Source: Verrucomicrobiota bacterium (GTDB lineage Bacteria > Verrucomicrobiota > Verrucomicrobiia > Limisphaerales > SXTU01). Taken from it: a DNA stretch of 64,000 nucleotides. Positions within the stretch are counted from its first letter, which is position 1; each line of letters opens with the position of its first letter. Below are positions 1 to 64,000 of the stretch, piece by piece. Under the pieces are notes generated by a model. It saw only the letters and a program-made list of their open reading frames with translations. It was not told the DNA's origin and did no database searches. The translations under genes and the position numbers were made by a program. Where the stretch lies: positions 125,324 to 189,323 of the forward strand of contig JBDKJY010000005.1 of the NCBI GenBank assembly GCA_039796295.1, in the 5' to 3' direction.

Positions 1-984
1 ATCACCGCACAGCATACCCGAGTCGCCTCCATGGAGATCGCCCTCACGGGGCAGTCCCTCGCCTGGACTGCGGACGGGGTGCAGTTGCCCTCGCTACGTC
101 GTTGCAGTGAGATTTTCGCCTCCCTCTTCGAGGAACCGAAAGGCGGCAAAACCGTCCAACGCCGCGCCTTGCGCCGCAAGGGCAGCGTGCTCGACGCCAA
201 CCTCGCGGAAGTCCGCCAGCTCGAGAAAAAGATGGGCGCGGCGGACAAAGGCCGCATGGAGCAATACCTCACCTCCGTCCGCGAAGCGGAGATTCGCACA
301 CGGCGGGCCGATGCGTGGCTCGACACGCCGCTGCCTGCCGTCTCCGACGCCGACCGCAAACGCACCAACCGCGACGTCGCTCAAACGATGGCGGGCGACT
401 ATTTCCGCACCGTCTATGACCTCATGGTGCTCGCCTTCCAGACGGATGTGACTCGCGTGGCCACCTTCAGCCTTGGCGGCGAGGGAGACGCCTTTTCCAT
501 CCCGGAAATCGGCATCACCGAGTCGCGCCACCAGCTCAGCCATCACGGCGGCGATGCGGGCTACATGGAAAAGCTTACCAACTACGACACCTTCGCCATC
601 GAGCAATTCAGCTACTTCCTCACCCGGCTCTCGGAAACCAAGGACCTCAATGGCAAGCCGCTCCTCGGCTCGACGATGTCCCTCTTCGGCAGCGGCATGT
701 CCTACGGCCACAGCCATGGCAATGCCAACCTCCCGCTCGTGCTCGCCGGCGGCTCCGACCTCGGCCTGAAGCACGGCAGCCACCTCGACTTCAACAAGCA
801 GGCCAAAGGATTCCAGGGCTACGCGCTCAGCCCGGACGGAGCGCTTACCACCGCGCACTACCATGTCTGCAGCCGTCCGGTGAACACCGACGCCCACATG
901 AGCAACCTGCTCCTCCTCATGGCCCAGCGCATGGGTGTGGAGACAGACCGGTTTGGCGACAGCAACAGGATTGTCGCGCTGTGA
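1..984 (+). CDS. DUF1552-family protein, C-terminal part (5' end upstream of window)
   Basis: Frame 1 is open from nt 1 through the listed ATG at 31. The HQLSHHGG motif and the tail [19 protein letters not shown] align with the complete paralogs at 10092 and 13061. Confidence 0.8.
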
Positions 985-1133
985 AGTGGCGGCAGGGACG
1001 GAGTGGTGGAGTAGTGAAGTGATGAAATGCCGGACTACATCACTCCCATACTCCGACACTCCATCCCCCCGATTCCCTCGCTATTCTCCCGGCGCAAATG
1101 CCCCATCCATCACTCCATCGTTCCTCCGCTCCA

Positions 1134-2435
1134 ATGCCGCTCTCTCGCTTCCTCCAGGCACTGTGTCTCGGCTTTGCCTTGCTCACCTGCGCGGTCGCCG
1201 CAGACAAAACAAGAGCCAGGAACGAGCAACCAGGAACAGACGTATTCCGGCCCGAAGCCGGCAAGTTCCCACCTCTGGAAAAAGCACACACCTACCGTGG
1301 CGAACTCGTCTTCGTCGATCATGCGAACCGCCGTGGCAGCCTTCGCGTGGCGGGGGCGGGCAAGTTTTACCGCAACGACCCGCATCCCTTCGCCCTGCTG
1401 CCGTATGGCATCGTGCGTTATCAGGGCGCACCGGCGGATCTGCGCGATATCCCGCTCGGCACCGTGCTGCACGTCTGCGCCTACCTCCCGCCGGACCCGA
1501 AGACCTCGGTCGTGCCGGTATTGCCGGTTGATAGCAAGACGAAGGACGCTGGCCATTATCGCGGCATTGGTGTCTTTCCCGCCGAGAACCACGCCCTCCT
1601 CCTCGAAGACGAGCCCAGTCACTGTTTGCGGGTGGGCAAAACCTGGAAGCTCAAAGAAGTGGAACTCAACCACAACAAAGGAACGATCCTCGCCAGCCGC
1701 GAGTTGAAGGCAGGCAGGGACGGCAAAGTTGACGAGGAAAAGTTGACCTTCGACGCCGGGACCCGCATCTGGCGCGGGCGGGAGCGCATTGGGATTGCGA
1801 ATCTGGTCGCCGAGGGAGCGTGGCCCGCCAGTGGGAAGAAAAGCCTTGCTGGGCAGCCCGTCCTGCTCGGGATCACTTGGCGGCCCGCACCCGGCGATGG
1901 GCTCAATGGTGCTTTCACTCAGTTTCACATCTCGGACATCTGGCTGGACGCCGCCGCCATCGAGAACGCCGCGCAATTCCAAACCGAGACGCACAAGGCC
2001 TTCATCCGCAGCCGCTGGATGCCTGCTTGGGTGGATGCCGTCGAGTATGGCAAGTTCGGCCGCGCCACCGTCACCGCGACGCTGTTCGGTGGGATGGATG
2101 CGTCGCTTTACGCCGACTTCCAGAAAGACCTCCAGGCGCAGATCAACGGATCCGAGAGCACCTTGAAACACGCCGCTGGCCACTACGGCCCCGGCCACGT
2201 GGCCTCCAATGGCAAAATCGTTGCCGTCACCAAGGCAGGCGGAGACATCCCCCTGGGCAGCAGTGGCATCCAGATCCAGTTCGAGACCGACCTGATCATC
2301 GAAGGCATCCGTCCCACGAGAGTCGTCCGTATCCGTCCGGAAAGCTGGCCCAAGATGCAAATTCCCCGCGAGGAGTTCGACAACAGCAACCTCGAAGAAC
2401 GCTTCCCGACCCCGGCCATTTTCCCGAGATACTAA
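1134..2435 (+). CDS. secreted protein of unknown function, tandem paralog A
   Basis: ORF 1098-2435. The in-frame ATG at 1134 gives the signal peptide [24 protein letters not shown]. It is collinear with and highly similar to the next ORF ([29 protein letters not shown] ...). I recognise no family. Confidence 0.75.
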
Positions 2436-2460
2436 TCCACACCACTCTCCTGCTCATCCT

Positions 2461-3699
2461 ATGAAGCGCACACTTTTTGTTCTTCGCTGTTCGCTCCTCC
2501 TTCTTACTTGCTGCGCCGCCCATGCTGCCGACGAACCTTTCCGCCCCGAAGTCGGAAAATTCCCGCCTCTGGAGAAAGCGCATTCCTATCGGGGCGAACT
2601 CGTCTTCGTGGACCATGCGAACCGTCGCGGACGCATCCGCGTGCAGGGGACGGGTATGTATTTCCGCAACGCGCCGCATCCCTTTGCCATGCTGCCCTAC
2701 GGCATCGTGCGTTATCACGGCGCACCGGCGGATCTGCGGGACATCCCGCTGGGCACCGTGATGCACGTCCGGGCCTTTCTTCCGCCAGACCCGAAAATCT
2801 CCGCCGTGCCGGTTCTGCCGGCCGATAGCAAGACGAAGAACGACGGCATCTTTCCCGCCGAGAACCACGTTCTCCTGCTCGAAGACGAGCCCAGTCACTG
2901 CCAGCGCGAGGGCAAAGTCTGGAAACTCAAGGAAGTGGACCTCAAAAACAACGAAGGCATGATCATCGCCAGCCGCGAGCTGAAGCAAGGCGGAGCCGGC
3001 AAAGTCAGCGAGGAAAAGCTGACCTTCGATGCCGCCACCCGCATCTGGCGCGGCCGTGAACGCCTCGGGATCGCAGATTTGATCACCGAAGGCGCGTGGC
3101 CCGCTGGAGGGAAGAAACCCCTCGGCGGCCAGTCCGTCCTGCTCGGCCTCACCTGGAAGCCCACGCCAGACGGCGTCTTCACTCGCTACCACATCTCGGA
3201 CATCTGGCTCGACGACGCCGCGATGCAGCGCGCCGCCACCAACCAAACCGAAACCCACAAGGCTTTCATCCGCAGCCGCTGGATGCCCGCCTGGATCGAC
3301 GCCGTCGAGTATGGCAAGTTTGGCCGCGCCACCGTGACCACGACTTTGTTCGGCGGCATGGATGCCACCCTCTACGCTGATTTCAAAAACGGCACCTCGG
3401 CCATGATGAATGCGGCCGAAAACAACTTGAAGCACACCCACGGCGACTACGGCCCTGCGCACATGTGCTCACGTGGGGCCATCTTGGAGGTCACGAAGTT
3501 GCCCGGAGCGGCCCCCTTGGGCAGCAGCGGCATCCAAATCCGTTTTGAGACCGACCTCATCATCGAAGGCATCCGCCCCGGTCGCATCGTCCGCGTCCGC
3601 CCCGGCAACTGGCCCCAAGTCCAGGTGCCCCACGAGGAATACGTCGGAGACAGCATCGAAGGCCGCTTCCCGACTCCGGCCAGCGTCCCGAAAAACTGA
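2461..3699 (+). CDS. secreted protein of unknown function, tandem paralog B
   Basis: 412-aa ORF with signal peptide MKRTLFVLRCSLLLLTCCAAHAAD. Roughly three-quarters of residues are identical by eye to paralog A over the full length. Confidence 0.8.
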   Translation: MKRTLFVLRCSLLLLTCCAAHAADEPFRPEVGKFPPLEKAHSYRGELVFVDHANRRGRIRVQGTGMYFRNAPHPFAMLPYGIVRYHGAPADLRDIPLGTVMHVRAFLPPDPKISAVPVLPADSKTKNDGIFPAENHVLLLEDEPSHCQREGKVWKLKEVDLKNNEGMIIASRELKQGGAGKVSEEKLTFDAATRIWRGRERLGIADLITEGAWPAGGKKPLGGQSVLLGLTWKPTPDGVFTRYHISDIWLDDAAMQRAATNQTETHKAFIRSRWMPAWIDAVEYGKFGRATVTTTLFGGMDATLYADFKNGTSAMMNAAENNLKHTHGDYGPAHMCSRGAILEVTKLPGAAPLGSSGIQIRFETDLIIEGIRPGRIVRVRPGNWPQVQVPHEEYVGDSIEGRFPTPASVPKN

Positions 3700-3835
3700 G
3701 GGCTGCCGTTTTTGGTTCTTCGTTGCTCGGCGAGACGCAGGGAATCCGGAACGGGAAGCCACGACCGAAGAACATGAAGCTCACACCCTTCACCGCCCTG
3801 CTGCTCGCGCCGCAGAATGAGCGGATAACCTCACC

Positions 3836-5230
3836 ATGAACGCACAACTAATCCCTCGCCGCCACTTCCTCCGCTCCGTCGCGGCAGGATCGCTCGTGTT
3901 TCCCGGCATCGTGCAGCGACTGCTTGCTGATAGTGCGGACCCGCTTTCGCCGAAAACGCCGCATTTTCCGGCGAAGGCGAAGAACGTCATCTTCCTCTTC
4001 ATGACCGGCGGCGTGTCGCATGTGGACACCTTTGACCCCAAGCCGGAACTCGTAAAAGGCCACGGCAAAGAGATCAAGGCCGACCATCCCGAGATCAAAG
4101 GCCGCCCCGGCTACGAGCGCATCTATCTGAAACGGCCACAATGGGAGTTCGCGAAGCACGGGCAGTGCGGCACGGAGGTTAGTTCCTTGTTTCCCAAGGT
4201 CTCGCAGTGCGTGGACGACATCGCGCTCATCCGCTCGATGCACACCTCGCACTCAAATCACTACAACGCCACGCTCGGCATGCACACGGGCTCGTTTGCG
4301 CAGTCCCGGCCGAGCATCGGCTCTTGGATGACCTACGGCCTCGGCACGCTGAACCGGAATCTGCCCGGCTTCGTCGTCATCGCGCCGAAGCAGACCTACG
4401 CGGGCACGCAGGTCTTCGCGAGCGACTTCCTGCCCGGCGCGTATCAGGGCACGCTCGTGGTGCCGGGAGCCGAGCCCGTGGCCAACGTCGCTCCGCGCGT
4501 TCCCACCGCCCGTCAGCAGCTCGAACTTGCCGCCCTGCGCCAGATGAACGAGGAACACCTCGCCACGCGCACCGGTGATCCATTGCTCGCCGCGCGCTTG
4601 CAGACCTTTGAGACCGCCTTCGGCATGCAGATGGCCGTGCCGGACGCGTTTGATCTCAAGCAGGAATCCGACACCACACTCGCCAGCTACGGCTTGCAGC
4701 GCGGCCAGACCACGGGCTTCGGCTGGCAATGTCTTGCCGCGCGTCGGCTCATCGAGCGCGGTGTGCGCTTCGTTGAGCTCATCGACACCGGCTCGTCCGG
4801 CAACTGGGACGCGCACGGCGACATGATGTCGCATGTGCCGCTCGCGAAGAATGTGGATCAGCCCATCGCCGCGCTGCTGCGGGATCTGAAACGGCGCGGC
4901 ATGTTGGACGACACGCTCGTCGTTTGGACCACGGAGTTCGGCCGCACGCCTTTCAATAACACCGCTGATGCCAAGGGCCGCGAGCATCACCCGTGGGCCT
5001 TCAGCTCCTGGCTCGCCGGTGCGGGCGTGAAGCGCGGCATCGTCCACGGCAACAGCGACGAGATCGGCCTGCGCGCCGTCGAGAAGCCTGTCCACGTCCA
5101 TGATTTCCACGCCACGCTTCTGCACCTCATGGGCTTCGACCACGAGAAGCTCACCTACCGCCACGCCGGTCTCGATTTCCGGCTGACTGGAGTGGAGGGA
5201 GCCAACGTCGTCAAAGAACTGCTCGTATGA
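3836..5230 (+). CDS. DUF1501 domain-containing protein (Tat-exported, sulfatase/phosphatase-fold-like)
   Basis: Twin-arginine leader PRRHFLRSVAAGSL. The FLFMTGGVSHVDTFDPKP and WDAHGD motifs are typical of DUF1501. A 4-nt overlap links it to the next gene. Confidence 0.85.
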   Translation: MNAQLIPRRHFLRSVAAGSLVFPGIVQRLLADSADPLSPKTPHFPAKAKNVIFLFMTGGVSHVDTFDPKPELVKGHGKEIKADHPEIKGRPGYERIYLKRPQWEFAKHGQCGTEVSSLFPKVSQCVDDIALIRSMHTSHSNHYNATLGMHTGSFAQSRPSIGSWMTYGLGTLNRNLPGFVVIAPKQTYAGTQVFASDFLPGAYQGTLVVPGAEPVANVAPRVPTARQQLELAALRQMNEEHLATRTGDPLLAARLQTFETAFGMQMAVPDAFDLKQESDTTLASYGLQRGQTTGFGWQCLAARRLIERGVRFVELIDTGSSGNWDAHGDMMSHVPLAKNVDQPIAALLRDLKRRGMLDDTLVVWTTEFGRTPFNNTADAKGREHHPWAFSSWLAGAGVKRGIVHGNSDEIGLRAVEKPVHVHDFHATLLHLMGFDHEKLTYRHAGLDFRLTGVEGANVVKELLV

Positions 5231-8200
5231 ATCATACCGCCCAAGTTATCGCGCTGTCCGTGGCCCTCGTCCTGCCAGCCCTCCGCGGGCGCGCGGCCAC
5301 TTCGGACTTCGCGAAGGACATCCGCCCGCTCCTCAACGAGTTCTGCCTCAAGTGCCACTCGACCAAGGACCACAAAGGCGACCTCGACCTCGAACGCTTC
5401 AAGTCCCTCGACGCCGTGAAGCGCGACCCGAAGGTCTGGCTGCAGGTCGAGGAGCAACTCGAACTCGGCGAGATGCCGCCCAAGGACAAGCCGCAGCTCT
5501 CCTCCGCGCAGAAGGCCAAGCTCGTCGCCTGGGTGCGCGGCGCGCTTCACGACATCGCGTTGGCTCGCGCGGGCGACCCCGGCCCCGTCGTGCTCCGGCG
5601 CCTTTCGAACGCGGAATACACTTACACCGTGCGCGACCTCACAGGCGTCACCGCGCTCGACCCGGCGCGTGAGTTCCCCACGGACGGCGCGGCGGGCGAG
5701 GGTTTCTCGAACGCCGGCGCGGCGCTCGTCATGTCGCCCGCGCTCCTCACGAAGTATCTCGACGCCGCGAAGGACATTGCCGCCCGCGCGGTGCTGCTGC
5801 CGGACGGCCTCGCCTTTTCGCCGAGCACCTCGCAGCGCGACTGGACGGAGGAACGGCTCACGGCCATCCGCGCCTTTTACGCGCAGTTCACGGAGAAGGG
5901 CGGCGGCTCCGCGGTCAACCTGCAAGGCATCAAGTTCGACACGAAAGACGGCGGTGTGCTCCCGCTGGAGAAGTATCTGGCCGCGACGCTGGAGGAACGC
6001 GATGCACTGGCAGCCAAACGCAAGACTCTCGCCGAAGTCGCCAAGGAGCGGGGTCTGAACGCCAAGTATCTCACCACGCTCTGGACCGCGCTCAACGACT
6101 CGCAGCCCTCGCTCGTGCTCGACCTCCTCCGTGCCCAATGGCGCACCGCGAAACCCACCGACGCCCCCGCACTCGCCGCGAGCATCGCGCAATGGCAGCG
6201 GGCCTTGTGGCGCTTCACCACCGTCGGCCACATCGGCAAGCGCAACGGCCCAAGCGCCTGGCAAATGCCCGTGCTTCCGCTCGCCGCCTCGCAGGAAGTG
6301 CGCGTGAAACTCCCCGCGCCCGCCAGCGGCAACGAAGTTGTCCTCTACCTGCTCGCCTCCGACGCGGGCGACGGCAACGAGCACGACTTCGCCGTTTGGG
6401 AAAACCCGCGTCTCGTCGCCCCGGGCCGTCCCGACCTCCGCCTGCGCGACGTGCGCGACGCTGTGCTGGCCTTCCAGACGCAGCGCGAGCGCGTCGCCAG
6501 CAGTGCGGCGAAATGCCTCGCCGCAGCGGACGAAGCCAGCGCGTTGCCTGACCGCAGCGGCGTTCCCGCCCTCGCACAGAAGCACGGCGTCGAGCCGGCG
6601 CTGCTCACCGCGTGGCTGGATTATCTCGGCATCGGCGGCGGGCCGGTGCGCGTGACCTTGCACATGACCAAGAAGACCGAGAGCGTGAACAACTACGACT
6701 TCATCAAGGGCTGGACCGGCGCGGATGCCTTGAGCGTCCTCGCCAATTCCTCCGCCAACGCCGTGCGCATCCCCGGCCACATGAAGCCGCACAGCGTCGG
6801 CGTTCACCCCGCGCCGAAGCTGCGCGTGTGCGTCGGCTGGAACAGTCCCGTCGCCGCCACCGTGCGGGTCGAGGCCGCCGTGCAGCCCGTGCATTCCGAG
6901 TGCGGCAACGGCGTGACGTGGTCGCTCGAACTGCGGCGCGGCAGCACGCGCCAGCGCCTCGCCGCCGGCACCGCCCAGGGCGCGAAGGAAGTGAAAGTTC
7001 CGCCGCAGGAAAACCTCGCCGTTCAGCCCGGCGACTTGCTCTCGCTCGCCATCGGCCCACGCGACGGCAACCACTCGTGCGACATGACGGCGGTTGACTT
7101 GAGCATCAAAGCCACCGACGGCAAGCAGTGGGACCTCGCCCGCGACGTCTCGCCGAACATCCTCGCCGGCAACCCGCACGCGGACCTGCTGGGCTATCCC
7201 GGCGTCTGGCATTTCTACAGCGAGCCGGACAGCGGCGGCGGTGCGGACTCGATTGTCCCGGCTGGTTCACTACTGGCCCAGTGGCGCGCGGCTCTCGACG
7301 CGGCGGAAAAGGGCAAGCTCGGCGCCGCAGTGCAGAAGCTCTTGGAGAGCGGCCCGGCCGGCTTGGCGAAAGACGCGCCGGACACGTTGTTGCACCGCCA
7401 ACTCACCGCCCTCGGTGGCCCGCTGTTCAAGAGCCAGCTCGCGAACTCAACGAACGCGCCCGCGCCGGAGATTCGCAATTCGCAATTCGCAATTCGCAAT
7501 TCCACCGGCCTCGACCCCGCGCTGTTTGGCATGCACCCGAACGGCTCCGCGCTCCCCGCCGCGAACCTCTGCGTCCGCGCACCATCCGTGCTCGAAGTCC
7601 GTCTGCCCGCCGACTTGGTCGAGGGCTGCGAGTTCGTCGCCACCGCCACGCTGCACCGCGAGACGGGCGCGGAGGGCAGCGTGCAAATGCAGGTGCTCAC
7701 GACCAAGCCCGCGAGCGCCTCGGGACTCGCGGCAGGCGCGGCGAAGGAATTGGGCGGCAAAAGCACTTGGTCCGATGGTGAGCGACCCATCGGCTCGGAC
7801 ACGCCCATCTTGGTTCTCGATGGCAGTGCCGCGCGCAAGCGCACCGAGGCCACGCTGGACCAGTTTCGCCAGCTTTTCCCTGCTGCGCTCTGCTACACGA
7901 AGATTGTGCCGGTGGACGAGGTGGTGACGCTCACGCTGTATTACCGCGAGGACGACCAGCTTCGCCGCCTGCTGCTGGACGACGCGCAAGCCGCCGAGTT
8001 GGAACGGCTCTGGGCCGAGTTGCACTTCGTCAGCCACAGCCCGCTCAAGCTCGTGGAAGCCTTCGAGCAACTCTGGCAGTTCGCCACGCAGGACGCGGAC
8101 CCGAGCGCCTTCACGCCGATGCGCGAGCCCATCAAGCAACGCGCCGAGGTCTTCCGCAAAGAACTCGTCGCTACCGAGCCGAAGCAGCTTGAAGCCGTGG

Positions 8201-9426
8201 TGAACTTCGCCGCGCAAGCGTGGCGTCGCTCGCTGACGCGCGGCGAACAGGACGAATTGCGCACTCTCTACCGTAAGTTCCGCGCGCAGGAGCTGGCGCA
8301 CGACGCGGCAATCCGCATGACGCTCGCTCGCCTGTTCGTGGCCCCGGCCTTCCTCTACAAGTTCGAGCAACCGGCGGCGGGCAAGGCGCAGTCGCCGGTG
8401 AACGACACCGAGCTGGCCACGCGATTGAGTTACTTCCTCTGGTCCTCCGCTCCAGACGCCGAGCTAGCGTCGCTCGCAGCGGCTGGCAAGTTGCGCAACC
8501 CCGAGGTGCTCGCTGTGCAGACGCGGCGGATGCTGAAGGACGCGCGCGTGCGGCGGCTGGCGATTGAGTTCGGAGCGCAGTGGCTGCACACGCGCGACCT
8601 CGACAAGCTCGACGAGAAGAGCGAGCGGCATTTCCCGACGTTCGCCTCGGTGCGCGGGGCGCTGAACGAGGAGCCGATCCGTTTCTTCACCGACCTCTTC
8701 CAGGGCGACGGCTCCGTGCTGGCGCTGCTCGATGCGGACTACACGTTCGTCAACGCTACGCTGGCCAAGCACTACGGCCTGACTGGCGTGACCGGGGACA
8801 ACTGGCGTCGCCTGGAAGGCGTGCGAGCGCAAGGCCGCGGCGGCGTGCTGGGCTTCGGCGCGACGCTCGCGAAGCAAAGCGGAGCCTCGCGCACCAGTCC
8901 GATTCTGCGCGGCAATTGGCTGAGTGAAACCTTGCTGGGCGAACGCCTGCCGCGTCCGCCCAAAGGCGTGCCGGTGTTGCCGGAAGAAGCGCCCGTCGGG
9001 CTCACCGAGCGCGCGCTGACCGAGAAGCACAGCGGCGACCCGAAGTGCGCCGGCTGCCACGCGCGCATCGACCCGTTCGGCTTCGCGCTAGAGCGCTACG
9101 ATGCTATCGGGCGGCTCCGCACGAAGGACGCGGCGGGCCTGCCGATTGACACGCGCACTCGCACGGCCGATGGGATAGCGCTCGACGGCCTTGACGGGCT
9201 GCGAAACTACTTGCTCACGACGCGGCGCGAGGCGTTCGAGCGGCAGTTCTGCCGGAAGCTGCTCGGCTACGCGCTCGGACGCAGCGTGCAGTTGAGCGAC
9301 CAGCCGTTGCTCGACGAGCTGCTGAAGCAGCTCGCGGCGAACGAACACCGCGTGGGCACGGCGGTGGAGTTGATTGTGCAGAGTCGGCAGTTCCGGGAGA
9401 TTCGCGGACTTGCGGCGGTTGACTAA
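5227..9426 (+). CDS. CxxCH (planctomycete cytochrome C-type) / DUF1587-DUF1592-DUF1595-DUF1588-DUF1585 family protein, 1399 aa
   Basis: N-terminal CLKCHSTKDHKGDLDLERF and C-terminal CAGCHARIDPFGFALERYDAIGR motifs. It is a paralog of 14357-16843. Confidence 0.85.
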   Translation: MNHTAQVIALSVALVLPALRGRAATSDFAKDIRPLLNEFCLKCHSTKDHKGDLDLERFKSLDAVKRDPKVWLQVEEQLELGEMPPKDKPQLSSAQKAKLVAWVRGALHDIALARAGDPGPVVLRRLSNAEYTYTVRDLTGVTALDPAREFPTDGAAGEGFSNAGAALVMSPALLTKYLDAAKDIAARAVLLPDGLAFSPSTSQRDWTEERLTAIRAFYAQFTEKGGGSAVNLQGIKFDTKDGGVLPLEKYLAATLEERDALAAKRKTLAEVAKERGLNAKYLTTLWTALNDSQPSLVLDLLRAQWRTAKPTDAPALAASIAQWQRALWRFTTVGHIGKRNGPSAWQMPVLPLAASQEVRVKLPAPASGNEVVLYLLASDAGDGNEHDFAVWENPRLVAPGRPDLRLRDVRDAVLAFQTQRERVASSAAKCLAAADEASALPDRSGVPALAQKHGVEPALLTAWLDYLGIGGGPVRVTLHMTKKTESVNNYDFIKGWTGADALSVLANSSANAVRIPGHMKPHSVGVHPAPKLRVCVGWNSPVAATVRVEAAVQPVHSECGNGVTWSLELRRGSTRQRLAAGTAQGAKEVKVPPQENLAVQPGDLLSLAIGPRDGNHSCDMTAVDLSIKATDGKQWDLARDVSPNILAGNPHADLLGYPGVWHFYSEPDSGGGADSIVPAGSLLAQWRAALDAAEKGKLGAAVQKLLESGPAGLAKDAPDTLLHRQLTALGGPLFKSQLANSTNAPAPEIRNSQFAIRNSTGLDPALFGMHPNGSALPAANLCVRAPSVLEVRLPADLVEGCEFVATATLHRETGAEGSVQMQVLTTKPASASGLAAGAAKELGGKSTWSDGERPIGSDTPILVLDGSAARKRTEATLDQFRQLFPAALCYTKIVPVDEVVTLTLYYREDDQLRRLLLDDAQAAELERLWAELHFVSHSPLKLVEAFEQLWQFATQDADPSAFTPMREPIKQRAEVFRKELVATEPKQLEAVVNFAAQAWRRSLTRGEQDELRTLYRKFRAQELAHDAAIRMTLARLFVAPAFLYKFEQPAAGKAQSPVNDTELATRLSYFLWSSAPDAELASLAAAGKLRNPEVLAVQTRRMLKDARVRRLAIEFGAQWLHTRDLDKLDEKSERHFPTFASVRGALNEEPIRFFTDLFQGDGSVLALLDADYTFVNATLAKHYGLTGVTGDNWRRLEGVRAQGRGGVLGFGATLAKQSGASRTSPILRGNWLSETLLGERLPRPPKGVPVLPEEAPVGLTERALTEKHSGDPKCAGCHARIDPFGFALERYDAIGRLRTKDAAGLPIDTRTRTADGIALDGLDGLRNYLLTTRREAFERQFCRKLLGYALGRSVQLSDQPLLDELLKQLAANEHRVGTAVELIVQSRQFREIRGLAAVD
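7471..7501 (+). repeat. heptanucleotide tandem repeat (ATTCGCA) x4.4 inside a CDS
   Basis: attcgca attcgca attcgca attcgca att, read directly. It encodes IRNSQFAIRNS. Confidence 0.95.
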
Positions 9427-9447
9427 GTTAGTCAACAGCACTACACA
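9418..9447 (+). promoter_or_regulatory. 19-bp palindrome (candidate antitoxin operator) overlapping a sigma70-like promoter
   Basis: GTTGACTAA-G-TTAGTCAAC at 9418-9436 spans the stop codon of the upstream gene. TTGACT (9419-9424), a 17-nt spacer, then TACACA (9442-9447). The antitoxin ATG is at 9454. Confidence 0.4.
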
Positions 9448-9453
9448 TCCAGC

Positions 9454-9696
9454 ATGACGACGATTACCACGCACGAAGCCAAGACCCACCTCTCCCGCTA
9501 TCTCGCCGAGGTGGAGCTGGGGAAGGAATACGTGATCGCGCGCGGCAAGAAGGCGGTGGCGCGGCTTGTGCCCGTGAAGCCCGCCAAGCAGAAGCCGCGA
9601 CCGAAGGTGGGCGAAACAATGGACGCGCCGTTCCCGATTTCCGACTCGGCCTTCGCGGCATTGGCTGAATCCGAACTCAAAGAATGGGGCTTGTGA
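9454..9696 (+). CDS. type II antitoxin, Phd/YefM-like
   Basis: 80 aa. The N-terminus MTTITTHEAKTHLSRYLAEVELGKEYVIARGKKAVARLVP is typical of this family. It overlaps the downstream PIN gene. Confidence 0.85.
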   Translation: MTTITTHEAKTHLSRYLAEVELGKEYVIARGKKAVARLVPVKPAKQKPRPKVGETMDAPFPISDSAFAALAESELKEWGL

Positions 9697-10079
9697 GATA
9701 CCTCCTCGACACGTGCACGTTCATCTGGCTGGCCCTGCCACAGGGCAAGCTGTCCAAGTTGGCAACCGAGGCGCTGAACGATCCTGCTAGCGAGTTGGTC
9801 TTTGCCGACGCGAGCCTGTGGGAGATCAGTTTGAAGCATTCTGTCGGCAAGCTCGCACTGCCCGACGTGCCCCGGAAATGGCTGCCGAGTCGGCTGGCGT
9901 TCTTCCAGATCAAGCCGTTGCCCCTGACCCGCGAGGCCATCTTCCGCAGTGGCGAATTGCCCCGCACGCACTCCGACCCCTTCGACCGGCTGCTCGCGGC
10001 GCAGGCCATCGAGTCCGGCCTCACCATCCTTTCGCCTGACACGCCGCTGTCTTTGTTGGGCGCGTCCCGCATCTGGTAA
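9684..10079 (+). CDS. vapC: type II toxin, PIN-domain ribonuclease (VapC family)
   Basis: RYLLDTCTFIW (first acidic residue) and DPFDRLLAAQA motifs. The start could instead be GTG 9693, giving a GTGA overlap with the antitoxin stop. Confidence 0.85.
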   Translation: MGLVRYLLDTCTFIWLALPQGKLSKLATEALNDPASELVFADASLWEISLKHSVGKLALPDVPRKWLPSRLAFFQIKPLPLTREAIFRSGELPRTHSDPFDRLLAAQAIESGLTILSPDTPLSLLGASRIW

Positions 10080-10091
10080 CCTGAACGAATT

Positions 10092-11426
10092 ATGAACACC
10101 TCACACCGCTTCAACCGTCGCGCCTTTCTGCGCGGCGTCGGCGTCACGATGGCCCTGCCGTGGCTCGAATCTTTCAACGTCTGGGGCGATGAGCCGACGA
10201 AGAACAAGCCCGCCAGCGAAGCGCCCGTGCGCCTCGCGGTTTTGTTCTCGGGCAATGGCTTTCACTCGAAGGAATGGTGGGCCAAGGGCGAGGGCAAGGC
10301 GATGGAGCTGGGCCGCGTGCTCACGCCGCTGGCGGACTTCCGCGAGAAGCTGACCTTCGTGCGCGGCCTGTATCACGAGGAAGCGCGCAAGGGAAACATC
10401 CACAGTTCGCAGACGGGCAACATGCTGTCGGGTGCGCCCATCGCGTCGGGCGGCGAGATTCGGTCGGGCACGAGCTTCGACCAATTGCTCGCGCAGACTT
10501 ACGGCCGCTCGACGAAAGTGCCGAGCCTCGTGCTGGGCTGCGAGCACTCGAACCCGTCGGTGCACAAGAACTACTCGATGCTCTACAGCTCGCACATCTC
10601 ATGGAGTTCACCCACGACGCCGACGCCGCTGGAGCTTTACCCGGCGCTGGCCTTCGACCGGTTGTTCAAGGACGCCGTCACGCCCGGCGACAAGAGCGTG
10701 CTCGACGCCGTCCTCGCCGACGCCACCGGCCTGCGCCGCCAAATCAGCACCGCCGACCAGCGAAAGCTCGACGAGTATCTCGACTCCGTGCGCGACGTGG
10801 AGAAGCGCATCGAGAACGCCGGCAAGCGCGGCGAAGTGCAGGGCTGGCGGCCCACGCTTGAGAAGCCGAACATCGCGCGCCCCGCCGACGGCATCCCGCA
10901 GGATGTAGGTGAGCACATGCGGCTCATGTGCGACCTCCTCGTGCTCGGCTTCCAGACCGACACCACGCGCATCACGACGCTCAAGCTGAACAACGACCAC
11001 AGCGCGCTGCGGTTCCCGAATCTGCCCAGCGTGCAGCAGAAGGGGAACGGCATCGACTACATGATTCACCACCTGCTCTCGCACAGCGACGGCGAGGACT
11101 GGCTGAAGGTGAACCAGTTCTTCATGGAGCAGCTCGCCTACATCGCGCGGAAGCTCGACGCAATTCAGGAAGGTCCGCGCACGTTGCTCGACAACACCAT
11201 GCTCATGCACTGCTCCAGCATGATGGCCGGCGCGAGACACGATAACGACCAACTCCCCGTCCTCCTCCTCGGCGGTGCCGGTGGCCGGCTCAAGGCTGGC
11301 CGCGCCCTCGACTACAAGGACAAGCCCGACCGCCAGCTCTGCCGGCTCTACCTCTCCATGATGGACAAGATGGCTGTGCGGCCTGCGACCTTTGGCGATG
11401 GGAAGAAGCCGCTGGAAGAAGTCTGA
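10092..11426 (+). CDS. DUF1552 domain-containing protein (Tat signal)
   Basis: RRAFLRGVGVTMALPWLESF leader, HHLLSHSDGE motif. Paralog of 1-984 and 13061-14320. Confidence 0.85.
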   Translation: MNTSHRFNRRAFLRGVGVTMALPWLESFNVWGDEPTKNKPASEAPVRLAVLFSGNGFHSKEWWAKGEGKAMELGRVLTPLADFREKLTFVRGLYHEEARKGNIHSSQTGNMLSGAPIASGGEIRSGTSFDQLLAQTYGRSTKVPSLVLGCEHSNPSVHKNYSMLYSSHISWSSPTTPTPLELYPALAFDRLFKDAVTPGDKSVLDAVLADATGLRRQISTADQRKLDEYLDSVRDVEKRIENAGKRGEVQGWRPTLEKPNIARPADGIPQDVGEHMRLMCDLLVLGFQTDTTRITTLKLNNDHSALRFPNLPSVQQKGNGIDYMIHHLLSHSDGEDWLKVNQFFMEQLAYIARKLDAIQEGPRTLLDNTMLMHCSSMMAGARHDNDQLPVLLLGGAGGRLKAGRALDYKDKPDRQLCRLYLSMMDKMAVRPATFGDGKKPLEEV

Positions 11427-11561
11427 GGGCTCCGAGCACACCAGTCGGCTTGCAGTCGCGGGAAGCAACGAGCAAGTTTTTCCCGTTCCCGGAATTCCTG
11501 CCGTCGTCGAACAAAACTTGTCCGTTACGTTCGCCCGGGCTTATGGAAATACCCTCCAGAC

Positions 11562-12092
11562 ATGCTCAGCGAAACCGACCAAGAGCGCTTCATGCGCCTG
11601 TGGACCTCCGCCCAGCCGGCGGTGGCCAATTACGTCCACGCCCTCGTGCGCGACCACAGCGCAGCGAAGGATGTGTTGCAGGAGACGGCGCTGGTCCTCT
11701 TCCGTCGTTTCACGGAATACGACGGACAGCGGCCGTTCCTCGCGTGGGCGCTTGGGATTGCGCGCTTCCAGGTGCTGGGTCTCCAGCGCGATGCCGCCCG
11801 CAGCCGCGTCGCGTTCGATGACGAGCTGCTTGCGCAATTCACGGACACCTGGGCTGAACTCGCGCCCACGTTGTCCGACCGCAGCGCGGCCTTGCAATCG
11901 TGCATCGAGCGACTCGCCAGCCACGCGCGCCGTCTGGTGCAGTTCCGTTACTTTGAAGACCTGACCGCCGAGCAAATCGCACAACGTCTAGGCGGTAACG
12001 GCCCCGCCGTGCGGGTCAACTTGCAGCGCATCCGCGAAAAACTCCGCGTGTGCGTCGAACGCCAGCTTCGTCTCGATGGAGAAATGTCATGA
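11562..12092 (+). CDS. ECF-type sigma-70 family RNA polymerase sigma factor
   Basis: 176 aa. Region 2-like DVLQETALVLFRRF and region 4-like LTAEQIAQRLGGNGPAVRVNLQRIREKLR. Confidence 0.85.
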   Translation: MLSETDQERFMRLWTSAQPAVANYVHALVRDHSAAKDVLQETALVLFRRFTEYDGQRPFLAWALGIARFQVLGLQRDAARSRVAFDDELLAQFTDTWAELAPTLSDRSAALQSCIERLASHARRLVQFRYFEDLTAEQIAQRLGGNGPAVRVNLQRIREKLRVCVERQLRLDGEMS

Positions 12093-13003
12093 ACAATCCC
12101 GAACCACTCATCGCCGCCTATCTCGACGGCGCGCTCAGCGACACCGAGCGCGCGGAATTGAACTCCTGGCTCAAAGCCGACGCCGCGAATCTGCGCCGGT
12201 TCACCGAGGCCGTGATGTTTGAACAACAGATCCGCACCGCTGCGCACGCAACCGCCGAGCAGCACGCTGCCGCGGATTTAGCTCCATCAGTCGTCCACCT
12301 GCAACCGCGCTCACTGTGGTTCCAACGGCGTCCGCTCATGGCGGCGGCGGCGGGGTTGGTGATTGGATTGTTCAGCGCTTCGATGGTGTTTGGGTTTGTG
12401 GTTCAGCGAGGCGTGGAAAAGCGGACACCGCTGGCGGTGTTTGCGCCGAGTTTCGAGAATGCGCAGATTCCGCTGGCGAATGGCTTCCCGAGTGGGACGG
12501 GACGGTGGAGTGGCGATGCGGCGCAGGTGGTGGCGGCGGAGAACGGGGTGTCACCGAAGGAAGGAAAGGTCATGCTCAGGATTGAACCGATGAGCAAAGG
12601 TGTGCCCCGCATTTATCAAGTGCTGGATCTGCAATCGCTGCCGCCGGGCGCGGGCGGCGAGTCGCGAGAAATCGAAATCTCGGCATCGTTCGCCGCGGCG
12701 GATGCCGAGGCATCGGTGCGTTATGTCATTCGCGCGTTTGCCGTCACCGAAGCGCCGGAGAACCTCGATGCGGCATTGGTTGACCCGCGGGAAGAGGCGA
12801 TCGCCTTGGTCACGAGAGGCGTGGATGTCATGCCGGGAACGAAAGGCTGGCAGACATTCAGCGTGAAGATTCAAGTGCCGCGTGCTGCTCGCAGCCTGGT
12901 GCTGTTTTTCGGCGTGCGCACACCGGACAAGGCCGCGCGGACGTCGCCGCATTATTTGGACGACGTGCGCGTGTCGTTGCTGACGCCGCCGCCATTGCCG
13001 TGA
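12089..13003 (+). CDS. anti-sigma factor (single-pass membrane protein)
   Basis: ATG 12089 overlaps the sigma stop (ATGA). N-terminus MNNPEPLIAAYLDGALSDTERAELNSWL. One TM segment LMAAAAGLVIGLFSASMVFGFVV. The extracytoplasmic domain is unassigned. Confidence 0.7.
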   Translation: MNNPEPLIAAYLDGALSDTERAELNSWLKADAANLRRFTEAVMFEQQIRTAAHATAEQHAAADLAPSVVHLQPRSLWFQRRPLMAAAAGLVIGLFSASMVFGFVVQRGVEKRTPLAVFAPSFENAQIPLANGFPSGTGRWSGDAAQVVAAENGVSPKEGKVMLRIEPMSKGVPRIYQVLDLQSLPPGAGGESREIEISASFAAADAEASVRYVIRAFAVTEAPENLDAALVDPREEAIALVTRGVDVMPGTKGWQTFSVKIQVPRAARSLVLFFGVRTPDKAARTSPHYLDDVRVSLLTPPPLP

Positions 13004-13060
13004 TGATTTCACTTTCTCCGCTGCACCAGGACGAAACTCGAACCCCTACCCGACCATCCC

Positions 13061-14320
13061 ATGAACACACACCACACACCCGTCATCGACCGCCGCCATT
13101 TCCTTCGTGGACTTGGAATGGCTCTCGCACTCCCGGCTTTCGAGAGCCTCAACGTCGGCTTCGCGGCCACGGCTCCGAGCGTCACGCCGAGGCGGCTCAT
13201 TTGCATCGGCAATCATCTCGGATTTTGGCCGGGTGGATTTTTCCCGACGCCGGAAGGGCGCGACTATGCGATCAGCCAGACACTGGCTCCGTTGCAGGCG
13301 CATCGCGGGGATTTCACGGTCTTCTCTCATCTCGATCACGGAGCGAAGGGTGGTCACGGCGCGGTGCATTCGTTTCTGACGGGCGTGAAGAAGGAGGAAT
13401 CGGCGGGGTTCCCGGAGAAGAACATTTCGATCGACCAGGTGGCCGCGGAGCATGTGGGTTCCGCGACGCGGTATCCGTCGATCACGGCGGGGATCGGTGA
13501 AGGCACGAACATGTGCTGGAACCGCGCGGGCGTGAACCTTCCGCCGGTGGACAATCCGGCGCGTCTGTTTGAGGCGCTGTTTGTCGAGTCGAGCGCGGGC
13601 GCGAAGGCGTCGGAACGCGAGCGTCTGTCGAACCGGGCCAGTGTGCTCGATGCGTTGCGCGAGTCGGCGAAGCAACTCGGCGGCAATCTGGATGCGGCGG
13701 ACCGCAGCAAGCTCGACCAATATCTGACCTCGGTGCGCGATGTGGAGCGCCGGTTGAAAATGTCCGAGGCGTGGCTGGGGCGGCCGAAGCCGAAGTCACC
13801 GATCGGTCAGGTGAAAGATGAGGAGCGGATGCAGATCGAGGAAATCCCGCTGTTCATGGATCTGATGACGCTGGCGTTGCAAACGGACTCGACACGCGTG
13901 ACGACTTTTGAAGTCCCGCTTGGATTTCACACCAGGGACCTCGACGTCGGCAGCTATCATGGACTGTCTCACCACAGCAAGCAGGAGGGTCTTCTCACCC
14001 AGTTGCAGGTCGTGGAGAAATATCTCATGACGCAGTTTGCGCACCTGTTCGGGAAGTTGAAGGAGGCGGGTTTGATGGACAGCACGCTCGTGGTAATCGG
14101 CAGCGGCATGGGCAATGCCTCGAACCATTCGAATCGTGATTTACCGGTGCTACTCGCGGGCGGTGGACTCAAGCATCAGGGCCACGTCGTGTGCCCGGCG
14201 GAGGAGCGGAAGCGCATTCAGTTGTCCAATCTCTGGCTGTCCACGCTCCAGTGGTTCGGCGTGGAGCGCGAGCGCTTCGGGCGCAGCACGGGGACGTTCA
14301 CGCCGATGAAGATTGGCTGA
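13061..14320 (+). CDS. DUF1552 domain-containing protein (Tat signal)
   Basis: RRHFLRGLGMALALPAFESL leader, YHGLSHHSKQE motif, tail LSNLWLSTLQWFGVERERFGRS. Confidence 0.85.
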   Translation: MNTHHTPVIDRRHFLRGLGMALALPAFESLNVGFAATAPSVTPRRLICIGNHLGFWPGGFFPTPEGRDYAISQTLAPLQAHRGDFTVFSHLDHGAKGGHGAVHSFLTGVKKEESAGFPEKNISIDQVAAEHVGSATRYPSITAGIGEGTNMCWNRAGVNLPPVDNPARLFEALFVESSAGAKASERERLSNRASVLDALRESAKQLGGNLDAADRSKLDQYLTSVRDVERRLKMSEAWLGRPKPKSPIGQVKDEERMQIEEIPLFMDLMTLALQTDSTRVTTFEVPLGFHTRDLDVGSYHGLSHHSKQEGLLTQLQVVEKYLMTQFAHLFGKLKEAGLMDSTLVVIGSGMGNASNHSNRDLPVLLAGGGLKHQGHVVCPAEERKRIQLSNLWLSTLQWFGVERERFGRSTGTFTPMKIG

Positions 14321-14356
14321 GGAGGAGGAAGCACAACTCAATCACCAACTGCCCGC

Positions 14357-16843
14357 ATGAACTTGCATCAATTCTACCAACGAGTGATCCGCCGCGTGAC
14401 GCTTGCGGCCTTGATCATCATCCCATCGCTCTGCGTCTCTGCTCCTCTGCGTGAGGATTTCCTCAAGGAGTATTGCATCAAATGCCACGGTGCGGAAAAG
14501 CAGAAGGGGGACCGGCGCTTCGATGCGCTCACGCCCGACATCAAGACTCCCGACGATGCCTTGCTGTGGCAGGAGATTCTCGATCAGCTCAACAAGGGCG
14601 AGATGCCGCCGAAGAAAGAGAAGCAGCCGCAGACGGCGGAACTGCTCGCTGCGGTGGATGCGATCACCGCATCCGTCGGCGAAGCCGCGCTGCGTTTCAT
14701 AGGCACGGCAGCCCACACCGTGCTGCGCCGGATCAACAGCTATGAATACCAGCAGACCATCGGCGACCTGCTGGGATTGAACGTCGCGGGATGGAATCCC
14801 ACGGTGGATTTTCCGCCGGAAACACGCGTGAACGGCTTCGACAACAATGCCGGTGCGCAGACGACCTCCGGGATGTTGCTCGATCACTACTTTGTCGCCG
14901 CCGAGCAGGCCATCCAGCGCACGACGGCGTTTGGCGGGAAACCGGAGATGAAGACCTACGCGCAGAAGTCGCCGTTCTACTTCGAAGGCAGGAAAAATAA
15001 TGACCTGCCCAAGCTCTTTCGCACAGATCGCTACCGCTGGATTTCGGACAAGGGCTACGATGATCTCCAGGCGCGGCATTATCGCGGCGGGCACATCGGC
15101 TTCGAGCCGCTGGCGCGCGGAGGCGCACCGCAGAGCGGACGTTACACCATCCGTATTCAGGCTGCCGCCATCGATCGCACGCATTCCTATGACTTCCTGA
15201 CGGACTTCCGCAACGGCGATCCGATCGTGATGGAAATCGCCGCGGTAAATCGCGAAGGCAGCGTCGAGAGCACGGGCAACATCACCACAGAGCGCACGCT
15301 CGCGCTGGTGGAACTCACCAGCGAGAAACCGCAGTGGTTCGAGTGGACCGTCGATCTCGATCGCGGTGAAGAGCCGGAGATACGCTTCCGCAACGGCGCG
15401 GGCAAGGCCAAGTCACTGGCTTACAAGTTGCTCAAACACGCCAACGGACATCCTGAATTGGAAGCTCTCGAAGGAAAGGGAAAGAAGGGAAAGCCCAGCG
15501 CGGCGGACGCGCTCCGGGCCTATCGCGGTCCGAAGCTCCGCATCTGGGAAATGCAGGTCAAAGGCCCGCAACTCGACCAGTGGCCGACGCGTGGCCACAG
15601 CTTGCGCTATGGGACGCTCACGCCGGATCAGATCAGCCGCGCCAACATCCCCGAGCGTCTGCGCATTTTTGCCGCGACAGCGTTCCGCCGTCCTTTGCGC
15701 GCAGGCGAACTGGCCCCGATCGAGAAGTTGGTCACAGCAAAACTCGACGCCGGCATGAAGCCGATGGCCGCACTGCAACTCGGCTTTGAGACCATTCTCT
15801 GCTCGCCCGCATTCCTCCACCTGCACGAGGGCACCGGCAAGCTGAACGACTTCGCGTTGGCATCACGCCTGTCGTATTTCTTCTGGTCCTCCATCCCGGA
15901 CCAGACGCTCTACCAGCTCGCCGCTGCCGGCAAACTGCACGAGCCCGCGACGCTGAGCGCGCAGGTGGATCGCATGCTCGCCGACCCAAAGTCGCAGCGA
16001 TTCGTGCAGAACTTCATCCGCCTCTGGCTGAACCTCGACCACATCGGCGAGATGCCGGTTTCCACCGACTTCGTCAGCTTCTTCCGCGACAACATCGACG
16101 CGGCCATGCGCGCCGAGACCGAGACATTCTTCCGCCACATCCTCGACAAAAATCTGCCACCGCGCGAATTCCTCGCCGCGAACTACACCTTCGTGAATCG
16201 CGAACTCGCGCTGCACTACGGCCTGCCGCCGGTGGAAGGCGTGCAGCTTCGTCAGGTATCTCTGCCCAAAGGCGAACGCGGCGGCCTGCTCACCCAGGCC
16301 TCGTTCCTCACCGCCTCCGCGAATGGCGTGGACACCTCGCCTGTCGTGCGCGGCGTCTATGTGCAGGAGAAACTCCTCGGCTACACGCCGCCACCGCCGC
16401 CGCCCGACGTCCCGCTCATCGAGCCCGATGCCAGCGGCGCCACCAACATCCGCGAGCAACTCGCCAAACATCGCACGATCGAAACCTGCGCCTCGTGCCA
16501 TCGCAAGATCGACCCATTCGGCTTCGCGCTGGAGAACTTCGATGCCATCGGCGGCTGGCGCGCGAACTACTCGAAAGATCAAAAGATCGATCCCACCGGC
16601 GCGCTGCCCACCGGCGAGAAGTTCACCGGCGCCGCGGACTTCCGCAACCTGCTCATCGCACGGCACGAGCAGTTCACCCGCGCGCTCACGGAGAAACTCC
16701 TCACCTACGCCCTCGGCCGCGCACCTGAATTCACCGACCGCGCCGTGATCGACGGCATCATGAAAAACCTCTCGGCCAACAAAGGAGGATTCAAGGATCT
16801 CGTCCGCGCTGTGGTGCTCAGCGAGTCCTTCGGGAAAAACTGA
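14357..16843 (+). CDS. CxxCH / DUF1587-DUF1592-DUF1588-DUF1585 family protein, 828 aa
   Basis: CIKCHGAEKQKGDRRFDAL and CASCHRKIDPFGFALENFDAIGGWR motifs. Paralog of 5227-9426. Confidence 0.85.
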   Translation: MNLHQFYQRVIRRVTLAALIIIPSLCVSAPLREDFLKEYCIKCHGAEKQKGDRRFDALTPDIKTPDDALLWQEILDQLNKGEMPPKKEKQPQTAELLAAVDAITASVGEAALRFIGTAAHTVLRRINSYEYQQTIGDLLGLNVAGWNPTVDFPPETRVNGFDNNAGAQTTSGMLLDHYFVAAEQAIQRTTAFGGKPEMKTYAQKSPFYFEGRKNNDLPKLFRTDRYRWISDKGYDDLQARHYRGGHIGFEPLARGGAPQSGRYTIRIQAAAIDRTHSYDFLTDFRNGDPIVMEIAAVNREGSVESTGNITTERTLALVELTSEKPQWFEWTVDLDRGEEPEIRFRNGAGKAKSLAYKLLKHANGHPELEALEGKGKKGKPSAADALRAYRGPKLRIWEMQVKGPQLDQWPTRGHSLRYGTLTPDQISRANIPERLRIFAATAFRRPLRAGELAPIEKLVTAKLDAGMKPMAALQLGFETILCSPAFLHLHEGTGKLNDFALASRLSYFFWSSIPDQTLYQLAAAGKLHEPATLSAQVDRMLADPKSQRFVQNFIRLWLNLDHIGEMPVSTDFVSFFRDNIDAAMRAETETFFRHILDKNLPPREFLAANYTFVNRELALHYGLPPVEGVQLRQVSLPKGERGGLLTQASFLTASANGVDTSPVVRGVYVQEKLLGYTPPPPPPDVPLIEPDASGATNIREQLAKHRTIETCASCHRKIDPFGFALENFDAIGGWRANYSKDQKIDPTGALPTGEKFTGAADFRNLLIARHEQFTRALTEKLLTYALGRAPEFTDRAVIDGIMKNLSANKGGFKDLVRAVVLSESFGKN

Positions 16844-16966
16844 ATTGAGCCGGCCGTCAGGCGACATGAGATGCCGTGAGCGATGATCCTTGTGGTTCTT
16901 AGTTGCGTCATTGAGCCATCTACCGGAAGTGCTGCCGGATACGTTGGCTAAGGCTACGACAGAGCA

Positions 16967-17103
16967 GGTTTGAAGGGCGGTAAGCGTTTCACTCCCCGGA
17001 AGCTCACGCCGCTCAACCTGTGGCTGTCGGTGCTGCCGGCGTCGGCGTCTATGCCGAGCGTCACGGCGACAGCTCAGGTGTGGTGAAGGGGATCACGGCT
17101 TGA
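16967..17103 (+). pseudogene. relic of a DUF1552 gene (last ~45 codons, frameshifted)
   Basis: It translates as GLKGGKRFTPRKLTPLNLWLSVL, then shifts one frame near 17035 to AGVGVYAERHGDSSGVVKGITA*. This matches the C-termini of the intact paralogs (GGGLKHQG...LSNLWLSTLQWFGVERERFGRS). An in-frame TAA lies upstream at 16949-16951. Confidence 0.6.
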
Positions 17104-17161
17104 TTCACGCCTGATTTCCCGGTGGAGTTTTCGCGATGAACAGGCCAGTTTTTCCGCTACT

Positions 17162-18043
17162 ATGAACCTTAATACTTTCCGCAGCAGTGCGGTGGTAGCG
17201 CTGCTTATCCTCACGGGCCCAATCCTTGTGGCTTCAGATGCTTTTCGGATCGAAAAGGACATTGCCTATTTAGCCCCGGACCGGAAGGAGAAGGCGGATT
17301 TGTATCTGCCCGCTAAAGCGCCGACCAGCACGCGGCATCCGGCGGTGCTCATCATCCACGGCGGTGGCTGGACGGGTGGCGACAAGGGCGCGGCGCGGGA
17401 AATTAACATCGGCACCAACCTCGCGCTGAACGGCTACGTGGGCCTGAGCATCAACTATGTCCTCGCCAGCACGAACAAAGATTCGGCCAAGCCGACGTGG
17501 CCACAGAACCTCCACGACTGCCTGACCGCCGTGCGCTGGTTGCGCAAGAACGCGGAGCGGCTCCAAGTGGACCCGGAGCGCATCGGCGTCATCGGCGGCT
17601 CGGCGGGCGGGCATCTGGCGGCGATGCTGGCGGTGCTGAGCGAGAAGGACGGCTTCGACCCGAAGGTGCCTTACAGCGAGTTCTCCTGCCGCGTGAAATG
17701 CGCCGTGGACCTCTATGGCCCGGCGGACTTGGCCGGTCACCACGACATCTCCATGCTCGGCAAGCGCGCAGCCGAGGCACCGGAACTTTACCGTGCCGCT
17801 TCGCCCGTGACTTACGTGGACAAGCAGGACCCGCCCATCCTCATCCTGCACGGCACGGCAGACAAGACGGTGGACATCGCGCAGTCCAAGCTCTTCGCTG
17901 CGAAGCTCAGGGAGGCCGGCGCACCGCACGAACTGGTCATCGTCGAAGGCGCACCACACACGTTTCACCTGCAACCGAAGCAACGTGACTTGCGGCCCGT
18001 GGTGCTGGGCTTTTTCGACAAGCACTTGAAAGAGGCGCGCTGA
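17162..18043 (+). CDS. alpha/beta hydrolase (esterase/lipase-like), secreted
   Basis: Signal peptide, HGGGW oxyanion motif, GGSAGG nucleophile elbow, C-terminal HGTADKTV and PH. Confidence 0.8.
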   Translation: MNLNTFRSSAVVALLILTGPILVASDAFRIEKDIAYLAPDRKEKADLYLPAKAPTSTRHPAVLIIHGGGWTGGDKGAAREINIGTNLALNGYVGLSINYVLASTNKDSAKPTWPQNLHDCLTAVRWLRKNAERLQVDPERIGVIGGSAGGHLAAMLAVLSEKDGFDPKVPYSEFSCRVKCAVDLYGPADLAGHHDISMLGKRAAEAPELYRAASPVTYVDKQDPPILILHGTADKTVDIAQSKLFAAKLREAGAPHELVIVEGAPHTFHLQPKQRDLRPVVLGFFDKHLKEAR

Positions 18044-18100
18044 CGACTTGAGTTGCCCGCGCCAATTGTGAGTTAATCCTGCGCAACAGAAAGACACACT

Positions 18101-18985
18101 ATGCACCTAATGGGAATTGGCGACGAAGCGGGCGGCGGACTGGATTTTCAAATCAAGGCCGCGAAGGAGCTCGGCTGGAAGTTCATCGAGATGCGCGGCG
18201 TGGAGGTGCCCGGTTTCCCGAAGGCAAACTTTCACGAGATTCCTGATGCCGCGTTTGACATCGCCGCTGCAAAGCTCCAGGAGGCGGGCTTGGGCGTTTA
18301 TTGCTTCGGCTCCACCATCATGAACTGGGCGAAGACGGTCGAGACGCCGTTCGACGTGACGCTGGGCGAGGTGCGCCGCGCCATCCCCCGGATGCAGCGG
18401 CTCGGCACGAAGTTCGTTCGCATCATGAGCTTCAAGCCCACAGACACCGCCGCCGTCACGCCGCCCGTGGTCTTCGAGCGGGTGCGCGAGGTGACGAAGA
18501 TTTTCACCGATGCCGGCCTCACGCCCGTGCATGAGAACTGCATGAACTACGGCGGCATGAGCTCCGCGCACGCGCTGGAGATGCTGGACAAGTGCCCCGG
18601 CCTCAAGTGGGTCTTCGACACCGCCAATCCCATCTTCAACGCGGACCGCCAACTCCCCTCGCCGTGGCCGAAGCAGAACGCCTGGGAATTCTGGACCACC
18701 GTCCGCGACCACGTCGCGCACATCCATGTGAAGGATGCGACCTGGAACCCGGCCAAGAACGACGCCGACTACAACTGGCCCGGCGAAGGCCAGGGCCAGG
18801 TGCGCCGCATCCTCGCCGATGCTTTCGCGCGCGGCTATGACGCCGGCATCAGCATCGAGCCGCATATGGTCGTCGTCTTCCACGACGCGGGCGCGAAGGC
18901 CACGAACGACGCCGATGTGTGTGCGAACTTCGTCGAGTATGGCCGACGGCTGGAGCAGCTCATCGCCGGGGTGAAGGCTAGCTGA
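18101..18985 (+). CDS. sugar phosphate isomerase/epimerase (xylose-isomerase-like TIM barrel)
   Basis: 294 aa. The pattern VHENC...HIHVKD...GISIEPH is typical of the AP-endonuclease-2/xylose isomerase-like fold. Confidence 0.7.
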   Translation: MHLMGIGDEAGGGLDFQIKAAKELGWKFIEMRGVEVPGFPKANFHEIPDAAFDIAAAKLQEAGLGVYCFGSTIMNWAKTVETPFDVTLGEVRRAIPRMQRLGTKFVRIMSFKPTDTAAVTPPVVFERVREVTKIFTDAGLTPVHENCMNYGGMSSAHALEMLDKCPGLKWVFDTANPIFNADRQLPSPWPKQNAWEFWTTVRDHVAHIHVKDATWNPAKNDADYNWPGEGQGQVRRILADAFARGYDAGISIEPHMVVVFHDAGAKATNDADVCANFVEYGRRLEQLIAGVKAS

Positions 18986-19019
18986 GCTAGAGCGCCGGTC
19001 TCTTCTCGGCGTTGGGAAG

Positions 19020-20396
19020 TCACTTCACCGCCACCACCGCTTCATCCGTCGCTTCCGCCAGCACGCCGAGCGACTCTTCCAACGCCTCGCGCGGGATCGT
19101 CAACGGCGGGGCGATCTTCACGGTCTGGCCCCACGCTCCGACGGGCGCGAAGAGCAGGAGCCCCTTCCACATGCAGCGTTCGATGATGGCGTGCGCTAGG
19201 TCGTGGTCGGGCTGTTTAGTGCCGGGCTTCAAGGTCTGCATTCCGGCGACCAGCCCGCGTGCAGTGACGTGGCCGATGACGTGCGAGTGCTTGGCTTGGA
19301 TCGCCTTCAAACCCGCCAGCAGCACCGGCTCCAGCGCGGCGGCGTTCTCCGTGAGCTTCTCGCGGATGATCTTCCGCACGCTGGCCAGCGCGGCGGCGAC
19401 GCACACCGGGTTGCCCGTGTGCGTGCTGGTCATCGAGCCGGGTGGAAACTGATCCATGATGGCCTCGCGCCCGATGACCGCCGAGATGGGCAGCGAGCTG
19501 CTGATGCCCTTGCCGCAGCAGATCACGTCGGGTGTCACGCCGTAGTGCTCGAACGCCCAGAACTTACCGGTGCGCCCGAAGCCCGCCTGCACCTCGTCGA
19601 ATGTCAGCACGATCTGGTGGGCGTCGCACCACGCACGGAGCTGGCGCACGAATTCCACCGGGGCGAAGTCCGGCCCGACGCCCTGATAGCTTTCCATGAT
19701 CACGCCCGCCGTCGTCTCCGGCGTAAGGCCGCGTGCGGCAACGGACTTGAGGAACGACTCGAAGCTCGTGTCCTGCTGCCAGTAGCCGTCCGGAAACGGC
19801 GCGGTGATGATCGCGGGGTCTTCGTTCACGATCCAATTTTTCTGCCCCGCCATGCCGCCGGCCTGTTGCGAGCCGAGGGTGCGCCCGTGAAAGCCGCGCT
19901 CCCATCCGATGATGCCAATCTTCTTGTTGCCGCCGACCTTGATGCCGTGTGCGCGGCTCAACTTGATCGCGCACTCCGTCGCCTCGGAGCCAGTGGTGAG
20001 CAGGAAGATCTTCTTCAAGCCCTCCGGCGCGAGCGCGGCGAGTTCGCCCGCCAGCTCCGCGCGCTCCTCGCTGGGAAAAACGTAGTTGTGGAGCAGCCCG
20101 CTGTTCACCTGGTCGAGAATGGCCTGCTTCACCTCCGGCGCGCCGTGGCCGGCATTCGTCACGAGCACACCGCTCGACCAGTCGAGCCAACGGTTGCCGT
20201 ATTTGTCATACACGAAGATGTCCTGCGCGCGGTCCCACACGATGGGCGGCTGCCCGCGCATGGACTGCGGCTCGAACTGCCGCAGCCGTTCCAGCGTCGG
20301 CACCGAGTCCGGGTGCGGCACCGGCGTGAGGATGCGGCGATACTTGGTTTCAACGTGCGGAACCGTTCGCGGTGTGATGCTGAATTCTTTGCCCAT
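19020..20396 (-). CDS. class-III (aspartate aminotransferase family) PLP-dependent aminotransferase
   Basis: GHGAPEV, TFDEVQAGFGRTGKFWAFEHYGVTPDVICCGKGISSSLP (PLP-lysine region), 458 aa. Confidence 0.85.
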   Translation of the reverse strand: MGKEFSITPRTVPHVETKYRRILTPVPHPDSVPTLERLRQFEPQSMRGQPPIVWDRAQDIFVYDKYGNRWLDWSSGVLVTNAGHGAPEVKQAILDQVNSGLLHNYVFPSEERAELAGELAALAPEGLKKIFLLTTGSEATECAIKLSRAHGIKVGGNKKIGIIGWERGFHGRTLGSQQAGGMAGQKNWIVNEDPAIITAPFPDGYWQQDTSFESFLKSVAARGLTPETTAGVIMESYQGVGPDFAPVEFVRQLRAWCDAHQIVLTFDEVQAGFGRTGKFWAFEHYGVTPDVICCGKGISSSLPISAVIGREAIMDQFPPGSMTSTHTGNPVCVAAALASVRKIIREKLTENAAALEPVLLAGLKAIQAKHSHVIGHVTARGLVAGMQTLKPGTKQPDHDLAHAIIERCMWKGLLLFAPVGAWGQTVKIAPPLTIPREALEESLGVLAEATDEAVVAVK

Positions 20397-20879
20397 AACG
20401 CGGCGGAATATGCGCCGAGTCTCGTCAGCGGGCTACGCCAAAAGTCCAAGCTGCTATCACTGTGGGAAAGCCTGCGCTTGCCTAATGTGGCGTGGCGCAG
20501 TTGAGCCAGCCTCATCAGCGCCTGTTGCGCGGCGACCTGGGCTCGATCGACCTGGAGGTGCCGGGCACGGAGGGGCGGAAGCGGAGCGCATGAAAACTCA
20601 CCTCCTACGGCATCGTTCCGTGTAGCCGGAACCAGGTAGTTCAAAGCCGAGCGCCTCATGTAAAAGACGCACAAGACGCGAAGAAAGTGGGAGGCTACGT
20701 TCCGAAAACAGGTCACCCGACGGTGAACTAAACTTAGGTGGAGACCGTGGACTAGCTCGCTTCCCCATTGCGGCCTTGGCGTGAGATTTGATCTTCATGG
20801 ATTCGGCGGACTTCCCCCCGCCCCGCCGGGAGGCCGCCCCAAAGGAACCCGCTTGCGGCCCCCACCTCCATTCCACCGA

Positions 20880-21059
20880 AACCAACGGGGAACCACTTGC
20901 AGTCTGTCGCTTCGCGGGTTTTCAGTCGGCGGGTCGCCCTATTCCAAGCGGTTCAGCAAAGTGCGTGACCGCCGCAGGCTGCAAGCCCGCGCTCGGTCGC
21001 CGACTCGCTGGGCTCCTTCGGAATTCGGGTTAACCGTTCGACCTGGCTCCCCGTTGGTT
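20880..21059. ncRNA. candidate structured RNA or IR-bounded element, family unassigned
   Basis: Perfect 12-bp closing helix AACCAACGGGGA (20880-20891) / TCCCCGTTGGTT (21048-21059). An inner 8-bp helix pairs 20924-20931 with 20998-21005. CUUG/UUCG-type hairpins lie nearby. It sits in a 680-bp gap with no credible ORF. Confidence 0.35.
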
Positions 21060-21076
21060 CTCAGCCGAGGCCCGGG

Positions 21077-22552
21077 CTAGACGGCCATTTCCGGTGGGAA
21101 AATCACGTGCAGGATGGTGCGAAGCACGATGAGGCAATCTCCCAAAAACGACCAGTTCTCCAGATACTCCACATCCGCATTCACCCGGGCCACGATGTCT
21201 TGCGGAGTGTTCGCCTCGCCTCGCAGTCCCCGCACTTGGGCCAGGCCGGTGATGCCCGGTTTGGCGATCGTGCGAACTTGGTAGTTCTGCAAGGCCTGCG
21301 CGAACAAGTCGTTATGTTGGACCATGTGCGGTCGCGGGCCGATGACGCTCATGTCGCCGCGCAGCACATTGTAGAACTGGGGCAGTTCATCCAAGCTCAT
21401 CTTGCGCAGCCAGCGTCCGCCTGGGAAGACGCGGGAGTCGTGCGCGGTGGCTTGCTGCGCCTCGTCGGGGTTGTCCACGCGCATGGTGCGATATTTGAAA
21501 ATGGTGAAGGGCCGGTTTTTCATCCCGGCGCGGGTCTGGGTGAAGTAAACCGGACCGGGCGACTGGCCCCGCTGCATCCCCCACACCAGCACGTGCATCA
21601 GCGGCAGTAGAAGCAAAGTGACCGGGGCGGCGATGGCGAGATCGAAGGTGCGTTTCAGGACGCGGTTGAGGGGGTTCTCCAACGGTTCATCTCGGAGTGT
21701 GAAGAACCGCACGCCATCGTCCTCCACGAGCGTGACCTGGTGGTGGAACTGGCTATCCACGTCGCTGACCACCAGGAGCCGGATGCCGTGCCGCTCGCAG
21801 ATCCCGGCCGCTTCGGCGAGGAAGCCCGCCGGCACCGCCAGCTCCGTGATGATCAGTTGGGTGATTTGATGGCGGGAAACGACGCCCTCCAAATCGCGCA
21901 ACCGGCCGAGCACCACGGGGCCGGCCGCCTGGCCGAGCTCCTCGCACAGCAGGCCGATGGATTCGTAGCCCACCAGCCCTTTGCGCCGCAGCCAGTGGCC
22001 GAGCCGACCGGCACTGGCGGCGCTGCCAGCCAGGAGAATTCGTTCGGCGCGCTCGCCCCGGAACATCTGGCGGCAAATGAACCCGGGCAGATAAGTGTTG
22101 GCCAACAACAGCGTCAGATACAGCGCGGGCAACAGGGAGAACATGAACAAGCGGCTGATGCCCATGTCCTTCGTCGCGGCCAGATACAGGAACAGCAGGG
22201 CATAAGCGGTCCCCACCTGCTTCAGCGCGAAGTGGTGGGCGACTTGGCGGCCGGAGGTGATCAACTGGTTGCGCTCGCGGATGAAGGTCGTCGCCAGCAC
22301 GACGCCAATGGAGATGATTTCGCTGTAGAGAAAATGCGGCGGGGTCTCCGGGCCGGCGAGCGTGATGATGCCAGCCAAGTGGAACCCTGCCGCCAAGGTC
22401 CAGAAGCAGGCCTGCGACAACAGCAGATGCCCGTAAACGCACATCAAGTAAACACCCCGCGTGCGGTTGGAGACCATATCAGGAGGGCGCGCCGCTGTGG
22501 GCGGCGACGGGCGCGGGGACCGAAGTGGGCTGGCGTGGACGGAGCACTGCAT
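21077..22552 (-). CDS. exopolysaccharide priming polyprenyl-phosphate sugar phosphotransferase (WbaP-like)
   Basis: C-terminal bacterial sugar-transferase domain KRTFDLAIAAP...PGPVYFTQTRAGMKNRPFTIFKYRTM...LDELPQFYNVLRGDMSVIGPRPH, with N-terminal TM segments. The maximal ORF is given; the Pro/Arg-rich first ~25-36 codons suggest the true start may be ATG 22477 or 22444. Confidence 0.85.
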   Translation of the reverse strand: MQCSVHASPLRSPRPSPPTAARPPDMVSNRTRGVYLMCVYGHLLLSQACFWTLAAGFHLAGIITLAGPETPPHFLYSEIISIGVVLATTFIRERNQLITSGRQVAHHFALKQVGTAYALLFLYLAATKDMGISRLFMFSLLPALYLTLLLANTYLPGFICRQMFRGERAERILLAGSAASAGRLGHWLRRKGLVGYESIGLLCEELGQAAGPVVLGRLRDLEGVVSRHQITQLIITELAVPAGFLAEAAGICERHGIRLLVVSDVDSQFHHQVTLVEDDGVRFFTLRDEPLENPLNRVLKRTFDLAIAAPVTLLLLPLMHVLVWGMQRGQSPGPVYFTQTRAGMKNRPFTIFKYRTMRVDNPDEAQQATAHDSRVFPGGRWLRKMSLDELPQFYNVLRGDMSVIGPRPHMVQHNDLFAQALQNYQVRTIAKPGITGLAQVRGLRGEANTPQDIVARVNADVEYLENWSFLGDCLIVLRTILHVIFPPEMAV

Positions 22553-22699
22553 TCGAGATAGCGCATGGGTGGGCAGCTTGAAAGCGGGGGAATGTCACAA
22601 GTTGGCGACGGCGTAACCTGAACGTCGCTTGTTACACGGGGAGGAAATGAGGAAGTCTCAGCCACCTTTCTGGCACTACATGAGACTGACACTACGCGC

Positions 22700-23980
22700 G
22701 TGAACACTCTATCAAGCGGAGCAAAACCAACCACCTCCTCCTCCTTCCGGCTGGCCCGAGCGGCGGGCGTTCTGGGGATCATCAGCGGCGTCACAGCGAC
22801 GGCTCTGGCCCAAGAGGCACCCCGCGCTTCCATTGCGGGCGAGGAAGCGGCGCTCACCAAGCGCAAGGCGCTCGAAGCAGCTCCCTACAACCTGCAATAC
22901 GGTCGGCTCAAGGCCCAGCTCGATGCGGGACTTAACTTCGAGTTTAACGACAACATCAATCTCGCCGACGTTGGCCAGCAGACGGACTTGATCGTCCGGC
23001 CCCAGCTCCAGCTCCGCTCCTTCCTGCCGGTCACGGCCATCAACTCGCTGAATTTGTCCGTCGGCGTCGCCCCGGCGCTCTACGTGCAGCACTCCGAATA
23101 CAACCGAGTGTTGATCACCCCCGGTTCGGAGCTGGCGATGGATTTGTATCTGGGGGACTACCTCCTGAACTTTCACGACCAGTTCTCTTACACGCAGGAT
23201 CCAATCGCCGTGGGCAGCGTCAGCGGGTCGGCGGTTTACGGTGGCTTCAACAACCGCGCCGGAACGCGGCTCGTCGGCGATTTCAACGAGCTGATTCTGA
23301 GTCTGGGCTACGACCACGTCACCTTCCAGAGCAGCACGCGGCAATTTGAGCAGCTCAATCATGCGGCGGAACGGATTAACGCCCACGGGACGTTCCAGTT
23401 CAGCCGCACCTTCTCGGCCGGGCTTTCCGCCACCGGTGGCTACACTCACTACGACCAGAACTTCCTGAACGACAATCGCAGCTACAGCTTCGGGGTGGAC
23501 ACCGTGCTAGCGCTTTCGCGACGCCTCCTCTTGAGCGCGGAGGCGGGCATCAGCTTTTATGACTTCGACGGTGGCGGCACGGTGGGACAAACGCCTAACC
23601 AGCGGTCCTTCTACTTGAGCGCGGCGGCGGAACACCGTCTCGGGCAGGACCTGAGCCACACCTTGCGCGTCAGCCGGGAGTTACAATTGGGCGTGGCGTC
23701 CGACGTGGTGGAAGTGTGGTCGGCGCGCTATCAGGCCGAGCTCAAGGTGGCGGAGCGGACCTTCCTAAGCCCTCGGTTCTTCTATGAGCATGGCCGGGAG
23801 CTGAAGACTGCCGGCGGGGAATCATACCACCGCTTCGGGGCTGGCTTGGGCGTGACGCGGCAGTTGTCCGAGAAGCTGCGGGGCGGCATCAGCTACGCCT
23901 TCACGCTCAAGGATTCCGACCTCGCACTGCGCAGCTACGGGCAGAACAGTGTAACGCTGGATTTGAGCTACCGGTTCTAG
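22700..23980 (+). CDS. outer-membrane beta-barrel protein, EPS-locus associated
   Basis: GTG start, signal peptide ...GVTATALAQEAP, alternating beta-strand pattern, C-terminal LDLSYRF (terminal Phe). Confidence 0.65.
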   Translation: MNTLSSGAKPTTSSSFRLARAAGVLGIISGVTATALAQEAPRASIAGEEAALTKRKALEAAPYNLQYGRLKAQLDAGLNFEFNDNINLADVGQQTDLIVRPQLQLRSFLPVTAINSLNLSVGVAPALYVQHSEYNRVLITPGSELAMDLYLGDYLLNFHDQFSYTQDPIAVGSVSGSAVYGGFNNRAGTRLVGDFNELILSLGYDHVTFQSSTRQFEQLNHAAERINAHGTFQFSRTFSAGLSATGGYTHYDQNFLNDNRSYSFGVDTVLALSRRLLLSAEAGISFYDFDGGGTVGQTPNQRSFYLSAAAEHRLGQDLSHTLRVSRELQLGVASDVVEVWSARYQAELKVAERTFLSPRFFYEHGRELKTAGGESYHRFGAGLGVTRQLSEKLRGGISYAFTLKDSDLALRSYGQNSVTLDLSYRF

Positions 23981-24054
23981 CGCGTTTCACCGAAACGACA
24001 CCGAACTGCCATGTGTCCGACACGCGGTCGGACCAGTGTCTTCTTCTGATATTT

Positions 24055-24747
24055 ATGAAGACCCGTCCCGCGCATCGGCCACCCCTGCTCCCGAAACCTG
24101 TGGTTTGGTTGAGCCGGTTTGCAGTGTTCGTGCTCTGCCTCGCTCCGCTGGCGCTTTTGCACGCGGCGGAACCGCCACCGACCGCGACCGCCCTGGCAGC
24201 CACGGCGTCCATGGACGCGCTGGACGACAAGCAGAAGCTCTCCAACGGTGATCGGCTGAGTTTCCGCATCGTGGAGGACAAGGAAGATCCCAAGCCCCTT
24301 ACCATTTCCGACACCGGCGAGCTGGAAGTGCCCTACATCGGTCGGGTCAGCGCGGCGGACAAGACCTGCCAGGCGCTGGCGAAGGAGATTAAAGCCGCGC
24401 TGGAAAAGAAATATTACCTCCGGGCCACGGTGCTCATCGGCGTGGACCTGTTCAGCAAGAACCGCGGCAAAGTCTATCTGGTGGGCCAGGTGCGCACCTC
24501 CGGTCCGCAGGAAATTCCCAGCGACGAGGCGCTCACACTCACCAAGGTGATCTTGCGCTCGGGCGGGTTCACAGATTTTGCGGACAAGAAGCACGTCAAG
24601 GTCACCCGCAAGCGCGCCGCTGGCCAGGAGGCGGAGACCTTCACCGTGGACGTCTCGGAAATCATCGAGAAAGGGAAGATGGACAAAGACCTTCCATTGC
24701 AAAGCGGCGACCTGGTGTTCGTGCCGGCCCGGCTCGTTAACTTCTAA
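24055..24747 (+). CDS. polysaccharide export protein (Wza/Poly_export + SLBB-like)
   Basis: LSNGDRLSFRIVEDKEDPKPLTISDTGELEVPYIGRVSAADKTCQALAKEIKAALEKKYY and DLPLQSGDLVFVP. ATG 24055 gives a signal peptide; the listed ORF begins at GTG 24013. Confidence 0.8.
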   Translation: MKTRPAHRPPLLPKPVVWLSRFAVFVLCLAPLALLHAAEPPPTATALAATASMDALDDKQKLSNGDRLSFRIVEDKEDPKPLTISDTGELEVPYIGRVSAADKTCQALAKEIKAALEKKYYLRATVLIGVDLFSKNRGKVYLVGQVRTSGPQEIPSDEALTLTKVILRSGGFTDFADKKHVKVTRKRAAGQEAETFTVDVSEIIEKGKMDKDLPLQSGDLVFVPARLVNF

Positions 24748-24752
24748 CCATC

Positions 24753-26855
24753 ATGAGCCACCGCAACGGCACCGATCCCTTGGAAGCCCTGGCTGCGTCC
24801 CCACAGGTCTCGCGCATTGACCGCTACGTGCGCTTCGTCGCGCGCAAATGGTGGCTCGTGGCGCTCACGATCATCGCCTGCGTCGGCGGCCAAGCCTACA
24901 TCGCGGTCAACGAACCGACGGAATACAGCTCCTTTGCCCGCATGATGGTGGGCGGCAAGGTGAAGCTCCCGGACAGCGGCCTCTTCTCCGAGGACGCGCT
25001 GAATTTCTTCGGCACGCAGATGGAGCTGATGCAAAGCGATAAGATCAAAGAGCGCGCTCATGCTGCGGTGAAGGCGGCGCAACCGGACCTCAACCGGGCC
25101 ACGGTGCAGCTCCAGGTCACCCAGCTCCGCCGCACTTCAATCTTCCAATTGAAGGCCAGCAGTCTCGACGGGGCGTATGCTCAGGCATACCTGAACGCGC
25201 TGGTGGAAGAATACCTCGCCTACAAGAAGGAGATGCGGGTGGTCGCCTCCGACGACACGCTAGCCTCGCTTACGACTAAGCTCCTCCAGCAGGAGAAGGA
25301 GTTGAAGAGCGAGCAGGACAAACTTCACCAGTTCAAGAAAGCCAACAACGTCGCACTCCTTCAAGAAATGGGCTCGGCAGCCGGCAACTACCTCGCCCGC
25401 CTCACCACGCAGCTCTCGGATCTCCAAGTGGAGGAGAAGGTGCTGGCCGCCCTCACCGCCGAGGAGAACGTCGGTAATCAGGTCAAAACGCGCGGCACGG
25501 AATCCAAGGCGGTCAACGATTCTTCCACCGCCGGCATCCTCCCGCCCGCCGACTACCTCACGGCCAAGCAGCAAGTTCAGTTGCTCAAATTCCAGCGGGA
25601 CGAGTGGGGCCTGTTCATGCGCCCCGAGCACCCGAAGATGGTGAAGCTGGCCGAGGACATTGCCCGCGTGGACAAACTCATCGAGGTTTATCATCAGCAG
25701 AGCCGGGACCAGTTGGAATCGGCGCGCCGCTCCGTGCGGCTGCGCATGACGAGCGTCGAAACCTCCATCCTCACCTGGGAATCCAAGGTGCTCGAAGCCA
25801 ACACCCGCATGGCGGATTTCGACCAGCTCAAGGCCACGCTCGCCCGTTCGCAGGCCCTCTACGACCAACTGTTGCGCCTGCTTCAAAACGTGGACGTGAA
25901 CAAAAATCTGGAGCCGGAAAGCATCGTCACGCTCGAACGCGCCACGCTCGCCAGCGCGTTGAACCAACTGCCGCTCAAGCTCGCCGTTGCCGCGACTGTC
26001 GGCCTGATCTTCGGGCTGGGCTTGCTGGTCGTCTGGGAGCGCAGCGATGACCGGCTTTCGAGCCTCAATGAGCTTAAGGAGCAGTTCGAGGAAACCGTTG
26101 TGGCACAGGTGCCGCAGGTGCCTGGCGTTTCCCGGCGACGGCCGCTCAAGCCGATCAGTGCGAACGACGAACGCTCGATTTTTGCCGAGAGCCTCCGCCA
26201 CGTGTATTCCTCACTCCAGTTCCGGGACAGCGCCGGGCGCGCCCCCAAGTATCTGCTCGTCACCAGCGCCGTGCCCGACGAAGGCAAGTCCACCATCGCC
26301 GCGAACTTGGCCATGACGATGGCCCTCGCCGGTTCCCGCGTGCTGTTGATTGACACGGACCTGACGCGTGGCGCGCTCCACCAGACGTTCGGGGTGCCGG
26401 TCGCGCCTGGCCTGGTCGAACTCTTCTCGCAGGACCTGCCTTTTGAAAAAGTCATCACCTCCGGATCGCATCCGAATCTGCACCTGATTCCGCGCGGGCA
26501 GATGAACGAGTTGCCCCATTCCTTCTACCTCAACCCCACGCAGTGCCAGCAGCTCAAGGACTGGGCCAAGGCGTATGACTACGTCCTCTTCGACAGCGCG
26601 CCCCTGTTCGCCGGCGCGGACGCCGTCACGCTGGCTCCGCAAATGGACGGCGTGTTCATGGTCGTGCGCCGCCGCTACAGCCGCGCCGGTGTGTTGACGC
26701 AAGCGCTGGAAATGCTCTACCAGCGCCACGCCCGAGTCCTCGGCATCGTGTTCAACCGCGCGGACGCTGTGTCCGACGTTTACTACCAATACGGTTACAA
26801 AACCTACGGCGTGCGTTCGCGCCCGGCTGAAAAGACCAAGCCCGCCCGCGTGTAG
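24753..26855 (+). CDS. chain-length determinant / tyrosine autokinase (GumC/Wzc-like)
   Basis: N-terminal Wzz-like TM, a long coiled coil, a second TM, then a C-terminal P-loop LLVTSAVPDEGKSTIAANLA and DTDL (Walker A'/B). Confidence 0.85.
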   Translation: MSHRNGTDPLEALAASPQVSRIDRYVRFVARKWWLVALTIIACVGGQAYIAVNEPTEYSSFARMMVGGKVKLPDSGLFSEDALNFFGTQMELMQSDKIKERAHAAVKAAQPDLNRATVQLQVTQLRRTSIFQLKASSLDGAYAQAYLNALVEEYLAYKKEMRVVASDDTLASLTTKLLQQEKELKSEQDKLHQFKKANNVALLQEMGSAAGNYLARLTTQLSDLQVEEKVLAALTAEENVGNQVKTRGTESKAVNDSSTAGILPPADYLTAKQQVQLLKFQRDEWGLFMRPEHPKMVKLAEDIARVDKLIEVYHQQSRDQLESARRSVRLRMTSVETSILTWESKVLEANTRMADFDQLKATLARSQALYDQLLRLLQNVDVNKNLEPESIVTLERATLASALNQLPLKLAVAATVGLIFGLGLLVVWERSDDRLSSLNELKEQFEETVVAQVPQVPGVSRRRPLKPISANDERSIFAESLRHVYSSLQFRDSAGRAPKYLLVTSAVPDEGKSTIAANLAMTMALAGSRVLLIDTDLTRGALHQTFGVPVAPGLVELFSQDLPFEKVITSGSHPNLHLIPRGQMNELPHSFYLNPTQCQQLKDWAKAYDYVLFDSAPLFAGADAVTLAPQMDGVFMVVRRRYSRAGVLTQALEMLYQRHARVLGIVFNRADAVSDVYYQYGYKTYGVRSRPAEKTKPARV

Positions 26856-26873
26856 CCGCGCGCTCTTCGAGCC

Positions 26874-28370
26874 ATGTGGCGCCGTCTGGCCAAACACTCC
26901 TTCAGCATCGCGCTCGGCCAGGGCGTGAACCTCGCCCAGCAGTTGTTGCTACCCGTCGCCTTCCTGCGGCAATACGGCACGGAAGGCTACGGCTCCTGGC
27001 TCGTGGTCATGGCTGCCGTGGGCCAGTTCGGAAACCTCGATTTCGGGCTGCAAACGTATCTCGTCAACCGGCTCACCATGCTCCACGAAGCCGGGAACTT
27101 CGCCGAGTTTCGCCGCCTCCAGTCCATCGGGCTCCGCCTCGCGTTGGGCGTGGTGGGCATCGGCGCGGTTGGCCTCCTCGCCGTCCACCAACTTCCGGTC
27201 GAACGCTGGTTGAAGTTGAACTGGGCGGGTGACGAAGCCCGGCTGGTCGTGCTCCTGCTGGGCGCATGGGTGCTGTTGCGCATCGTTCAAGGTCAGCTCG
27301 CCGCCGTGCTCCGCGCCTCGGGCCAACCGCATCGCGCCCAGCACTGGGAGAACTTCCAGCGTGTCCTGCTGCTCGCCAGCGCGTTGGCGCTGCTGCACTG
27401 GCGCTGCGGCTTTGTCTGGCTCGCGGCGGCGCACGTCGGCTGTGCTTTGGTGGGCATCGCCCTCGTGCTATGGGACACGGGTTCCAGTCCGGTCGCCCCG
27501 TCGCTTCGGGCTTGGGACGCTCACACGGCGCGGCAAATGGTTCGCCCCAGTTTGTTCTTTGGCCTGACCACCTTGAACTTCCTTGTGCTCTTTGAAGCCC
27601 CGTTGCTGATTCTGCAATGGACCCTCGGGCCGGTCGCCGTCGTCACCTTCGCCACGACGCGGACCGTGTTCTCCGCCGCCCGACAACTGCTCACGCCCGT
27701 GCAACTGGCGGTGCAACAGGAGCTGCCGCGCGCACTCGCCGCCACCGACCCGGGACAACTGCGCCAGCTCTACCGCTTCAGTGAAGTCATTGCCCTCGCC
27801 GGGGGCAGCGCGCTGATCACGGGCTTCGCGCTGCTGAGTCCCTGGCTGATGGAGCTGTGGCTGCACGGACGGATTGAGCCGACACCCGTGCTGCTGGCGC
27901 TGATGGCGGCGGTCAGTCTGGCGACCGTTCTCAAGGACAACCGCAACGCGTTGCCCCTCTCTACGAACCGCCACGAACGCGCGTCCCTGCTAGTCGCGGG
28001 GGGCTATCTTGCAATGAGCCTAGTGGGCTTCTGGCTAGCACAAGTCTGGCGCGAGCCTGGCCTGCTGGTCGCTTGGCTTGTCACCGAACTCACGCTAGGC
28101 GTCCTCTTGCAGAGACAAAACTTTCACCAGTTTGGCTGGGGCCAGCCGCCTTTGCCGTTCGTGCCGGTCGGCCTGACGGTGGGCGTCGGCGCGGTCACTT
28201 TCCTAGCCCTGACGGGGTGCGAGGGAGCGCCGCTGCTTGTCCGCATCGCTTGTGCAGTTCTGCTCGCCGGCGTGGCTGGGGTGACCGCGCTTGCGCTGCT
28301 GGGCGAAGGCATCGTCAAGCCCACGCAACGCGCCCTGACCGCGCTCAACCTTTGCCGACAGGAGAGCTGA
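26874..28370 (+). CDS. oligosaccharide flippase (MOP/Wzx-like) membrane protein
   Basis: 498 aa, polytopic. The N-terminus MWRRLAKHSFSIALGQGVNLAQQLLLPVAFLRQYG is typical of the polysaccharide biosynthesis protein family. Confidence 0.7.
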   Translation: MWRRLAKHSFSIALGQGVNLAQQLLLPVAFLRQYGTEGYGSWLVVMAAVGQFGNLDFGLQTYLVNRLTMLHEAGNFAEFRRLQSIGLRLALGVVGIGAVGLLAVHQLPVERWLKLNWAGDEARLVVLLLGAWVLLRIVQGQLAAVLRASGQPHRAQHWENFQRVLLLASALALLHWRCGFVWLAAAHVGCALVGIALVLWDTGSSPVAPSLRAWDAHTARQMVRPSLFFGLTTLNFLVLFEAPLLILQWTLGPVAVVTFATTRTVFSAARQLLTPVQLAVQQELPRALAATDPGQLRQLYRFSEVIALAGGSALITGFALLSPWLMELWLHGRIEPTPVLLALMAAVSLATVLKDNRNALPLSTNRHERASLLVAGGYLAMSLVGFWLAQVWREPGLLVAWLVTELTLGVLLQRQNFHQFGWGQPPLPFVPVGLTVGVGAVTFLALTGCEGAPLLVRIACAVLLAGVAGVTALALLGEGIVKPTQRALTALNLCRQES

Positions 28371-29540
28371 ATGCGTGTCGTGCAATCCTGTCACGGAAAG
28401 TTCCATCACTTCGACCTCGCGCGGCAACTGCACCAGCGCGGGGCGCTGGAGTGCATCTTCACGGGCTACCCGCGTTGGAAACTGCGCGACGAAAAGCTGC
28501 CCGCCGACAAGGTCCGCACCTTCCCGTGGCTGCCGAGCCTCTACATGGCGCGTGGGCATGTCGGCCTGACCAGCCCCGCGCTTGGGCGCCAACTGGCCTG
28601 GTGCGTCCGCCAGTCGCACGACTGGTTCGTCCGGCGCAACCTGCCCGACTGCGATGTGTTCGTCGGCATCTCGGGCGTCGCGCTCACCTCGGGTCGTCGC
28701 GCCCAGTCACACGGCGCGAAATACATTTGCGACCGTGGCTCGGCGCACATCGCCGCACACGACCGGTTGCTGCGCGAAGAGTTTGCCAAGCGCGGTGCGC
28801 CCTGCGAGGCCGTGGACCCGCGCGACCGGGAACGCGAGGAGGCTGAGTATGCGGCGGCGGACATCGTCACCGTGCCTTCATCCTTCGCCCAGCGCACCTT
28901 TGCCAGCGAAGGTGTGCCCATTCAGAAAGTGCGGCGGGTGGCCTACGGCATGGACCTCGCGCGCTTTCAACGCGTGGCACAGCCGCCGCCGGACAAGTTC
29001 GTCGTGCTCTTCGTCGGCGCGATTTCGTTCAACAAAGGTATTCCCTACCTGCTCGAAGCCTTCGCCAGCCTGAAGCATCCGCGCAAGGAACTGGTGCTCA
29101 TCGGCGTGCTGGCTCCGGAGATGGCAGCGTTCTGTCAGGGCAAACAGTTTCCCCGTGTCACCTTTGTCGGCCATCAGCCTCAGACCGAGTTACCGCGGTG
29201 GATGAGTCGCAGTCACGTGCTAGTGCTGCCGAGTCTGAGCGACGGCTTCGGCCTAGTCATGGGTCAGGCGATGGCGTGCGGTTGCCCGGTGATTGCCTCC
29301 GAGAACTCCGGCGGGCCGGACCTGATCGAGCCGGGCGTCACTGGCTTCATCATCCCCGCCGCCCAGAGCGAGCCGCTCCGTGAACGCCTCCAGCAACTCG
29401 CGGACGACCCGCTGCTCCAGCAATCCCTGGCCGAACACGCCTTGGCACACGCGCGGGAGCTCGGGGGCTGGGACACTTACGGGCGCGAGTATTTTGAAAT
29501 CTGCCGCCGCTTGCACGAAGGCCATGCTGCTGATTCTTGA
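28371..29540 (+). CDS. glycosyltransferase family 4 (GT-B)
   Basis: VLPSLSDGFGLVMGQAMACGCPVIASENSGGPDLIEPGVTGFIIP (EX7E region). The ATG abuts the upstream stop. Confidence 0.85.
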   Translation: MRVVQSCHGKFHHFDLARQLHQRGALECIFTGYPRWKLRDEKLPADKVRTFPWLPSLYMARGHVGLTSPALGRQLAWCVRQSHDWFVRRNLPDCDVFVGISGVALTSGRRAQSHGAKYICDRGSAHIAAHDRLLREEFAKRGAPCEAVDPRDREREEAEYAAADIVTVPSSFAQRTFASEGVPIQKVRRVAYGMDLARFQRVAQPPPDKFVVLFVGAISFNKGIPYLLEAFASLKHPRKELVLIGVLAPEMAAFCQGKQFPRVTFVGHQPQTELPRWMSRSHVLVLPSLSDGFGLVMGQAMACGCPVIASENSGGPDLIEPGVTGFIIPAAQSEPLRERLQQLADDPLLQQSLAEHALAHARELGGWDTYGREYFEICRRLHEGHAADS

Positions 29541-30657
29541 ATCCCATCCCATCCAGTATCGCGTGCCCGTTTACCAGTGCATGGAGCGGCTGCGGGCCGG
29601 CGCGTGCAAAGTCGTCTTCGGCACCGATGGCGCGGCGCGCGGTCACCACGACCCCGGCTTCGGACGTGAAGTGAAATGGGATTTGCCGTTGCTGGCTGGC
29701 TATCCGTTCGAGGTCTTGCACAACCAGATCGGCGCCACGCTCGACCACCGTTCCAGCCTGCATGGGAAAGGGGTGTTCGCCCTGCTCCAGCGCGAACGAC
29801 CGAGCGCCTTACTGCTCAACGGCCTCGTCTATCACCTCGACTTCTCGGCCTACCTCGGCGCGTTGCGCCTGGGCATCCCCGTGTGGCTGCGTTCGGAAAC
29901 GCAAGACGCTGCCTTTGCTCGCGCCCCGTGGAAGTCGGCCGTGCGCCGCCTGTGCTACCAAGCGCTCTATCGCCCGCTGCGGCGTGCCTTCTTCATCGGC
30001 GAATTGAACCGCCGACATCTGCTGCGCCACGGCGTGCGCCCTGAGCGTTTGCGCCCCGCCCGCTACTGTGTGGCCGACCCGTTGCGAGACGCGCCGTCCC
30101 GGGACAAGGAGCAGCGTCGCCGCGCCCTCCGGCAGCGGTTTGGCCTGCGCGAGCAGGAAGTCGTCGTGGCCTTCTTCGGCAAACTCATCCCGAAGAAGCA
30201 GCCGGACCTGCTATTTACGGCGCTCGGACAGTTGCCGTCGGCGTTGCGTCAGCGGGTGCGCTTGATGTTCGTCGGCTCCGGGGAAATGGAGGCGGAACTG
30301 CGCGCCAGCGGACCGAACGCGGTTTTCACCGGTTTCATTAACCAGAGCGAGTTGGCTGACTACTATCTCGCCGCCGACATCGTCGTGCTGCCCTCGCGCC
30401 GCATGGGCGAAACTTGGGGCCTCGTCGTGAACGAAGCGTTGCAAGCCGGCTGCGCGGTGACGGTTTCCGACGCGGTCGGGTGTGCCGAAGAATTCAAGTC
30501 GTGGGAGCGCGTGCGGGTGTTTCCCGCCGGGAACGCAGCCCAACTCGCGCAGTGCCTGACCAGCCTGGCGTCGCTGCCACGGGAGTTCGACTGGTGCCGC
30601 TCCCGACTGGCCGACTACAGCATCGAGGCGGCGGCGCGTGCCCTTCTGGAGCCATGA
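29524..30657 (+). CDS. glycosyltransferase (GT-B, family 4-like)
   Basis: In-frame ATG 29524 (MLLILESHPIQY) has a 17-nt overlap with the upstream gene. VVLPSRRMGETWGLVVNEALQAGCAVTVSDAVGC. Confidence 0.8.
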   Translation: MLLILESHPIQYRVPVYQCMERLRAGACKVVFGTDGAARGHHDPGFGREVKWDLPLLAGYPFEVLHNQIGATLDHRSSLHGKGVFALLQRERPSALLLNGLVYHLDFSAYLGALRLGIPVWLRSETQDAAFARAPWKSAVRRLCYQALYRPLRRAFFIGELNRRHLLRHGVRPERLRPARYCVADPLRDAPSRDKEQRRRALRQRFGLREQEVVVAFFGKLIPKKQPDLLFTALGQLPSALRQRVRLMFVGSGEMEAELRASGPNAVFTGFINQSELADYYLAADIVVLPSRRMGETWGLVVNEALQAGCAVTVSDAVGCAEEFKSWERVRVFPAGNAAQLAQCLTSLASLPREFDWCRSRLADYSIEAAARALLEP

Positions 30658-31715
30658 ACATCCTCTTTCTTGGCGACGACGATCCGCACTCCAGCGCCTG
30701 CCAGCGCGCGCAGGCCTTGGTCCGATGTGGACACCGCGTGCGTCACCTCAATCCAGTGCGCTCGTTGTCTCCTTCGCGCGTGCTCGGAAAAATCCACTAC
30801 CTGACCGGCTACGCGTTCGCCGCCGCAGGCATCGCGCGGCAGGTGCTCAGGCAAATAGCCGGCAAGCCATTCGACCTCGCCTGGGTGGATGGCGGCGCGA
30901 CCGTCAGCCGGGAGTTGGTCCTGGCGCTCCGGCAACAGTGTGGGCGCGTGGTGAACTACAACCTCGACGACCCCACCGGCCAGCGTGATGGCAACTTCTG
31001 GCGCACGTTCAAACATGCGTTGCCAGCCTACGATTTGTGCGTGGTGGTGCGCGACGAAAGCGCCGCTGAGTTCCGTGCCGCCGGCGCTTGCAACGTCATG
31101 CAAGTCTATCGCGGCTACGACGAGGTGGCGCACGCGGCTGGCGCGGTTTCGCCCGCCGACGAGGCGAAGTGGCGGGCCGCCGTCGTGTTCGTCGGCACCT
31201 GGATGCCGGAGCGCGGTGGCTTCCTGGTGCGACTGGTGCGCGCGGGCGTGCCGCTCGCCATTTACGGGAACCGCTGGGAGAAGGCCCCCGAGTGGAACGT
31301 CTTGCGGCCCGCGTGGCACGGTCCCGGCGTGCTCGGAGCCGACTACGTGAAGGCCATTCAATACGCGCAGATCAGCCTCGGCCTAGTCTCGCGCGGCAAC
31401 CGGGACTTGCACACGCAGCGCAGCGCGGAGATCCCCTTCATCGGCGGCTTGTTGTGTGCCGAGCGGACGCGGGAGCACTTGGCGATGTATCGCGATGGGG
31501 TTGAAGCCGTGTTTTGGCGCGATGCCGAGGAGTGTGCGCAGAAGTGTCAGTGGCTCTTAGCGAACCCGTCCGTTCGCCACGCCATCGTCGGCGCCGGGCA
31601 ACAACGCGCACGCGAACTTGGCCTGGCAAACGAGGCCACCGTGACCCGTATCCTAGAGCACCTCGCGGACGTTTTCCCCGCTGCTTCGACCAGAAAGGCC
31701 GTGTTGTGCAACTGA
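30654..31715 (+). CDS. CgeB-family glycosyltransferase-like protein
   Basis: ATGA overlap start (MNILFLGDDD). The C-terminal region HTQRSAEIPFIGGLLCAERTREHLAMYRDGVEAVFWRD resembles the Glyco_trans_1_2/CgeB type. Confidence 0.6.
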   Translation: MNILFLGDDDPHSSACQRAQALVRCGHRVRHLNPVRSLSPSRVLGKIHYLTGYAFAAAGIARQVLRQIAGKPFDLAWVDGGATVSRELVLALRQQCGRVVNYNLDDPTGQRDGNFWRTFKHALPAYDLCVVVRDESAAEFRAAGACNVMQVYRGYDEVAHAAGAVSPADEAKWRAAVVFVGTWMPERGGFLVRLVRAGVPLAIYGNRWEKAPEWNVLRPAWHGPGVLGADYVKAIQYAQISLGLVSRGNRDLHTQRSAEIPFIGGLLCAERTREHLAMYRDGVEAVFWRDAEECAQKCQWLLANPSVRHAIVGAGQQRARELGLANEATVTRILEHLADVFPAASTRKAVLCN

Positions 31716-33223
31716 AAATCCCCATTCCTCGCTTCGTGCGGTTGGATTGGGCGCTCGGTTTTGCGTCGCTCGTATTGGTGCTGCAAGTGGCCTGCGGCAC
31801 GACGCCCTTGTTTGCCGAGCTGGTGTTCATATTCACCATGCTGCTGGCCGGCACGGTGAACTTGCTGGGCGGGCTGCACACGGTGTCAGGCTTCTGCGTC
31901 GCCGTGTTCGGGCTCAAGACCGTCGTGGTGAGCCAGTTCGCCAAAGTGTGTTATTGGGAACCGGCACACCTCGAACTTAGTGAGCCGGTGACGAGCATGC
32001 TGGTGCTGGTGTGCGGCCTTGCGGGCATTGCCGTTGCGGCCTGGCTGACGCGTCCCTTCACGGTGAAGCAGCCGTTGCTCACCGCTTTCCAGGACGAGGA
32101 ATCACTGCGCGTGGCGGCATGGCTCACCGCCGGTCTGGGATTCGTGAGCATGGTGGGCATGATGGCGGTCGGAGCGGAAGACGGGATGATTCGCGTCGGC
32201 GGCGTGGCGGGGATTTTACGGCAACTTTCCTTCACGATGAAGCTGGCCGTGGTCTTCACCACCGCACACTGCCTCGTGCGCAGCGGTGGACGCCAGGCCA
32301 TCAACTGGCTCAACACCTCCGCGATGGGCACGATGTTCGTGTTCGGCCTGCTGACCGCGAGCAAGCAGATGATGTTCGAGCCGCCGCTGTTGTTTGCGGT
32401 GACAGCCGTGGCTTTCGGCTTCCGCTTTCGCGCGGCACATCTCGCTTCATTCCTGGCGCTAGGGCTGCTGGCGCAAGTGGTGTTGTTTCCCTTTGCCCAA
32501 GTCGCTCGAAACTTTGTGCGGGGCTACGGTCTCGTGCAATCGGTGGAGCACTCGGCCAGCTTTATTGCGGCGCTGGTCCGCACGGGTCGGCCACTGGCGC
32601 AACTCCACGCGGCGGTGGAGGTGGATGAAAACAGTTCGGAAGAAGGGCTGGCTTACTTTCGCGGCGCAAGCGGGTTCCTAGAGCGCTTCAGCATGATCAA
32701 GGCGGTGGACATCCTCGTGACGGAGACCTTGCGCGACGGCATCTCCGGCTGGGAAACCATCTCGCATGGCTTCCGAATGCTCGTGCCGCGCTTCCTGAAT
32801 CCCTCCAAGCCGGCCATGAACACGGGCAATTTCCTCGGCCACAAAGCCAAGATGCTCGGTGACAATGACGAGGGCACCCAGGTGTCGTTTGGTTTCATCG
32901 CCGACAGTTTCAGCGCCTTCAAGTGGTGGGGTGCATTCCTCGTGCCGTGCCTGCTGCTCACGGCCTTCGTGCTCGTCTATCGCACGCTGACCGGGCCGCT
33001 GGAGCGCAACGTCTGGTGCGCGTTCCTGATGTGCGACTTCCAGCACAGCTTCACCGAGCATCCCATCGCGTCCATGCTCATCAGTCTGGTGCTGGCCCCG
33101 GTGGGCTTTTACGGCTTGTTCCAGCTCATCTGTTTCACGCGGACATGGAGCCGGAAGCAGCGGCCGTTTCAATTCGGAGACCTCGCTGAAGCGCGTGCCC
33201 GAGCGGCTGCGCAACGGCCCTGA
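31706..33223 (+). CDS. polytopic membrane protein, candidate polysaccharide polymerase (Wzy-type)
   Basis: About 10+ hydrophobic segments and no soluble domain. The proposed start GTG 31706 has a 10-nt overlap with the upstream gene; the upstream part of the listed ORF is Arg-rich and overlaps it. Function is inferred from context. Confidence 0.45.
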   Translation: MQLKIPIPRFVRLDWALGFASLVLVLQVACGTTPLFAELVFIFTMLLAGTVNLLGGLHTVSGFCVAVFGLKTVVVSQFAKVCYWEPAHLELSEPVTSMLVLVCGLAGIAVAAWLTRPFTVKQPLLTAFQDEESLRVAAWLTAGLGFVSMVGMMAVGAEDGMIRVGGVAGILRQLSFTMKLAVVFTTAHCLVRSGGRQAINWLNTSAMGTMFVFGLLTASKQMMFEPPLLFAVTAVAFGFRFRAAHLASFLALGLLAQVVLFPFAQVARNFVRGYGLVQSVEHSASFIAALVRTGRPLAQLHAAVEVDENSSEEGLAYFRGASGFLERFSMIKAVDILVTETLRDGISGWETISHGFRMLVPRFLNPSKPAMNTGNFLGHKAKMLGDNDEGTQVSFGFIADSFSAFKWWGAFLVPCLLLTAFVLVYRTLTGPLERNVWCAFLMCDFQHSFTEHPIASMLISLVLAPVGFYGLFQLICFTRTWSRKQRPFQFGDLAEARARAAAQRP

Positions 33224-33227
33224 CCGC

Positions 33228-34352
33228 ATGAAACGGATTCTCATCTATCGGCTGGGCAGCCTGGGGGACACCGTCATCGCGCTGCCGTGCTTTCATCGGA
33301 TTCGCCGCCTGTTTCCCGACGCGGAGATCACGGTCCTGACGAACCAACCCGTCGCGGGGGCCGCCCCGCCGTTGCAATCGATCTTGGAAAACACCGGCAC
33401 GTTCGACTCCGTGCTCGCCTATCCGGTGGGCCTGGGCGGCTGGCGGGCGAAGGCGGCGCTCCGGCGCGAGTTGGCGGCGCGGAAGTTTGATTTGGTGGTC
33501 TCGCTCGCCAGTGCGCGCGGACGGGCTAGCAGCGTGCGCGACTGGCTGTTTTTCAAGTCCTGCGGCATTCCGCGCGTCATCGGCGTTCCGTTCAGTCGGC
33601 GACAACTGGCTTACCGCCTGGAGCCTGGCCAGACGCAGTTCGAGTGGGAGGCCCAGCGGCTCTTCGCACGGCTGGCCGCCTTCGGCCCGGCTTCGCTCGA
33701 CGACGACGCGCTGTGGGACTTACGCCTGACGCCCGGTGAACGCGCCGAAGCCAGCCGGCTCCTGCGCGAGCACCGGGTCGCGGCTCCGTTCCTTGCGCTC
33801 GCCGTCGGCACCAAAGTTTCGGCGAAGGACTGGGGCGAGGGGCGTTGGCAGCAACTCCTCCAGCAACTCGCCTCCCGCCACGCCCGCGTGCCGCTCGTGC
33901 TGCTGGGCGGACGCGAAGACCACGCGCGCAACGAACGCCTCGCCGCCGTCTGGCCCGGTGCCCGAGCGAATCTAGCGGGCCGGTGCAGCCCACGCGTGAG
34001 CGCGGCGGTGCTCGCGGACGCGCGGCTGTTCGCCGGGCCGGACAGCGGGCCGATGCACCTGGCCGCGTGCCTTGGCGTGCCGTGTGTCATCGTGTTCTCC
34101 GCGCGCAGCTTGCCGGGCCAGTGGTTTCCGCGCGGCAGCGGTCACACGATTCTGTATCGGACAGAATCGTGCCTCGGCTGTGCGCTCGACGAATGCGTCA
34201 CGCACCAATTGAAGTGCCTGACCTCCATCTCGGTTGCCGAAGTGGGGGCCGCCATGGAGCGACACCTCCACGGCGAACTAGCATCAACGCAACCACCGCA
34301 GCGGGAACTTTCTACCGCTGGTGCCGAGCTGGCGCGGACCTCTTCCCGCTGA
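33228..34352 (+). CDS. glycosyltransferase family 9 (heptosyltransferase-like)
   Basis: MKRILIYRLGSLGDTVIALPCFHRIRRLFPDAEITVLTN and GPDSGPMHLAA motifs. Confidence 0.85.
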   Translation: MKRILIYRLGSLGDTVIALPCFHRIRRLFPDAEITVLTNQPVAGAAPPLQSILENTGTFDSVLAYPVGLGGWRAKAALRRELAARKFDLVVSLASARGRASSVRDWLFFKSCGIPRVIGVPFSRRQLAYRLEPGQTQFEWEAQRLFARLAAFGPASLDDDALWDLRLTPGERAEASRLLREHRVAAPFLALAVGTKVSAKDWGEGRWQQLLQQLASRHARVPLVLLGGREDHARNERLAAVWPGARANLAGRCSPRVSAAVLADARLFAGPDSGPMHLAACLGVPCVIVFSARSLPGQWFPRGSGHTILYRTESCLGCALDECVTHQLKCLTSISVAEVGAAMERHLHGELASTQPPQRELSTAGAELARTSSR

Positions 34353-34355
34353 ACC

Positions 34356-35519
34356 ATGCGCATTCTTCGTGTCATTCGTTCCGTGAACCCCGCTGGCGGC
34401 GGGCCGGTGGAGGGCTTGAAACAAGTCTCCGCCGTGCTCGTTCAGCAGGGGCACTGGGTCGAGGTAGCTAGTCTCGACGCAGCGAACGAGTCCGGTGTCG
34501 CTGGCTTTCCGCTCCCGCTTCACGCGCTCGGCCATCGCCACGGTGGCTACGGCTACGCGTCGAGTTTCGTGTCCTGGGTCCGGGCGAACGCGGGCGACTT
34601 CGACGCCGTCATCGTGGACGGCGTGTGGCAATACCACAGCTTCGGCGTGTGGCGCGCTTTGCACGGCGGACGCACGCCTTACTTCATCTATCCGCACGGG
34701 ATGCTCGACCCGTGGTTCAAGCGGACGTATCCGCTCAAGCATCTCAAGAAATGGCTCTACTGGCCGTGGGCCGAATACCGCGTCTTGCGCGACGCCCGGG
34801 CGGTCCTGTTCACCTGCGACAGCGAGCGCGACCTCGCCCGCAGATCCTTCTGGCTCTACCGCTGCCGCGAGCGCGTGGTGAGCTTCGGCACCGCCGATCC
34901 GGCGGGCGACGCGCTCCGGGAGAAGGAGCAATTCCTCGCGGCCCACCCGCAACTGCGCGGCCAACGCTTCATCCTCTTCCTCGGGCGCGTGCATGTAAAA
35001 AAGGGCGTGGACCTTCTGCTCCGCGCGTTTGCGCAGGCCAGTGAGGTGCGGAGCAAGGGCGTTCAGCTCGTCATCGCCGGTCCCGGGACGCCTGAACTGT
35101 TCGCCGAACTCAAAGCCCTTGCCGCTCAACTCGGTGTGGCCGACCGCGTCCACTGGACGGGCTTGCTGCAAGGCGACCTCAAGTGGGGCGCGTTGCGTGC
35201 GGCGGATGTGTTCGCCCTGTCGTCGCACCAGGAAAACTTCGGGCTGGCCGTCGTCGAGGCGCTGGCGTGCGGCGTGCCCGTGCTCATTTCCGACAAGGTC
35301 AACATCTGCCGCGACATCGAGCGCGACGGCGGCGGCCTCGTGGCGACAGATGAGTTGCCGGACACGACCGCCATGCTGAACCGCTGGTGCGCCCTCCCGG
35401 AAGCCCAGCTGCAGCGGATGCGCGCCCAGGCCCGGGCGTGCTTTGTGCAACGCTACGAAATCCGCCGCGTCGCCGAGTTGCTCCTGGAGACGCTGTGTGA
35501 AAGCGGGGTGGCCGGATGA
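34356..35519 (+). CDS. glycosyltransferase family 4
   Basis: MRILRVIRSVNPAGGGPVEG...; VFALSSHQENFGLAVVEALACGVPVLISD. Confidence 0.85.
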   Translation: MRILRVIRSVNPAGGGPVEGLKQVSAVLVQQGHWVEVASLDAANESGVAGFPLPLHALGHRHGGYGYASSFVSWVRANAGDFDAVIVDGVWQYHSFGVWRALHGGRTPYFIYPHGMLDPWFKRTYPLKHLKKWLYWPWAEYRVLRDARAVLFTCDSERDLARRSFWLYRCRERVVSFGTADPAGDALREKEQFLAAHPQLRGQRFILFLGRVHVKKGVDLLLRAFAQASEVRSKGVQLVIAGPGTPELFAELKALAAQLGVADRVHWTGLLQGDLKWGALRAADVFALSSHQENFGLAVVEALACGVPVLISDKVNICRDIERDGGGLVATDELPDTTAMLNRWCALPEAQLQRMRAQARACFVQRYEIRRVAELLLETLCESGVAG

Positions 35520-36619
35520 ACATCACCGTGGTGCAAGGCGCGTTCCTGCCCGTCCCGCCCATCATGGGTGGCGGCGTGGAAAAGGTGTGGTCCGCGCTCA
35601 CGCAGGAGTTCGTCCGGCGCGGCCACGCGGTCACGCACCTCTCGCGTCGGCATCCGCAACTGCCGGATGCGGAGACCCGCGACGGCGTGCGGCACGTTCG
35701 GTTGCCGGGTTTCGATTCACCGCGAGGGATGCTGCGGCGGCAGTGCGAGGACTTCATCTACTCGCTGCGGGCGGTGCGGGCATTGCCGGACGCGGACATC
35801 CTTGTCACGAACACTTTTTGGCTGCCATTGCTGGTCCGGAACGCACGCCACGGCAAACTCTACGTTCACATCGCGCGCTACCCGAAGCGCCAGATGGCGC
35901 TGTATCGGCGCGCGGACCGCTTGCAAGCAGTGTCCTGTCCCGTGGCCGACGCCGTGCGCGCGCAGGTCCCGGCGCTGGCCGACAAAGTCCGCGCCCTCCC
36001 CAACCCGCTGTCGTTCGAGCAGTATCACGTTTCGCCTCAACCAACGGCTGTGCCGCCGGTGATTCTCTATGTTGGGCGCGTGCATCCCGAGAAAGGACTC
36101 GAGCTGCTGGTGCGCGCGTGCGCCCGGCTCTCCGTCGCGCACCAACTGCGCATCGTGGGGCCGTGGCAGACCGAGTTCGGCGGCGGCGGCGAGGCTTATC
36201 ATCAGCAGTTGCGCTCGCTGGCCGCACCGGAGCGGGTTTCGTTCACCGGCCCGATTTTCCAAGCGACGGAACTCAATGCTCAGTTCGATGCCGCCACGCT
36301 GTTTGTCTATCCGTCGCTCGCCGAGAAAGGCGAAACCTTCGGCCTAGCTCCGCTGGAGGCGATGGCGCGGAGCCGTGTTGCGCTCGTGTCTGACCTCGCG
36401 TGCTTCCGGGATTTTCTCCGCGACGGCGAGAACGGCTTTGTCTTCAACCACCGCGCCGCCGACCCCGTGGAAGAACTCACGCGGAGCATGGCTTCCCTCC
36501 TCGGCGCGCCCGAGCAACTCGCCGCCCTCGCTCCGCGTGCCTACGCCACCGCGAAGGAATTTGCGTTGCCGCAGGTCGCGGGGCGCTACCTCGCGGATTT
36601 CCAATCGCTGCTCACCTGA
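35516..36619 (+). CDS. glycosyltransferase family 4
   Basis: ATGA overlap start; MGGGVEKVW; VYPSLAEKGETFGLAPLEAMARSRVALVSD. Confidence 0.85.
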   Translation: MNITVVQGAFLPVPPIMGGGVEKVWSALTQEFVRRGHAVTHLSRRHPQLPDAETRDGVRHVRLPGFDSPRGMLRRQCEDFIYSLRAVRALPDADILVTNTFWLPLLVRNARHGKLYVHIARYPKRQMALYRRADRLQAVSCPVADAVRAQVPALADKVRALPNPLSFEQYHVSPQPTAVPPVILYVGRVHPEKGLELLVRACARLSVAHQLRIVGPWQTEFGGGGEAYHQQLRSLAAPERVSFTGPIFQATELNAQFDAATLFVYPSLAEKGETFGLAPLEAMARSRVALVSDLACFRDFLRDGENGFVFNHRAADPVEELTRSMASLLGAPEQLAALAPRAYATAKEFALPQVAGRYLADFQSLLT

Positions 36620-37167
36620 TGGAATTCACGACCCACCACCAGTCCTCGCCTTACGTCAGCCCGTGGCCGCTGCGGCTACGGCTGAAGCTGCTCGCTTGGG
36701 AATACTGCTGGCTGCTGTTCTGCGCGTGGACGCCCAAGCCGCTCAACGCCTGGCGGCTGCTCTGGCTCCGAGCGTTCGGCGCGCGGTTGAGCGGCGTGCC
36801 GTTCGTCCACCAACGCGCGCGCGTGGCGATGCCGTGGAACTTGGAGCTGCGCCACCGCGCCTGCCTGGGCGACGGGGCGAACGCCTATTCGCTCGGCTCG
36901 ATTCTCATCGAAGAGGACGCCACGGTGGCGCAGGAAGCATACCTCTGCGCCGGCACGCACGACTTCTCCCACACTGCGCTGCCGCTGCTCACCGCGCCCA
37001 TCGTCGTGGGCGCGCGGGCGTTCGTGGGCGCGCGGGCGTTCGTGATGCCCGGCGTGGCGGTGGGCTCTGACGCGATTGTGGGCGCGTGCTCCGTCGTCAC
37101 GCGCGATGTGCCGCCGCGCACCATCAACGCGGGCAATCCCTGCAAAGTCCTCCGGCCCCGCGCATGA
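36619..37167 (+). CDS. hexapeptide-repeat O-acetyltransferase (WcaF-like)
   Basis: The start overlaps the upstream stop (TGATG). N-terminal membrane-proximal WLLFCAWTPKPLNAWR, then left-handed beta-helix repeats ...VGARAFVGARAFVMPGVAVGSDAIVGACSVV. Confidence 0.8.
   Translation: MEFTTHHQSSPYVSPWPLRLRLKLLAWEYCWLLFCAWTPKPLNAWRLLWLRAFGARLSGVPFVHQRARVAMPWNLELRHRACLGDGANAYSLGSILIEEDATVAQEAYLCAGTHDFSHTALPLLTAPIVVGARAFVGARAFVMPGVAVGSDAIVGACSVVTRDVPPRTINAGNPCKVLRPRA
37006..37041 (+). repeat. perfect 18-bp tandem duplication (one hexapeptide unit, VGARAF x2)
   Basis: gtgggcgcgcgggcgttc occurs twice back to back, in frame. Confidence 0.95.
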
Positions 37168-37976
37168 AGCTCTCGCTCGTCAACGAAGCGCATCCTGACG
37201 TGTCCGTGCTGCGGAGCGCGCTTGACCGCTTCTACCAGAATTCCCCGGACTACGGCGCGTTCGTCGCGCCGAGCGACCAGTCGAACTGCTGGCGGTTCGT
37301 GGTGGAGAAAGTCGAAGCCGTCATTACCCGCAATGGTTCCTGCCGCGTGCTGGAAATCGGCGCAGGCCGCACCGGGTTCCGCCAGTTTTGCACCACGCGC
37401 AAACTTCACTTCGCCGTGCAGGACGTGACGGCGCTGAACGCGGAGTATCTACGCACTCAAGCGGACGAGGTGTTCATCGGCGACCTCACGACGGTCACGG
37501 GCTGCTACGATGTCATCTTCAGCACATTCGTCTTCGAGCACATCACGAACCCCCGCGCGACGCTGGAGCGCACGTGGGCGATGGTGGAGCCGGGCGGAGC
37601 GCTGTTCGTCTTCTGTCCGCGTTACGACCTGCCGTTCTATCTGCCGCCTTCCTTGGACCACCAACCGCTGGTCCTGCGCTGGCAGGCGGGACTGTTCCTG
37701 CTCGGGCAGCGCGTGCGGACGTGGCTCGGCGGCCCGCCGACCTTTCTGATTGCGACGGACCCGTCTGTGTTCCACCGCGAATGGGCCCGGGACCGCGACG
37801 CCATTCACCTCGTGTCGCTGTTTGACTTGGCGGCTTTCGCGCGCGGTCGCGGCCATCTTCGGCGCTTCACGCTGGCAAGCGGCAGCGTGAAAGACTGGGT
37901 CGTGAAAAATCTGCTGCAAGTGAACGCGGTCCTCGAGAAGCCGGACGCGGACATGTCGCCCCACCCAACAACATGA
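37164..37976 (+). CDS. class I SAM-dependent methyltransferase
   Basis: ATGA overlap start (MKLSLVNE). Motif I VLEIGAGRTG. YDVIFSTFVFEHI. Confidence 0.75.
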   Translation: MKLSLVNEAHPDVSVLRSALDRFYQNSPDYGAFVAPSDQSNCWRFVVEKVEAVITRNGSCRVLEIGAGRTGFRQFCTTRKLHFAVQDVTALNAEYLRTQADEVFIGDLTTVTGCYDVIFSTFVFEHITNPRATLERTWAMVEPGGALFVFCPRYDLPFYLPPSLDHQPLVLRWQAGLFLLGQRVRTWLGGPPTFLIATDPSVFHREWARDRDAIHLVSLFDLAAFARGRGHLRRFTLASGSVKDWVVKNLLQVNAVLEKPDADMSPHPTT

Positions 37977-38602
37977 AAGGAAACGCCTTTATCAAACTGG
38001 GCCGTGTGGTTGCTCACCTGGCGACGCATCCGCGCCATGTCGGCGCGTATCTCACGCACGGGCTGTTGTGCCGCCGCAGTCCATTGGAGCTGGGCGTGCC
38101 GTGGTTTGCCCAGTCCGCCATCGAGTTTCTGGAGGGCCACGTAACAAAGGCCATGCACGTCTTCGAGTATGGCTCGGGCGGCTCGACGGTCTTCTTCGCG
38201 CGGCGGGCGGCGACGGTCCTTTCCACCGAGGACAACGAAGACTGGCTGCAACTGGTGCAGCAGGCGGTGGCGCAGGAGAAGTTGTCGAACGTCCGGCTCC
38301 ATCACCATCCCTACGACTTCCACCACGCGGACGACTTTGCGCAATCGGCCTACCTGCGCTCGCTGCCCGATGCGCCGATGGACATCATCGTGGTGGATGG
38401 CATGGAGGAGGCCACGCCGGTGCGTCCGCAGTGTTTCCGGCATGCCGAGACGCGCATCAAGCCCGGCGGCATCATCATCGTGGACGACTCGTGGCGTTAT
38501 CTGGAGCTGCGCACGAGCCACCGGGCCAAGTCCTGGCGTGAGTTCCGCAGCACGGGACCGTGCCGTCCAGGCGTTACGTCCACGGACATCTATTTCTACT
38601 GA
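37973..38602 (+). CDS. class I SAM-dependent methyltransferase-like protein
   Basis: ATGA overlap start; VFEYGSGGSTVFFA (motif I-like); DIIVVDG; GGIIIVDD. Confidence 0.6.
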   Translation: MKGNAFIKLGRVVAHLATHPRHVGAYLTHGLLCRRSPLELGVPWFAQSAIEFLEGHVTKAMHVFEYGSGGSTVFFARRAATVLSTEDNEDWLQLVQQAVAQEKLSNVRLHHHPYDFHHADDFAQSAYLRSLPDAPMDIIVVDGMEEATPVRPQCFRHAETRIKPGGIIIVDDSWRYLELRTSHRAKSWREFRSTGPCRPGVTSTDIYFY

Positions 38603-38617
38603 CCGTTCCGCTTCACC

Positions 38618-39445
38618 ATGATTTCCGTCCTGATTTTCACGAAGAACGAGCAGCAAGACCTGCCCGCCTGCCTGGCTTCCGTCGCGTGGTGCGACGACGT
38701 GCATGTTCTGGACTCCTTCAGCACTGACCGGACCGTGGAGCTGGCGCGTAACGCGGGGGCACACGTGACGCAACGGACGTTCGACAACTGGGCGGCGCAC
38801 CAAAACCACGCGGCGCGGGAATTGCCGTTCAAACACCCGTGGGTGCTGCACCTGGACGCGGACGAGCGCGTGCCGGCGGGGCTCGCGGAGGAATTGCGTC
38901 GGATCGACGCCAACGACCCGCATGCGGCCTACCGCATCCGGCGGCGGGATTTCTTCTTCGATGGAGCGTGGTTGAAATACGTGCAGGTCACGCCGTGGTA
39001 TGTGCGGTTGTTTCGGCCCGGCAAGATTCGCTACGAACGGCTGGTGCATCAAGTGGCGGTGGTGGACGGCGAAACCGGCGAGCTGAAGGAGCCGTTCGAC
39101 CACTACCCATTCAGCAAGGGCATCGGCTTCTGGCTCGAACGGCACATCCGCTACGCGGCAGTGGAGGCGAGCATGCTCGTGCAGCACAACCGCGAGCCCG
39201 GCTCGTGGCGGACCGCGTTGTTCGGCGCTGATTTCCACCAACGCCGGGTGCATCAGAAACGGCTGTTCTATCAGATGCCTTGTCGCCCGCTGGTGAAGTT
39301 CCTCTATCTGCTCCTCTGGCGCCGCGCGTTTCTGGATGGCCAGGCGGGGCTGGCGTATGCGCTGCTAATGGCGATCTACGAATACTTCATCGTCCTCCAC
39401 ACCCGCGAACTGCAACTGGCCCAGCGGGGGACCGCTACCCGATGA
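38618..39445 (+). CDS. glycosyltransferase family 2
   Basis: MISVLIFTKNEQQDLPACLASV...VLDSFSTDRT...LDADE (DXD). Confidence 0.85.
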   Translation: MISVLIFTKNEQQDLPACLASVAWCDDVHVLDSFSTDRTVELARNAGAHVTQRTFDNWAAHQNHAARELPFKHPWVLHLDADERVPAGLAEELRRIDANDPHAAYRIRRRDFFFDGAWLKYVQVTPWYVRLFRPGKIRYERLVHQVAVVDGETGELKEPFDHYPFSKGIGFWLERHIRYAAVEASMLVQHNREPGSWRTALFGADFHQRRVHQKRLFYQMPCRPLVKFLYLLLWRRAFLDGQAGLAYALLMAIYEYFIVLHTRELQLAQRGTATR

Positions 39446-40707
39446 ACGTCACGGTCTGGGGCATCAACTACGCGCCGGAGCTGACGGGCATCGCGCCTTA
39501 CAACGCGGCGCTCTGCGAGTATCTGCAACGGCACGGCCACAAGGTGCGGATGGTCACGAGCTTCCCGTATTACCCCGCTTGGAAGAAGCAGCCAGCCGAC
39601 GCGGGCCGGCTATTCCGCACCGACGAGGCGAACGAGGTGACGGTGCATCGCTGCTGGCACTACGTTCCCCGTCGCCCCGGCACACTGAAGCGCATTGTGC
39701 ACGAGGCCAGCTTTGTGGGCACCTCGTTGCTCCGGCTGCTGTGCTTGCCGCGCGCAGATGTGCTCGTTGTGGTGTCGCCGCCGTTACTCCTCGGAGCGGC
39801 GGCGTGGCTGCTCACGCGGGTGAAGCCGGCCCCCGTGGTCTTCCATGTGCAGGACATGCAGCCGGACGCCGCGCTCGGGCTGGGCATGCTCAAGCCGGGT
39901 AGGTTCATGCGGATGCTCTACGCGTTGGAAGCGTTTGCCTACGCGCGCGCCGCACGGGTGTCGGCCATCAGCCGTGGCATGCTGAAGGCGATGACGGGCA
40001 AAGGGGTTTCCGCTGAACGGCAGATTTACTTTCCCAACGGCGTGGTGCTCCCCGACACGAAGCCTGAGTCGGGCCGCTTTCGCGCACGGCATGGACTGCG
40101 GGCGGATGATTTCATGGCGGTCTATTCGGGCAACCTCGGCGTAAAGCAGGGGTTGGAGGTGTTGATCGAGGCCGCCGCGCGCGTGACGAATCCGCGAATC
40201 CAAATCGTGATTTGCGGCGACGGCGCGATGCGGTCTCGGCTGGAGGAGCGCGTGCGGGAGTTGAAGCTGGGCAACGTGCGGCTGCTGGAATTACAGAGCG
40301 AACCGCACTACCTGGAGATGCTCGTGGATGCGGACCTCACGCTCGTCACGCAGCAGAGCGGCTCGGGGGCGTTCTTCTTCCCGAGCAAACTGCTGCGGAG
40401 TCTCGCGCTGGCCCGGCCAGTCCTGACGGTGGCGGACGATCAGAGTGAGCTTGCCCGTGCGCTGGCGGAAGGCGGCTTCGGTGTCAACGTGCCGCCGGGT
40501 TGCGCCGAGTCATTGGCGCGCGCGCTGGACGGGCTGGCGGCGGTGCCGGAACGGCTACGGGGGTTCGGCGTGGCGGGCCGACGCTTCGTCGAGCAGTTCG
40601 AGCTGGAGCGAGTGCTGCGAGATTTCACGGCCCAACTGACGGCGTTAACCCATCCTGGCGGTTTGCTCTGCGGGATTTCAAAAACGGGTTGCGAGGTGGC
40701 TGAATGA
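39442..40707 (+). CDS. WcaI-family glycosyltransferase (GT4)
   Basis: ATGA overlap start; MNVTVWGINYAPELTGIAPYNAALCEYLQRHGHKVRMVTSFPYYPAWK is characteristic of the WcaI type. Confidence 0.8.
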   Translation: MNVTVWGINYAPELTGIAPYNAALCEYLQRHGHKVRMVTSFPYYPAWKKQPADAGRLFRTDEANEVTVHRCWHYVPRRPGTLKRIVHEASFVGTSLLRLLCLPRADVLVVVSPPLLLGAAAWLLTRVKPAPVVFHVQDMQPDAALGLGMLKPGRFMRMLYALEAFAYARAARVSAISRGMLKAMTGKGVSAERQIYFPNGVVLPDTKPESGRFRARHGLRADDFMAVYSGNLGVKQGLEVLIEAAARVTNPRIQIVICGDGAMRSRLEERVRELKLGNVRLLELQSEPHYLEMLVDADLTLVTQQSGSGAFFFPSKLLRSLALARPVLTVADDQSELARALAEGGFGVNVPPGCAESLARALDGLAAVPERLRGFGVAGRRFVEQFELERVLRDFTAQLTALTHPGGLLCGISKTGCEVAE

Positions 40708-42242
40708 ACCTTGGATCCCTAATTCCCGCTGGCGTGGTGCTCGCGCTGGTGTGGCTTCAATTGTTCAACCAACTGCGCTCCGACTGGGCGATCAATCCGC
40801 AGTATGCCTTTGGGTTCGCTGTGCCGCCGCTCGCGCTGGCGTTACTCTGGCGACGCTGGCACCTGCGCCCCGCGCCTGCGCCGGGTGGGTGGAACGCGCT
40901 GGCGTGGCTCAGCGGAGCGCCGCTGCTGCTGCTGCCCATCCGGTTGATTGAGGAGGCGAATCCGGAGTGGCGGTTGGTGCTCTGGGGGCACGCGCTGCTT
41001 TTGACCGGGTTCACCCTCGCACTGTTGCAGCACGCTGGCGGCACGGCGTGGCGACGGCACTTTGCGCTTCCCATCTTGTTCCTGCTCGTCTCGGTGCCTT
41101 GGCCGATGATGTTGGAGCAGGCGGTCATTCAGAACCTCATGCGCGGCGTGGCGATGGTGACGGTGGAACTGGCGGGCTTGGCGGACATCTCGGCGCTGCG
41201 GCACGGCAATCTCATCGAGATCAGCGCCGGCCTCGTGGGCGTGGACGAGGCGTGCAGCGGCGTGCGCTCGGTCCAGACCACGCTGATGGTCTCGCTGTTC
41301 CTCGGCGAACTCTACGCCTTCAACGCGTGGCGGCGCGGCGCGCTCGTGGCGGCGGGGATTCTGGTGGCGCTGCCGGCGAACGTGGGTCGCACCTTCTTCC
41401 TCGTGTGGGTCGCAGCACGGCAGGGCTTCGAAGCGATGCACCGGGCGCACGACGGCGCGGGCATGGTGGTCATCTCGCTCGTCCTCCCGGTGCTTTGGGG
41501 CGTGGCGTTGCTGCTTCGACGCGGGTGGAAGCCGGGTTTGGTGAGACCTCCCGCGGTTGGTGTGTCCCCGCAGATTCTGAATTGGAAACTGTCGGCGGTC
41601 CTGGTGGGCCTAGTGGTATTCGCCGAGGCGGGCACGGAGGCGTGGTATCGAGCCCACGAAGGTGGCGCGGTGGCAAATGCCCGCTGGGCGATCGCTTGGC
41701 CGACGAATCAAAACGGCTTCGGCGAGTTGGAAATCAGTGACACCGCCCGTGCCACCCTGCGGTGTGACGTGGGACGCGGGGTGAGCTGGACGGACGCACG
41801 GGCCAGCCAGTGGCAGATGTTTTTCCTGCGGTGGGAGCCGGGTAAGAACTCGGCGCAGCTTGCCAAAGGCCATACGCCGGACATCTGCCTGCCGGGCACC
41901 GGCCACAAATTGCGCGCCGAGCACGAGCGCCTGCGGATAGCCATCCACGGGCTGGACCTGACGTTCCGGCACTACGAATTCGCATCGGGCGCACGCACGC
42001 TTTTTGTCTTCTACTGCCTTTGGGAGGACCGGCAGGCCACACCCGGCAGCGACGCGGGCGAAGACGGCACCCAGAGGAGTCGCCTCGAAGCGGTGCGCGC
42101 GGGCCGGCGTAACCTCGGTCAGCAAGTGCTCGAACTCGCCGTGGACGGCCCGGTTACACCGGAGGAATCAATCGCTGCGTTGCGCGAACAGTTGGGCTTG
42201 CTGATCGCGCGCGAGGCGCACGCAACGCGAGTTCCGAAGTAA
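40704..42242 (+). CDS. exosortase fused to EpsI-family domain
   Basis: ATGA overlap start. Polytopic N-terminal half with VDEACSGVRS (catalytic Cys), PANVGRTFFLVW (Arg) and HDGAGMVV (His). C-terminal half after an extra TM: ...GHTPDICLPGTGHKL..., EpsI-like. Confidence 0.85.
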   Translation: MNLGSLIPAGVVLALVWLQLFNQLRSDWAINPQYAFGFAVPPLALALLWRRWHLRPAPAPGGWNALAWLSGAPLLLLPIRLIEEANPEWRLVLWGHALLLTGFTLALLQHAGGTAWRRHFALPILFLLVSVPWPMMLEQAVIQNLMRGVAMVTVELAGLADISALRHGNLIEISAGLVGVDEACSGVRSVQTTLMVSLFLGELYAFNAWRRGALVAAGILVALPANVGRTFFLVWVAARQGFEAMHRAHDGAGMVVISLVLPVLWGVALLLRRGWKPGLVRPPAVGVSPQILNWKLSAVLVGLVVFAEAGTEAWYRAHEGGAVANARWAIAWPTNQNGFGELEISDTARATLRCDVGRGVSWTDARASQWQMFFLRWEPGKNSAQLAKGHTPDICLPGTGHKLRAEHERLRIAIHGLDLTFRHYEFASGARTLFVFYCLWEDRQATPGSDAGEDGTQRSRLEAVRAGRRNLGQQVLELAVDGPVTPEESIAALREQLGLLIAREAHATRVPK

Positions 42243-42274
42243 CGATGGCGCAGCGTGCGGAGGTTCGCGTGGCC

Positions 42275-43060
42275 TCAGTGCTTGCGGTGCCAAAACTCGT
42301 TGCTGCCCAACGCATCGCTCTGCTCGGGAGAGCGCACGTAGCCACTACGTTCCAGCAGTTGTTGCACGTCCCGAACGGAGTGGCCCAGTTGTTCGAGTTG
42401 TGCGGGGTGCATTTCTACGATGAGGTTGTCGATCAACCCCGCTGCCAGGTGTTTGCCGAGGCTCCTCAGCGCGAAGAGTTCAAACCCTTCGATATCAATC
42501 TTCAGCACCGCCACCCGGGTGATTTGCTGGGCCTCAATCATGCGGGCCAGCGGCATGACACTCGCCTTCTGACGGGTGTGCAGGCTGCGCCGACGGCTGG
42601 GCACCGCCGTGGTGGCTCCGGTGTTCAAACTGGGATAGAGCAACATCTCGATGAACCCCGCTTCCTCACCCACCGCATACGGCAGGAGCGTGCAGTTCAG
42701 TTGCTGGTTCAGCGCGAAGTTGCGGAGGATCACCGGCCAGAGCCGGGCTTGTGGCTCGATGACGAAAACCTTGCCCTGCGCGCCGACGGCCTCGCTCGCG
42801 AGGAGCGAGAAGTAACCTTCGTTGGCCCCCAAATCGATGAACACGTCCCCGGGCTTCAGCAGCGCCAGCATGGCCGTGGAAAACTCTGGCTCGTAAGTCC
42901 CGTCCGAGAGCAGCCGGTCGCCGAAATTGCTGGCCGGGTCTAGCCAGTAGGAACGCGAACCGATGCGCACTTCGGAATAGGAGATACCCAGCACCCGCTT
43001 CAGCATCTCCGCGAATTCCACCGGACGGACTACCCGAAGCAGGAATTGCGCGGTTGTCAT
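42275..43060 (-). CDS. FkbM-family methyltransferase
   Basis: FIDLGANEGYFSLLAS...VLKIDIEGFELFAL. ATG 43060 is chosen; the listed ORF extends to 43150 and would overlap the upstream gene. Confidence 0.8.
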   Translation of the reverse strand: MTTAQFLLRVVRPVEFAEMLKRVLGISYSEVRIGSRSYWLDPASNFGDRLLSDGTYEPEFSTAMLALLKPGDVFIDLGANEGYFSLLASEAVGAQGKVFVIEPQARLWPVILRNFALNQQLNCTLLPYAVGEEAGFIEMLLYPSLNTGATTAVPSRRRSLHTRQKASVMPLARMIEAQQITRVAVLKIDIEGFELFALRSLGKHLAAGLIDNLIVEMHPAQLEQLGHSVRDVQQLLERSGYVRSPEQSDALGSNEFWHRKH

Positions 43061-43109
43061 GATTGGCGGTCGAAGGTCAGGCCGGGGAACGGTTCCCGCT
43101 CGCACGGGT

Positions 43110-44057
43110 TCAGCCGCGCGATTGGCGGCGACGGCGAAGTCTCGTTTCAAGTGTGAACAACACCGCGCACGCCGCGCTGCCGAGGCTGGCGACCAGACCC
43201 GGCTCGGGCACGGGCGTGATGAAGCCGTCGAGAAAGGTCAGGTTGTCCGTAATGCTGGTGGCGTAGAAGGAACTCTCGACCGGACTAGCTCCGCCGATGA
43301 GCTGCCAGTTTCCGTCGCTGCCGAAGTAAAGGCCGCGCGCGTCGAAGATGGCGGCGTTGAAGCCCTGGCCGTCGGTGCCGGTGAGGTTGAACTGGCCGTC
43401 CACGGAGTAGTTGATGCCGGCGAGCTGCCACACGCCGCCGCTTTGGAGGAACACCGCACCACCGCTGTCGCCGCCGCTCAGATGCGCTTCGTTCGCCCCG
43501 CCAGTGGCGCTGAAGCTGAAGCGGAGCAGGTTGCCCAAGGACGCGCCGGCGGCGGTCACGCCCGCCACGGTGTTCTGGCCCCAGCGCTGGACTTGGTCGC
43601 CGGCGCCCCAAGTCCAGCCCTTGAGCTGGCTGCTGACGGTCACGTCGCTGCCGCGTTGGGTGCCGCGACCGATGACAACGGCGCTTTGGCCCAGCGCGCT
43701 GGCGGTGCCGTCGCGATACAGCGGCGCGTAGCTGGCGAAGGTGCCGCTGACCCGCCAGACGCGAAGGTCGCTGCCGGGCGAATCAAACACGGCGGTGGTT
43801 TGGAAGCTGGAGCCGTTGTAGGTAAACGTGTCGCCGACGGTGCAGCCCAGATGTTTCGCGGTGACGAAGTAGTTCGGGGCGATGGCCGTGCCGAGCGAGC
43901 TGCCCCAAGCGCCTTGGTATTGCCAGCCGCTATCCAGCAGGCCGCCGGTGGGCGCGGTGGTGTTGAACCCCGTGTCACCGGTGCCGTAGAAGAGCACGGC
44001 GCGGGCGGGCGTCGCGCCGAGCAGGACGGGGAGCAGCAGCCAGTGGGCGATGCGCAT
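43110..44057 (-). CDS. trypsin-like serine protease with PEP-CTERM sorting signal
   Basis: Signal peptide. His region FVTAKHLG, Ser region SGGDSGGAVFL. C-terminus VPEPGLVASLGSAACAVLFTLETRLRRRRQSRG (PEP motif, TM helix, basic tail). Confidence 0.8.
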   Translation of the reverse strand: MRIAHWLLLPVLLGATPARAVLFYGTGDTGFNTTAPTGGLLDSGWQYQGAWGSSLGTAIAPNYFVTAKHLGCTVGDTFTYNGSSFQTTAVFDSPGSDLRVWRVSGTFASYAPLYRDGTASALGQSAVVIGRGTQRGSDVTVSSQLKGWTWGAGDQVQRWGQNTVAGVTAAGASLGNLLRFSFSATGGANEAHLSGGDSGGAVFLQSGGVWQLAGINYSVDGQFNLTGTDGQGFNAAIFDARGLYFGSDGNWQLIGGASPVESSFYATSITDNLTFLDGFITPVPEPGLVASLGSAACAVLFTLETRLRRRRQSRG

Positions 44058-44072
44058 GGGAACGAGGGCGAG

Positions 44073-45761
44073 TTAAGCGCCGTTCGCCCGCGCGAGCAGC
44101 GCCGTTTCCTCGGGCAGCAACAGAGCTTGGCGGGCGGCTTGCAGGAATTTCCCGGCCTCAGCGGTCTTGCCGTTGGCCGAGAGAACCAGGCCGTAATACG
44201 CAGCGATGCCGGGTTCCAGCAGTTGCTCGGGCTTCAGTTTCGCGAAGGCGGCGAGTGCGTCGGCGGACTTCTGTTGGAGATAGAGCGAGAAGGCGTAGGT
44301 GGAGACGAACACGGGATTGGTCGCGTCCGCAGCGAAGAGTTCCTGGGCCTTCTGGTGGCTGGCCTTGTCGCGGGCGTCGAGCAGCAGGCTGGCCATGACG
44401 AGGTTGTTCTTCACTGCGAGATTGTCCGGGTCCGCCTGATGGACGCGGGTGAACAAGGTGCGGAGGCCGGTGGTGTTGCCGGCTTGCGTGAGGCGCGCGC
44501 TGAGGGCGAGGAAGGCGACTTTGTCCTTGGGCCAGTTGTTGAGCACCTGCCAGAGCAACTCCTGTGTTTCGGTTTCCCATTTCCAAGTGGAGGTGATTTC
44601 CAGCAGCTCGCGCAGGCTTTCGAGGTCCTTGTCCGCCGTCTTGAGGGCCTTGCGCCACTCGACGGAGGCGGCGAGCTGGTTGCCTTGGGCGCGCAACGCA
44701 CGGGTCGCGAAGACGAGCCGAACGGGTTCGCGGCGGCCCCAGTTCTGCCCCTGGACGAAGGCGGCCAAGCCCGGCCAATCGGCCTCTTGTTCGAGCGCGC
44801 CAGCGTAGAGGGGGGCGAGGGGCAACTGGCGGCGGACCGGCTCGGGGACGAGTTTCAACCAGGCTTGCGCGTCGTCCGCCTGACCGGCGCTGCGGAGCCA
44901 CTGCGCGAGTTCAAACGCCTGCCGGGGATTCTCCTTGGCCCGAGCTTTCAGCCCCGCGAGCAGGGCCGGATACTCGTCGCGCTTGAAGCGATGGATGACT
45001 TGCAGACGCAGCAGGCTGTCGCGGAACTCCTCGGAGCTCTTGAACAAGTCCGCCGAATAGGTCAGCGCGGGCGTCGCCTGGCCGGTGCGCCCGGCGTCCT
45101 CGGTGAGCATGCGCAGGGCGTCGGCCTTGGCCGCACTGTTGGTGCGCAAGGCGAGGAGCAGCGCGCGGGCTTGGTGCTGGCGGTTCGTGTCGTTGGCCTG
45201 CAATTGCAGCGCGGCGAGCTTGAGCGGCGCGACCGTGTTGCTGGGGGCGAACTGCATGGCGGCGAGCAAGTGCGTCTCGGCCTCCGGCTCGCGGTGCGTG
45301 GGGATGCACAGCAGCGCGGAAGCCCAATGGAAGTCAAAGTTTTGCCGGGCGGGTTCCGGGACTTCCTTCAGCGCCTTGTCGGCCGTGCGGAAGTCAGTGA
45401 ACGCCAAGGCGGTCTTGGCGAGCATCACGCGGTTGGTCACGACCTCGGGTTGCAATTCTACCAGACGCTGCCGGTAGAAGACCGCGACGGGCGAGCCGGC
45501 GCGTTCCGCGACTTCGGCCATCAGGCGGCAGGTGGCCGAGTCATTCGGCGCGTTCTGCACGGCCTGCCGGATGGTGAGCACGGCCTGTTTCAAGTCGGCC
45601 TTGGCGAGGTGGTCGCGGGTCTGCTGGAGCAGGCGGGCTTGCCGCCATTGGATGTAGCCGCGATAGGAGCCGTAAAGGGTGCCAGCCAGACTGCCGATCA
45701 CGACCAATGCGATCAGGGCCAGCTTAACCAACCGCGGGGCCGGTGGTAATGAAGTGTTCAC
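44073..45761 (-). CDS. membrane-anchored TPR-repeat protein
   Basis: GTG start, N-terminal anchor LVKLALIALVVIGSLAGTLYG, then TPR-like helical repeats throughout. Confidence 0.75.
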   Translation of the reverse strand: MNTSLPPAPRLVKLALIALVVIGSLAGTLYGSYRGYIQWRQARLLQQTRDHLAKADLKQAVLTIRQAVQNAPNDSATCRLMAEVAERAGSPVAVFYRQRLVELQPEVVTNRVMLAKTALAFTDFRTADKALKEVPEPARQNFDFHWASALLCIPTHREPEAETHLLAAMQFAPSNTVAPLKLAALQLQANDTNRQHQARALLLALRTNSAAKADALRMLTEDAGRTGQATPALTYSADLFKSSEEFRDSLLRLQVIHRFKRDEYPALLAGLKARAKENPRQAFELAQWLRSAGQADDAQAWLKLVPEPVRRQLPLAPLYAGALEQEADWPGLAAFVQGQNWGRREPVRLVFATRALRAQGNQLAASVEWRKALKTADKDLESLRELLEITSTWKWETETQELLWQVLNNWPKDKVAFLALSARLTQAGNTTGLRTLFTRVHQADPDNLAVKNNLVMASLLLDARDKASHQKAQELFAADATNPVFVSTYAFSLYLQQKSADALAAFAKLKPEQLLEPGIAAYYGLVLSANGKTAEAGKFLQAARQALLLPEETALLARANGA

Positions 45762-45848
45762 AAGCCCACGATCATAAGCTGCGAACGGGTGGGCACAAGT
45801 GGCCGCGGGTGAAGTTGCCGATTTGTCACGGGCCTGTGGCCGGGGTGT

Positions 45849-48179
45849 TTATTTCGCGGCGGCTCGTAACACGGTCTCGTCGTAACGCAACCAACTGGCC
45901 GCCGCCTCGCGCCACTCGCGTTGCGCCGCATGGAGCCGGAAGCGCAGGTAGTGGAGATACGCGGGGGCATTCGGCCGGGCGACGCAGGCGGCGAGGACTT
46001 GGGCGGCGGCGGCGAGTTCCCCGGCTTGTTCGTGCCGCGTCGCCAGCAGGAACACCGCACCGTAGTCGGCGGAGTTGAGTTCGATCCGGCGACGCAGCGC
46101 GGGGATGGGTTCGAACGATTCGAGCTGGGGAAGTTTCGGCGGCTGGAGCCAGCGCGCGATGAGTTCGCACGCCGCCTCGTGCTGCTCTGAGCGCATCTGC
46201 ACGCGGGCCAGCGCGGGCCAGGCGCAGGCCAACTGCTCAGGGTGAGCCGCGATGAATGCCGGAAGCTGGTCGCGCTCCGCGTGCTCGGCCCAGAGGCGGA
46301 AGAGGAGTTTGCGCTGGGCTTCGGACCAGGCATCAAGCGGGTCGCGCAGCACGCGTTGAAGCATCTCGGTGAACAGCACGGGCGGGGCGTCCCGCAGATA
46401 GCGCAACTGCGTGGCGGGCTGGCGCGACGCCGGGGCGAGCAGCGCGCGGATGAGGCCGGGGTCGTTACGGCAGACGTTGAAGACGTGGTCAAACATCGCC
46501 TCGGTGAAGCCGCCGCGCCGGAACACTTCTTCCAAGGCCAGCGCGGTCTGCTGCGGCCAGCCGTGGTCCCACCAGTAACGTGCTTCGAGCAGCGGCAGGT
46601 CGGGTGCGTTGGGCTCCAGCGCGCGGGCGCGGGAGAAGTCGATCACGGCTTCGTTCACTTCACCGCGGCTGGCGAGGGTGACGAACGCGCGTTGGAAGTA
46701 GGGCCGCCAGTCCAGCGGGGTGAGCGCGAGCGCCTCGTCGCACAGTTGGTGCGCGCGGGGGTAATCGCGGACTTTCGTGGCGGCGTTGAAACGGTCGTCG
46801 AGCCGTCGGCGCTGCATCGTGCCGGGGAAGTTCAGGTTGAAGGTCGGCCCCAGCCAAGCTGCGAAGAGCACCAAGCTGAGGGCAGCCAAACCGATGCGCC
46901 ATCCGAGCGAGCGGGAATACTTGTCGGTTTCGGGCGGGCGCGGTTGGCACGCCGCGAGGCCCAGCAGCACCGGCCAGACCGCGCCCATGCGGTGGGCGTT
47001 CATGTCCACAAACCCGTGCAGCCACAGGCAAACTCCGGTCACGCCCGCCGCCAGCATGATCGGGCGCTCGGCTTGTCCGCCTTGCCCGACGGCGCGCCAG
47101 ACGCACCAAAACAGCAGCGCCCACGCGAGTGGCACAGCGAGCCAGCCCAACTCGGCGGCGAGGGCCACCCAGTCGCCTTCAGGATGGAGCGCGCGCTTCA
47201 TGTTCCAGGAAGCCTCGCGGTAGAAGGGAAACACGGCGTCGAAGTTGCCTGCGCCCACGCCGACGAACGACGCGGTGCGGACCAGTTGCAGGGCGTCCTT
47301 TTGGATGAGCACGCGGTAGTCGGAGAACGCGGTTTCCGGCACGTCGCCGAAGCGCTTCAATGCGGGCCCGCCAAAGATGAGAAACAGCACGCCCGCCAGC
47401 GCCACCGCGAGGCCGAGCTTTGCGGCTTCACGCGGCGTGAACTGCTTGGTCGCCACACACGCAACCATCCACGCCAACGGGCCGCCCAGCAGGATCAGGA
47501 TGCCGCTGCGGGAGCGGTTGCAAATCAGCGCCGCGCCCAGCACGAGGAAAGCCCCGAGCCACAACGCGGTGCGGCCCGGGAGCTGCATTTGATGCGACTT
47601 GCGGAAGGCGAGGCAGAAGCAGAACAGCGCGGCGGTGCCGAAGACGAACCCGGTTTCGTTGTAGTTGGGGCACGGTCCGAACGGGATGTTCGCCGGCCAG
47701 AACGGAGGCCTCCAGCCGTGCCAAAACGAGAGCAGCGAAGCCACGGCCAGCGCGGTGATGCAGGCACAGTAGAGGCCGATGATTTGCGCGCGGCGCAGCG
47801 TCCACGAGCGGGTGAAGAGGTAGTAACCCCAGAGCAGGTTCGTCAGCAGGACGAGGAGGGCTTCCAGCGTCATCCAAGGTTGCAAGGTGACGCGCGCGGA
47901 TAACTCCAGGTCCAGCGCTTCTTCTAAACGGTCCTTCACGGCTAAGCCGCCGAGCCACGCGCTGGGCAAGAAGGCACTCCCGACCAAGATCACGAGGAGG
48001 ACGGCGAGGCCGATGATGGGTAAGGGCACGCGGGCCGCTGCGCGCCGCGTGTCCAAGGCCATGAGCAGCGTGGCCGCAAAGAGGAGGGGAACCTGCGTGG
48101 GGAACTCCACCGCGCCCGCCGCCGCTGGGGCCAGCGCACTTACGGCCACCAGCCAACGGTCCAATCCTGCCGGACTCAA
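45849..48179 (-). CDS. O-antigen ligase/polymerase (Wzy_C) family membrane protein fused to C-terminal TPR domain
   Basis: TTG start. Polytopic N-terminal ~450 aa with NRSRSGILILLGG and HPEGDWVALAAELGW motifs. C-terminal ~300 aa of helical repeats. Confidence 0.75.
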   Translation of the reverse strand: MSPAGLDRWLVAVSALAPAAAGAVEFPTQVPLLFAATLLMALDTRRAAARVPLPIIGLAVLLVILVGSAFLPSAWLGGLAVKDRLEEALDLELSARVTLQPWMTLEALLVLLTNLLWGYYLFTRSWTLRRAQIIGLYCACITALAVASLLSFWHGWRPPFWPANIPFGPCPNYNETGFVFGTAALFCFCLAFRKSHQMQLPGRTALWLGAFLVLGAALICNRSRSGILILLGGPLAWMVACVATKQFTPREAAKLGLAVALAGVLFLIFGGPALKRFGDVPETAFSDYRVLIQKDALQLVRTASFVGVGAGNFDAVFPFYREASWNMKRALHPEGDWVALAAELGWLAVPLAWALLFWCVWRAVGQGGQAERPIMLAAGVTGVCLWLHGFVDMNAHRMGAVWPVLLGLAACQPRPPETDKYSRSLGWRIGLAALSLVLFAAWLGPTFNLNFPGTMQRRRLDDRFNAATKVRDYPRAHQLCDEALALTPLDWRPYFQRAFVTLASRGEVNEAVIDFSRARALEPNAPDLPLLEARYWWDHGWPQQTALALEEVFRRGGFTEAMFDHVFNVCRNDPGLIRALLAPASRQPATQLRYLRDAPPVLFTEMLQRVLRDPLDAWSEAQRKLLFRLWAEHAERDQLPAFIAAHPEQLACAWPALARVQMRSEQHEAACELIARWLQPPKLPQLESFEPIPALRRRIELNSADYGAVFLLATRHEQAGELAAAAQVLAACVARPNAPAYLHYLRFRLHAAQREWREAAASWLRYDETVLRAAAK

Positions 48180-48221
48180 CTAGAACCTCGATTCGGAACG
48201 GGACACGACACCCGGATGGAA

Positions 48222-49085
48222 CTACTTGTTGCTGTTCTGCTGGGCAACGTTGTCGAGCGCCGTGGTGAGGTTCGCGCCTGGGCTGGTGCCAGCACCGGCG
48301 GTGTTGCCGGCGGTGGTGATCGGTTGGGCGGCGGGAGTGGACGGCGGGGTTTGGTTAGGGTTTTGGTTTCCCTGAGTTCCGGTGCCGGCCGTCTCGACCT
48401 TGGCCACTTCGACGAACTTGGACTCCAGGGCGGCTTTTACTTCGGGCGAAGTCGTCTGCACTTTTGGCTCCACAGCGGGGCTGGTGCCGGTCGGCGAAGT
48501 TCCGGGCGTGAACTCTTGGTTGGCCGCCACGGTGGTGTTTTTGGTGGTGGGCTGGCCATTCTGCACGGCGGGCGTCTGGACTTCCACCGTGCCAGACTTC
48601 ACGACCACGCTGCCATTGGCGGTGAGGGCGAACTCAGCCGGCTTGACGGTCAGTTCGCCTTTGGGCGTGGTCACGGAGAACTTCGTGTCGGCCTTCATGC
48701 CGGTCGTGTTGCCGACGAGACCGCCAGAATTGACGATGATCTTCACTTCGGCTGGAACGGCGGCGGCGGTGGGGGTCGCGGGGGTCGCGGGGCTGGCCTT
48801 TTGGATGGTCAGATCAGAACTGGCCGTGACCTGAAATGCGGCGGCGGCGTTGCCGAGGTAGACGTCCACGGAGCCGCTCCCACCCGTGGTGATGCGCGAG
48901 CCTTCGGGCAGGGTCATGCCGGCCTTGAGTTTGATCTGCTTGCCGTCCGGCCCGGTGACCCAGGCGCGCGGGGAGACGCCTTTGACGACAATGCCGTTGG
49001 CGGCCGCTGCGCCCGTCTGCGCGGAGACGGTCATGGCGGCGCACGCAAAGGCGAGCAGGGAGGAGAGGAGTTGAGACAGCTTCAT
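48222..49085 (-). CDS. secreted FecR-like domain protein with Thr/Pro-rich tail
   Basis: Signal peptide MKLSQLLSSLLAFACAAMTVSAQ. The pattern KAGMTLPEGSRITTGGSGSVDVYLGNAAAAFQVTASSDLTI is FecR-like. Confidence 0.6.
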   Translation of the reverse strand: MKLSQLLSSLLAFACAAMTVSAQTGAAAANGIVVKGVSPRAWVTGPDGKQIKLKAGMTLPEGSRITTGGSGSVDVYLGNAAAAFQVTASSDLTIQKASPATPATPTAAAVPAEVKIIVNSGGLVGNTTGMKADTKFSVTTPKGELTVKPAEFALTANGSVVVKSGTVEVQTPAVQNGQPTTKNTTVAANQEFTPGTSPTGTSPAVEPKVQTTSPEVKAALESKFVEVAKVETAGTGTQGNQNPNQTPPSTPAAQPITTAGNTAGAGTSPGANLTTALDNVAQQNSNK

Positions 49086-49453
49086 AAATTTGGCTTGGTC
49101 GAGAAAGTGAAACTACACCGACACGAGCACGTTGCTATTAACCGAAGCCGCGCGGTTCCGAAAGGATTGTTGGGTTACATTGCCGTGACAGATGGCAAAT
49201 GGGGCTTACTTCCCAGTGGGATGAGTCATCGCTGACGACCACGCTACCCAGCTCTCAACTAAAGGGCCGAACTCGCCGATGGTTCAAGTGCTGAACTGCC
49301 AACCCCAGTCCCGGCGCGCGTCCGCTTGAGGGGTTGGGATTGGAACGACGCCTGGAGCTCAGGATTTGCGCTCAGAGGGCGCGAATCGCCCCTCTAAGCC
49401 CAGCAGCCTTAGTGGTAGAACAGTGGAACCTAAATCCGGCAGTTGGAATTGAG

Positions 49454-49592
49454 CGCAAAGACGCAAAGACGCAGAGCCGCAAAGGGAACCGACTGGGTTG
49501 GTTGTGACTCGCCACTCACCGTGCAGGTGAACACGGTGTAACCCGGTGCCCCAACCCAATCCCTTCCTCCCTGCGCCCTTGCGTCTTTGCGT
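49454..49592. other. nested imperfect hairpin (~130 nt) beginning with four tandem CGCAAAGA-like octamers
   Basis: Octamers at 49454-49485. Pairings: 49461-49473/49580-49592 (13 bp), 49482-49487/49560-49565, 49494-49501/49551-49558, 49517-49523/49532-49538. It lies in a 790-bp divergent intergenic region. Confidence 0.5.
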
Positions 49593-49875
49593 TAACTGCG
49601 GTTTCCAGGTTGAACGGGGTGATTCGCCCCACGTTACCCCTTGGTGACGATTTGCCGGGCAAGCACGGAGGGAGTTGATCGCAGGATGGTTAAGTCACTT
49701 TACCACAGTTGTTTGCGATGTGTTGATGCCGCGTCCAAATCCTGTCTTCACGTGTCCTGAGAGGGGCAGATGTTCTTGAGGGAAGTCTCCTATCCTAAAA
49801 AGCGTGGGCAGGTGCTCACAACCGTAGTGTCCCTGCGGCCAACAGAAAACGTTAGTCAACACACTGAAACAGCAC

Positions 49876-50697
49876 ATGATGAAGAAAATTAGCACGCTGG
49901 TCGTAGCCGGTGCCGGGGCCATGCTGATGGCTCAGAGCGCTCAAGCCACGCTGGCTTACAGCAACGGTGACATGCTCCTCGGCTTCCGTAAGGACAGCCA
50001 GAGCAGCAACTTGGAAGTCAACCTGGGTTCCGTGAACCAGATCATCAACATCTTGGGCACGGGCCAGACCCTGTCCTTCAGCAGCAAGTTCACCTCCGGT
50101 GACATCACGGCGGGCGTGGGCACGGCCGGTTCCGGCTCCCTGAACAGCGCCATCTGGTCTGTCAGCGCGGGGATCAACGCCCTCAACCAGAGCGGCATCA
50201 CCGCTCCCAACCGGACCCTCTGGCTCACCAGCGGTCGCGGCGTGAACAGCGCGGACATCAACACGCAGACCACGCCCTTGCAGCGGGCTTCGCTCAGCAC
50301 CCAGGGCAACACGGTTTCGCCCCTGCTGACCATCGGCACCGGCTTCGCTGCGGCCACGGGCAATGCCGGCAGCACCACCGCGGCGGTAGTCGCCAACGGG
50401 GCTAACTCCTATGCTGACAACATCGGCAGCGGCAACTTTGGCACCTTCGACAGCAACATCGAAAACACCCTCGGCGCTTCCTTCACCAGCGGCGGCTCCG
50501 TCGCCCGCTCGGATTACTACCAGCTCACCCCCGGCAGTGGCAATGGCACCTACCTCGGCTACTTCGAACTGAGCCAGGGCGGCGCGCTGTCCTTCGTCGC
50601 CGTGCCCGAGTCCGGCACGTTCGCGGCCTCCATCGGTGCTGGCCTCATGGCCCTCGCCCTCCTGCGCGCTCACCGCAAGAGCCTCGCCTCCGCCTAA
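49876..50697 (+). CDS. secreted protein with PEP-CTERM-like (VPESG) C-terminal sorting signal
   Basis: Signal peptide MMKKISTLVVAGAGAMLMAQSAQA. C-terminus VAVPESGTFAASIGAGLMALALLRAHRKSLASA. The N-terminal ~230 aa are homologous to 61987-63291. Confidence 0.75.
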   Translation: MMKKISTLVVAGAGAMLMAQSAQATLAYSNGDMLLGFRKDSQSSNLEVNLGSVNQIINILGTGQTLSFSSKFTSGDITAGVGTAGSGSLNSAIWSVSAGINALNQSGITAPNRTLWLTSGRGVNSADINTQTTPLQRASLSTQGNTVSPLLTIGTGFAAATGNAGSTTAAVVANGANSYADNIGSGNFGTFDSNIENTLGASFTSGGSVARSDYYQLTPGSGNGTYLGYFELSQGGALSFVAVPESGTFAASIGAGLMALALLRAHRKSLASA

Positions 50698-50774
50698 ATC
50701 AACCTCCCTGTTAAACACTTAACCGTAGTTCAACCAACGTTAGTAACCGCAGTCTCAGTAATTAAATCCACACC

Positions 50775-52004
50775 ATGAAACTCAATAAAAACATCCTCAC
50801 TGCTGCTGCGAGCCTGATGCTCGCCGCGTCGGCCCACGCCGACTTCAGCATCTACATCACCGGCTCCACGGCATTCCGTGGCGCGGCTTATACGAGCATC
50901 CTCTCGCTCTACGATGCTGCCGGCCTGAACGTGAACGCCTCCGCCGGCACGGCGAAGCCCTTCACCACCATCGCGAACCCCGAGGCCCCCGGCAAACCCG
51001 TCACGGCTGGCACGGTCACCACCTACAGCGGTGCCAACGCCATGGCCTTTAGCGGCACGATGCCGGCCTTCGGGTCCCAGATCGTGACCATCTATTGCCT
51101 CTGGAGCGGCTCCGTGGAAGGCATCCGTGACGTGACGCTGAACACTTCCCTGGACTTCCTCAGCACGGCTGTCAGCCAGACCAGCGCGTTCGCCGATGCC
51201 GGTCAGACCACCACGGCGGACTTCGCGTTCTCGGACGTGTTCCAAGCCTCGACGACCTACAAGACCCCCACGCTCCAGGGCACGAAGGTCGGCGTCATCC
51301 CGTTCGCGCTCGTGAAGAACCAGGGCGCTCCCGCTAACCTCACGAACATCTCGCACCAGCAGGCCATCACCCTGTTCGCTAACGGCGTGGTTTCCTTGCC
51401 GTTCATCACCGGTGACCTCACGGGTGACACCAACAAGGTGGCGTGCTTGATCGGCCGCTACAACGGCTCCGGCACCCGCTACGCGGTCTTCGCCGACACC
51501 GGCTACGGCGCGCTGAAGAGCTCCGTGAACTACAAGTATAGCGCCAACGCCGGTCCCGGCAGCACCCCGGCCTTCACCGCTGTGACGCCTGACCCGAACG
51601 TCGGTCACACCAGCGGCAGCAGTGTCAAGACCGACGTCAGCTTCGCCATCAGCACCGCGCTGAACGCGGCGGGTGACACTTATGTCACCGGCTACGCCAT
51701 CGGCTACCTCGGCGTCAAAGACGCCTACGGCGTGACCGGCAACGGCTCTGGTGCGTTGAACCTCACGTATGACGGTGCTGCTTACAGCCCCGCTAACGTC
51801 TACAACGGCACCTACACCATGTGGAGCTACCAGCACATCTACAACAAGTCCGGCCTCAGCACGGACAAGACCACGTTCAAGGCTAACCTCGCGGCGGCCA
51901 TCCCGAACAACCTGGGCAGCGGCACCGGCGCGAGCGGTCTCAAGCTCACCGATATGTCCGTCCAGCGTTCCGTGGACGGCGGCCCCATCGGCACCCAGTA
52001 TTAA
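50775..52004 (+). CDS. secreted PstS-like (PBP_like_2-type) substrate-binding-fold protein
   Basis: Signal peptide. ITGSTAFRGAAY, WSGSVEGIRDV, FAFSDV, LTNISHQQAITLFANG...RYNGSGTRYAVF match the periplasmic binding protein type-2 pattern (LT..Q...IF.G...R...SGT...F). Confidence 0.65.
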   Translation: MKLNKNILTAAASLMLAASAHADFSIYITGSTAFRGAAYTSILSLYDAAGLNVNASAGTAKPFTTIANPEAPGKPVTAGTVTTYSGANAMAFSGTMPAFGSQIVTIYCLWSGSVEGIRDVTLNTSLDFLSTAVSQTSAFADAGQTTTADFAFSDVFQASTTYKTPTLQGTKVGVIPFALVKNQGAPANLTNISHQQAITLFANGVVSLPFITGDLTGDTNKVACLIGRYNGSGTRYAVFADTGYGALKSSVNYKYSANAGPGSTPAFTAVTPDPNVGHTSGSSVKTDVSFAISTALNAAGDTYVTGYAIGYLGVKDAYGVTGNGSGALNLTYDGAAYSPANVYNGTYTMWSYQHIYNKSGLSTDKTTFKANLAAAIPNNLGSGTGASGLKLTDMSVQRSVDGGPIGTQY

Positions 52005-52031
52005 GCTAACCGCTTAAAACTTCTGACTCAG

Positions 52032-52063
52032 ACAGCGCGGGCTTCGGCCCGCGCTGTTTTTTT
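52032..52063 (+). terminator. rho-independent terminator
   Basis: 11-bp stem ACAGCGCGGGC / GCCCGCGCTGT with a UUCG loop, followed by T7. Confidence 0.85.
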
Positions 52064-52413
52064 GTGCCCTGTTCCAACCCGTGAACCGCCCACCGCGAGA
52101 GCGGGAGCCACGCCTGTTCAGTCCAGCGGATGGTGCGCGGACGCCTACATCCGCAAGTCGGCGGCGCAGTTGTTACCGATCCGGCCCGCCCGGAGTATTC
52201 CCACGGTTCGTATGGACAGGTGACATTCTGCCAAGGAAAGCCATTCGCGCGAAGACCGAGTGGGAAAATCAAGGGTCCGTAACCGAGCGCGGGGTTCCGT
52301 AACGGATCGCCAGGGAACGTCGCTTGGCGATGGCGCTCACCGGTTGTTTGATGGCGACGCGACTCATACCCAGTCGCTCCCAACCACATCCTGCCCCCGA
52401 CTCCGCTGCCCAT

Positions 52414-55400
52414 ATGAAAAACCTGTTCCTGAATGCTGCCCTGATCCGCACCCTGCGCTGGTGCGGCGCATTGACCGTGTGCCTGCTCGCGTTGCAACCA
52501 GCCGCCAGCGTGGCCGGCCCGTTCTCGGCCGGAAACCTGGCGGTCATCCAAGGCGAAGGTTCCGCCAGCAACACCAACGCGACGGTGATTGAGCTGAACA
52601 CCACGACAGCCAGCCAGTCCGCCGTGCAATCCATCGCCATTGATGGGACGACCATGCCCGGCTCAATGCGGTTCAGTGCCTCGGCCTCGAGCACCATGTA
52701 TTTGGCGCTGAACAATGACGGCACGTTGCTCGTGTTCAACGGCGCGAACACGAACCACGGCGCGGCAAATGTGAACACTTACCTGCGGCGCGGCATCGGC
52801 TCCCTGAACCCGCTGGGCACCTTCGGAATCCAGACGACTTACGATGGCACCAGCGGCAACCAGACGCGCGGGGCCTCCAGCGTGGACAACGTCAACTGGC
52901 TCATCGGCGACCAGGGCGGCATCTACACGAACGGTGCGACGGCCGCCAGCGGCACCGGGAACATGCGCGGGATCAAGTCTTTTGGCGGCACGGTCTATGG
53001 CTTTCAAGCCTCCGCCTCGTTGCCACCGGTGGGCACCGTTACCGCCACGGCCTACACCGCGTTGACGGGCCTGGCGAACGGCAACGCGAACAAGACGGAC
53101 TTTTACCTGATCTCTTCCGGCAGCAACGGCTCCACTTACGATGTCCTCTACGTCGTCGAGGCCACGTCGGCGACGGTGGGCGTGATTTCCAAGTATTCGC
53201 TCGTGACCGGCTCATGGACGGCGAACGGAACTTACGCGACGACCTTCGGTGGGTTCGGTTTGGCGGCTGCGAAGAATGGCAGCGGTGCGAATCTTTACGT
53301 GACGACCGGCTCCGGGGCCACCTCGGCCAACAGCGTGATCAAATTGGCGGACACCGCTGGCTACAACTCCACGATCAGCATCACGACCGGCAACAACGTG
53401 ACGCTCTTCACCGCGGCAACGGGCAAGCTGCTCAAGGGCATCACCTTCGCGCCCAACGGCATTGTCACGAGCGGCACGCTCTCGGCGGTGAGCACGACCT
53501 ACGGCACGGCGTCGAGCGCCGCATCGTTCACGGCCTCCGGCGCGGGTCTCACGGCGGACCTCGTGGTGACGGCGCCCAGTGGGTTTGAAGTCTCCACCAC
53601 GATTGGCTCCGGTTACGGCGCGAGCGTCAGCCTGACGCCGACCAGCGGGACGGTGTCCGCCACCACGGTTTACGTGCGCTTGGCCGCGACCACGGCGGCC
53701 GGCTCCTACTCCGGCAACGTCGTCTGCACCAGCACGGGCGTGACGACGCAGAACGTGGCCATGCCGTCCAGCACCGTGAGCGCCAAGGGCCTGACCATCA
53801 CGGGCCTGAGCGGGGTGAGCCGGAACTACAACGGCACGACGGCGGCGACCCTGACCGGCACGGCGGCCTTGAGCGGCGTGCTGGTCGGCGATGTCAGCAA
53901 CGTGACACTCGGCGGTTCGCCGACGGCGACGTTCGCCACGGCGGGTGCGGGCACCAGCAAGGCAATCACGGTGACGGGATATTCCATTAGCGGTTCGGCG
54001 GCGGCGAATTACAGCCTCGCCCAGCCCACCGGTTTGATCGCCGACATCAACCAAACCGCGCTGACCATTACGGCGAACAACGTGTCGAAGGCGCTCGGTG
54101 CCACGCTCACCAGCGGTTCCGGCTCCACGGCCTTCACCAGCGCGGGTCTGGTGAACTCGGAGACCATCGGCACGGTGACGATCACCTATGGCAGCGGCGC
54201 GGCGGCGGGGGATTCCGTGGGCACTTACACCGGCTCGGTCACGCCGTCGGCGGCGACGGGCGGGACGTTTACCGCAGCGAACTACGCCATTACCTACACA
54301 GCGGGCGACATCAACGTGAGCGCCAGCCCGGCGATCAACGTCAGCGGCACCCTGAGCGCGGTGAACGCCACCTACGGCAGCCCGTCGCCGACGCCCACGA
54401 GCTTCACCGCTTCCGGCGGCAACCTGACGGGGAACCTCACCGTCACGGCCCCGGCGAACTTTGAAGTCTCTACCACGCTCGGCTCCGGTTACGGCGCGAG
54501 CCTGAACCTCACGGCCTCCGGCGGCACGGTGGCGAACACCACGATCTACGTGCGCCTCGCGGCGGGACCGGTGGTGGGAAATTATTCGGGCAACGTGTCC
54601 GTGTCCGGCGGCGGCGCGACCACGCAAACTGTGGCGATTCCTTCCAGCTCGGTGTCGGCGAAGGGACTGACCATCACCGGCCTCAGCGGCGTGAACAAAG
54701 TTTACGACCGCAACAACACGGCGACCCTCACGGGCACGGCGGCGTTGAGCGGCGTGGTGAGCGGCGATGAAAGCAACGTGACGCTCGCGGGCACGCCCAG
54801 CGCGACGTTTGCCACCATCACGGTCGGCACGATCAAGGCGATCACCGTCACGGGCTACTCGCTCACCGGCTCGGCGGCGGCGCAATACACTCTCGCGCAA
54901 CCCGCCGGACTCACGGCGGACATCACGGCCAAGGCGCTCACCATCACCAGCGCGGCGGTGACGACGAAGGCTTACGACGGCACCACGGCAGCCACGATCA
55001 CCGGCACGCTTTCCGGCGTAGTCTCGCCCGACGCGGTTACGCTGAACGGCACGGGCACCTTCGCCAGCGCTGGCCCTGGCGTGGGTTTGGCGGTGACTTC
55101 GACCAGCACGCTCGGCGGGGCTGATGCCGGCAATTATTCGCTCACGCAGCCCACCGGCCTGACGGGCACCATCACGGGCAGCGCGAACGCCGATCTCTCC
55201 GCGCTAACCGTGAACGGCGGCCAGCTCTGGCTCTCACCGAACTTCGCGGGCAGCACGACGAACTACACGACCTACCCGGACCACGCGACCAACAGCATCA
55301 CGATCACGCCGACCGTGGCGGACGCGAATGCGACGGTGAAGGTCAACGGCACCACCGTCACCTCCGGCACGGCCAGTGCGGCCATCTCGATCAACCACGG

Positions 55401-58400
55401 CACGAACATCATCACCGTGGTGGTGACCGCGCAGGACGCGGTCACGACGAAGACGAACACGATCATCGCCATCCGGTCGGCGACCTCGCTCCTCCCGGGG
55501 GCGATTGCCTTCACGGGCTTCGATGCCGATGGCAGCGATGACATCGCCTTCGTCGCGCTGACGAACATCCCAGCCAACACGGTGATTCACTTCGGCGACA
55601 ACGCGTGGAACGGCTCCGCCATTGGTTCCGGCGGGGCCTTCGCGGGCTTCACCGAAAGCGAGTGGGTGTGGATTGCTCCCGCAGGCGGCCTCGCGGCGGG
55701 CACCGTGGTGGCGATCAATAACTTGGCCGCCACCCCGACCGTCACCGCAGGCACGATGGAGTTTGTGGACACCGCGAACCGTGGTCTGAGCACCACGGCG
55801 GAAACCATCTATGCCTTCCAGGGCTCCTCGCACGTCCCGACGGTTTTCTTGGCGGGCATTTCCTCGGAGACCGGCACGCCTTTCCAAAACACCGGCCTTT
55901 CCGGTGGCGCGGCGGTGACCTTGAGCAGCAGCTCGGACGGCGCCCGCTACAAAGGCGCGCGCACGGGGCAGACGACGTTCGCCGCTTGCCTCGCGCTGAT
56001 TGGCGACGTGGCGAACAACTGGGATGACATCGCCAATGGTGACGGCACGACGTATCTGCCGTTCAGCAGCACGGCGTTCACGGCCACGGCCTTTGACGCC
56101 AACGTGAGCATCAACGATGTGTCGGTCACCGAAGGCGACGCTGGCACCAAGACGCTCACGTTCACCGTCACGCGCTCCGGCAACGCCGGGGCGTTCACCC
56201 TCGACTACGCCACCGCCAACGGCACCGCGACGACGGCAAACAGCGATTACGCCGCCACGAACGGGACGCTGAACTTCACCGCAGCAGGCAGCCTCACGCT
56301 GACGGTGGACGTCACGCTCAACGGTGACACCACGGCGGAAGGCGACGAAACGTTCGTAGTCAATCTGTCCAACGTCATCAACTCGCTCGGCACCGCGACG
56401 GTCACGAAGTCGCAGGGCACCGGCACGATCCTCAACGACGACCCCGTCGCACCGAGCATCAGCGTGCAGCCCGCCAGCGTGACCATCGCGACCGGCTCGG
56501 CCACGACCTTGAGCATCACCGCCTCGGGCACGCCGACGCCGACGTATCAGTGGTATCTCGGCGCGAGCGGCAACACGGCCAGTCCGATCTCCGGGGCGAC
56601 CTCCGCCACCTACACCACGGCGGTGCTGCTGGCCAACACCAGCTACTGGGTGCGGGTGTCGAACAGCGCCGGCACGGTGGACAGCACCACGGCGGCGGTC
56701 ACGGTGAGTTACGCCACGCCCTACGCGAGCACGAACCTTGCAGTCCTCGCCCCCAACACTGCGGCGTGGAATCCGGCGGGCGTCACGGTGAATGGCACGA
56801 CCTTCATCAACCTCGGCCTGCAAGGCATGGGCCGCGTGCCCGCCAGCGCGATTGATTCGGCCACGGGTGAATCCCTCGGCTCGATCTCCGACATGCAGAT
56901 CAGCGGCTGGAAGAAGAACACGGACGGCAGCTACAGCGGCACGCTGAACACGCTCCCCGACCGCGGCTATAACAACGGCGCGACGTTCTCGAACTACCGG
57001 GCGCGCCTCAACAACTTCGCCTTCACGTTCACGCCTTACACGAACTCGACGCCCACCAACGCGCAGAACCAGATCGCGCTGACCTTCACCGGCTCGACCG
57101 CCTTCACCTACAACAATGGCGCGGGCCAGAAGTTTACGACGGGCCTCCCCGCTGACGGCACCGCGTCGCTCTTCGGCACCACGGTGCCCGTGGCCGCCGG
57201 TAACACGACGCAGAGCGATGGCACGGTGGCCAACCGCCTGACGCTCGATTCCGAAGGCCTCATCCTCGACCAACGCGCGGGCAAGAGCGGCGCGGGCTGG
57301 ATCGGCGACGAATACGGCGGCTCGATCTACCACTTCAACAGCTCGAAGCAGATTGACGGGCAACTCATCCTGCCCGCCGCGCTGATCCCGCACTCGCCCG
57401 TCGGCACGGTTAATTTCAATGGCACGCCGGTCAACGGTCGCCGCGACAACCAAGGCATGGAAGGCATTGCGCAAAGTCCGGACGGCACGCGGCTCTTCGC
57501 GCTGATGCAGAGCGCCACGATCCAGGACACTGGCTCGGGCAATCAGGGCCGTTATAACACCCGCCTGCTCGTCTATGACATCTCCTCCACCGACACGCCG
57601 ACCGATCCGATCGCGCAGTATGTGATCCAGCTCCCGCGCATCGACACCACCGGCTCCACAAGCAACGGCACCACGGTGGACAAGGTCGGCGCGCAAAGCT
57701 CCATCGTCGCGTTGAGCACCAATCAAATCCTGATCCTCTCCCGCGATGGCAACGGGCGCGGCTCCAGCGGCTCGCCGGTCTTCAAGTCCGTCCTGCTCGC
57801 CGACCTCTCGTCCGCCTCGAACATCGACGGCAGCTACGACGCCGAAGGCGCAGCGGTCGCGCCGAGTGGCACGCTCACGGCCGGCGTGACGCCGCTGGCG
57901 TGGACGGAAGCGCTGAACATGGTGGGCAAGCTCGGCGCAACCACGGCCGAAGTGGAGAAGTTCGGCTTGAATCTCAACACCGCCCCCGGCGACACCAATA
58001 CCATCAGCGAGAAGTGGGAGGCGCTCACGTTGGTCTCCGCGAATGACGCAGCGAACCCGAACGACTACTTCCTCTTCGTTGGCAACGACAACGACTTCAT
58101 CACCGGCACCGGCAAATATCTGGACGCGAGCGGCACGGTGCAGAGCTACAACGCCGGCCTTGAGAACGACTCCATCGTGCTTGTCTGGCGCGTGCGCATG
58201 ACCAGCTCGTTCAACCAGCCGCCGTTCGTCGCCAACGCGATCGCGGATCAGACGTCCGTGGCTACGGCGGCGTTCTCCTTCGCCTTTGCGGCGAACACGT
58301 TTGCTGATCCGGAAAGCCAGACGCTGACCTACACGGCCACCAAGGCGGACGACACCGCCCTGCCCTCCTGGCTCACGTTCAACTCCAGCACGCGCACCTT

Positions 58401-60297
58401 CTCCGGCACGCCGACCTCGGGCGACGCGGGCACGCTCACGGTCAAGGTGACGGCCACGGACAACGGCTCGCCGAATCTCTTTGGCAGCGCGACCTTCACC
58501 ATCACGACCGCCGTGGACAGCACGTCGCCGACGATCAATCTCAGCGCACCTTCCGCTAGCATCACGGCGGGCGGCTCCGTGACCTACACGGTGACGTATG
58601 CGGACGCGAACTTCAGCGCTAGCACCCTGGCGAACGGCAATATCACGCTGAACAAGACCGGGACCGCCAACGGCTCCGTAGCGGTGACCGGTTCGGGCAC
58701 GACGCGCACGGTGACCCTCAGCAGCATCACCGGCGATGGCACGATTGGCATCTCCGTCGCCGCCGCCACGGCCAGCGACACGGCGGGCAACACCGCTCCT
58801 GCCGCCGGGCCGAGCACGACCTTCACGGTGGATAACACGGCGCCCACGGTGGGCATCGGTTCGCCTTCGGCCAGCAGCACCGCCAGCGGCCCGATCACCT
58901 ACACGGTCACGTATGCGGATGCGAACTTCAGCGCGAGCACGCTCACCACCGGCAACATCACGCTGAACACGACCGGCACCGCGAACGGCAGCGTGGCGGT
59001 GACCGGTTCGGGCACGACGCGCACGGTGACCCTCAGCAGCATCACCGGCACCGGCACGCTGGGCATCTCGCTGGCGGCGGGGACGGCCAGCGACACGGCG
59101 GGGAACACCGCGCTGGCGGCAGGGCCGAGCACGACCTTCACGGTCACGCCGGCGGTGGCCGACCTGAACATCTACCTCACCGGCTCCACGGCCTTCCGGG
59201 CGGCGGCGTATGCGGGCATCGCGGCGCTTTACAACACCGGGTTCAGCGTGAACGCCTCCGCCAGTGCGGCGGCGCCGTTCACCACCATCGCGAACGCGCA
59301 GGCCCCTAACCGGCCCAGCGCGGACAGCACCTTCGAAGGGGCGAACTTCATGACGTTCAGCGGCACGATGACCATGTTCGGCGCGCAGGTCGTCGTCATC
59401 CGGTGCAACTGGAGCGGTTCGGTGGCGGGCATCCGGGATGTGGCGCAGCAGAACAGCCTGTCCTTCCTGAGCACGGCCCTGAGCCAGACCTCGGCCTTCA
59501 CGGACAACGGCACCACCGGCGTGCCGGACTTCTGCTTCTCGGACGTGGGCCAGACCGCGACGCTCTACAAGTCCCCCACGCTCCAGAACGTGACGTGCGC
59601 CGTGCTGCCCTACGTGTTCGTGAAGAATCAAGGCGCGCCCGCCAACCTCACGAACCTCCTCCACCAGCAGGCGATCACGTTGTTCGCTAATGGCGTGGTG
59701 CCGCTGCCCCTCCTCACGGGTGACATCACGGGTGACACCAACAAAGTGGCGTGTTTGATCGGTGGCTACTCCGGTTCCGGCACTCGCCTCGCGGTCTTTG
59801 CCGACACCGGCTACGGCGCGCTGAAGAACTCTGTGAATTACAAGTATAGCGCCACCGCAAACGCCGGTTCCCCGGCCTTTACCCTCGTGTCCCCGGACCC
59901 GAACGTCGGGCACACCAGCGGCGGCTCGGTGAAGAGCGACCTGAGCAACGCCATCAGCACCGCGCTGAACGCGGCGGGTGACACGTATGTCACCGGCTAC
60001 GCCCTCGGTTACCTCGGCATCAAAGATGCCGCTGGGGTCACCGGCAATAGTTCCGGCGCGTTGAACCTGGCTTACGACGGCGCGACCTATAGCGCGGCCA
60101 ACGTGAAGAGCGGCACCTACTCCCTCTGGAGTTACGAGCGGCTTTACCACCGGTCCGGCCTCAGCGGCGACCTCACCACGTTCCGGGGCTTCCTGACGAA
60201 CGCGGTGATCAGCAACTTGGGCACGTCCGCCCTCCCGCTCTCCACTATGTCCGTGGAGCGCGCGGTGGACGGTGGCCCGATCGGCACCAAGTATTAA
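52414..60297 (+). CDS. giant (2627 aa) multi-domain surface adhesin-like protein with C-terminal PstS-like domain
   Basis: ATG 52414 gives the signal peptide MKNLFLNAALIRTLRWCGALTVCLLALQPAASVAG. Approximate domains: YDG/MBG-type repeats 53.4-55.2 kb, cadherin-like beta-sandwich 55.2-55.5 kb, Calx-beta 56.10-56.45 kb, Ig-like 56.45-56.70 kb, phytase-like esterase beta-propeller 56.9-58.2 kb, dystroglycan/cadherin-like Ig 58.2-58.5 kb, 2 x 105-aa Ig-like repeats 58.5-59.15 kb, PstS-like domain 59.16-60.29 kb. Confidence 0.85.
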   Translation: MKNLFLNAALIRTLRWCGALTVCLLALQPAASVAGPFSAGNLAVIQGEGSASNTNATVIELNTTTASQSAVQSIAIDGTTMPGSMRFSASASSTMYLALNNDGTLLVFNGANTNHGAANVNTYLRRGIGSLNPLGTFGIQTTYDGTSGNQTRGASSVDNVNWLIGDQGGIYTNGATAASGTGNMRGIKSFGGTVYGFQASASLPPVGTVTATAYTALTGLANGNANKTDFYLISSGSNGSTYDVLYVVEATSATVGVISKYSLVTGSWTANGTYATTFGGFGLAAAKNGSGANLYVTTGSGATSANSVIKLADTAGYNSTISITTGNNVTLFTAATGKLLKGITFAPNGIVTSGTLSAVSTTYGTASSAASFTASGAGLTADLVVTAPSGFEVSTTIGSGYGASVSLTPTSGTVSATTVYVRLAATTAAGSYSGNVVCTSTGVTTQNVAMPSSTVSAKGLTITGLSGVSRNYNGTTAATLTGTAALSGVLVGDVSNVTLGGSPTATFATAGAGTSKAITVTGYSISGSAAANYSLAQPTGLIADINQTALTITANNVSKALGATLTSGSGSTAFTSAGLVNSETIGTVTITYGSGAAAGDSVGTYTGSVTPSAATGGTFTAANYAITYTAGDINVSASPAINVSGTLSAVNATYGSPSPTPTSFTASGGNLTGNLTVTAPANFEVSTTLGSGYGASLNLTASGGTVANTTIYVRLAAGPVVGNYSGNVSVSGGGATTQTVAIPSSSVSAKGLTITGLSGVNKVYDRNNTATLTGTAALSGVVSGDESNVTLAGTPSATFATITVGTIKAITVTGYSLTGSAAAQYTLAQPAGLTADITAKALTITSAAVTTKAYDGTTAATITGTLSGVVSPDAVTLNGTGTFASAGPGVGLAVTSTSTLGGADAGNYSLTQPTGLTGTITGSANADLSALTVNGGQLWLSPNFAGSTTNYTTYPDHATNSITITPTVADANATVKVNGTTVTSGTASAAISINHGTNIITVVVTAQDAVTTKTNTIIAIRSATSLLPGAIAFTGFDADGSDDIAFVALTNIPANTVIHFGDNAWNGSAIGSGGAFAGFTESEWVWIAPAGGLAAGTVVAINNLAATPTVTAGTMEFVDTANRGLSTTAETIYAFQGSSHVPTVFLAGISSETGTPFQNTGLSGGAAVTLSSSSDGARYKGARTGQTTFAACLALIGDVANNWDDIANGDGTTYLPFSSTAFTATAFDANVSINDVSVTEGDAGTKTLTFTVTRSGNAGAFTLDYATANGTATTANSDYAATNGTLNFTAAGSLTLTVDVTLNGDTTAEGDETFVVNLSNVINSLGTATVTKSQGTGTILNDDPVAPSISVQPASVTIATGSATTLSITASGTPTPTYQWYLGASGNTASPISGATSATYTTAVLLANTSYWVRVSNSAGTVDSTTAAVTVSYATPYASTNLAVLAPNTAAWNPAGVTVNGTTFINLGLQGMGRVPASAIDSATGESLGSISDMQISGWKKNTDGSYSGTLNTLPDRGYNNGATFSNYRARLNNFAFTFTPYTNSTPTNAQNQIALTFTGSTAFTYNNGAGQKFTTGLPADGTASLFGTTVPVAAGNTTQSDGTVANRLTLDSEGLILDQRAGKSGAGWIGDEYGGSIYHFNSSKQIDGQLILPAALIPHSPVGTVNFNGTPVNGRRDNQGMEGIAQSPDGTRLFALMQSATIQDTGSGNQGRYNTRLLVYDISSTDTPTDPIAQYVIQLPRIDTTGSTSNGTTVDKVGAQSSIVALSTNQILILSRDGNGRGSSGSPVFKSVLLADLSSASNIDGSYDAEGAAVAPSGTLTAGVTPLAWTEALNMVGKLGATTAEVEKFGLNLNTAPGDTNTISEKWEALTLVSANDAANPNDYFLFVGNDNDFITGTGKYLDASGTVQSYNAGLENDSIVLVWRVRMTSSFNQPPFVANAIADQTSVATAAFSFAFAANTFADPESQTLTYTATKADDTALPSWLTFNSSTRTFSGTPTSGDAGTLTVKVTATDNGSPNLFGSATFTITTAVDSTSPTINLSAPSASITAGGSVTYTVTYADANFSASTLANGNITLNKTGTANGSVAVTGSGTTRTVTLSSITGDGTIGISVAAATASDTAGNTAPAAGPSTTFTVDNTAPTVGIGSPSASSTASGPITYTVTYADANFSASTLTTGNITLNTTGTANGSVAVTGSGTTRTVTLSSITGTGTLGISLAAGTASDTAGNTALAAGPSTTFTVTPAVADLNIYLTGSTAFRAAAYAGIAALYNTGFSVNASASAAAPFTTIANAQAPNRPSADSTFEGANFMTFSGTMTMFGAQVVVIRCNWSGSVAGIRDVAQQNSLSFLSTALSQTSAFTDNGTTGVPDFCFSDVGQTATLYKSPTLQNVTCAVLPYVFVKNQGAPANLTNLLHQQAITLFANGVVPLPLLTGDITGDTNKVACLIGGYSGSGTRLAVFADTGYGALKNSVNYKYSATANAGSPAFTLVSPDPNVGHTSGGSVKSDLSNAISTALNAAGDTYVTGYALGYLGIKDAAGVTGNSSGALNLAYDGATYSAANVKSGTYSLWSYERLYHRSGLSGDLTTFRGFLTNAVISNLGTSALPLSTMSVERAVDGGPIGTKY
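58522..59151 (+). repeat. intragenic tandem repeat, 2 x 315 bp (105 aa units)
   Basis: acctacacggtgacgtatgcggacgcgaacttcagcgc at 58582 recurs at 58897. The units are near-identical (TYTVTYADANFSASTL..GNITLN.TGTANGSVAVTGSGTTRTVTLSSITG). Confidence 0.9.
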
Positions 60298-60323
60298 GCG
60301 ACTGGCTTAAACCTCTGACTCAA

Positions 60324-60355
60324 ACAGCGCGGGCCTCGGCTCGCGCTGTTTTTTT
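60324..60355 (+). terminator. rho-independent terminator (paralog of 52032-52063)
   Basis: Stem 60324-60334 / 60339-60349 with one G-U pair, loop CTCG, then T7. The flanking sequence ...cttaaa.ctctgactca.acagcgcggg...tttttttgtgccc is shared with the first terminator. Confidence 0.85.
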
Positions 60356-60420
60356 GTGCCCGGACCTGGCCGGGGAAGCGACGGTTTGGGGAGCCCAGCC
60401 GGAAGGATGCAGTGGACCCG

Positions 60421-60589
60421 TAAGGAGCGCGGCCTTCAGGGCGCAGCAACGGCCTTCCCCTCGCAGGGTTTAGACCAACGACGGTGTTGGGGGAGACAAA
60501 CTGTTGGGTTCGTTCCCAGCGGACCCCACGAAACGGGTCCAGCCCCCCGGCGATGCTACGCTTCTGCGGCCTGAAGGCCGCGCTCCTTA
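60421..60589. repeat. 20-bp perfect inverted repeat enclosing 129 nt (long hairpin or MITE-like element)
   Basis: TAAGGAGCGCGGCCTTCAGG (60421-60440) and its exact reverse complement (60570-60589). After one mismatch the pairing extends 5 bp more (60442-60446/60564-60568). Internal hairpins include GGACCC...GGGTCC and CCAAC...GTTGG. Confidence 0.9.
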
Positions 60590-60736
60590 TGGCATCGGTC
60601 CCGCTAAGTCATCGCAGAGTGGCCAGTTGGCGGGCGAAGCGTGCTCGCGGGCGTCCGGTTTGGGGTAAATCACGAGCTTCACGGCAGGAATTTGATCTTG
60701 AGTGGCACCAAAGGGCCAAAAACCATCTAACCAGTC

Positions 60737-60883
60737 ACTAGACAGTCAATTATTTCGACTGGCCGACTGATTTGCGCGACTGGACAGTCCATTAACTTAA
60801 CTGGACAGCCGATTTGCGCGACTGGACGGCCTATTCACTCTACTAGATGGTATAGTAATCTGACTAGTCAGATGGTCAGGATA
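60737..60883. repeat. seven-unit array with exact 21-bp phasing (ACTRG-initiated units), in a locally AT-rich patch
   Basis: Units start at 60737, 60758, 60779, 60800, 60821, 60842 and 60863: ACTAGACAGTC, ACTGGCCGACT, ACTGGACAGTC, ACTGGACAGCC, ACTGGACGGCC, ACTAGATGGTA, ACTAGTCAGAT. A nested 17-bp repeat GATTTGCGCGACTGGAC occurs at 60769 and 60811. The palindrome TGACTAGTCA is at 60861-60870. Confidence 0.9.
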
Positions 60884-61147
60884 GGTTTCCGGCTGTGATT
60901 TTGACCCTTGGGAAGGCTCTGTTGTGTGCCTGCGGGGTGGGGGATGGCATCGAAGTCGATAAGTCTTCACGCTAGAGGCGTAGGTGAAGGGGATGGTTGG
61001 GCCGCTCAACTCGGTGCGCTTGTAAACCCGGTAGGGGCGACCTGCGGGTTGGCCAGGGTGGGTGTCGGCCGCCGGCGGCCGCGCGGCCGCGCGGCCCTAC
61101 CTGGGTTTAAGGTTAACCTTGATTGGAACAGCCGTAGTCCGGGTGGA

Positions 61148-61924
61148 CTACAGGGCACTGGTGCGCCGCACGGCGAAGATTTCGTCGCTGCTCAGGGGGC
61201 CGGTGGCGGGCACGCGCTCGCCGTCGAGGTAGAAGAGCGAGTAGCCAAGGCTTTTGAGCAGCCGGACGCACTGTTCCTCCTGCACTTGGCCATGCAGGGC
61301 GAGCAGGATGTCCGGCGAATGCTGCTCCAGGATGGGCCGGAAGGCGGGGAGGACCGCGCTTTCTGCACCTTCGATGTCCACTTTGAGCAGTTGAGGGATA
61401 GCGGCGGGGAGGGCGGCGAGGACGGCGGCCGGGGTAAGCGTGGGGACGAGGTAGGGGAGGTCCCGACCGGCCAGGGCACCCATCGAACTATTGTGGGTGG
61501 CGGTGAAACCGAGCAGGTCGGCGGTGTCACTGAGGGCGGCTTGGATGACTTTAACGTTGGTGAGGGCGTTGAGTTCGAGGTGGTGCAGGAGGAAGGCCAC
61601 GTTGGCGGCCAAAGGTTCAAAGGCGAGCACCTGGCCGGTGGGGCCGACGAGTTGGGCGAAGGCCAGGGTGTAGAAGCCCACGTTGGCACCGATGTCCCAA
61701 ACGGTCATACCGGGTTTGACCACGCGGGCGACGAAGTCTTGTTTCTCAAACTCGTAGGTGCCGAACCAGCAGCGCTGGATGCTGGAGCCGCAGACCCAGC
61801 GGCGGCCGCGGTTGAGGCCCGTGGGGATGCGGACGACGCAGCTCGCGGGGACGAGTTTCAGCGGAAGCCGCAGGAGCCGTCCCAAAAGGGAGGTGTGGTC
61901 GGTGCGGGTGAGCTGGCGGAGCAT
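61148..61924 (-). CDS. FkbM-family methyltransferase
   Basis: VWDIGANVGFYTLAFA...LLKVDIEGAESAVL. ATG 61924 is chosen; the listed ORF's upstream extension is Arg/Gln-rich and overlaps the preceding gene. Confidence 0.8.
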   Translation of the reverse strand: MLRQLTRTDHTSLLGRLLRLPLKLVPASCVVRIPTGLNRGRRWVCGSSIQRCWFGTYEFEKQDFVARVVKPGMTVWDIGANVGFYTLAFAQLVGPTGQVLAFEPLAANVAFLLHHLELNALTNVKVIQAALSDTADLLGFTATHNSSMGALAGRDLPYLVPTLTPAAVLAALPAAIPQLLKVDIEGAESAVLPAFRPILEQHSPDILLALHGQVQEEQCVRLLKSLGYSLFYLDGERVPATGPLSSDEIFAVRRTSAL

Positions 61925-61986
61925 GACGGCGGAGGCGTTGGCCGTGGAAGTGGGAGCCACAAGCGCCGAGGGGGCCTCGCCGCCGC

Positions 61987-63291
61987 TTACGGCACGCGGG
62001 TGGCTTGCAACACGTAGAAGCGCGTCGCATCGGGGTTGGTGTCGGTCAGGGTCTGCGGGCTGCCGTTGCCGTTGACGCTGCCCGCCGCGACGGGCCAAGT
62101 GCTGATGGGGGAGTTAAGTCCAGCGGCGTTGGTGTAACGGAGGGTGTAGCTGACGCCCGCGTAGGAGGGGAACGTGATGGTGGAGGTCTGGCTCACCCGC
62201 GTGATGCCGTTGGCGCTGATGAGCGGGAGGAAGGCGTCCACGATGGTGCCAGTGGCGGGGTTGGTGCCCAAGGTGCCGTTCACCGGGCTGGAGAGCAGGA
62301 CGGTGAAGTTGACGGAGTTCTTGTAAGTCGTGCGGCCCAGCGCGGGCACGGTGATGGTGAGGTTTGTGATGCCGGCGATGAAGTTGAGCGTGCCGCTGGT
62401 GGTGGTGTAATCCGTGCCGGCCACGGCGGTGCCGTTCTGCGTGGCGTAGTTGACGGAGACGGCGGAGGCGAAGTTGGTGGAGAGGGTGACGGTGAAGACG
62501 GCGTTGGAGGTGCCATTGGTGGCGATCTGCACGGTGGTGTTGGCGATGGAAATAGTCGGCGGGGTGGCGACCGCGCCGCCCGCCGCAGTGAAGGTCATGG
62601 TCCCATTGGCGAACAGGTCGAAGTAACCGAGGAGCGTCGGCGTGCCCAAAGGCTTGAGCTGATACAGGTCGGAGCGGACGAAGGCCGCGCCGGTGAAGGG
62701 CGCGGGCGTGAGGTTTTCGATGCTGCCTTGGAAGCCGCCGAAGTCGCCGTTATCGCCGATGAACGCGTTGTAGCTCTGGGGATTCCCATTCGGAATGATA
62801 ACGGCGGTGGCGGTGTTGTTGGCTCCGGGAGCGATGCTGCTGCTGTAGGCGGCGGCATTGTCGCCGACGGAGAGGGCGGGGGTAACGGTGTTGCCTTGGA
62901 CGCTGATGGAGGCGGTGCTCCAGGGGGTGCTCTGGACGTTGGGATCGAGGCGCGGGGCCGTGAGCCAGAGGGTGTTCCGGGGGGCGTTGGGATCGCCGGC
63001 CGCGTTCATGCCGCCGGAAACCGACCAGTTGACGTTGGCGTAGGAAGCGCCGAACGCGGTGGTGAGCTGGCTGGCGGTGAAGCCTGTGATGGCGAACGTG
63101 CTGCCGGGCGTGGCGCCGTAGTAGAGGGAGGCTTGGCCCAGGTTGACTTCGAGGTTGGAGGTGCCGCCGACCTTGCGGAAGCCCAACATGAGGTCTCGGA
63201 CGTTGTAATTCAGCGGGCCAGCCGTGACTGCGGCCACACTGGTGAGGATGGCGACGGCGACAGAGAGTAAGTTCAGCGAGCGTTTCGACAT
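61987..63291 (-). CDS. secreted protein: N-terminal domain paralogous to 49876-50697, plus Calx-beta-like domain and an unassigned C-terminal domain
   Basis: ATG 63291 gives the signal peptide MSKRSLNLLSVAVAILTSVAAVTAG (alternative TTG at 63315). LMLGFRKVGGTSNLEVNLG aligns with MLLGFRKDSQSSNLEVNLG. VNYATQNGTAVAGTDYTTTSGTLNF is Calx-beta-like. No PEP-CTERM tail. Confidence 0.75.
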   Translation of the reverse strand: MSKRSLNLLSVAVAILTSVAAVTAGPLNYNVRDLMLGFRKVGGTSNLEVNLGQASLYYGATPGSTFAITGFTASQLTTAFGASYANVNWSVSGGMNAAGDPNAPRNTLWLTAPRLDPNVQSTPWSTASISVQGNTVTPALSVGDNAAAYSSSIAPGANNTATAVIIPNGNPQSYNAFIGDNGDFGGFQGSIENLTPAPFTGAAFVRSDLYQLKPLGTPTLLGYFDLFANGTMTFTAAGGAVATPPTISIANTTVQIATNGTSNAVFTVTLSTNFASAVSVNYATQNGTAVAGTDYTTTSGTLNFIAGITNLTITVPALGRTTYKNSVNFTVLLSSPVNGTLGTNPATGTIVDAFLPLISANGITRVSQTSTITFPSYAGVSYTLRYTNAAGLNSPISTWPVAAGSVNGNGSPQTLTDTNPDATRFYVLQATRVP

Positions 63292-63347
63292 AGGATGAAG
63301 GGCAGTCAATTTCAAAAAGAGGGCGTGACTTTAAGGAGGGCAGTCAG

Positions 63348-63388
63348 TGGGAGCATTCGGTTTTCGGACATGGCATGGGAGCATTCGG
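63348..63388. promoter_or_regulatory. 13-bp direct repeat pair upstream of the 61987-63291 gene
   Basis: TGGGAGCATTCGG at 63348-63360 and 63376-63388 (28-bp spacing), 57-97 bp upstream of the ATG on the - strand. Confidence 0.3.
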
Positions 63389-63498
63389 CCACCAGAATCC
63401 GGCCCGATTCCCATGTGAAACGACGCCAATTCCGGGAAACCGCCGTCGGAGGGGAGATTTGTTGCCAAATTGTGCGGCCGCCGAGCCGGGCCAGCGGG

Positions 63499-64000
63499 CT
63501 ACGGGCTGGCCTGCTGGTAGGCGACGGCCTCGCGCAGATACTCATTGTAGCGCTGATAACCAATCAGCGACCGGAGGAGGTCGTCAGTCTGCTGGAGGGC
63601 GGCGCGGCGGCGCTTTTCGAAATTGGGGTCAGCCGTGTTGGTGGGGTTATTGCCGAAGTCTGCCTCGAACTGCTGGCTTAGGCCTTGGAGCAATTTCAAT
63701 TCGGTCTCGCTGGGTTTGATGCCGGCGTAGATCTGCTTCAACTGGGCGAACGAAGCGTCCTGAGTGGTGAAGCCAGCCAAGGAATCTTCGGTCGCCGGTG
63801 AGGCGGCGGGTGAGGGCGCAGCGGAGGGAGCCTGCGGGCGCGCGCCGCTGGTGCGAACGGCGGCTGGAACCGACGATAACGGCGGTGGGGACAGGAGTTG
63901 CTGGCGGACGGCCTGCTCCTCGCGGTCGATGGATTCCGTCGCGCGGGCAACTTCTGGCGCTGCCTTGGCAGTCGCGCGGGCGGTATTGCGGCGAGCATCG
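63499..64000 (-). CDS. hypothetical protein, C-terminal part (5' end beyond window)
   Basis: The frame ending at TAG 63499-63501 stays open to nt 64000. It has a Pro/Ala/Ser-rich linker followed by ...FAQLKQIYAGIKPSETELKLLQGLSQQFEADFG... I recognise no family. Confidence 0.5.
   Translation of the reverse strand, partial: DARRNTARATAKAAPEVARATESIDREEQAVRQQLLSPPPLSSVPAAVRTSGARPQAPSAAPSPAASPATEDSLAGFTTQDASFAQLKQIYAGIKPSETELKLLQGLSQQFEADFGNNPTNTADPNFEKRRRAALQQTDDLLRSLIGYQRYNEYLREAVAYQQASP

Follow-up and report, generated by a model that had tools for sequence, protein, structure and literature searches.

Binding proteins of the PstS/PBP_like_2 group (E. coli PstS, 1IXH; S. pneumoniae PstS1, 4EXL/4LAT; L. 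brevis, 4ECF) are the closest described counterparts of the two proteins considered here. The likeness lies in the two-lobe type II fold, the Sec signal peptide, a profile-level homology (E 6e-13) and, in stand-alone members, the retention of the phosphate-ligand equivalents. The family described below departs from them in having about 130 extra residues, in scoring below Pfam/TIGRFAM thresholds, in an extra invariant Arg within the motif GSTAFR, and in the position of its genes, which are without pstCAB and lie beside PEP-CTERM-type and ShlB/TPS genes. Here a copy also caps a 2627-aa protein at its C-terminus, with Gly in place of the Arg135 equivalent.

PstS relatives with roles other than transport are known: the DING proteins, the PstS of P. 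aeruginosa surface appendages, and M. tuberculosis PstS-1 as an adhesin. They too have a PstS fold outside a canonical ABC-import operon and are surface- or adhesion-associated, but they are free-standing with a functional phosphate site, whereas the module here is fused to a giant protein and its site is altered. Recruitment of a binding-protein fold into a multidomain protein has parallels in SBP-ABC permease fusions, BvgS-type Venus-flytrap domains and LysR effector domains; ligand sensing is kept in those, whereas this module is losing its ligand site and is carried by an adhesin-like fibre. In placement, the module, which is always at the extreme C-terminus, resembles the T9SS CTD, PEP-CTERM and LPXTG anchors (in homologous giants the same slot holds T9SS CTDs). 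However, it has 380 aa rather than 30–100 aa, derives from a soluble binding protein and implies no processing enzyme. We know of no account of how very large Verrucomicrobiota surface proteins are attached, and of little on the role of PEP-CTERM proteins once exosortase has processed them. The locus joins a widespread unnamed PstS-like family, its PEP-CTERM partner genes and Omp85/ShlB-type genes in a natural capture experiment: a binding-protein fold has been captured by adhesins twice, and the same ligand residues lost twice.

Two copies of a PstS-like module and their terminators

The window, as the whole 64-kb stretch of DNA analysed is termed here, comes from a host described as a freshwater Verrucomicrobium. 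Its stand-alone gene (50775–52004, + strand) encodes a PstS-like binding protein of 409 aa, the translation of which has a signal peptide (50775–50840) cleaved after AHA and before D, so that the mature chain starts at 50841. The protein is 100% identical to ‘hypothetical protein RL514_918 [Verrucomicrobiota bacterium]’. An intrinsic terminator (52030–52066, +), with a 13-bp stem, a TTCG loop and T7, follows the gene.

The giant gene (52414–60297, +) encodes a secreted repeat protein of 2627 aa counted from the ATG at 52414, the ORF itself opening with a TTG at 52324. The N-terminal part comprises a signal peptide, a conserved N-domain of ~350 aa and three YDG/MBG domains. Cadherin-like (55195–55464, +), Calx-beta (56119–56433, +) and Ig_7 (56443–56706, +) domains and a Phytase-like beta-propeller (56938–58098, +; PF13449, E 1.3e-28) lie further on, and tandem Ig-like repeats come between the last of these and the PstS-like module; the protein matches Ig_3 as well as Ig_7. 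This module is the last 378 aa of the protein (59161–60294, or 59161–60297 with the stop codon, +). The domain matches give the layout of a fibrillar or giant repeat adhesin, with a signal peptide, a long stalk array of Ig-like domains and terminal functional domains, and by this predicted layout the giant would be an adhesin-like surface protein.

The original prediction had the end of the giant collinear with the mature stand-alone protein, about two-thirds identical by eye, with similarity running beyond the stop codons through a hairpin and T7. Its coordinates and descriptions are all correct. BLASTP aligns the two with 265 of 390 residues identical (68%, E 7e-178), in unbroken collinearity between A-x-A-D, where the signal peptide is cleaved, and the final residue, and the start of the fused module is exactly the mature-chain start of the stand-alone protein. 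Similarity at the DNA level begins at the Ala-Asp codons and extends beyond both stop codons, the 3′ flanks (52005–52070 and 60298–60363) being identical at 54 of 67 positions; identity at synonymous sites within the ORF is only about 60% (pS 0.40). Both flanks contain a 13-bp, G+C-rich hairpin (52030–52059 and 60322–60351; about −27 kcal/mol, z about −4) followed by T7. The terminator of the giant gene (60322–60358, +), which has one G.U pair in the stem and a CTCG loop, is a paralogue of the stand-alone one, with the same stem, T7 and the same GTGCCC downstream. [Misassembly was considered and rejected: the copies are 32% diverged in protein, and the identical junction is present in the independent assemblies of P0189/L006 and L016.]

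A generic hairpin shared genome-wide would also give similarity after the stop, but this one is gene-specific. The hairpin pattern has two sites only in the 64-kb window, as has the combination of stop-proximal spacer and 5′ arm, for which 0 are expected by chance, and across 94 fetched loci the pattern was found only immediately 3′ of orthologous stand-alone genes. The stem is conserved behind these; in RFSE01 a compensatory change has turned an A-T pair into C-G. The hairpin is ancestral to the stand-alone gene.

That both copies have a PstS-like fold is borne out, though not by the expected route through Pfam and PstS models. Pfam (including PF12849) gave no match at E ≤ 0.1 for either copy, and with TIGR02136, the cutoff of which is 206.6 bits, the two scored 17.7 and 17.2. 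Remote homology to PstS emerges with a family profile searched against the PDB, in which PstS1 4exl is matched at E 6e-13 and 4ecf at E 2.8e-10, with SDVF and R..GSG[ST]R aligned. The AF2 model of the stand-alone copy (pLDDT 93.5, pTM 0.89; the fused copy is 68% identical to the modelled sequence) has phosphate-binding proteins throughout Foldseek PDB ranks 1–36 (best E 7e-12; TM 0.79–0.80 normalised to target). PfluDING 4F1V and PstS-1 (7DM1) are among the matches and LysR/OxyR effector domains are weaker ones. Both copies belong to an unnamed, uncharacterised, Verrucomicrobiota-wide family (838 clusters at 50% identity) that is a divergent branch of PstS.

The cassette and the history of the fusion

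Upstream of the stand-alone gene is a gene here termed PEPfam (49876–50697, +), encoding a secreted protein of 273 aa with a PEP-CTERM-type tail (VPESG, a TM helix and RAHRK). It has no Pfam or NCBIfam match, and its structure prediction reached a pLDDT of 36. The PEPfam gene is directly beside the PBP-like gene in 72 of 80 species-representative loci, with a PEP-CTERM tail detectable in 61 of those. A ShlB-like gene is within a few kb in 47 of the 80, often directly 3′, and TPS genes are present in 22; in relatives, separate TPS-domain genes are near the cassette. Also part of the conserved neighbourhood is the gene for a 442-aa Calx-beta protein (61987–63315, − strand), the N-terminal ~245 aa of which are homologous to the PEPfam domain (44% identity). 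Stand-alone members thus sit in a fixed cassette next to a PEP-CTERM-type gene, and ShlB-type and TPS genes are frequently close by. ABC-transporter domains (pstC/pstA/pstB) were absent from the genes scanned at 39–64 kb and from the gene tables of loci L001–L011. At one distant locus, an unrelated PBP_like_2 gene lies between porins.

An EPS/exosortase locus (Bac_transf, GT1/GT4, chain-length kinase-like, Wzy_C, exosortase) is upstream in the window and is closed by an EpsH-family exosortase gene (40704–42242, +; PF09721, E 1.7e-40). With the XrtA model TIGR03109 its product scores 102.6 bits, under the cutoff of 208; it is the presumed candidate for processing the PEP-CTERM partner. The link that had been drawn between module and EPS locus is one of adjacency only. 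Among the 80 loci, EPS/exosortase or Wzy adjacency is confined to the closest relatives (L012, L014 and L015), and the partner conserved across 72 of them is instead the PEP-CTERM-type gene; there is no specific tie between the stand-alone gene and an EPS locus.

Neither C-terminus carries a PEP motif, TM helix and basic cluster, and both end ...VDGGPIGT[KQ]Y. LPXTG is likewise missing from that of the giant, its Pfam scans gave no T9SS CTD (PF18962 or PF13585) and no TPS domain (PF05860), and PEP-CTERM-type tails are present in 0 of 120 giant homologues. Homologues with the N-domain and YDG stalk have at least 10 alternative C-terminal domains, among them the T9SS sorting CTDs PF18962 and PF13585 (in Bacteroidota proteins homologous to the adhesin part). 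The placement of the module in an anchor slot, as originally proposed, stands in so far as these are the domains that homologous giants have there.

The module does recur on other giant proteins, being at the C-terminus of six in all, which represent two, perhaps three, independent events; fusions are rare (2 of the 80 loci). In the window clade, the closest giant homologue, P0189, has 80% identity across 78% of the length, and P0190 is a deletion derivative that has lost about 900 residues from its interior, the phytase-like domain among them, but has retained the PstS-like module. P0349 and P0399 represent an independent fusion, the nearest relative of which is the stand-alone P0119 (42–46% identity). 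Neither has any hydrolase domain, and the P0399 fused gene is in an unrelated neighbourhood with no cassette genes. In L001–L003 the interval from the stand-alone gene to the FkbM methyltransferase gene holds no giant gene.

The fusion placed an adhesin ORF in front of a copy of the stand-alone gene, exactly at the signal-peptide cleavage site, and left the 3′ end and terminator of that copy in place. The original proposal that one duplication carried ORF end and terminator together is correct in that the terminator travelled with the ORF end, but the event was not one simple local duplication, because the identical junction is present in giants of at least three assemblies (the fusion is old), the modules of the window and P0190 form a clade with 98% bootstrap, and the window module is mosaic. 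Its 5′ third groups with other fused copies, and its centre and 3′ flank with the neighbouring stand-alone gene (max-chi2 permutation p = 0.016 and <0.0005). In three genomes the terminator variant of the fused copy matches that of the same genome's own stand-alone copy, which, as judged from these variants, indicates concerted evolution of the ancestral hairpin; the unusual similarity of the 3′ flank is explained by gene conversion with the stand-alone copy of the same genome. Purifying selection acts on the fused copies (two of the modules compared give dN/dS 0.23 at dS about 1.1), and the giant ORF is uninterrupted in four assemblies. The fused copy is also the faster-evolving, with 46–60 against 26–38 unique changes (p = 0.0006 to 0.27 by outgroup).

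The ligand pocket and the role of the fused module

In E. coli PstS the phosphate ligands are Thr10, Ser38, Asp56, Arg135, Ser139, Gly140 and Thr141 (PMC6549937). R228-S232-G233-T234 of the stand-alone protein align with R135-S139-G140-T141, and that protein carries every ligand equivalent: T32, S113, D154, R228 (CGC, 51456–51458), S232, G233 and T234. On this mapping, made by motif and profile alignment, these are near-invariant in the family (371 of 373 members have all of them). Asp56 is the residue by which PstS excludes fully ionised sulfate, and the invariance of its equivalent argues for phosphate, over sulfate or uronate, as the probable ancestral ligand.

The fused modules depart from this. 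R228, which is Arg in 371 of 373 stand-alone proteins, is G, G, A, P and P in five of the six (Fisher p = 2e-9, uncorrected for phylogeny), the same five have F177Y, and T234 is lost in four. In the window copy the derived changes are F156G (59548), F177Y (59611) and R228G (GGC, 59764–59766), with T32, S113, D154, S232, G233, T234, R35 and R235 retained; it keeps 34 of the 37 positions that are most conserved in the family, the exceptions being the start Met, F177Y and R228G. The Thr141 equivalent, kept in the window copy, is lost in the second fusion lineage. The window clade has three pocket-altered modules, and two of these (P0190 and L016) lack it as well; P0190 is further without D316. 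The pocket of the P0189 module is intact, and so loss is not obligatory for the fused state.

Our preferred reading, to which we give a probability of about 0.35, is that the fused module acts as a docking or anchor domain independent of the pocket and not in phosphate capture. Purifying selection would maintain it as a folded C-terminal domain with the canonical oxyanion pocket remodelled. It would no longer be a phosphate receptor, because two independent fusion lineages share F177Y and the loss of the Arg135 equivalent. Through the stand-alone protein's own partner surface it would tether the giant to the envelope by its cell-proximal end. The likeliest partner is the product of the adjacent PEP-CTERM gene after exosortase processing, or else some other member of the cassette; contact with such a partner and a cell-surface location of the giant are predictions of this reading. 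Against this reading are the intact pocket of P0189, the P0399 gene without cassette neighbours and the small sample of fusion events. The convergence on F177Y fits a new small-molecule specificity equally well, and the C-terminal slot may be a distal ‘head’ instead of an anchor.

Phosphorus scavenging is possible, though improbable. The module would capture phosphate or phosphoester for, or from, the phytase-like domain of the giant, as a carbohydrate-binding module does with its glycosidase. PF13449 on the giant, PhoD (PF09423), 5′-nucleotidase C (PF02872) and choice-of-anchor I on homologous giants, and the complete PstS ligand set of the stand-alone family are in keeping with it, and the replacements of R228, F156 and T234 in the window clade, mostly by small residues, could widen the pocket for a larger phosphoester. 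However, the function of PF13449 is not established, P0190 has kept the module without the phytase-like domain and has the most degraded pocket, P0349 and P0399 do without a hydrolase, and loss of the sole cationic ligand argues against tight phosphate binding. If the module merely binds phosphate, it is a modest example of domain shuffling among the phosphorus-scavenging surface enzymes of freshwater bacteria.

Somewhat less likely again is the role originally proposed, that of a non-covalent anchor or sensor whose inter-lobe oxyanion pocket binds a phosphate, sulfate or uronate group of the EPS. The fold, the EPS/exosortase locus immediately upstream, the C-terminal position and the survival of most pocket residues in the window copy are as it would have them. 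It is weakened by the absence from that copy of F156 and of R228, the only cationic ligand equivalent, by the further losses in P0190, and by the adjacency of EPS/exosortase genes in just 3 of 80 loci. Sulfate is unlikely because the Asp56 equivalent is invariant.

The probability falls further for a C-terminal export or sorting tag, with the stand-alone protein as cargo or accessory of a ShlB-type (Omp85-family) transporter or other route, and the giant piggy-backing on it to the surface. The frequent ShlB-like neighbour fits, as do the C-terminal sorting domains of homologous Bacteroidota giants and the exact replacement of the signal peptide by the fusion, as a result of which the module remains at the extreme C-terminus. 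However, what known TpsB transporters recognise is a TPS domain at the N-terminus, and the obvious cargo is then the product of the separate TPS-domain gene and not the giant, which lacks one; we know of no case in which a binding-protein fold of 380 aa serves as a secretion signal. Least likely is a neutral accident of read-through or recombination that left a decaying domain with no role, as the rarity of fusions, the lost pocket residues and the faster evolution might suggest, since dN/dS is low, ORF and conserved positions are kept, the module survived the large deletion in P0190, and a second, independent fusion shows the same substitutions.

An extension of the docking interpretation, speculative and with odds well short of even, is that the PstS-derived module represents a new class of C-terminal envelope-docking domain, and that PEP-CTERM protein, PstS-like protein and ShlB-type barrel constitute an undescribed Verrucomicrobiota surface-display system. 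The binding-protein fold would couple, perhaps under the control of phosphate, to a partner anchored by exosortase, and giants that capture the module would be tethered non-covalently and independently of ligand; if so, the convergent loss of the Arg135 equivalent would follow from that independence. The cassette is also present in the cultured Prosthecobacter fluviatilis KACC 12649 (L044).

Two copies of a PstS-like module and its terminator

The stand-alone ORF (50775-52004) encodes a 409-aa protein with a Sec signal peptide ending AHA before D, and the ORF of the giant adhesin runs from an ATG at 52414 to 60297 (2627 aa). As originally predicted, the two carry collinear copies of a PstS-like module: BLASTP aligns the stand-alone protein, from the point of signal-peptide cleavage through to its final residue, with the C-terminus of the giant (390 columns, 68% identity, E 7e-178). 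DNA similarity starts at the cleavage-site Ala-Asp codons and, again as predicted, continues beyond both stops, where it takes in the 13-bp hairpin, T7 and GTGCCC. The 3′ flanks are identical at 54 of 67 positions; the synonymous sites of the ORFs are only ~60% identical (pS 0.40, dS 0.57, dN 0.23). On folding, each hairpin has ~-27 kcal/mol (z ~-4), and they are the best two terminator-like sites of the region. The spacer plus 5′ arm occurs twice in the 64-kb window (0 expected by chance) and the hairpin pattern at these two sites only, so the shared flank is not a generic genomic element. The divergence between the copies, and a junction that is found again in independent assemblies, rule out an assembly chimera. 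A match of the stand-alone terminator (52003-52062) to the Rfam SorY sRNA is sub-threshold (29 bits, gathering score 111, E 0.015) and is taken as chance, most likely a mere hairpin-plus-U-run resemblance.

The Pfam search proposed as a check on the fold finds no match in either copy, and the match to TIGR02136 (PstS) is local and no stronger than 17 bits (cutoff 206.6). Despite this, the relationship of both copies to PstS, as judged by profile and structural model, is solid, and their membership is established at the superfamily level. A profile of 80 family members matches S. pneumoniae PstS1 (4exl) at E 6e-13 and L. brevis 4ecf at E 2.8e-10, with the SDVF and R..GSG[ST]R motifs aligned to those of PstS in the PDB. 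For the AF2 model of the stand-alone protein (pLDDT 93.5, pTM 0.89) all 36 best PDB matches found by Foldseek are phosphate-binding proteins (TM ≤0.80, normalised to targets of ~260 aa). Given the length of these targets, the stand-alone protein is a PstS core plus ~130 extra residues.

Invariant or near-invariant positions of the family (T32, S113, S153-D154, R228 and S232-G233-T234, in stand-alone numbering) line up in alignment with Thr10, Ser38, Asp56, Arg135, Ser139, Gly140 and Thr141, the residues published as phosphate ligands in E. coli PstS (PMC6549937). The alignment of segment 222-238 to E. coli PstS 129-145 is weak alone, but agrees with the family profile. By analogy with established PstS biochemistry, the invariant equivalent of Asp56 points to a phosphate-like protonated oxyanion rather than sulfate.

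The family is large and phylum-specific, with 838 clusters at 50% identity for E ≤ 1e-3 (504 for E ≤ 1e-10); named sources are nearly all Verrucomicrobiota MAGs, and a few are evidently mislabelled. The stand-alone protein of the window is the database entry ‘hypothetical protein RL514_918 [Verrucomicrobiota bacterium]’. Several cassette-bearing MAG records are labelled ‘Akkermansia muciniphila’ or ‘Proteobacteria bacterium’ (loci L012/L013 and L028, by title; L014-L016; protein P0011), and these are probably taxonomic mislabels. A metagenome scan with the single fused module as query gave one distant relative only. No description of the family, the cassette or the architecture was found in Pfam, NCBIfam or the searchable literature, where searches on PstS with PEP-CTERM and Verrucomicrobia, and on PstS-type C-terminal anchors, gave nothing relevant. 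Both elements vary known themes: a subfamily of PstS that has diverged, and a binding-protein fold co-opted as part of a surface protein with many domains.

The PEP-CTERM partner and other neighbours

An EPS/exosortase cluster precedes the stand-alone gene in the window, with a Bac_transf gene (21077-22552), a chain-length/kinase-like gene (24753-26855), several GT1/GT4 genes, an exosortase gene (40704-42242) and a Wzy_C/TPR gene (45849-48179). Directly upstream of the stand-alone gene is the partner gene (49876-50697), for a secreted 273-aa protein with a PEP-CTERM-type tail. It is this pair, and not the EPS genes, that is the conserved unit. A homologous PEP-CTERM gene is directly upstream in all five hand-examined relatives, whose binding proteins are 33-69% identical to that of the window. 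GTDB species representatives supplied 80 loci for comparison: an adjacent partner homologue on the same strand is present in 72 (62 of them upstream, 61 with a recognisable PEP-CTERM tail), a gene of the ShlB/POTRA_2 outer-membrane type lies nearby in 47 and a TPS-domain giant in 22; exosortase or Wzy neighbours were observed in the closest relatives only. No pstCAB genes lie beside the PstS-like genes in the loci examined.

In relatives the secreted partner proteins have ~270-330 aa, end in a PEP-CTERM tail and lack any Pfam domain. The first ~245 aa of the partner behave as a portable N-terminal domain, which is 44% identical to the head of a Calx-beta protein (61987-63315, minus strand) and also heads 1700-2100-aa proteins adjoining PstS-like genes in three other loci (L034, L056, L060); L010 10112-11347 is a further site. 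The N-domain of the giant was tried as another homologue, which would have given the giant both proteins of the cassette, and rejected (BLASTP E 0.11; hhalign probability 0.25%). An AF2 model of the partner, from a 2-sequence alignment, reached pLDDT 36.

Other genes of these loci deserve mention. The 512-aa exosortase has its EpsH domain in residues 11-270 only and falls short of the cutoffs for the XrtA and XrtD subtypes; perhaps it is of an unclassified one with a C-terminal extension. In Prosthecobacter-type loci (L009) MotA/ExbB-ExbD genes follow the cassette. Prosthecobacter fluviatilis KACC 12649 (L044) is a carrier of the cassette that has been cultured. Proteins of ~870-940 aa directly upstream of TPS-domain genes combine AraC-type HTH matches (PF12833/PF00165) with ShlB domains (L001 14692-17373, L006 16060-18681 and L011 5773-8601; POTRA_2 also in the first two), an odd architecture for an outer-membrane transporter, which two genes merged in calling, or else an unrelated N-domain, may explain. 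At its left end (31-16843) the window has repeated sets of Planctomycetes/Verrucomicrobia-type genes: DUF1552 (HXXSHH) at 31-984, 10092-11426 and 13061-14320, DUF1501 at 3836-5230, and PSCyt/PSD multi-domain cytochrome-like proteins at 5227-9426 and 14357-16843.

An old fusion and gene conversion

From its signal peptide the giant continues through a conserved N-domain of ~350 aa, three YDG domains, Cadherin-like, Calx-beta and Ig_7 domains, a Phytase-like propeller and Ig-like repeats to the PstS-like module, which occupies residues 2250-2627 and follows with no linker. Its ~8.3-kb gene is extra relative to three related loci (L001-L003), where FkbM-type methyltransferase and Calx-beta genes directly follow the stand-alone gene. 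Module-only searches, whose listed matches were ≤563 aa, had suggested that the fusion was unique; whole-giant and GTDB searches overturned this. The former revealed P0189 (3222 aa, module at 2838-3222) and P0190 (1727 aa, module at 1347-1727), a GTDB genome scan revealed a giant in locus L016 that is cut short by its contig (at least 1594 aa), and an exhaustive representative search added P0349 and P0399. The module does recur at the C-terminus of other proteins, with six fused examples in all. Such fusions are rare, being present at 2 of the 80 species-representative loci. One junction (...GPSTTFTV, 5-6 residues, IY[LI]TGSTAFR) is common to the window, L016 and P0189. In P0190 the module directly follows a Calx-beta domain, as expected if ~900 internal residues had been deleted, the phytase-like domain among them.

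With all fused modules in the tree, the window module groups with that of P0190 (98% bootstrap) and hardly ever (<1%) with its own neighbour, of which a first NJ tree had made it the sister at 70%. In overall identity, however, it is slightly closer to that neighbour (68-70%) than to P0190 or L016 (65-66%). Sliding-window and quartet analyses account for the conflict, as the window module is a mosaic (max-chi2 permutation p 0.016 and <0.0005). Its nucleotides ~150-450 favour grouping with the other fused modules (in columns 300-450, informative sites 14 vs 3 in the P0190 quartet and 11 vs 1 in the L016 quartet); its centre and 3′ flank favour the window's own stand-alone copy (columns 750-900, 13 vs 2 and 16 vs 3).

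The terminators fit the same history. The hairpin stem is kept after stand-alone orthologues in other genomes and, among 94 loci, is found only there, which marks it as an ancestral trait of the stand-alone gene. Fused and stand-alone copies have genome-specific variants in common in all three genomes with both: ACAGCGC...GCGCTGT in the window, ACCGCGC...GCGCGGT (a compensatory pair change) in MAG RFSE01 (stand-alone L015, fused L016) and GCAGC...GCTGC with a GCAA loop in MAG CAMAUZ01 (stand-alone L012, fused L013, the same as L006). The P0189 module too is closest (71%) to the stand-alone protein of its own genome. An old fusion and gene conversion are both shown by these data; the reading is that conversion between fused and free copies followed the fusion and was repeated. 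The original prediction was right that ORF end and terminator travelled together; its one duplication in this genome is too simple.

Separately, window 52503-58508 and L006 2063-8068 agree at 79.6% of DNA positions in the adhesin part, compared with only 68% for the flanking Calx-beta gene and 71% for the module, and the P0190 gene adjoins a transposase fragment (HTH_Tnp_1) and a Rieske gene, which suggests that the adhesin gene has moved laterally between related lineages.

Putative ligand site and role of the fused module

Substitution rates show the fused module to be maintained under purifying selection. Between the window and P0190 modules dN/dS is 0.23 at dS ~1.1, compared with 0.28-0.41 for stand-alone orthologue pairs and 0.16-0.20 for the adhesin part. 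The window fused copy keeps 34 of the 37 most conserved family positions; lost are the start Met (impossible in a fused copy), F177 (now Tyr) and R228 (now Gly). It has gathered 46-60 lineage-specific changes and its neighbour 26-38 (p 0.0006 to 0.27 by outgroup), a somewhat higher rate of evolution.

The changes that fused modules carry fall on the putative ligand site, by comparison with 373 non-redundant stand-alone proteins. R228, Arg in 371 of these, is Gly in the window (GGC, 59764-59766) and P0190 and Ala in L016. F177 (Phe in 364) is Tyr in all three. T234 (Thr in 361) is kept in the window and is Val in P0190 and Gly in L016, D316 (Asp in 372) is His in P0190 only, and the variable F156 (Phe in 198) is Gly, Ala and Asn, respectively. 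P0189, with the site intact, is the exception. Single-codon calls such as R228G depend on assembly quality, the genomes being MAGs, but error is unlikely here, as three assemblies of the clade have a change at R228. The same pattern is found in P0349 (810 aa) and P0399 (737 aa), with cadherin/Ig repeats before a module nearest to that of stand-alone P0119 (42-46% identity); the P0399 gene has an unrelated neighbourhood. Both have R228P, F177Y and T234M. By these comparisons they are an independent fusion lineage, and the pocket changes are convergent. The Fisher p of 2e-9 for loss of R228 in fused against stand-alone proteins is overstated, as only two or three independent events are involved.

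The favoured reading, with a probability of about one in three, is that the fused module is a docking or retention domain that has given up a phosphate-type ligand. On this view the ligand of the stand-alone proteins would be phosphate or an oxyanion very much like it, and they would work at the envelope together with the PEP-CTERM partner; the fused module, its oxyanion ligand forgone, would be a folded domain that docks or retains the giant at its cell-proximal end. A docking role is proposed because homologous giants vary their C-terminal domain behind a common N-domain and YDG stalk, with at least 10 alternatives, including T9SS sorting CTDs in Bacteroidota. PEP-CTERM is not among these alternatives.

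Capture of a phosphoester or phosphate for the phytase-like domain is unlikely, as P0190, P0349 and P0399 are without any hydrolase domain. A pocket-mediated anchor on anions of the adjacent EPS, the function originally predicted, is rather more doubtful, weakened by R228G in the fused copy and by an EPS link that is not conserved. Less probable again is that the module is an export tag for a ShlB-type barrel, and a neutral accident, contradicted by purifying selection and convergence, is least credible.

Close homologues of the adhesin part (52414-59160; P0192, P0214, P0218, P0224, P0210 and others) carry PhoD alkaline phosphatase, 5′-nucleotidase C-terminal, choice-of-anchor I and phytase-like domains, which suggests that this family of giants includes putative surface phosphoesterases of freshwater Verrucomicrobiota. 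Otherwise unrelated C-termini of Verrucomicrobial giants (P0195-P0197, P0204, P0217-P0220, P0223, P0241, P0247 and others) end in a similar last strand (...KRMMRLKVANP, ...KFFRMNVNTAP, ...KFFQLELVDAP, ...MFFQARINP), possibly a signal for sorting or anchoring that has gone unrecognised in the phylum.

Follow-up and report, generated by a model that had tools for sequence, protein, structure and literature searches.

The window analysed here, a stretch of DNA of 64,000 nucleotides (64 kb), is a piece of the chromosome of a PVC-type bacterium and encodes, amongst others, DUF1501, DUF1552 and PSD/PSCyt proteins and a polysaccharide cluster. Within it, a giant surface-protein ORF of 2657 aa on the plus strand (52324–60297) and the gene for an FkbM-family methyltransferase of 258 aa on the minus strand (61148–61924), the product of which is identical to P0124 (NCBI: Verrucomicrobiota MAG), converge on an 850-bp spacer that contains an array of short direct repeats. 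The giant gene is followed by an intrinsic terminator (60322–60351, plus strand) with a 13-bp stem and a T run, which is conserved in relatives and constitutes the left edge of the ancestral spacer. As had been proposed from the sequence alone, the array is located downstream of both flanking genes; since both of them end here, the cassette to which the array belongs would regulate no adjacent gene, and no downstream gene is present on the plus strand.

The neighbours of the array comprise the giant surface protein, the FkbM protein and a Calx-beta protein, and its wider surroundings are a chromosomal polysaccharide/secretion cluster that is syntenic with relatives lacking the array. Rep, Par, transposase and regulator genes are absent among the proteins scanned, the only ParA-like P-loop match being a polysaccharide chain-length kinase (24753–26855), and the 8 kb beyond the window that are covered by assembly L184 contain no initiator gene either. 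The earlier remark that a cognate DNA-binding gene is not visible nearby thus holds for initiator, partition and regulator genes over 64 kb and a further 8 kb. In the same neighbourhood, the last ~400 codons of the giant gene together with its terminator (59145–60357) are a paralogue (~70–75% at the nucleotide level) of the upstream 409-aa gene (50775–52004) and its terminator (paralogous stretch 50743–52065). To the right of window position 64000, L184 (1–7924) encodes a 255-aa protein and then a two-partner secretion pair, composed of a ShlB/POTRA transporter (902 aa), which gives AraC-type HTH matches as well, and a TPS exoprotein of 1348 aa, with MotA/ExbB next to it.

The array follows a strict register. 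Direct reading and a regular-expression search agree on ACT(A/G)G starts in exact 21-bp steps at 60737 (unit 1, ACTAGACAGTCAATTATTTCG), 60758 (unit 2, ACTGGCCGACTGATTTGCGCG), 60779 (unit 3, ACTGGACAGTCCATTAACTTA), 60800 (unit 4, ACTGGACAGCCGATTTGCGCG), 60821 (unit 5, ACTGGACGGCCTATTCACTCT), 60842 (unit 6, ACTAGATGGTATAGTAATCTG) and 60863 (unit 7, ACTAGTCAGATGGTCAGGATA), and beyond these seven register starts the search finds no further ACT[AG]G in 60700–60900. The periodicity lies far above that of 2000 dinucleotide shuffles of the intergenic region, with self-matches at lag 21 amounting to 68/126 (shuffles 43.1 +/- 3.4, largest 55) and at lag 42 to 64/105 (shuffles 36.9 +/- 3.0, largest 50). 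Tandem Repeats Finder, which the sequence-only reading had recommended, reports both a period of 42 (2.2 copies, 79%, score 112) and a period of 21 (score 71). The nested 17-bp repeat with a 42-bp period that had been noticed before is GATTTGCGCGACTGGAC, found at 60769 and 60811 with 42 bp between the two; likewise, the perfect palindrome seen in the last unit is TGACTAGTCA at 60861–60870, and the GC content is indeed far below the window average (0.46 in the array versus 0.647).

Conservation is uneven along the array. Units 1 to 5 (60737–60841, plus strand) are strong, scoring 16–23.5 bits on a matrix made from the units and conforming to ACTRGMCRRYY-N-ATT, while no other site of at least 12 bits on this matrix exists within the 64 kb. 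The two following units, ACTAGATGGTATAG... and ACTAGTCAGATGG... (60842–60883, plus strand), keep the register but are decayed (8.7 and 4.1 bits); hence, what had been described as a seven-unit array retains its seven register starts, of which only five are good sites. In the strong units conservation is bipartite, comprising ACTRGACRG and, one helical turn on, ATT (positions 13–15). ACT, G5 and ATT are invariant across all five, AC and G9 are also conserved, and positions 12 and 16–21 vary. The spacers alternate between an AT-rich version and GATTTGCGCG, which accounts for the 42-bp superperiod. Given that the blocks are ~10 bp apart and the unit measures 21.0 bp, i.e., two helical turns, all blocks, and with them all motifs, come to lie on one face of B-DNA.

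The array of site motifs (ACTRGACRGYSNATT, 21 bp apart) is enclosed by two inverted arms. The left arm, ACCATCTAACCAGTCA (60722–60737), repeats the decayed terminal unit in inverted orientation, and the right arm, TGACTAGTCAGATGGT (60861–60876), contains the palindrome TGACTAGTCA; each arm is 16 nt long, 14 of the 16 positions are complementary (88%), and the arms are 123 nt apart. Together with a short leader, in which GGCACC is found at 60704–60709, the left arm, the repeat array and the right arm form a cassette at 60701–60883 (plus strand), the limits of which are set by homology to a second copy, L166:2366–2546, discussed below. By reading, no direct repeat that could represent a target-site duplication is present beside the arms, neither in the window (60716–60721 versus 60877–60882) nor in L166.

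An array of this kind recalls several well-known systems. LytTR-type sites (AgrA, ComE, YpdB, BtsR) are 9–10-bp direct repeats that occur in twos, rarely in threes, upstream of a promoter; they share the 21-bp centre-to-centre distance with the present array, in which, however, the repeats number five to seven and no gene follows downstream. ParR-type centromeres consist of several direct repeats at two-turn spacing and are AT-rich, and the sites of ParR, ParG and TubR (R1 parC, pSK41 parC, tubC) are next to a par operon, usually overlapping its promoter. Like these phased direct repeats, which are coated cooperatively on one face to give a filament-like complex, the array is phased, but here par genes and their promoter are absent. 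Iteron origins, too, combine direct repeats spaced by two turns with AT-rich surroundings (PMC6090056). With iteron arrays of theta-replicating plasmids and chromids, such as those of P1, F, RK2 and Vibrio ori2 (PMC6090056), the cassette has in common direct repeats of ~17–22 bp set about two turns apart, free spacers next to a conserved core, an AT-rich setting and an inverted repeat, which in iteron systems is often iteron-related and close by; in contrast to them, it is devoid of an adjacent initiator gene, a DnaA box and a replicon and lies between the ends of chromosomal genes.

It could be asked whether the array functions as a plasmid-type iteron origin or as a centromere-like (ParR/ParB-type) site of an integrated replicon, as the sequence-only reading had offered. 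Its five to seven direct repeats, placed two helical turns apart in AT-rich DNA, would suit such a site, yet no initiator or partition gene accompanies it, no TTATCCACA DnaA box with at most one mismatch exists in 60298–61147, and no separate AT-rich repeat block adjoins the array, even though the patch is AT-richer. Neither plasmid nor phage similarity is found, and the setting is a chromosomal polysaccharide/secretion cluster syntenic with array-less relatives, so that we consider this explanation very improbable. Of the broader proposal of same-face phased sites, two-turn phasing and the bipartite core speak in favour, while the iteron, centromere and regulator families fail on context.

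The array is non-coding, as five of its frames contain stops and frame +1, although open, has no start codon before 60872. Of fifteen small spacer ORFs, the three longest have no Pfam match; 59800–61600 yields no Rfam match at E<=1; no tRNA was found; and the spacer contains no promoter-like site, its sole terminator lying upstream of the array. The spacer also houses two window-specific palindromic elements. One, at 60418–60592, just past the terminator of the giant gene, has arms of 34 nt (60418–60451 and 60559–60592) that are 88% complementary and separated by 107 nt; none of the relatives possesses it, and it has no second copy in the 72 kb seen. The other, a GC-rich hairpin at 61023–61109, holds the perfect 20-bp palindrome GGCCGCGCGGCCGCGCGGCC (61077–61096); over 4 kb, the window differs from L184/L185 at four positions only (61057, 61064, 61072 and 61074), all of which fall within this hairpin.

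Relatives delimit where the array occurs. The Logan assemblies L184 and L185 match window positions 59955–64000 and 60558–64000, respectively, with 99.9% identity, carry the array unchanged and are assemblies of the same organism. L186 and L187 are ~77% identical and possess the same convergent pair, i.e., a giant gene (3615 aa) and FkbM, with a spacer of only 191 bp, in which no motif site is found and of which the alignment to the cassette is no better than that of shuffles. Common to this short spacer and that of the window are the terminator, an 18-bp piece at 60679–60696, which is weak, as 14/500 shuffles score equally well, and the last ~45 bp before FkbM, where from 61101–61112 onward the match is clear. 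These shared flanks place window-specific material between about 60697 and 61100, a stretch without counterpart in L186/L187. Six further relatives (L120–L125) have spacers of 50–190 bp that lack the motif. A proto-unit in the relatives' spacers was considered and rejected, since motif scores and local alignments were no better than in shuffles. Beside FkbM, L120–L125 have, of the two paralogues described above, only the small gene, at the place of the 3615-aa giant gene of L186/L187. Retention of the array in relatives with the same flanking genes is thus not observed, and, as judged from these comparisons, the array is not part of the conserved locus.

In a dispensable spacer, a neutral minisatellite might have arisen, in which a 42-bp piece was duplicated by slippage and is now decaying, its likeness to binding sites being incidental. 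A higher-order structure of 42 bp, of which no more than 2.2 copies are good, decayed edges, the absence in relatives, the lack of a partner gene and a site where insertions are harmless would all agree with this. Nonetheless, we regard it as unlikely, because the 21-bp sub-repeat predates the 42-bp unit, two unrelated spacers going with the same core and ATT, and because another genome contains, at a different locus, a colinear array that shares ATT, the first unit and the inverted bracket.

This second copy emerged from a metagenome scan for two 11-nt cores at 21-bp spacing, which returned 51 loci, most of them two-copy perfect duplications or matches within long open frames or coding repeats. 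The sole relative of the array among the 51 is L166, an uncultured metagenome contig of 4.1 kb (GC 0.59) that carries a DUF1501 gene. Its units are, in order, ACTAGACAGCGGATTATCTTC, ACTGGACAGCGCATTATCCTG, ACTGGACGGCCGATTATCTTC, ACTGGACGGCCGATTATTCTG and ACTGGATGGCGGATTATTCTG, after which decay sets in. By blastn, L166:2397–2496 matches window positions 60731–60830 with 72% identity over 100 bp (E 6e-9), and the two arrays are colinear, with a first unit GTC-ACTAGACAG, central ACTGGACRG units, a late ACTGGATGG and the 42-bp alternation of spacers. Identity between the copies is 0.84 at positions 1–9, 1.00 at positions 13–15 (ATT) and 0.33 at positions 16–21; as the search demanded an 11-nt core at 21-bp spacing, conservation of the core is partly a product of the search. 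Traits shared outside the search pattern comprise ATT, the start with GTC and ACTAGACAG, the late ACTRGATGG, the paired spacers, GGCACC and the bracket. All comparative statements on the cassette rest on only two independent copies, namely those of the window and of L166.

The L166 cassette begins 7 nt past the stop codon of a C5-methylase, which together with an Eco29kI-type endonuclease forms an upstream restriction-modification operon, while a 330-aa protein without Pfam family is encoded downstream; none of these neighbours is related to those in the window. A homologous copy at an unrelated locus, together with the absence of the array in L186/L187, largely corresponds to the two outcomes that the sequence-only reading had named as speaking against its own proposal, i.e., lack of conservation and membership of a dispersed repeat family; the homologous copy points towards a dispersed or mobile cassette.

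A 52-codon ORF (L166 2358–2516), with an ATG overlapping the methylase stop (ATGA), runs through the whole L166 array and encodes TG(R/Q)xIIx heptads. It is probably a coincidence, given that the window copy has no start and that protein homologues are lacking; for the same reasons, the array as a coding peptide was discarded, even though frame +1 is open in both copies. Three other candidates were likewise rejected. A sigma-54 promoter needs a GG-to-GC spacing of N10, yet with the GGCACC upstream in both copies this spacing is N9. For an integron attC site, ATCTAAC fits RYYYAAC in the window only, its partner being GTC, not GTT, and L166 shows no match. A type III antitoxin finds no toxin gene downstream, the 330-aa neighbour in L166 having neither a Pfam family nor a homologue in the window.

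The inverted repeat that brackets the array is present at the same place in both copies, but its sequence differs, with 4 of 12 consensus pairs changed on both sides; in L166 the stem comprises about 26 pairs. Such changes invite the reading of the cassette as a structured non-coding RNA, in which the arms would be the closing stem and ACUGGAC(A/G)G (with its GGA) would provide protein sponge sites or a 3' stabiliser. The 4/12 stem pairs changed on both sides would accord with this, as would folds that are stabler than those of shuffles (z -4.3 for the minus strand of the window, z -3.0 for the plus strand of L166) and the position of the L166 cassette 7 nt past the methylase stop, where it would sit in a 3' UTR. 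However, the two copies prefer opposite strands, owing to G-U pairs that fall on the minus strand in the window and on the plus strand in L166, and this opposite preference favours a repeat at the DNA level over an RNA. In addition, there is neither an Rfam match at E<=1 nor a promoter-like site or framing terminator, on the plus strand the array follows a strong terminator at a distance of 385 nt, the covariation comes from two sequences only, and an exact 21.0-nt period with motif blocks one DNA turn apart has no obvious meaning for an RNA. We therefore hold an RNA to be improbable.

The arms and the company of the L166 copy equally bring to mind transposon ends. Tn7, Mu and IS21-type ends have two inverted sets of sites that flank the transposition genes and end in TGT. 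The cassette resembles them in having several ~20–22-bp sites in direct order within about 100–150 bp, and differs in having one set only, no transposition genes, variable arms and conserved internal units. It might still be the relic of such an end, or a derived MITE, with the 21-bp repeats as candidate transposase-binding sites; terminal inverted arms around several closely spaced direct sites of ~21 bp, a fairly sharp left boundary of homology and the restriction-modification operon beside L166, a typical mobile cargo, would be in line with this origin. Against this weigh the absence of a transposase or helper ATPase gene from the proteins scanned and of a second inverted array from the window, the lack of a TGT terminus in the window copy and of a target-site duplication, and the fact that conservation resides in the internal repeats and variation in the terminal arms, which is the reverse of what is usual for transposon ends. 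A transposon-derived relic is, hence, hardly probable.

Searches for further copies were largely negative. In the ~72 kb of this genome covered by the 64-kb window and the adjoining 8 kb, the array is present once, and neither a minus-strand motif cluster nor an inverted second array is found in the window or in L184. A genome-collection scan for three ACTRGAC-N14 in succession did not include the source genome among the matches listed (at least 119 loci), which contained coding heptad repeats and other arrays. Scans of viral contigs returned nothing related to the array; the spacer, the array and its L166 counterpart, compared by BLAST with plasmid (72,556 records) and phage sequences, gave nothing relevant; a protein-database search with a plus-frame profile of the array produced no match; and literature searches with the motif strings retrieved primers only. 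As the strict metagenome scan gave a single relative, the cassette family would be rare or fast-diverging.

The scans also encountered other repeats, most of them with a 21-bp period. In halophilic Bacillaceae (L007, L011, L016, L029, L033, L047, L049, L076, L100), non-coding arrays in which 4–8 units of TTTACTAGACAA-N9 recur exactly every 21 bp are often found beside terminators, with at least two loci per genome in Piscibacillus sp. B03 (L007, L076) and Halobacillus sp. MO56 (L011, L049); in Filobacillus (L029), the array immediately precedes a gene of which the beginning, by eye, resembles that of trpF. These arrays look like a dispersed phased-repeat family. Chloroflexota (L018, L027, L045, L060, L083) have arrays of 4–8 units of AAACTGGACACAT-N8, again with a period of 21 bp, two of these loci (L027, L060) being on one chromosome. 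In Actinomycetota (L042, L085, L110), three to four direct 21-bp repeats of the GTGACTGGACGGACGACACGC type are directly followed by three to four inverted copies, which resembles a plasmid or ICE origin or an operator block. A near-palindrome, ACTGGACAGCCAGTT(ACCCAG), occurs in several copies at a conserved low-GC locus on ten MWV*/MWW* metagenome contigs (L133, L139, L147, L150, L162, L169, L171, L172, L176, L178). Finally, in Bacteroidota (L181 10060–10170; L182), the 21-bp tandem repeat GGCGGTCGAAGAGGGGCGGTT, which the protein database lists as an ORF of 71 aa and which is adjoined by a second repeat, CTCGTGCCTTATGTTACG, is preceded by an ECF sigma gene and followed by a thioredoxin-like gene, an ORF of 58 aa also being called in between. 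Matches of the minus-frame heptad profile to P0121 and P0122 were set aside, since they stem from a different 21-bp DNA repeat of Bacteroidota.

In its overall build, the cassette is closest to the BOX elements of pneumococci, with which it shares no sequence similarity. BoxB is about 45 bp long, whereas the module here measures 21 bp, is exactly phased with the helix and carries a bipartite motif; moreover, the cassette has neither a target-site duplication nor a matching IS and is represented by one copy in the 72 kb seen. What it does possess are terminal inverted repeats around a short, non-coding and AT-richer body. BOX elements are built from complementary boxA and boxC ends that enclose a variable number of tandem boxB modules, and small interspersed repeats often cluster together (PMC3049150). 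Like the BOX element, the cassette is intergenic, non-coding and AT-richer than its host, has inverted ends around tandem modules, lies beside other small palindromic repeats and differs in presence or absence between relatives (PMC3049150).

Taken together, the conserved bipartite core, the free spacers and the exact two-turn phasing argue for a product of cooperative protein binding to one face of the duplex, and the BOX-like traits (arms, AT-richness, location in a shared 3' spacer, presence/absence, copy at an unrelated locus) favour an inserted passenger cassette. Our best, still tentative, reading is, therefore, that of a small inserted cassette of same-face predicted protein-binding sites, BOX-like in build and a passenger at this locus. 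It would be a non-coding element of ~160–185 bp, in which two inverted arms flank five to seven modules of 21 bp, and would either have been inserted into the 3' spacer of the converging genes or have originated there, in this lineage only. Each module would represent one bipartite recognition motif (ACTRGACRG, and ATT about 10 bp later), on which, as the most likely mechanism, a sequence-specific DNA-binding protein encoded elsewhere would dock. The docked protein may polymerise, five or more protomers lining up laterally to form a nucleoprotein filament on one side of the DNA, and the inverted arms, as inverted copies of the terminal module, may cap this complex. Protein binding, its cooperativity and the mobility of the cassette are what we infer from the arrangement of sites and from the two copies. 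Against this reading count that a candidate gene for the binding protein is absent nearby, and that the compensatory changes of the bracket suit an RNA or single-strand stem equally well. Rather than serving as a functional origin or centromere, the cassette would probably be a passenger or a remnant of a modular, dispersed repeat.

On a broader scale, it is conceivable, though doubtful, that Verrucomicrobiota and related PVC bacteria harbour a hitherto undescribed family of modular interspersed repeats, of which the cassette is the first representative seen; in such a family, a variable number of helically phased 21-bp modules between inverted arms would load a dedicated DNA- or RNA-binding protein. 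The similarly dispersed 21-bp phased arrays of Bacillaceae and Chloroflexota hint at a wider, unnamed class of such platforms. As it stands, the array is a documented oddity, i.e., binding-site-like, without a partner gene, confined to one lineage and with a single relative elsewhere, and it cautions that two-turn phasing by itself does not make an iteron or a centromere. To our knowledge, no modular interspersed repeat has been described in Verrucomicrobiota; if more copies exist, the cassette would provide one for the phylum, and its 15-bp bipartite motif would serve as a handle for the protein that reads it.
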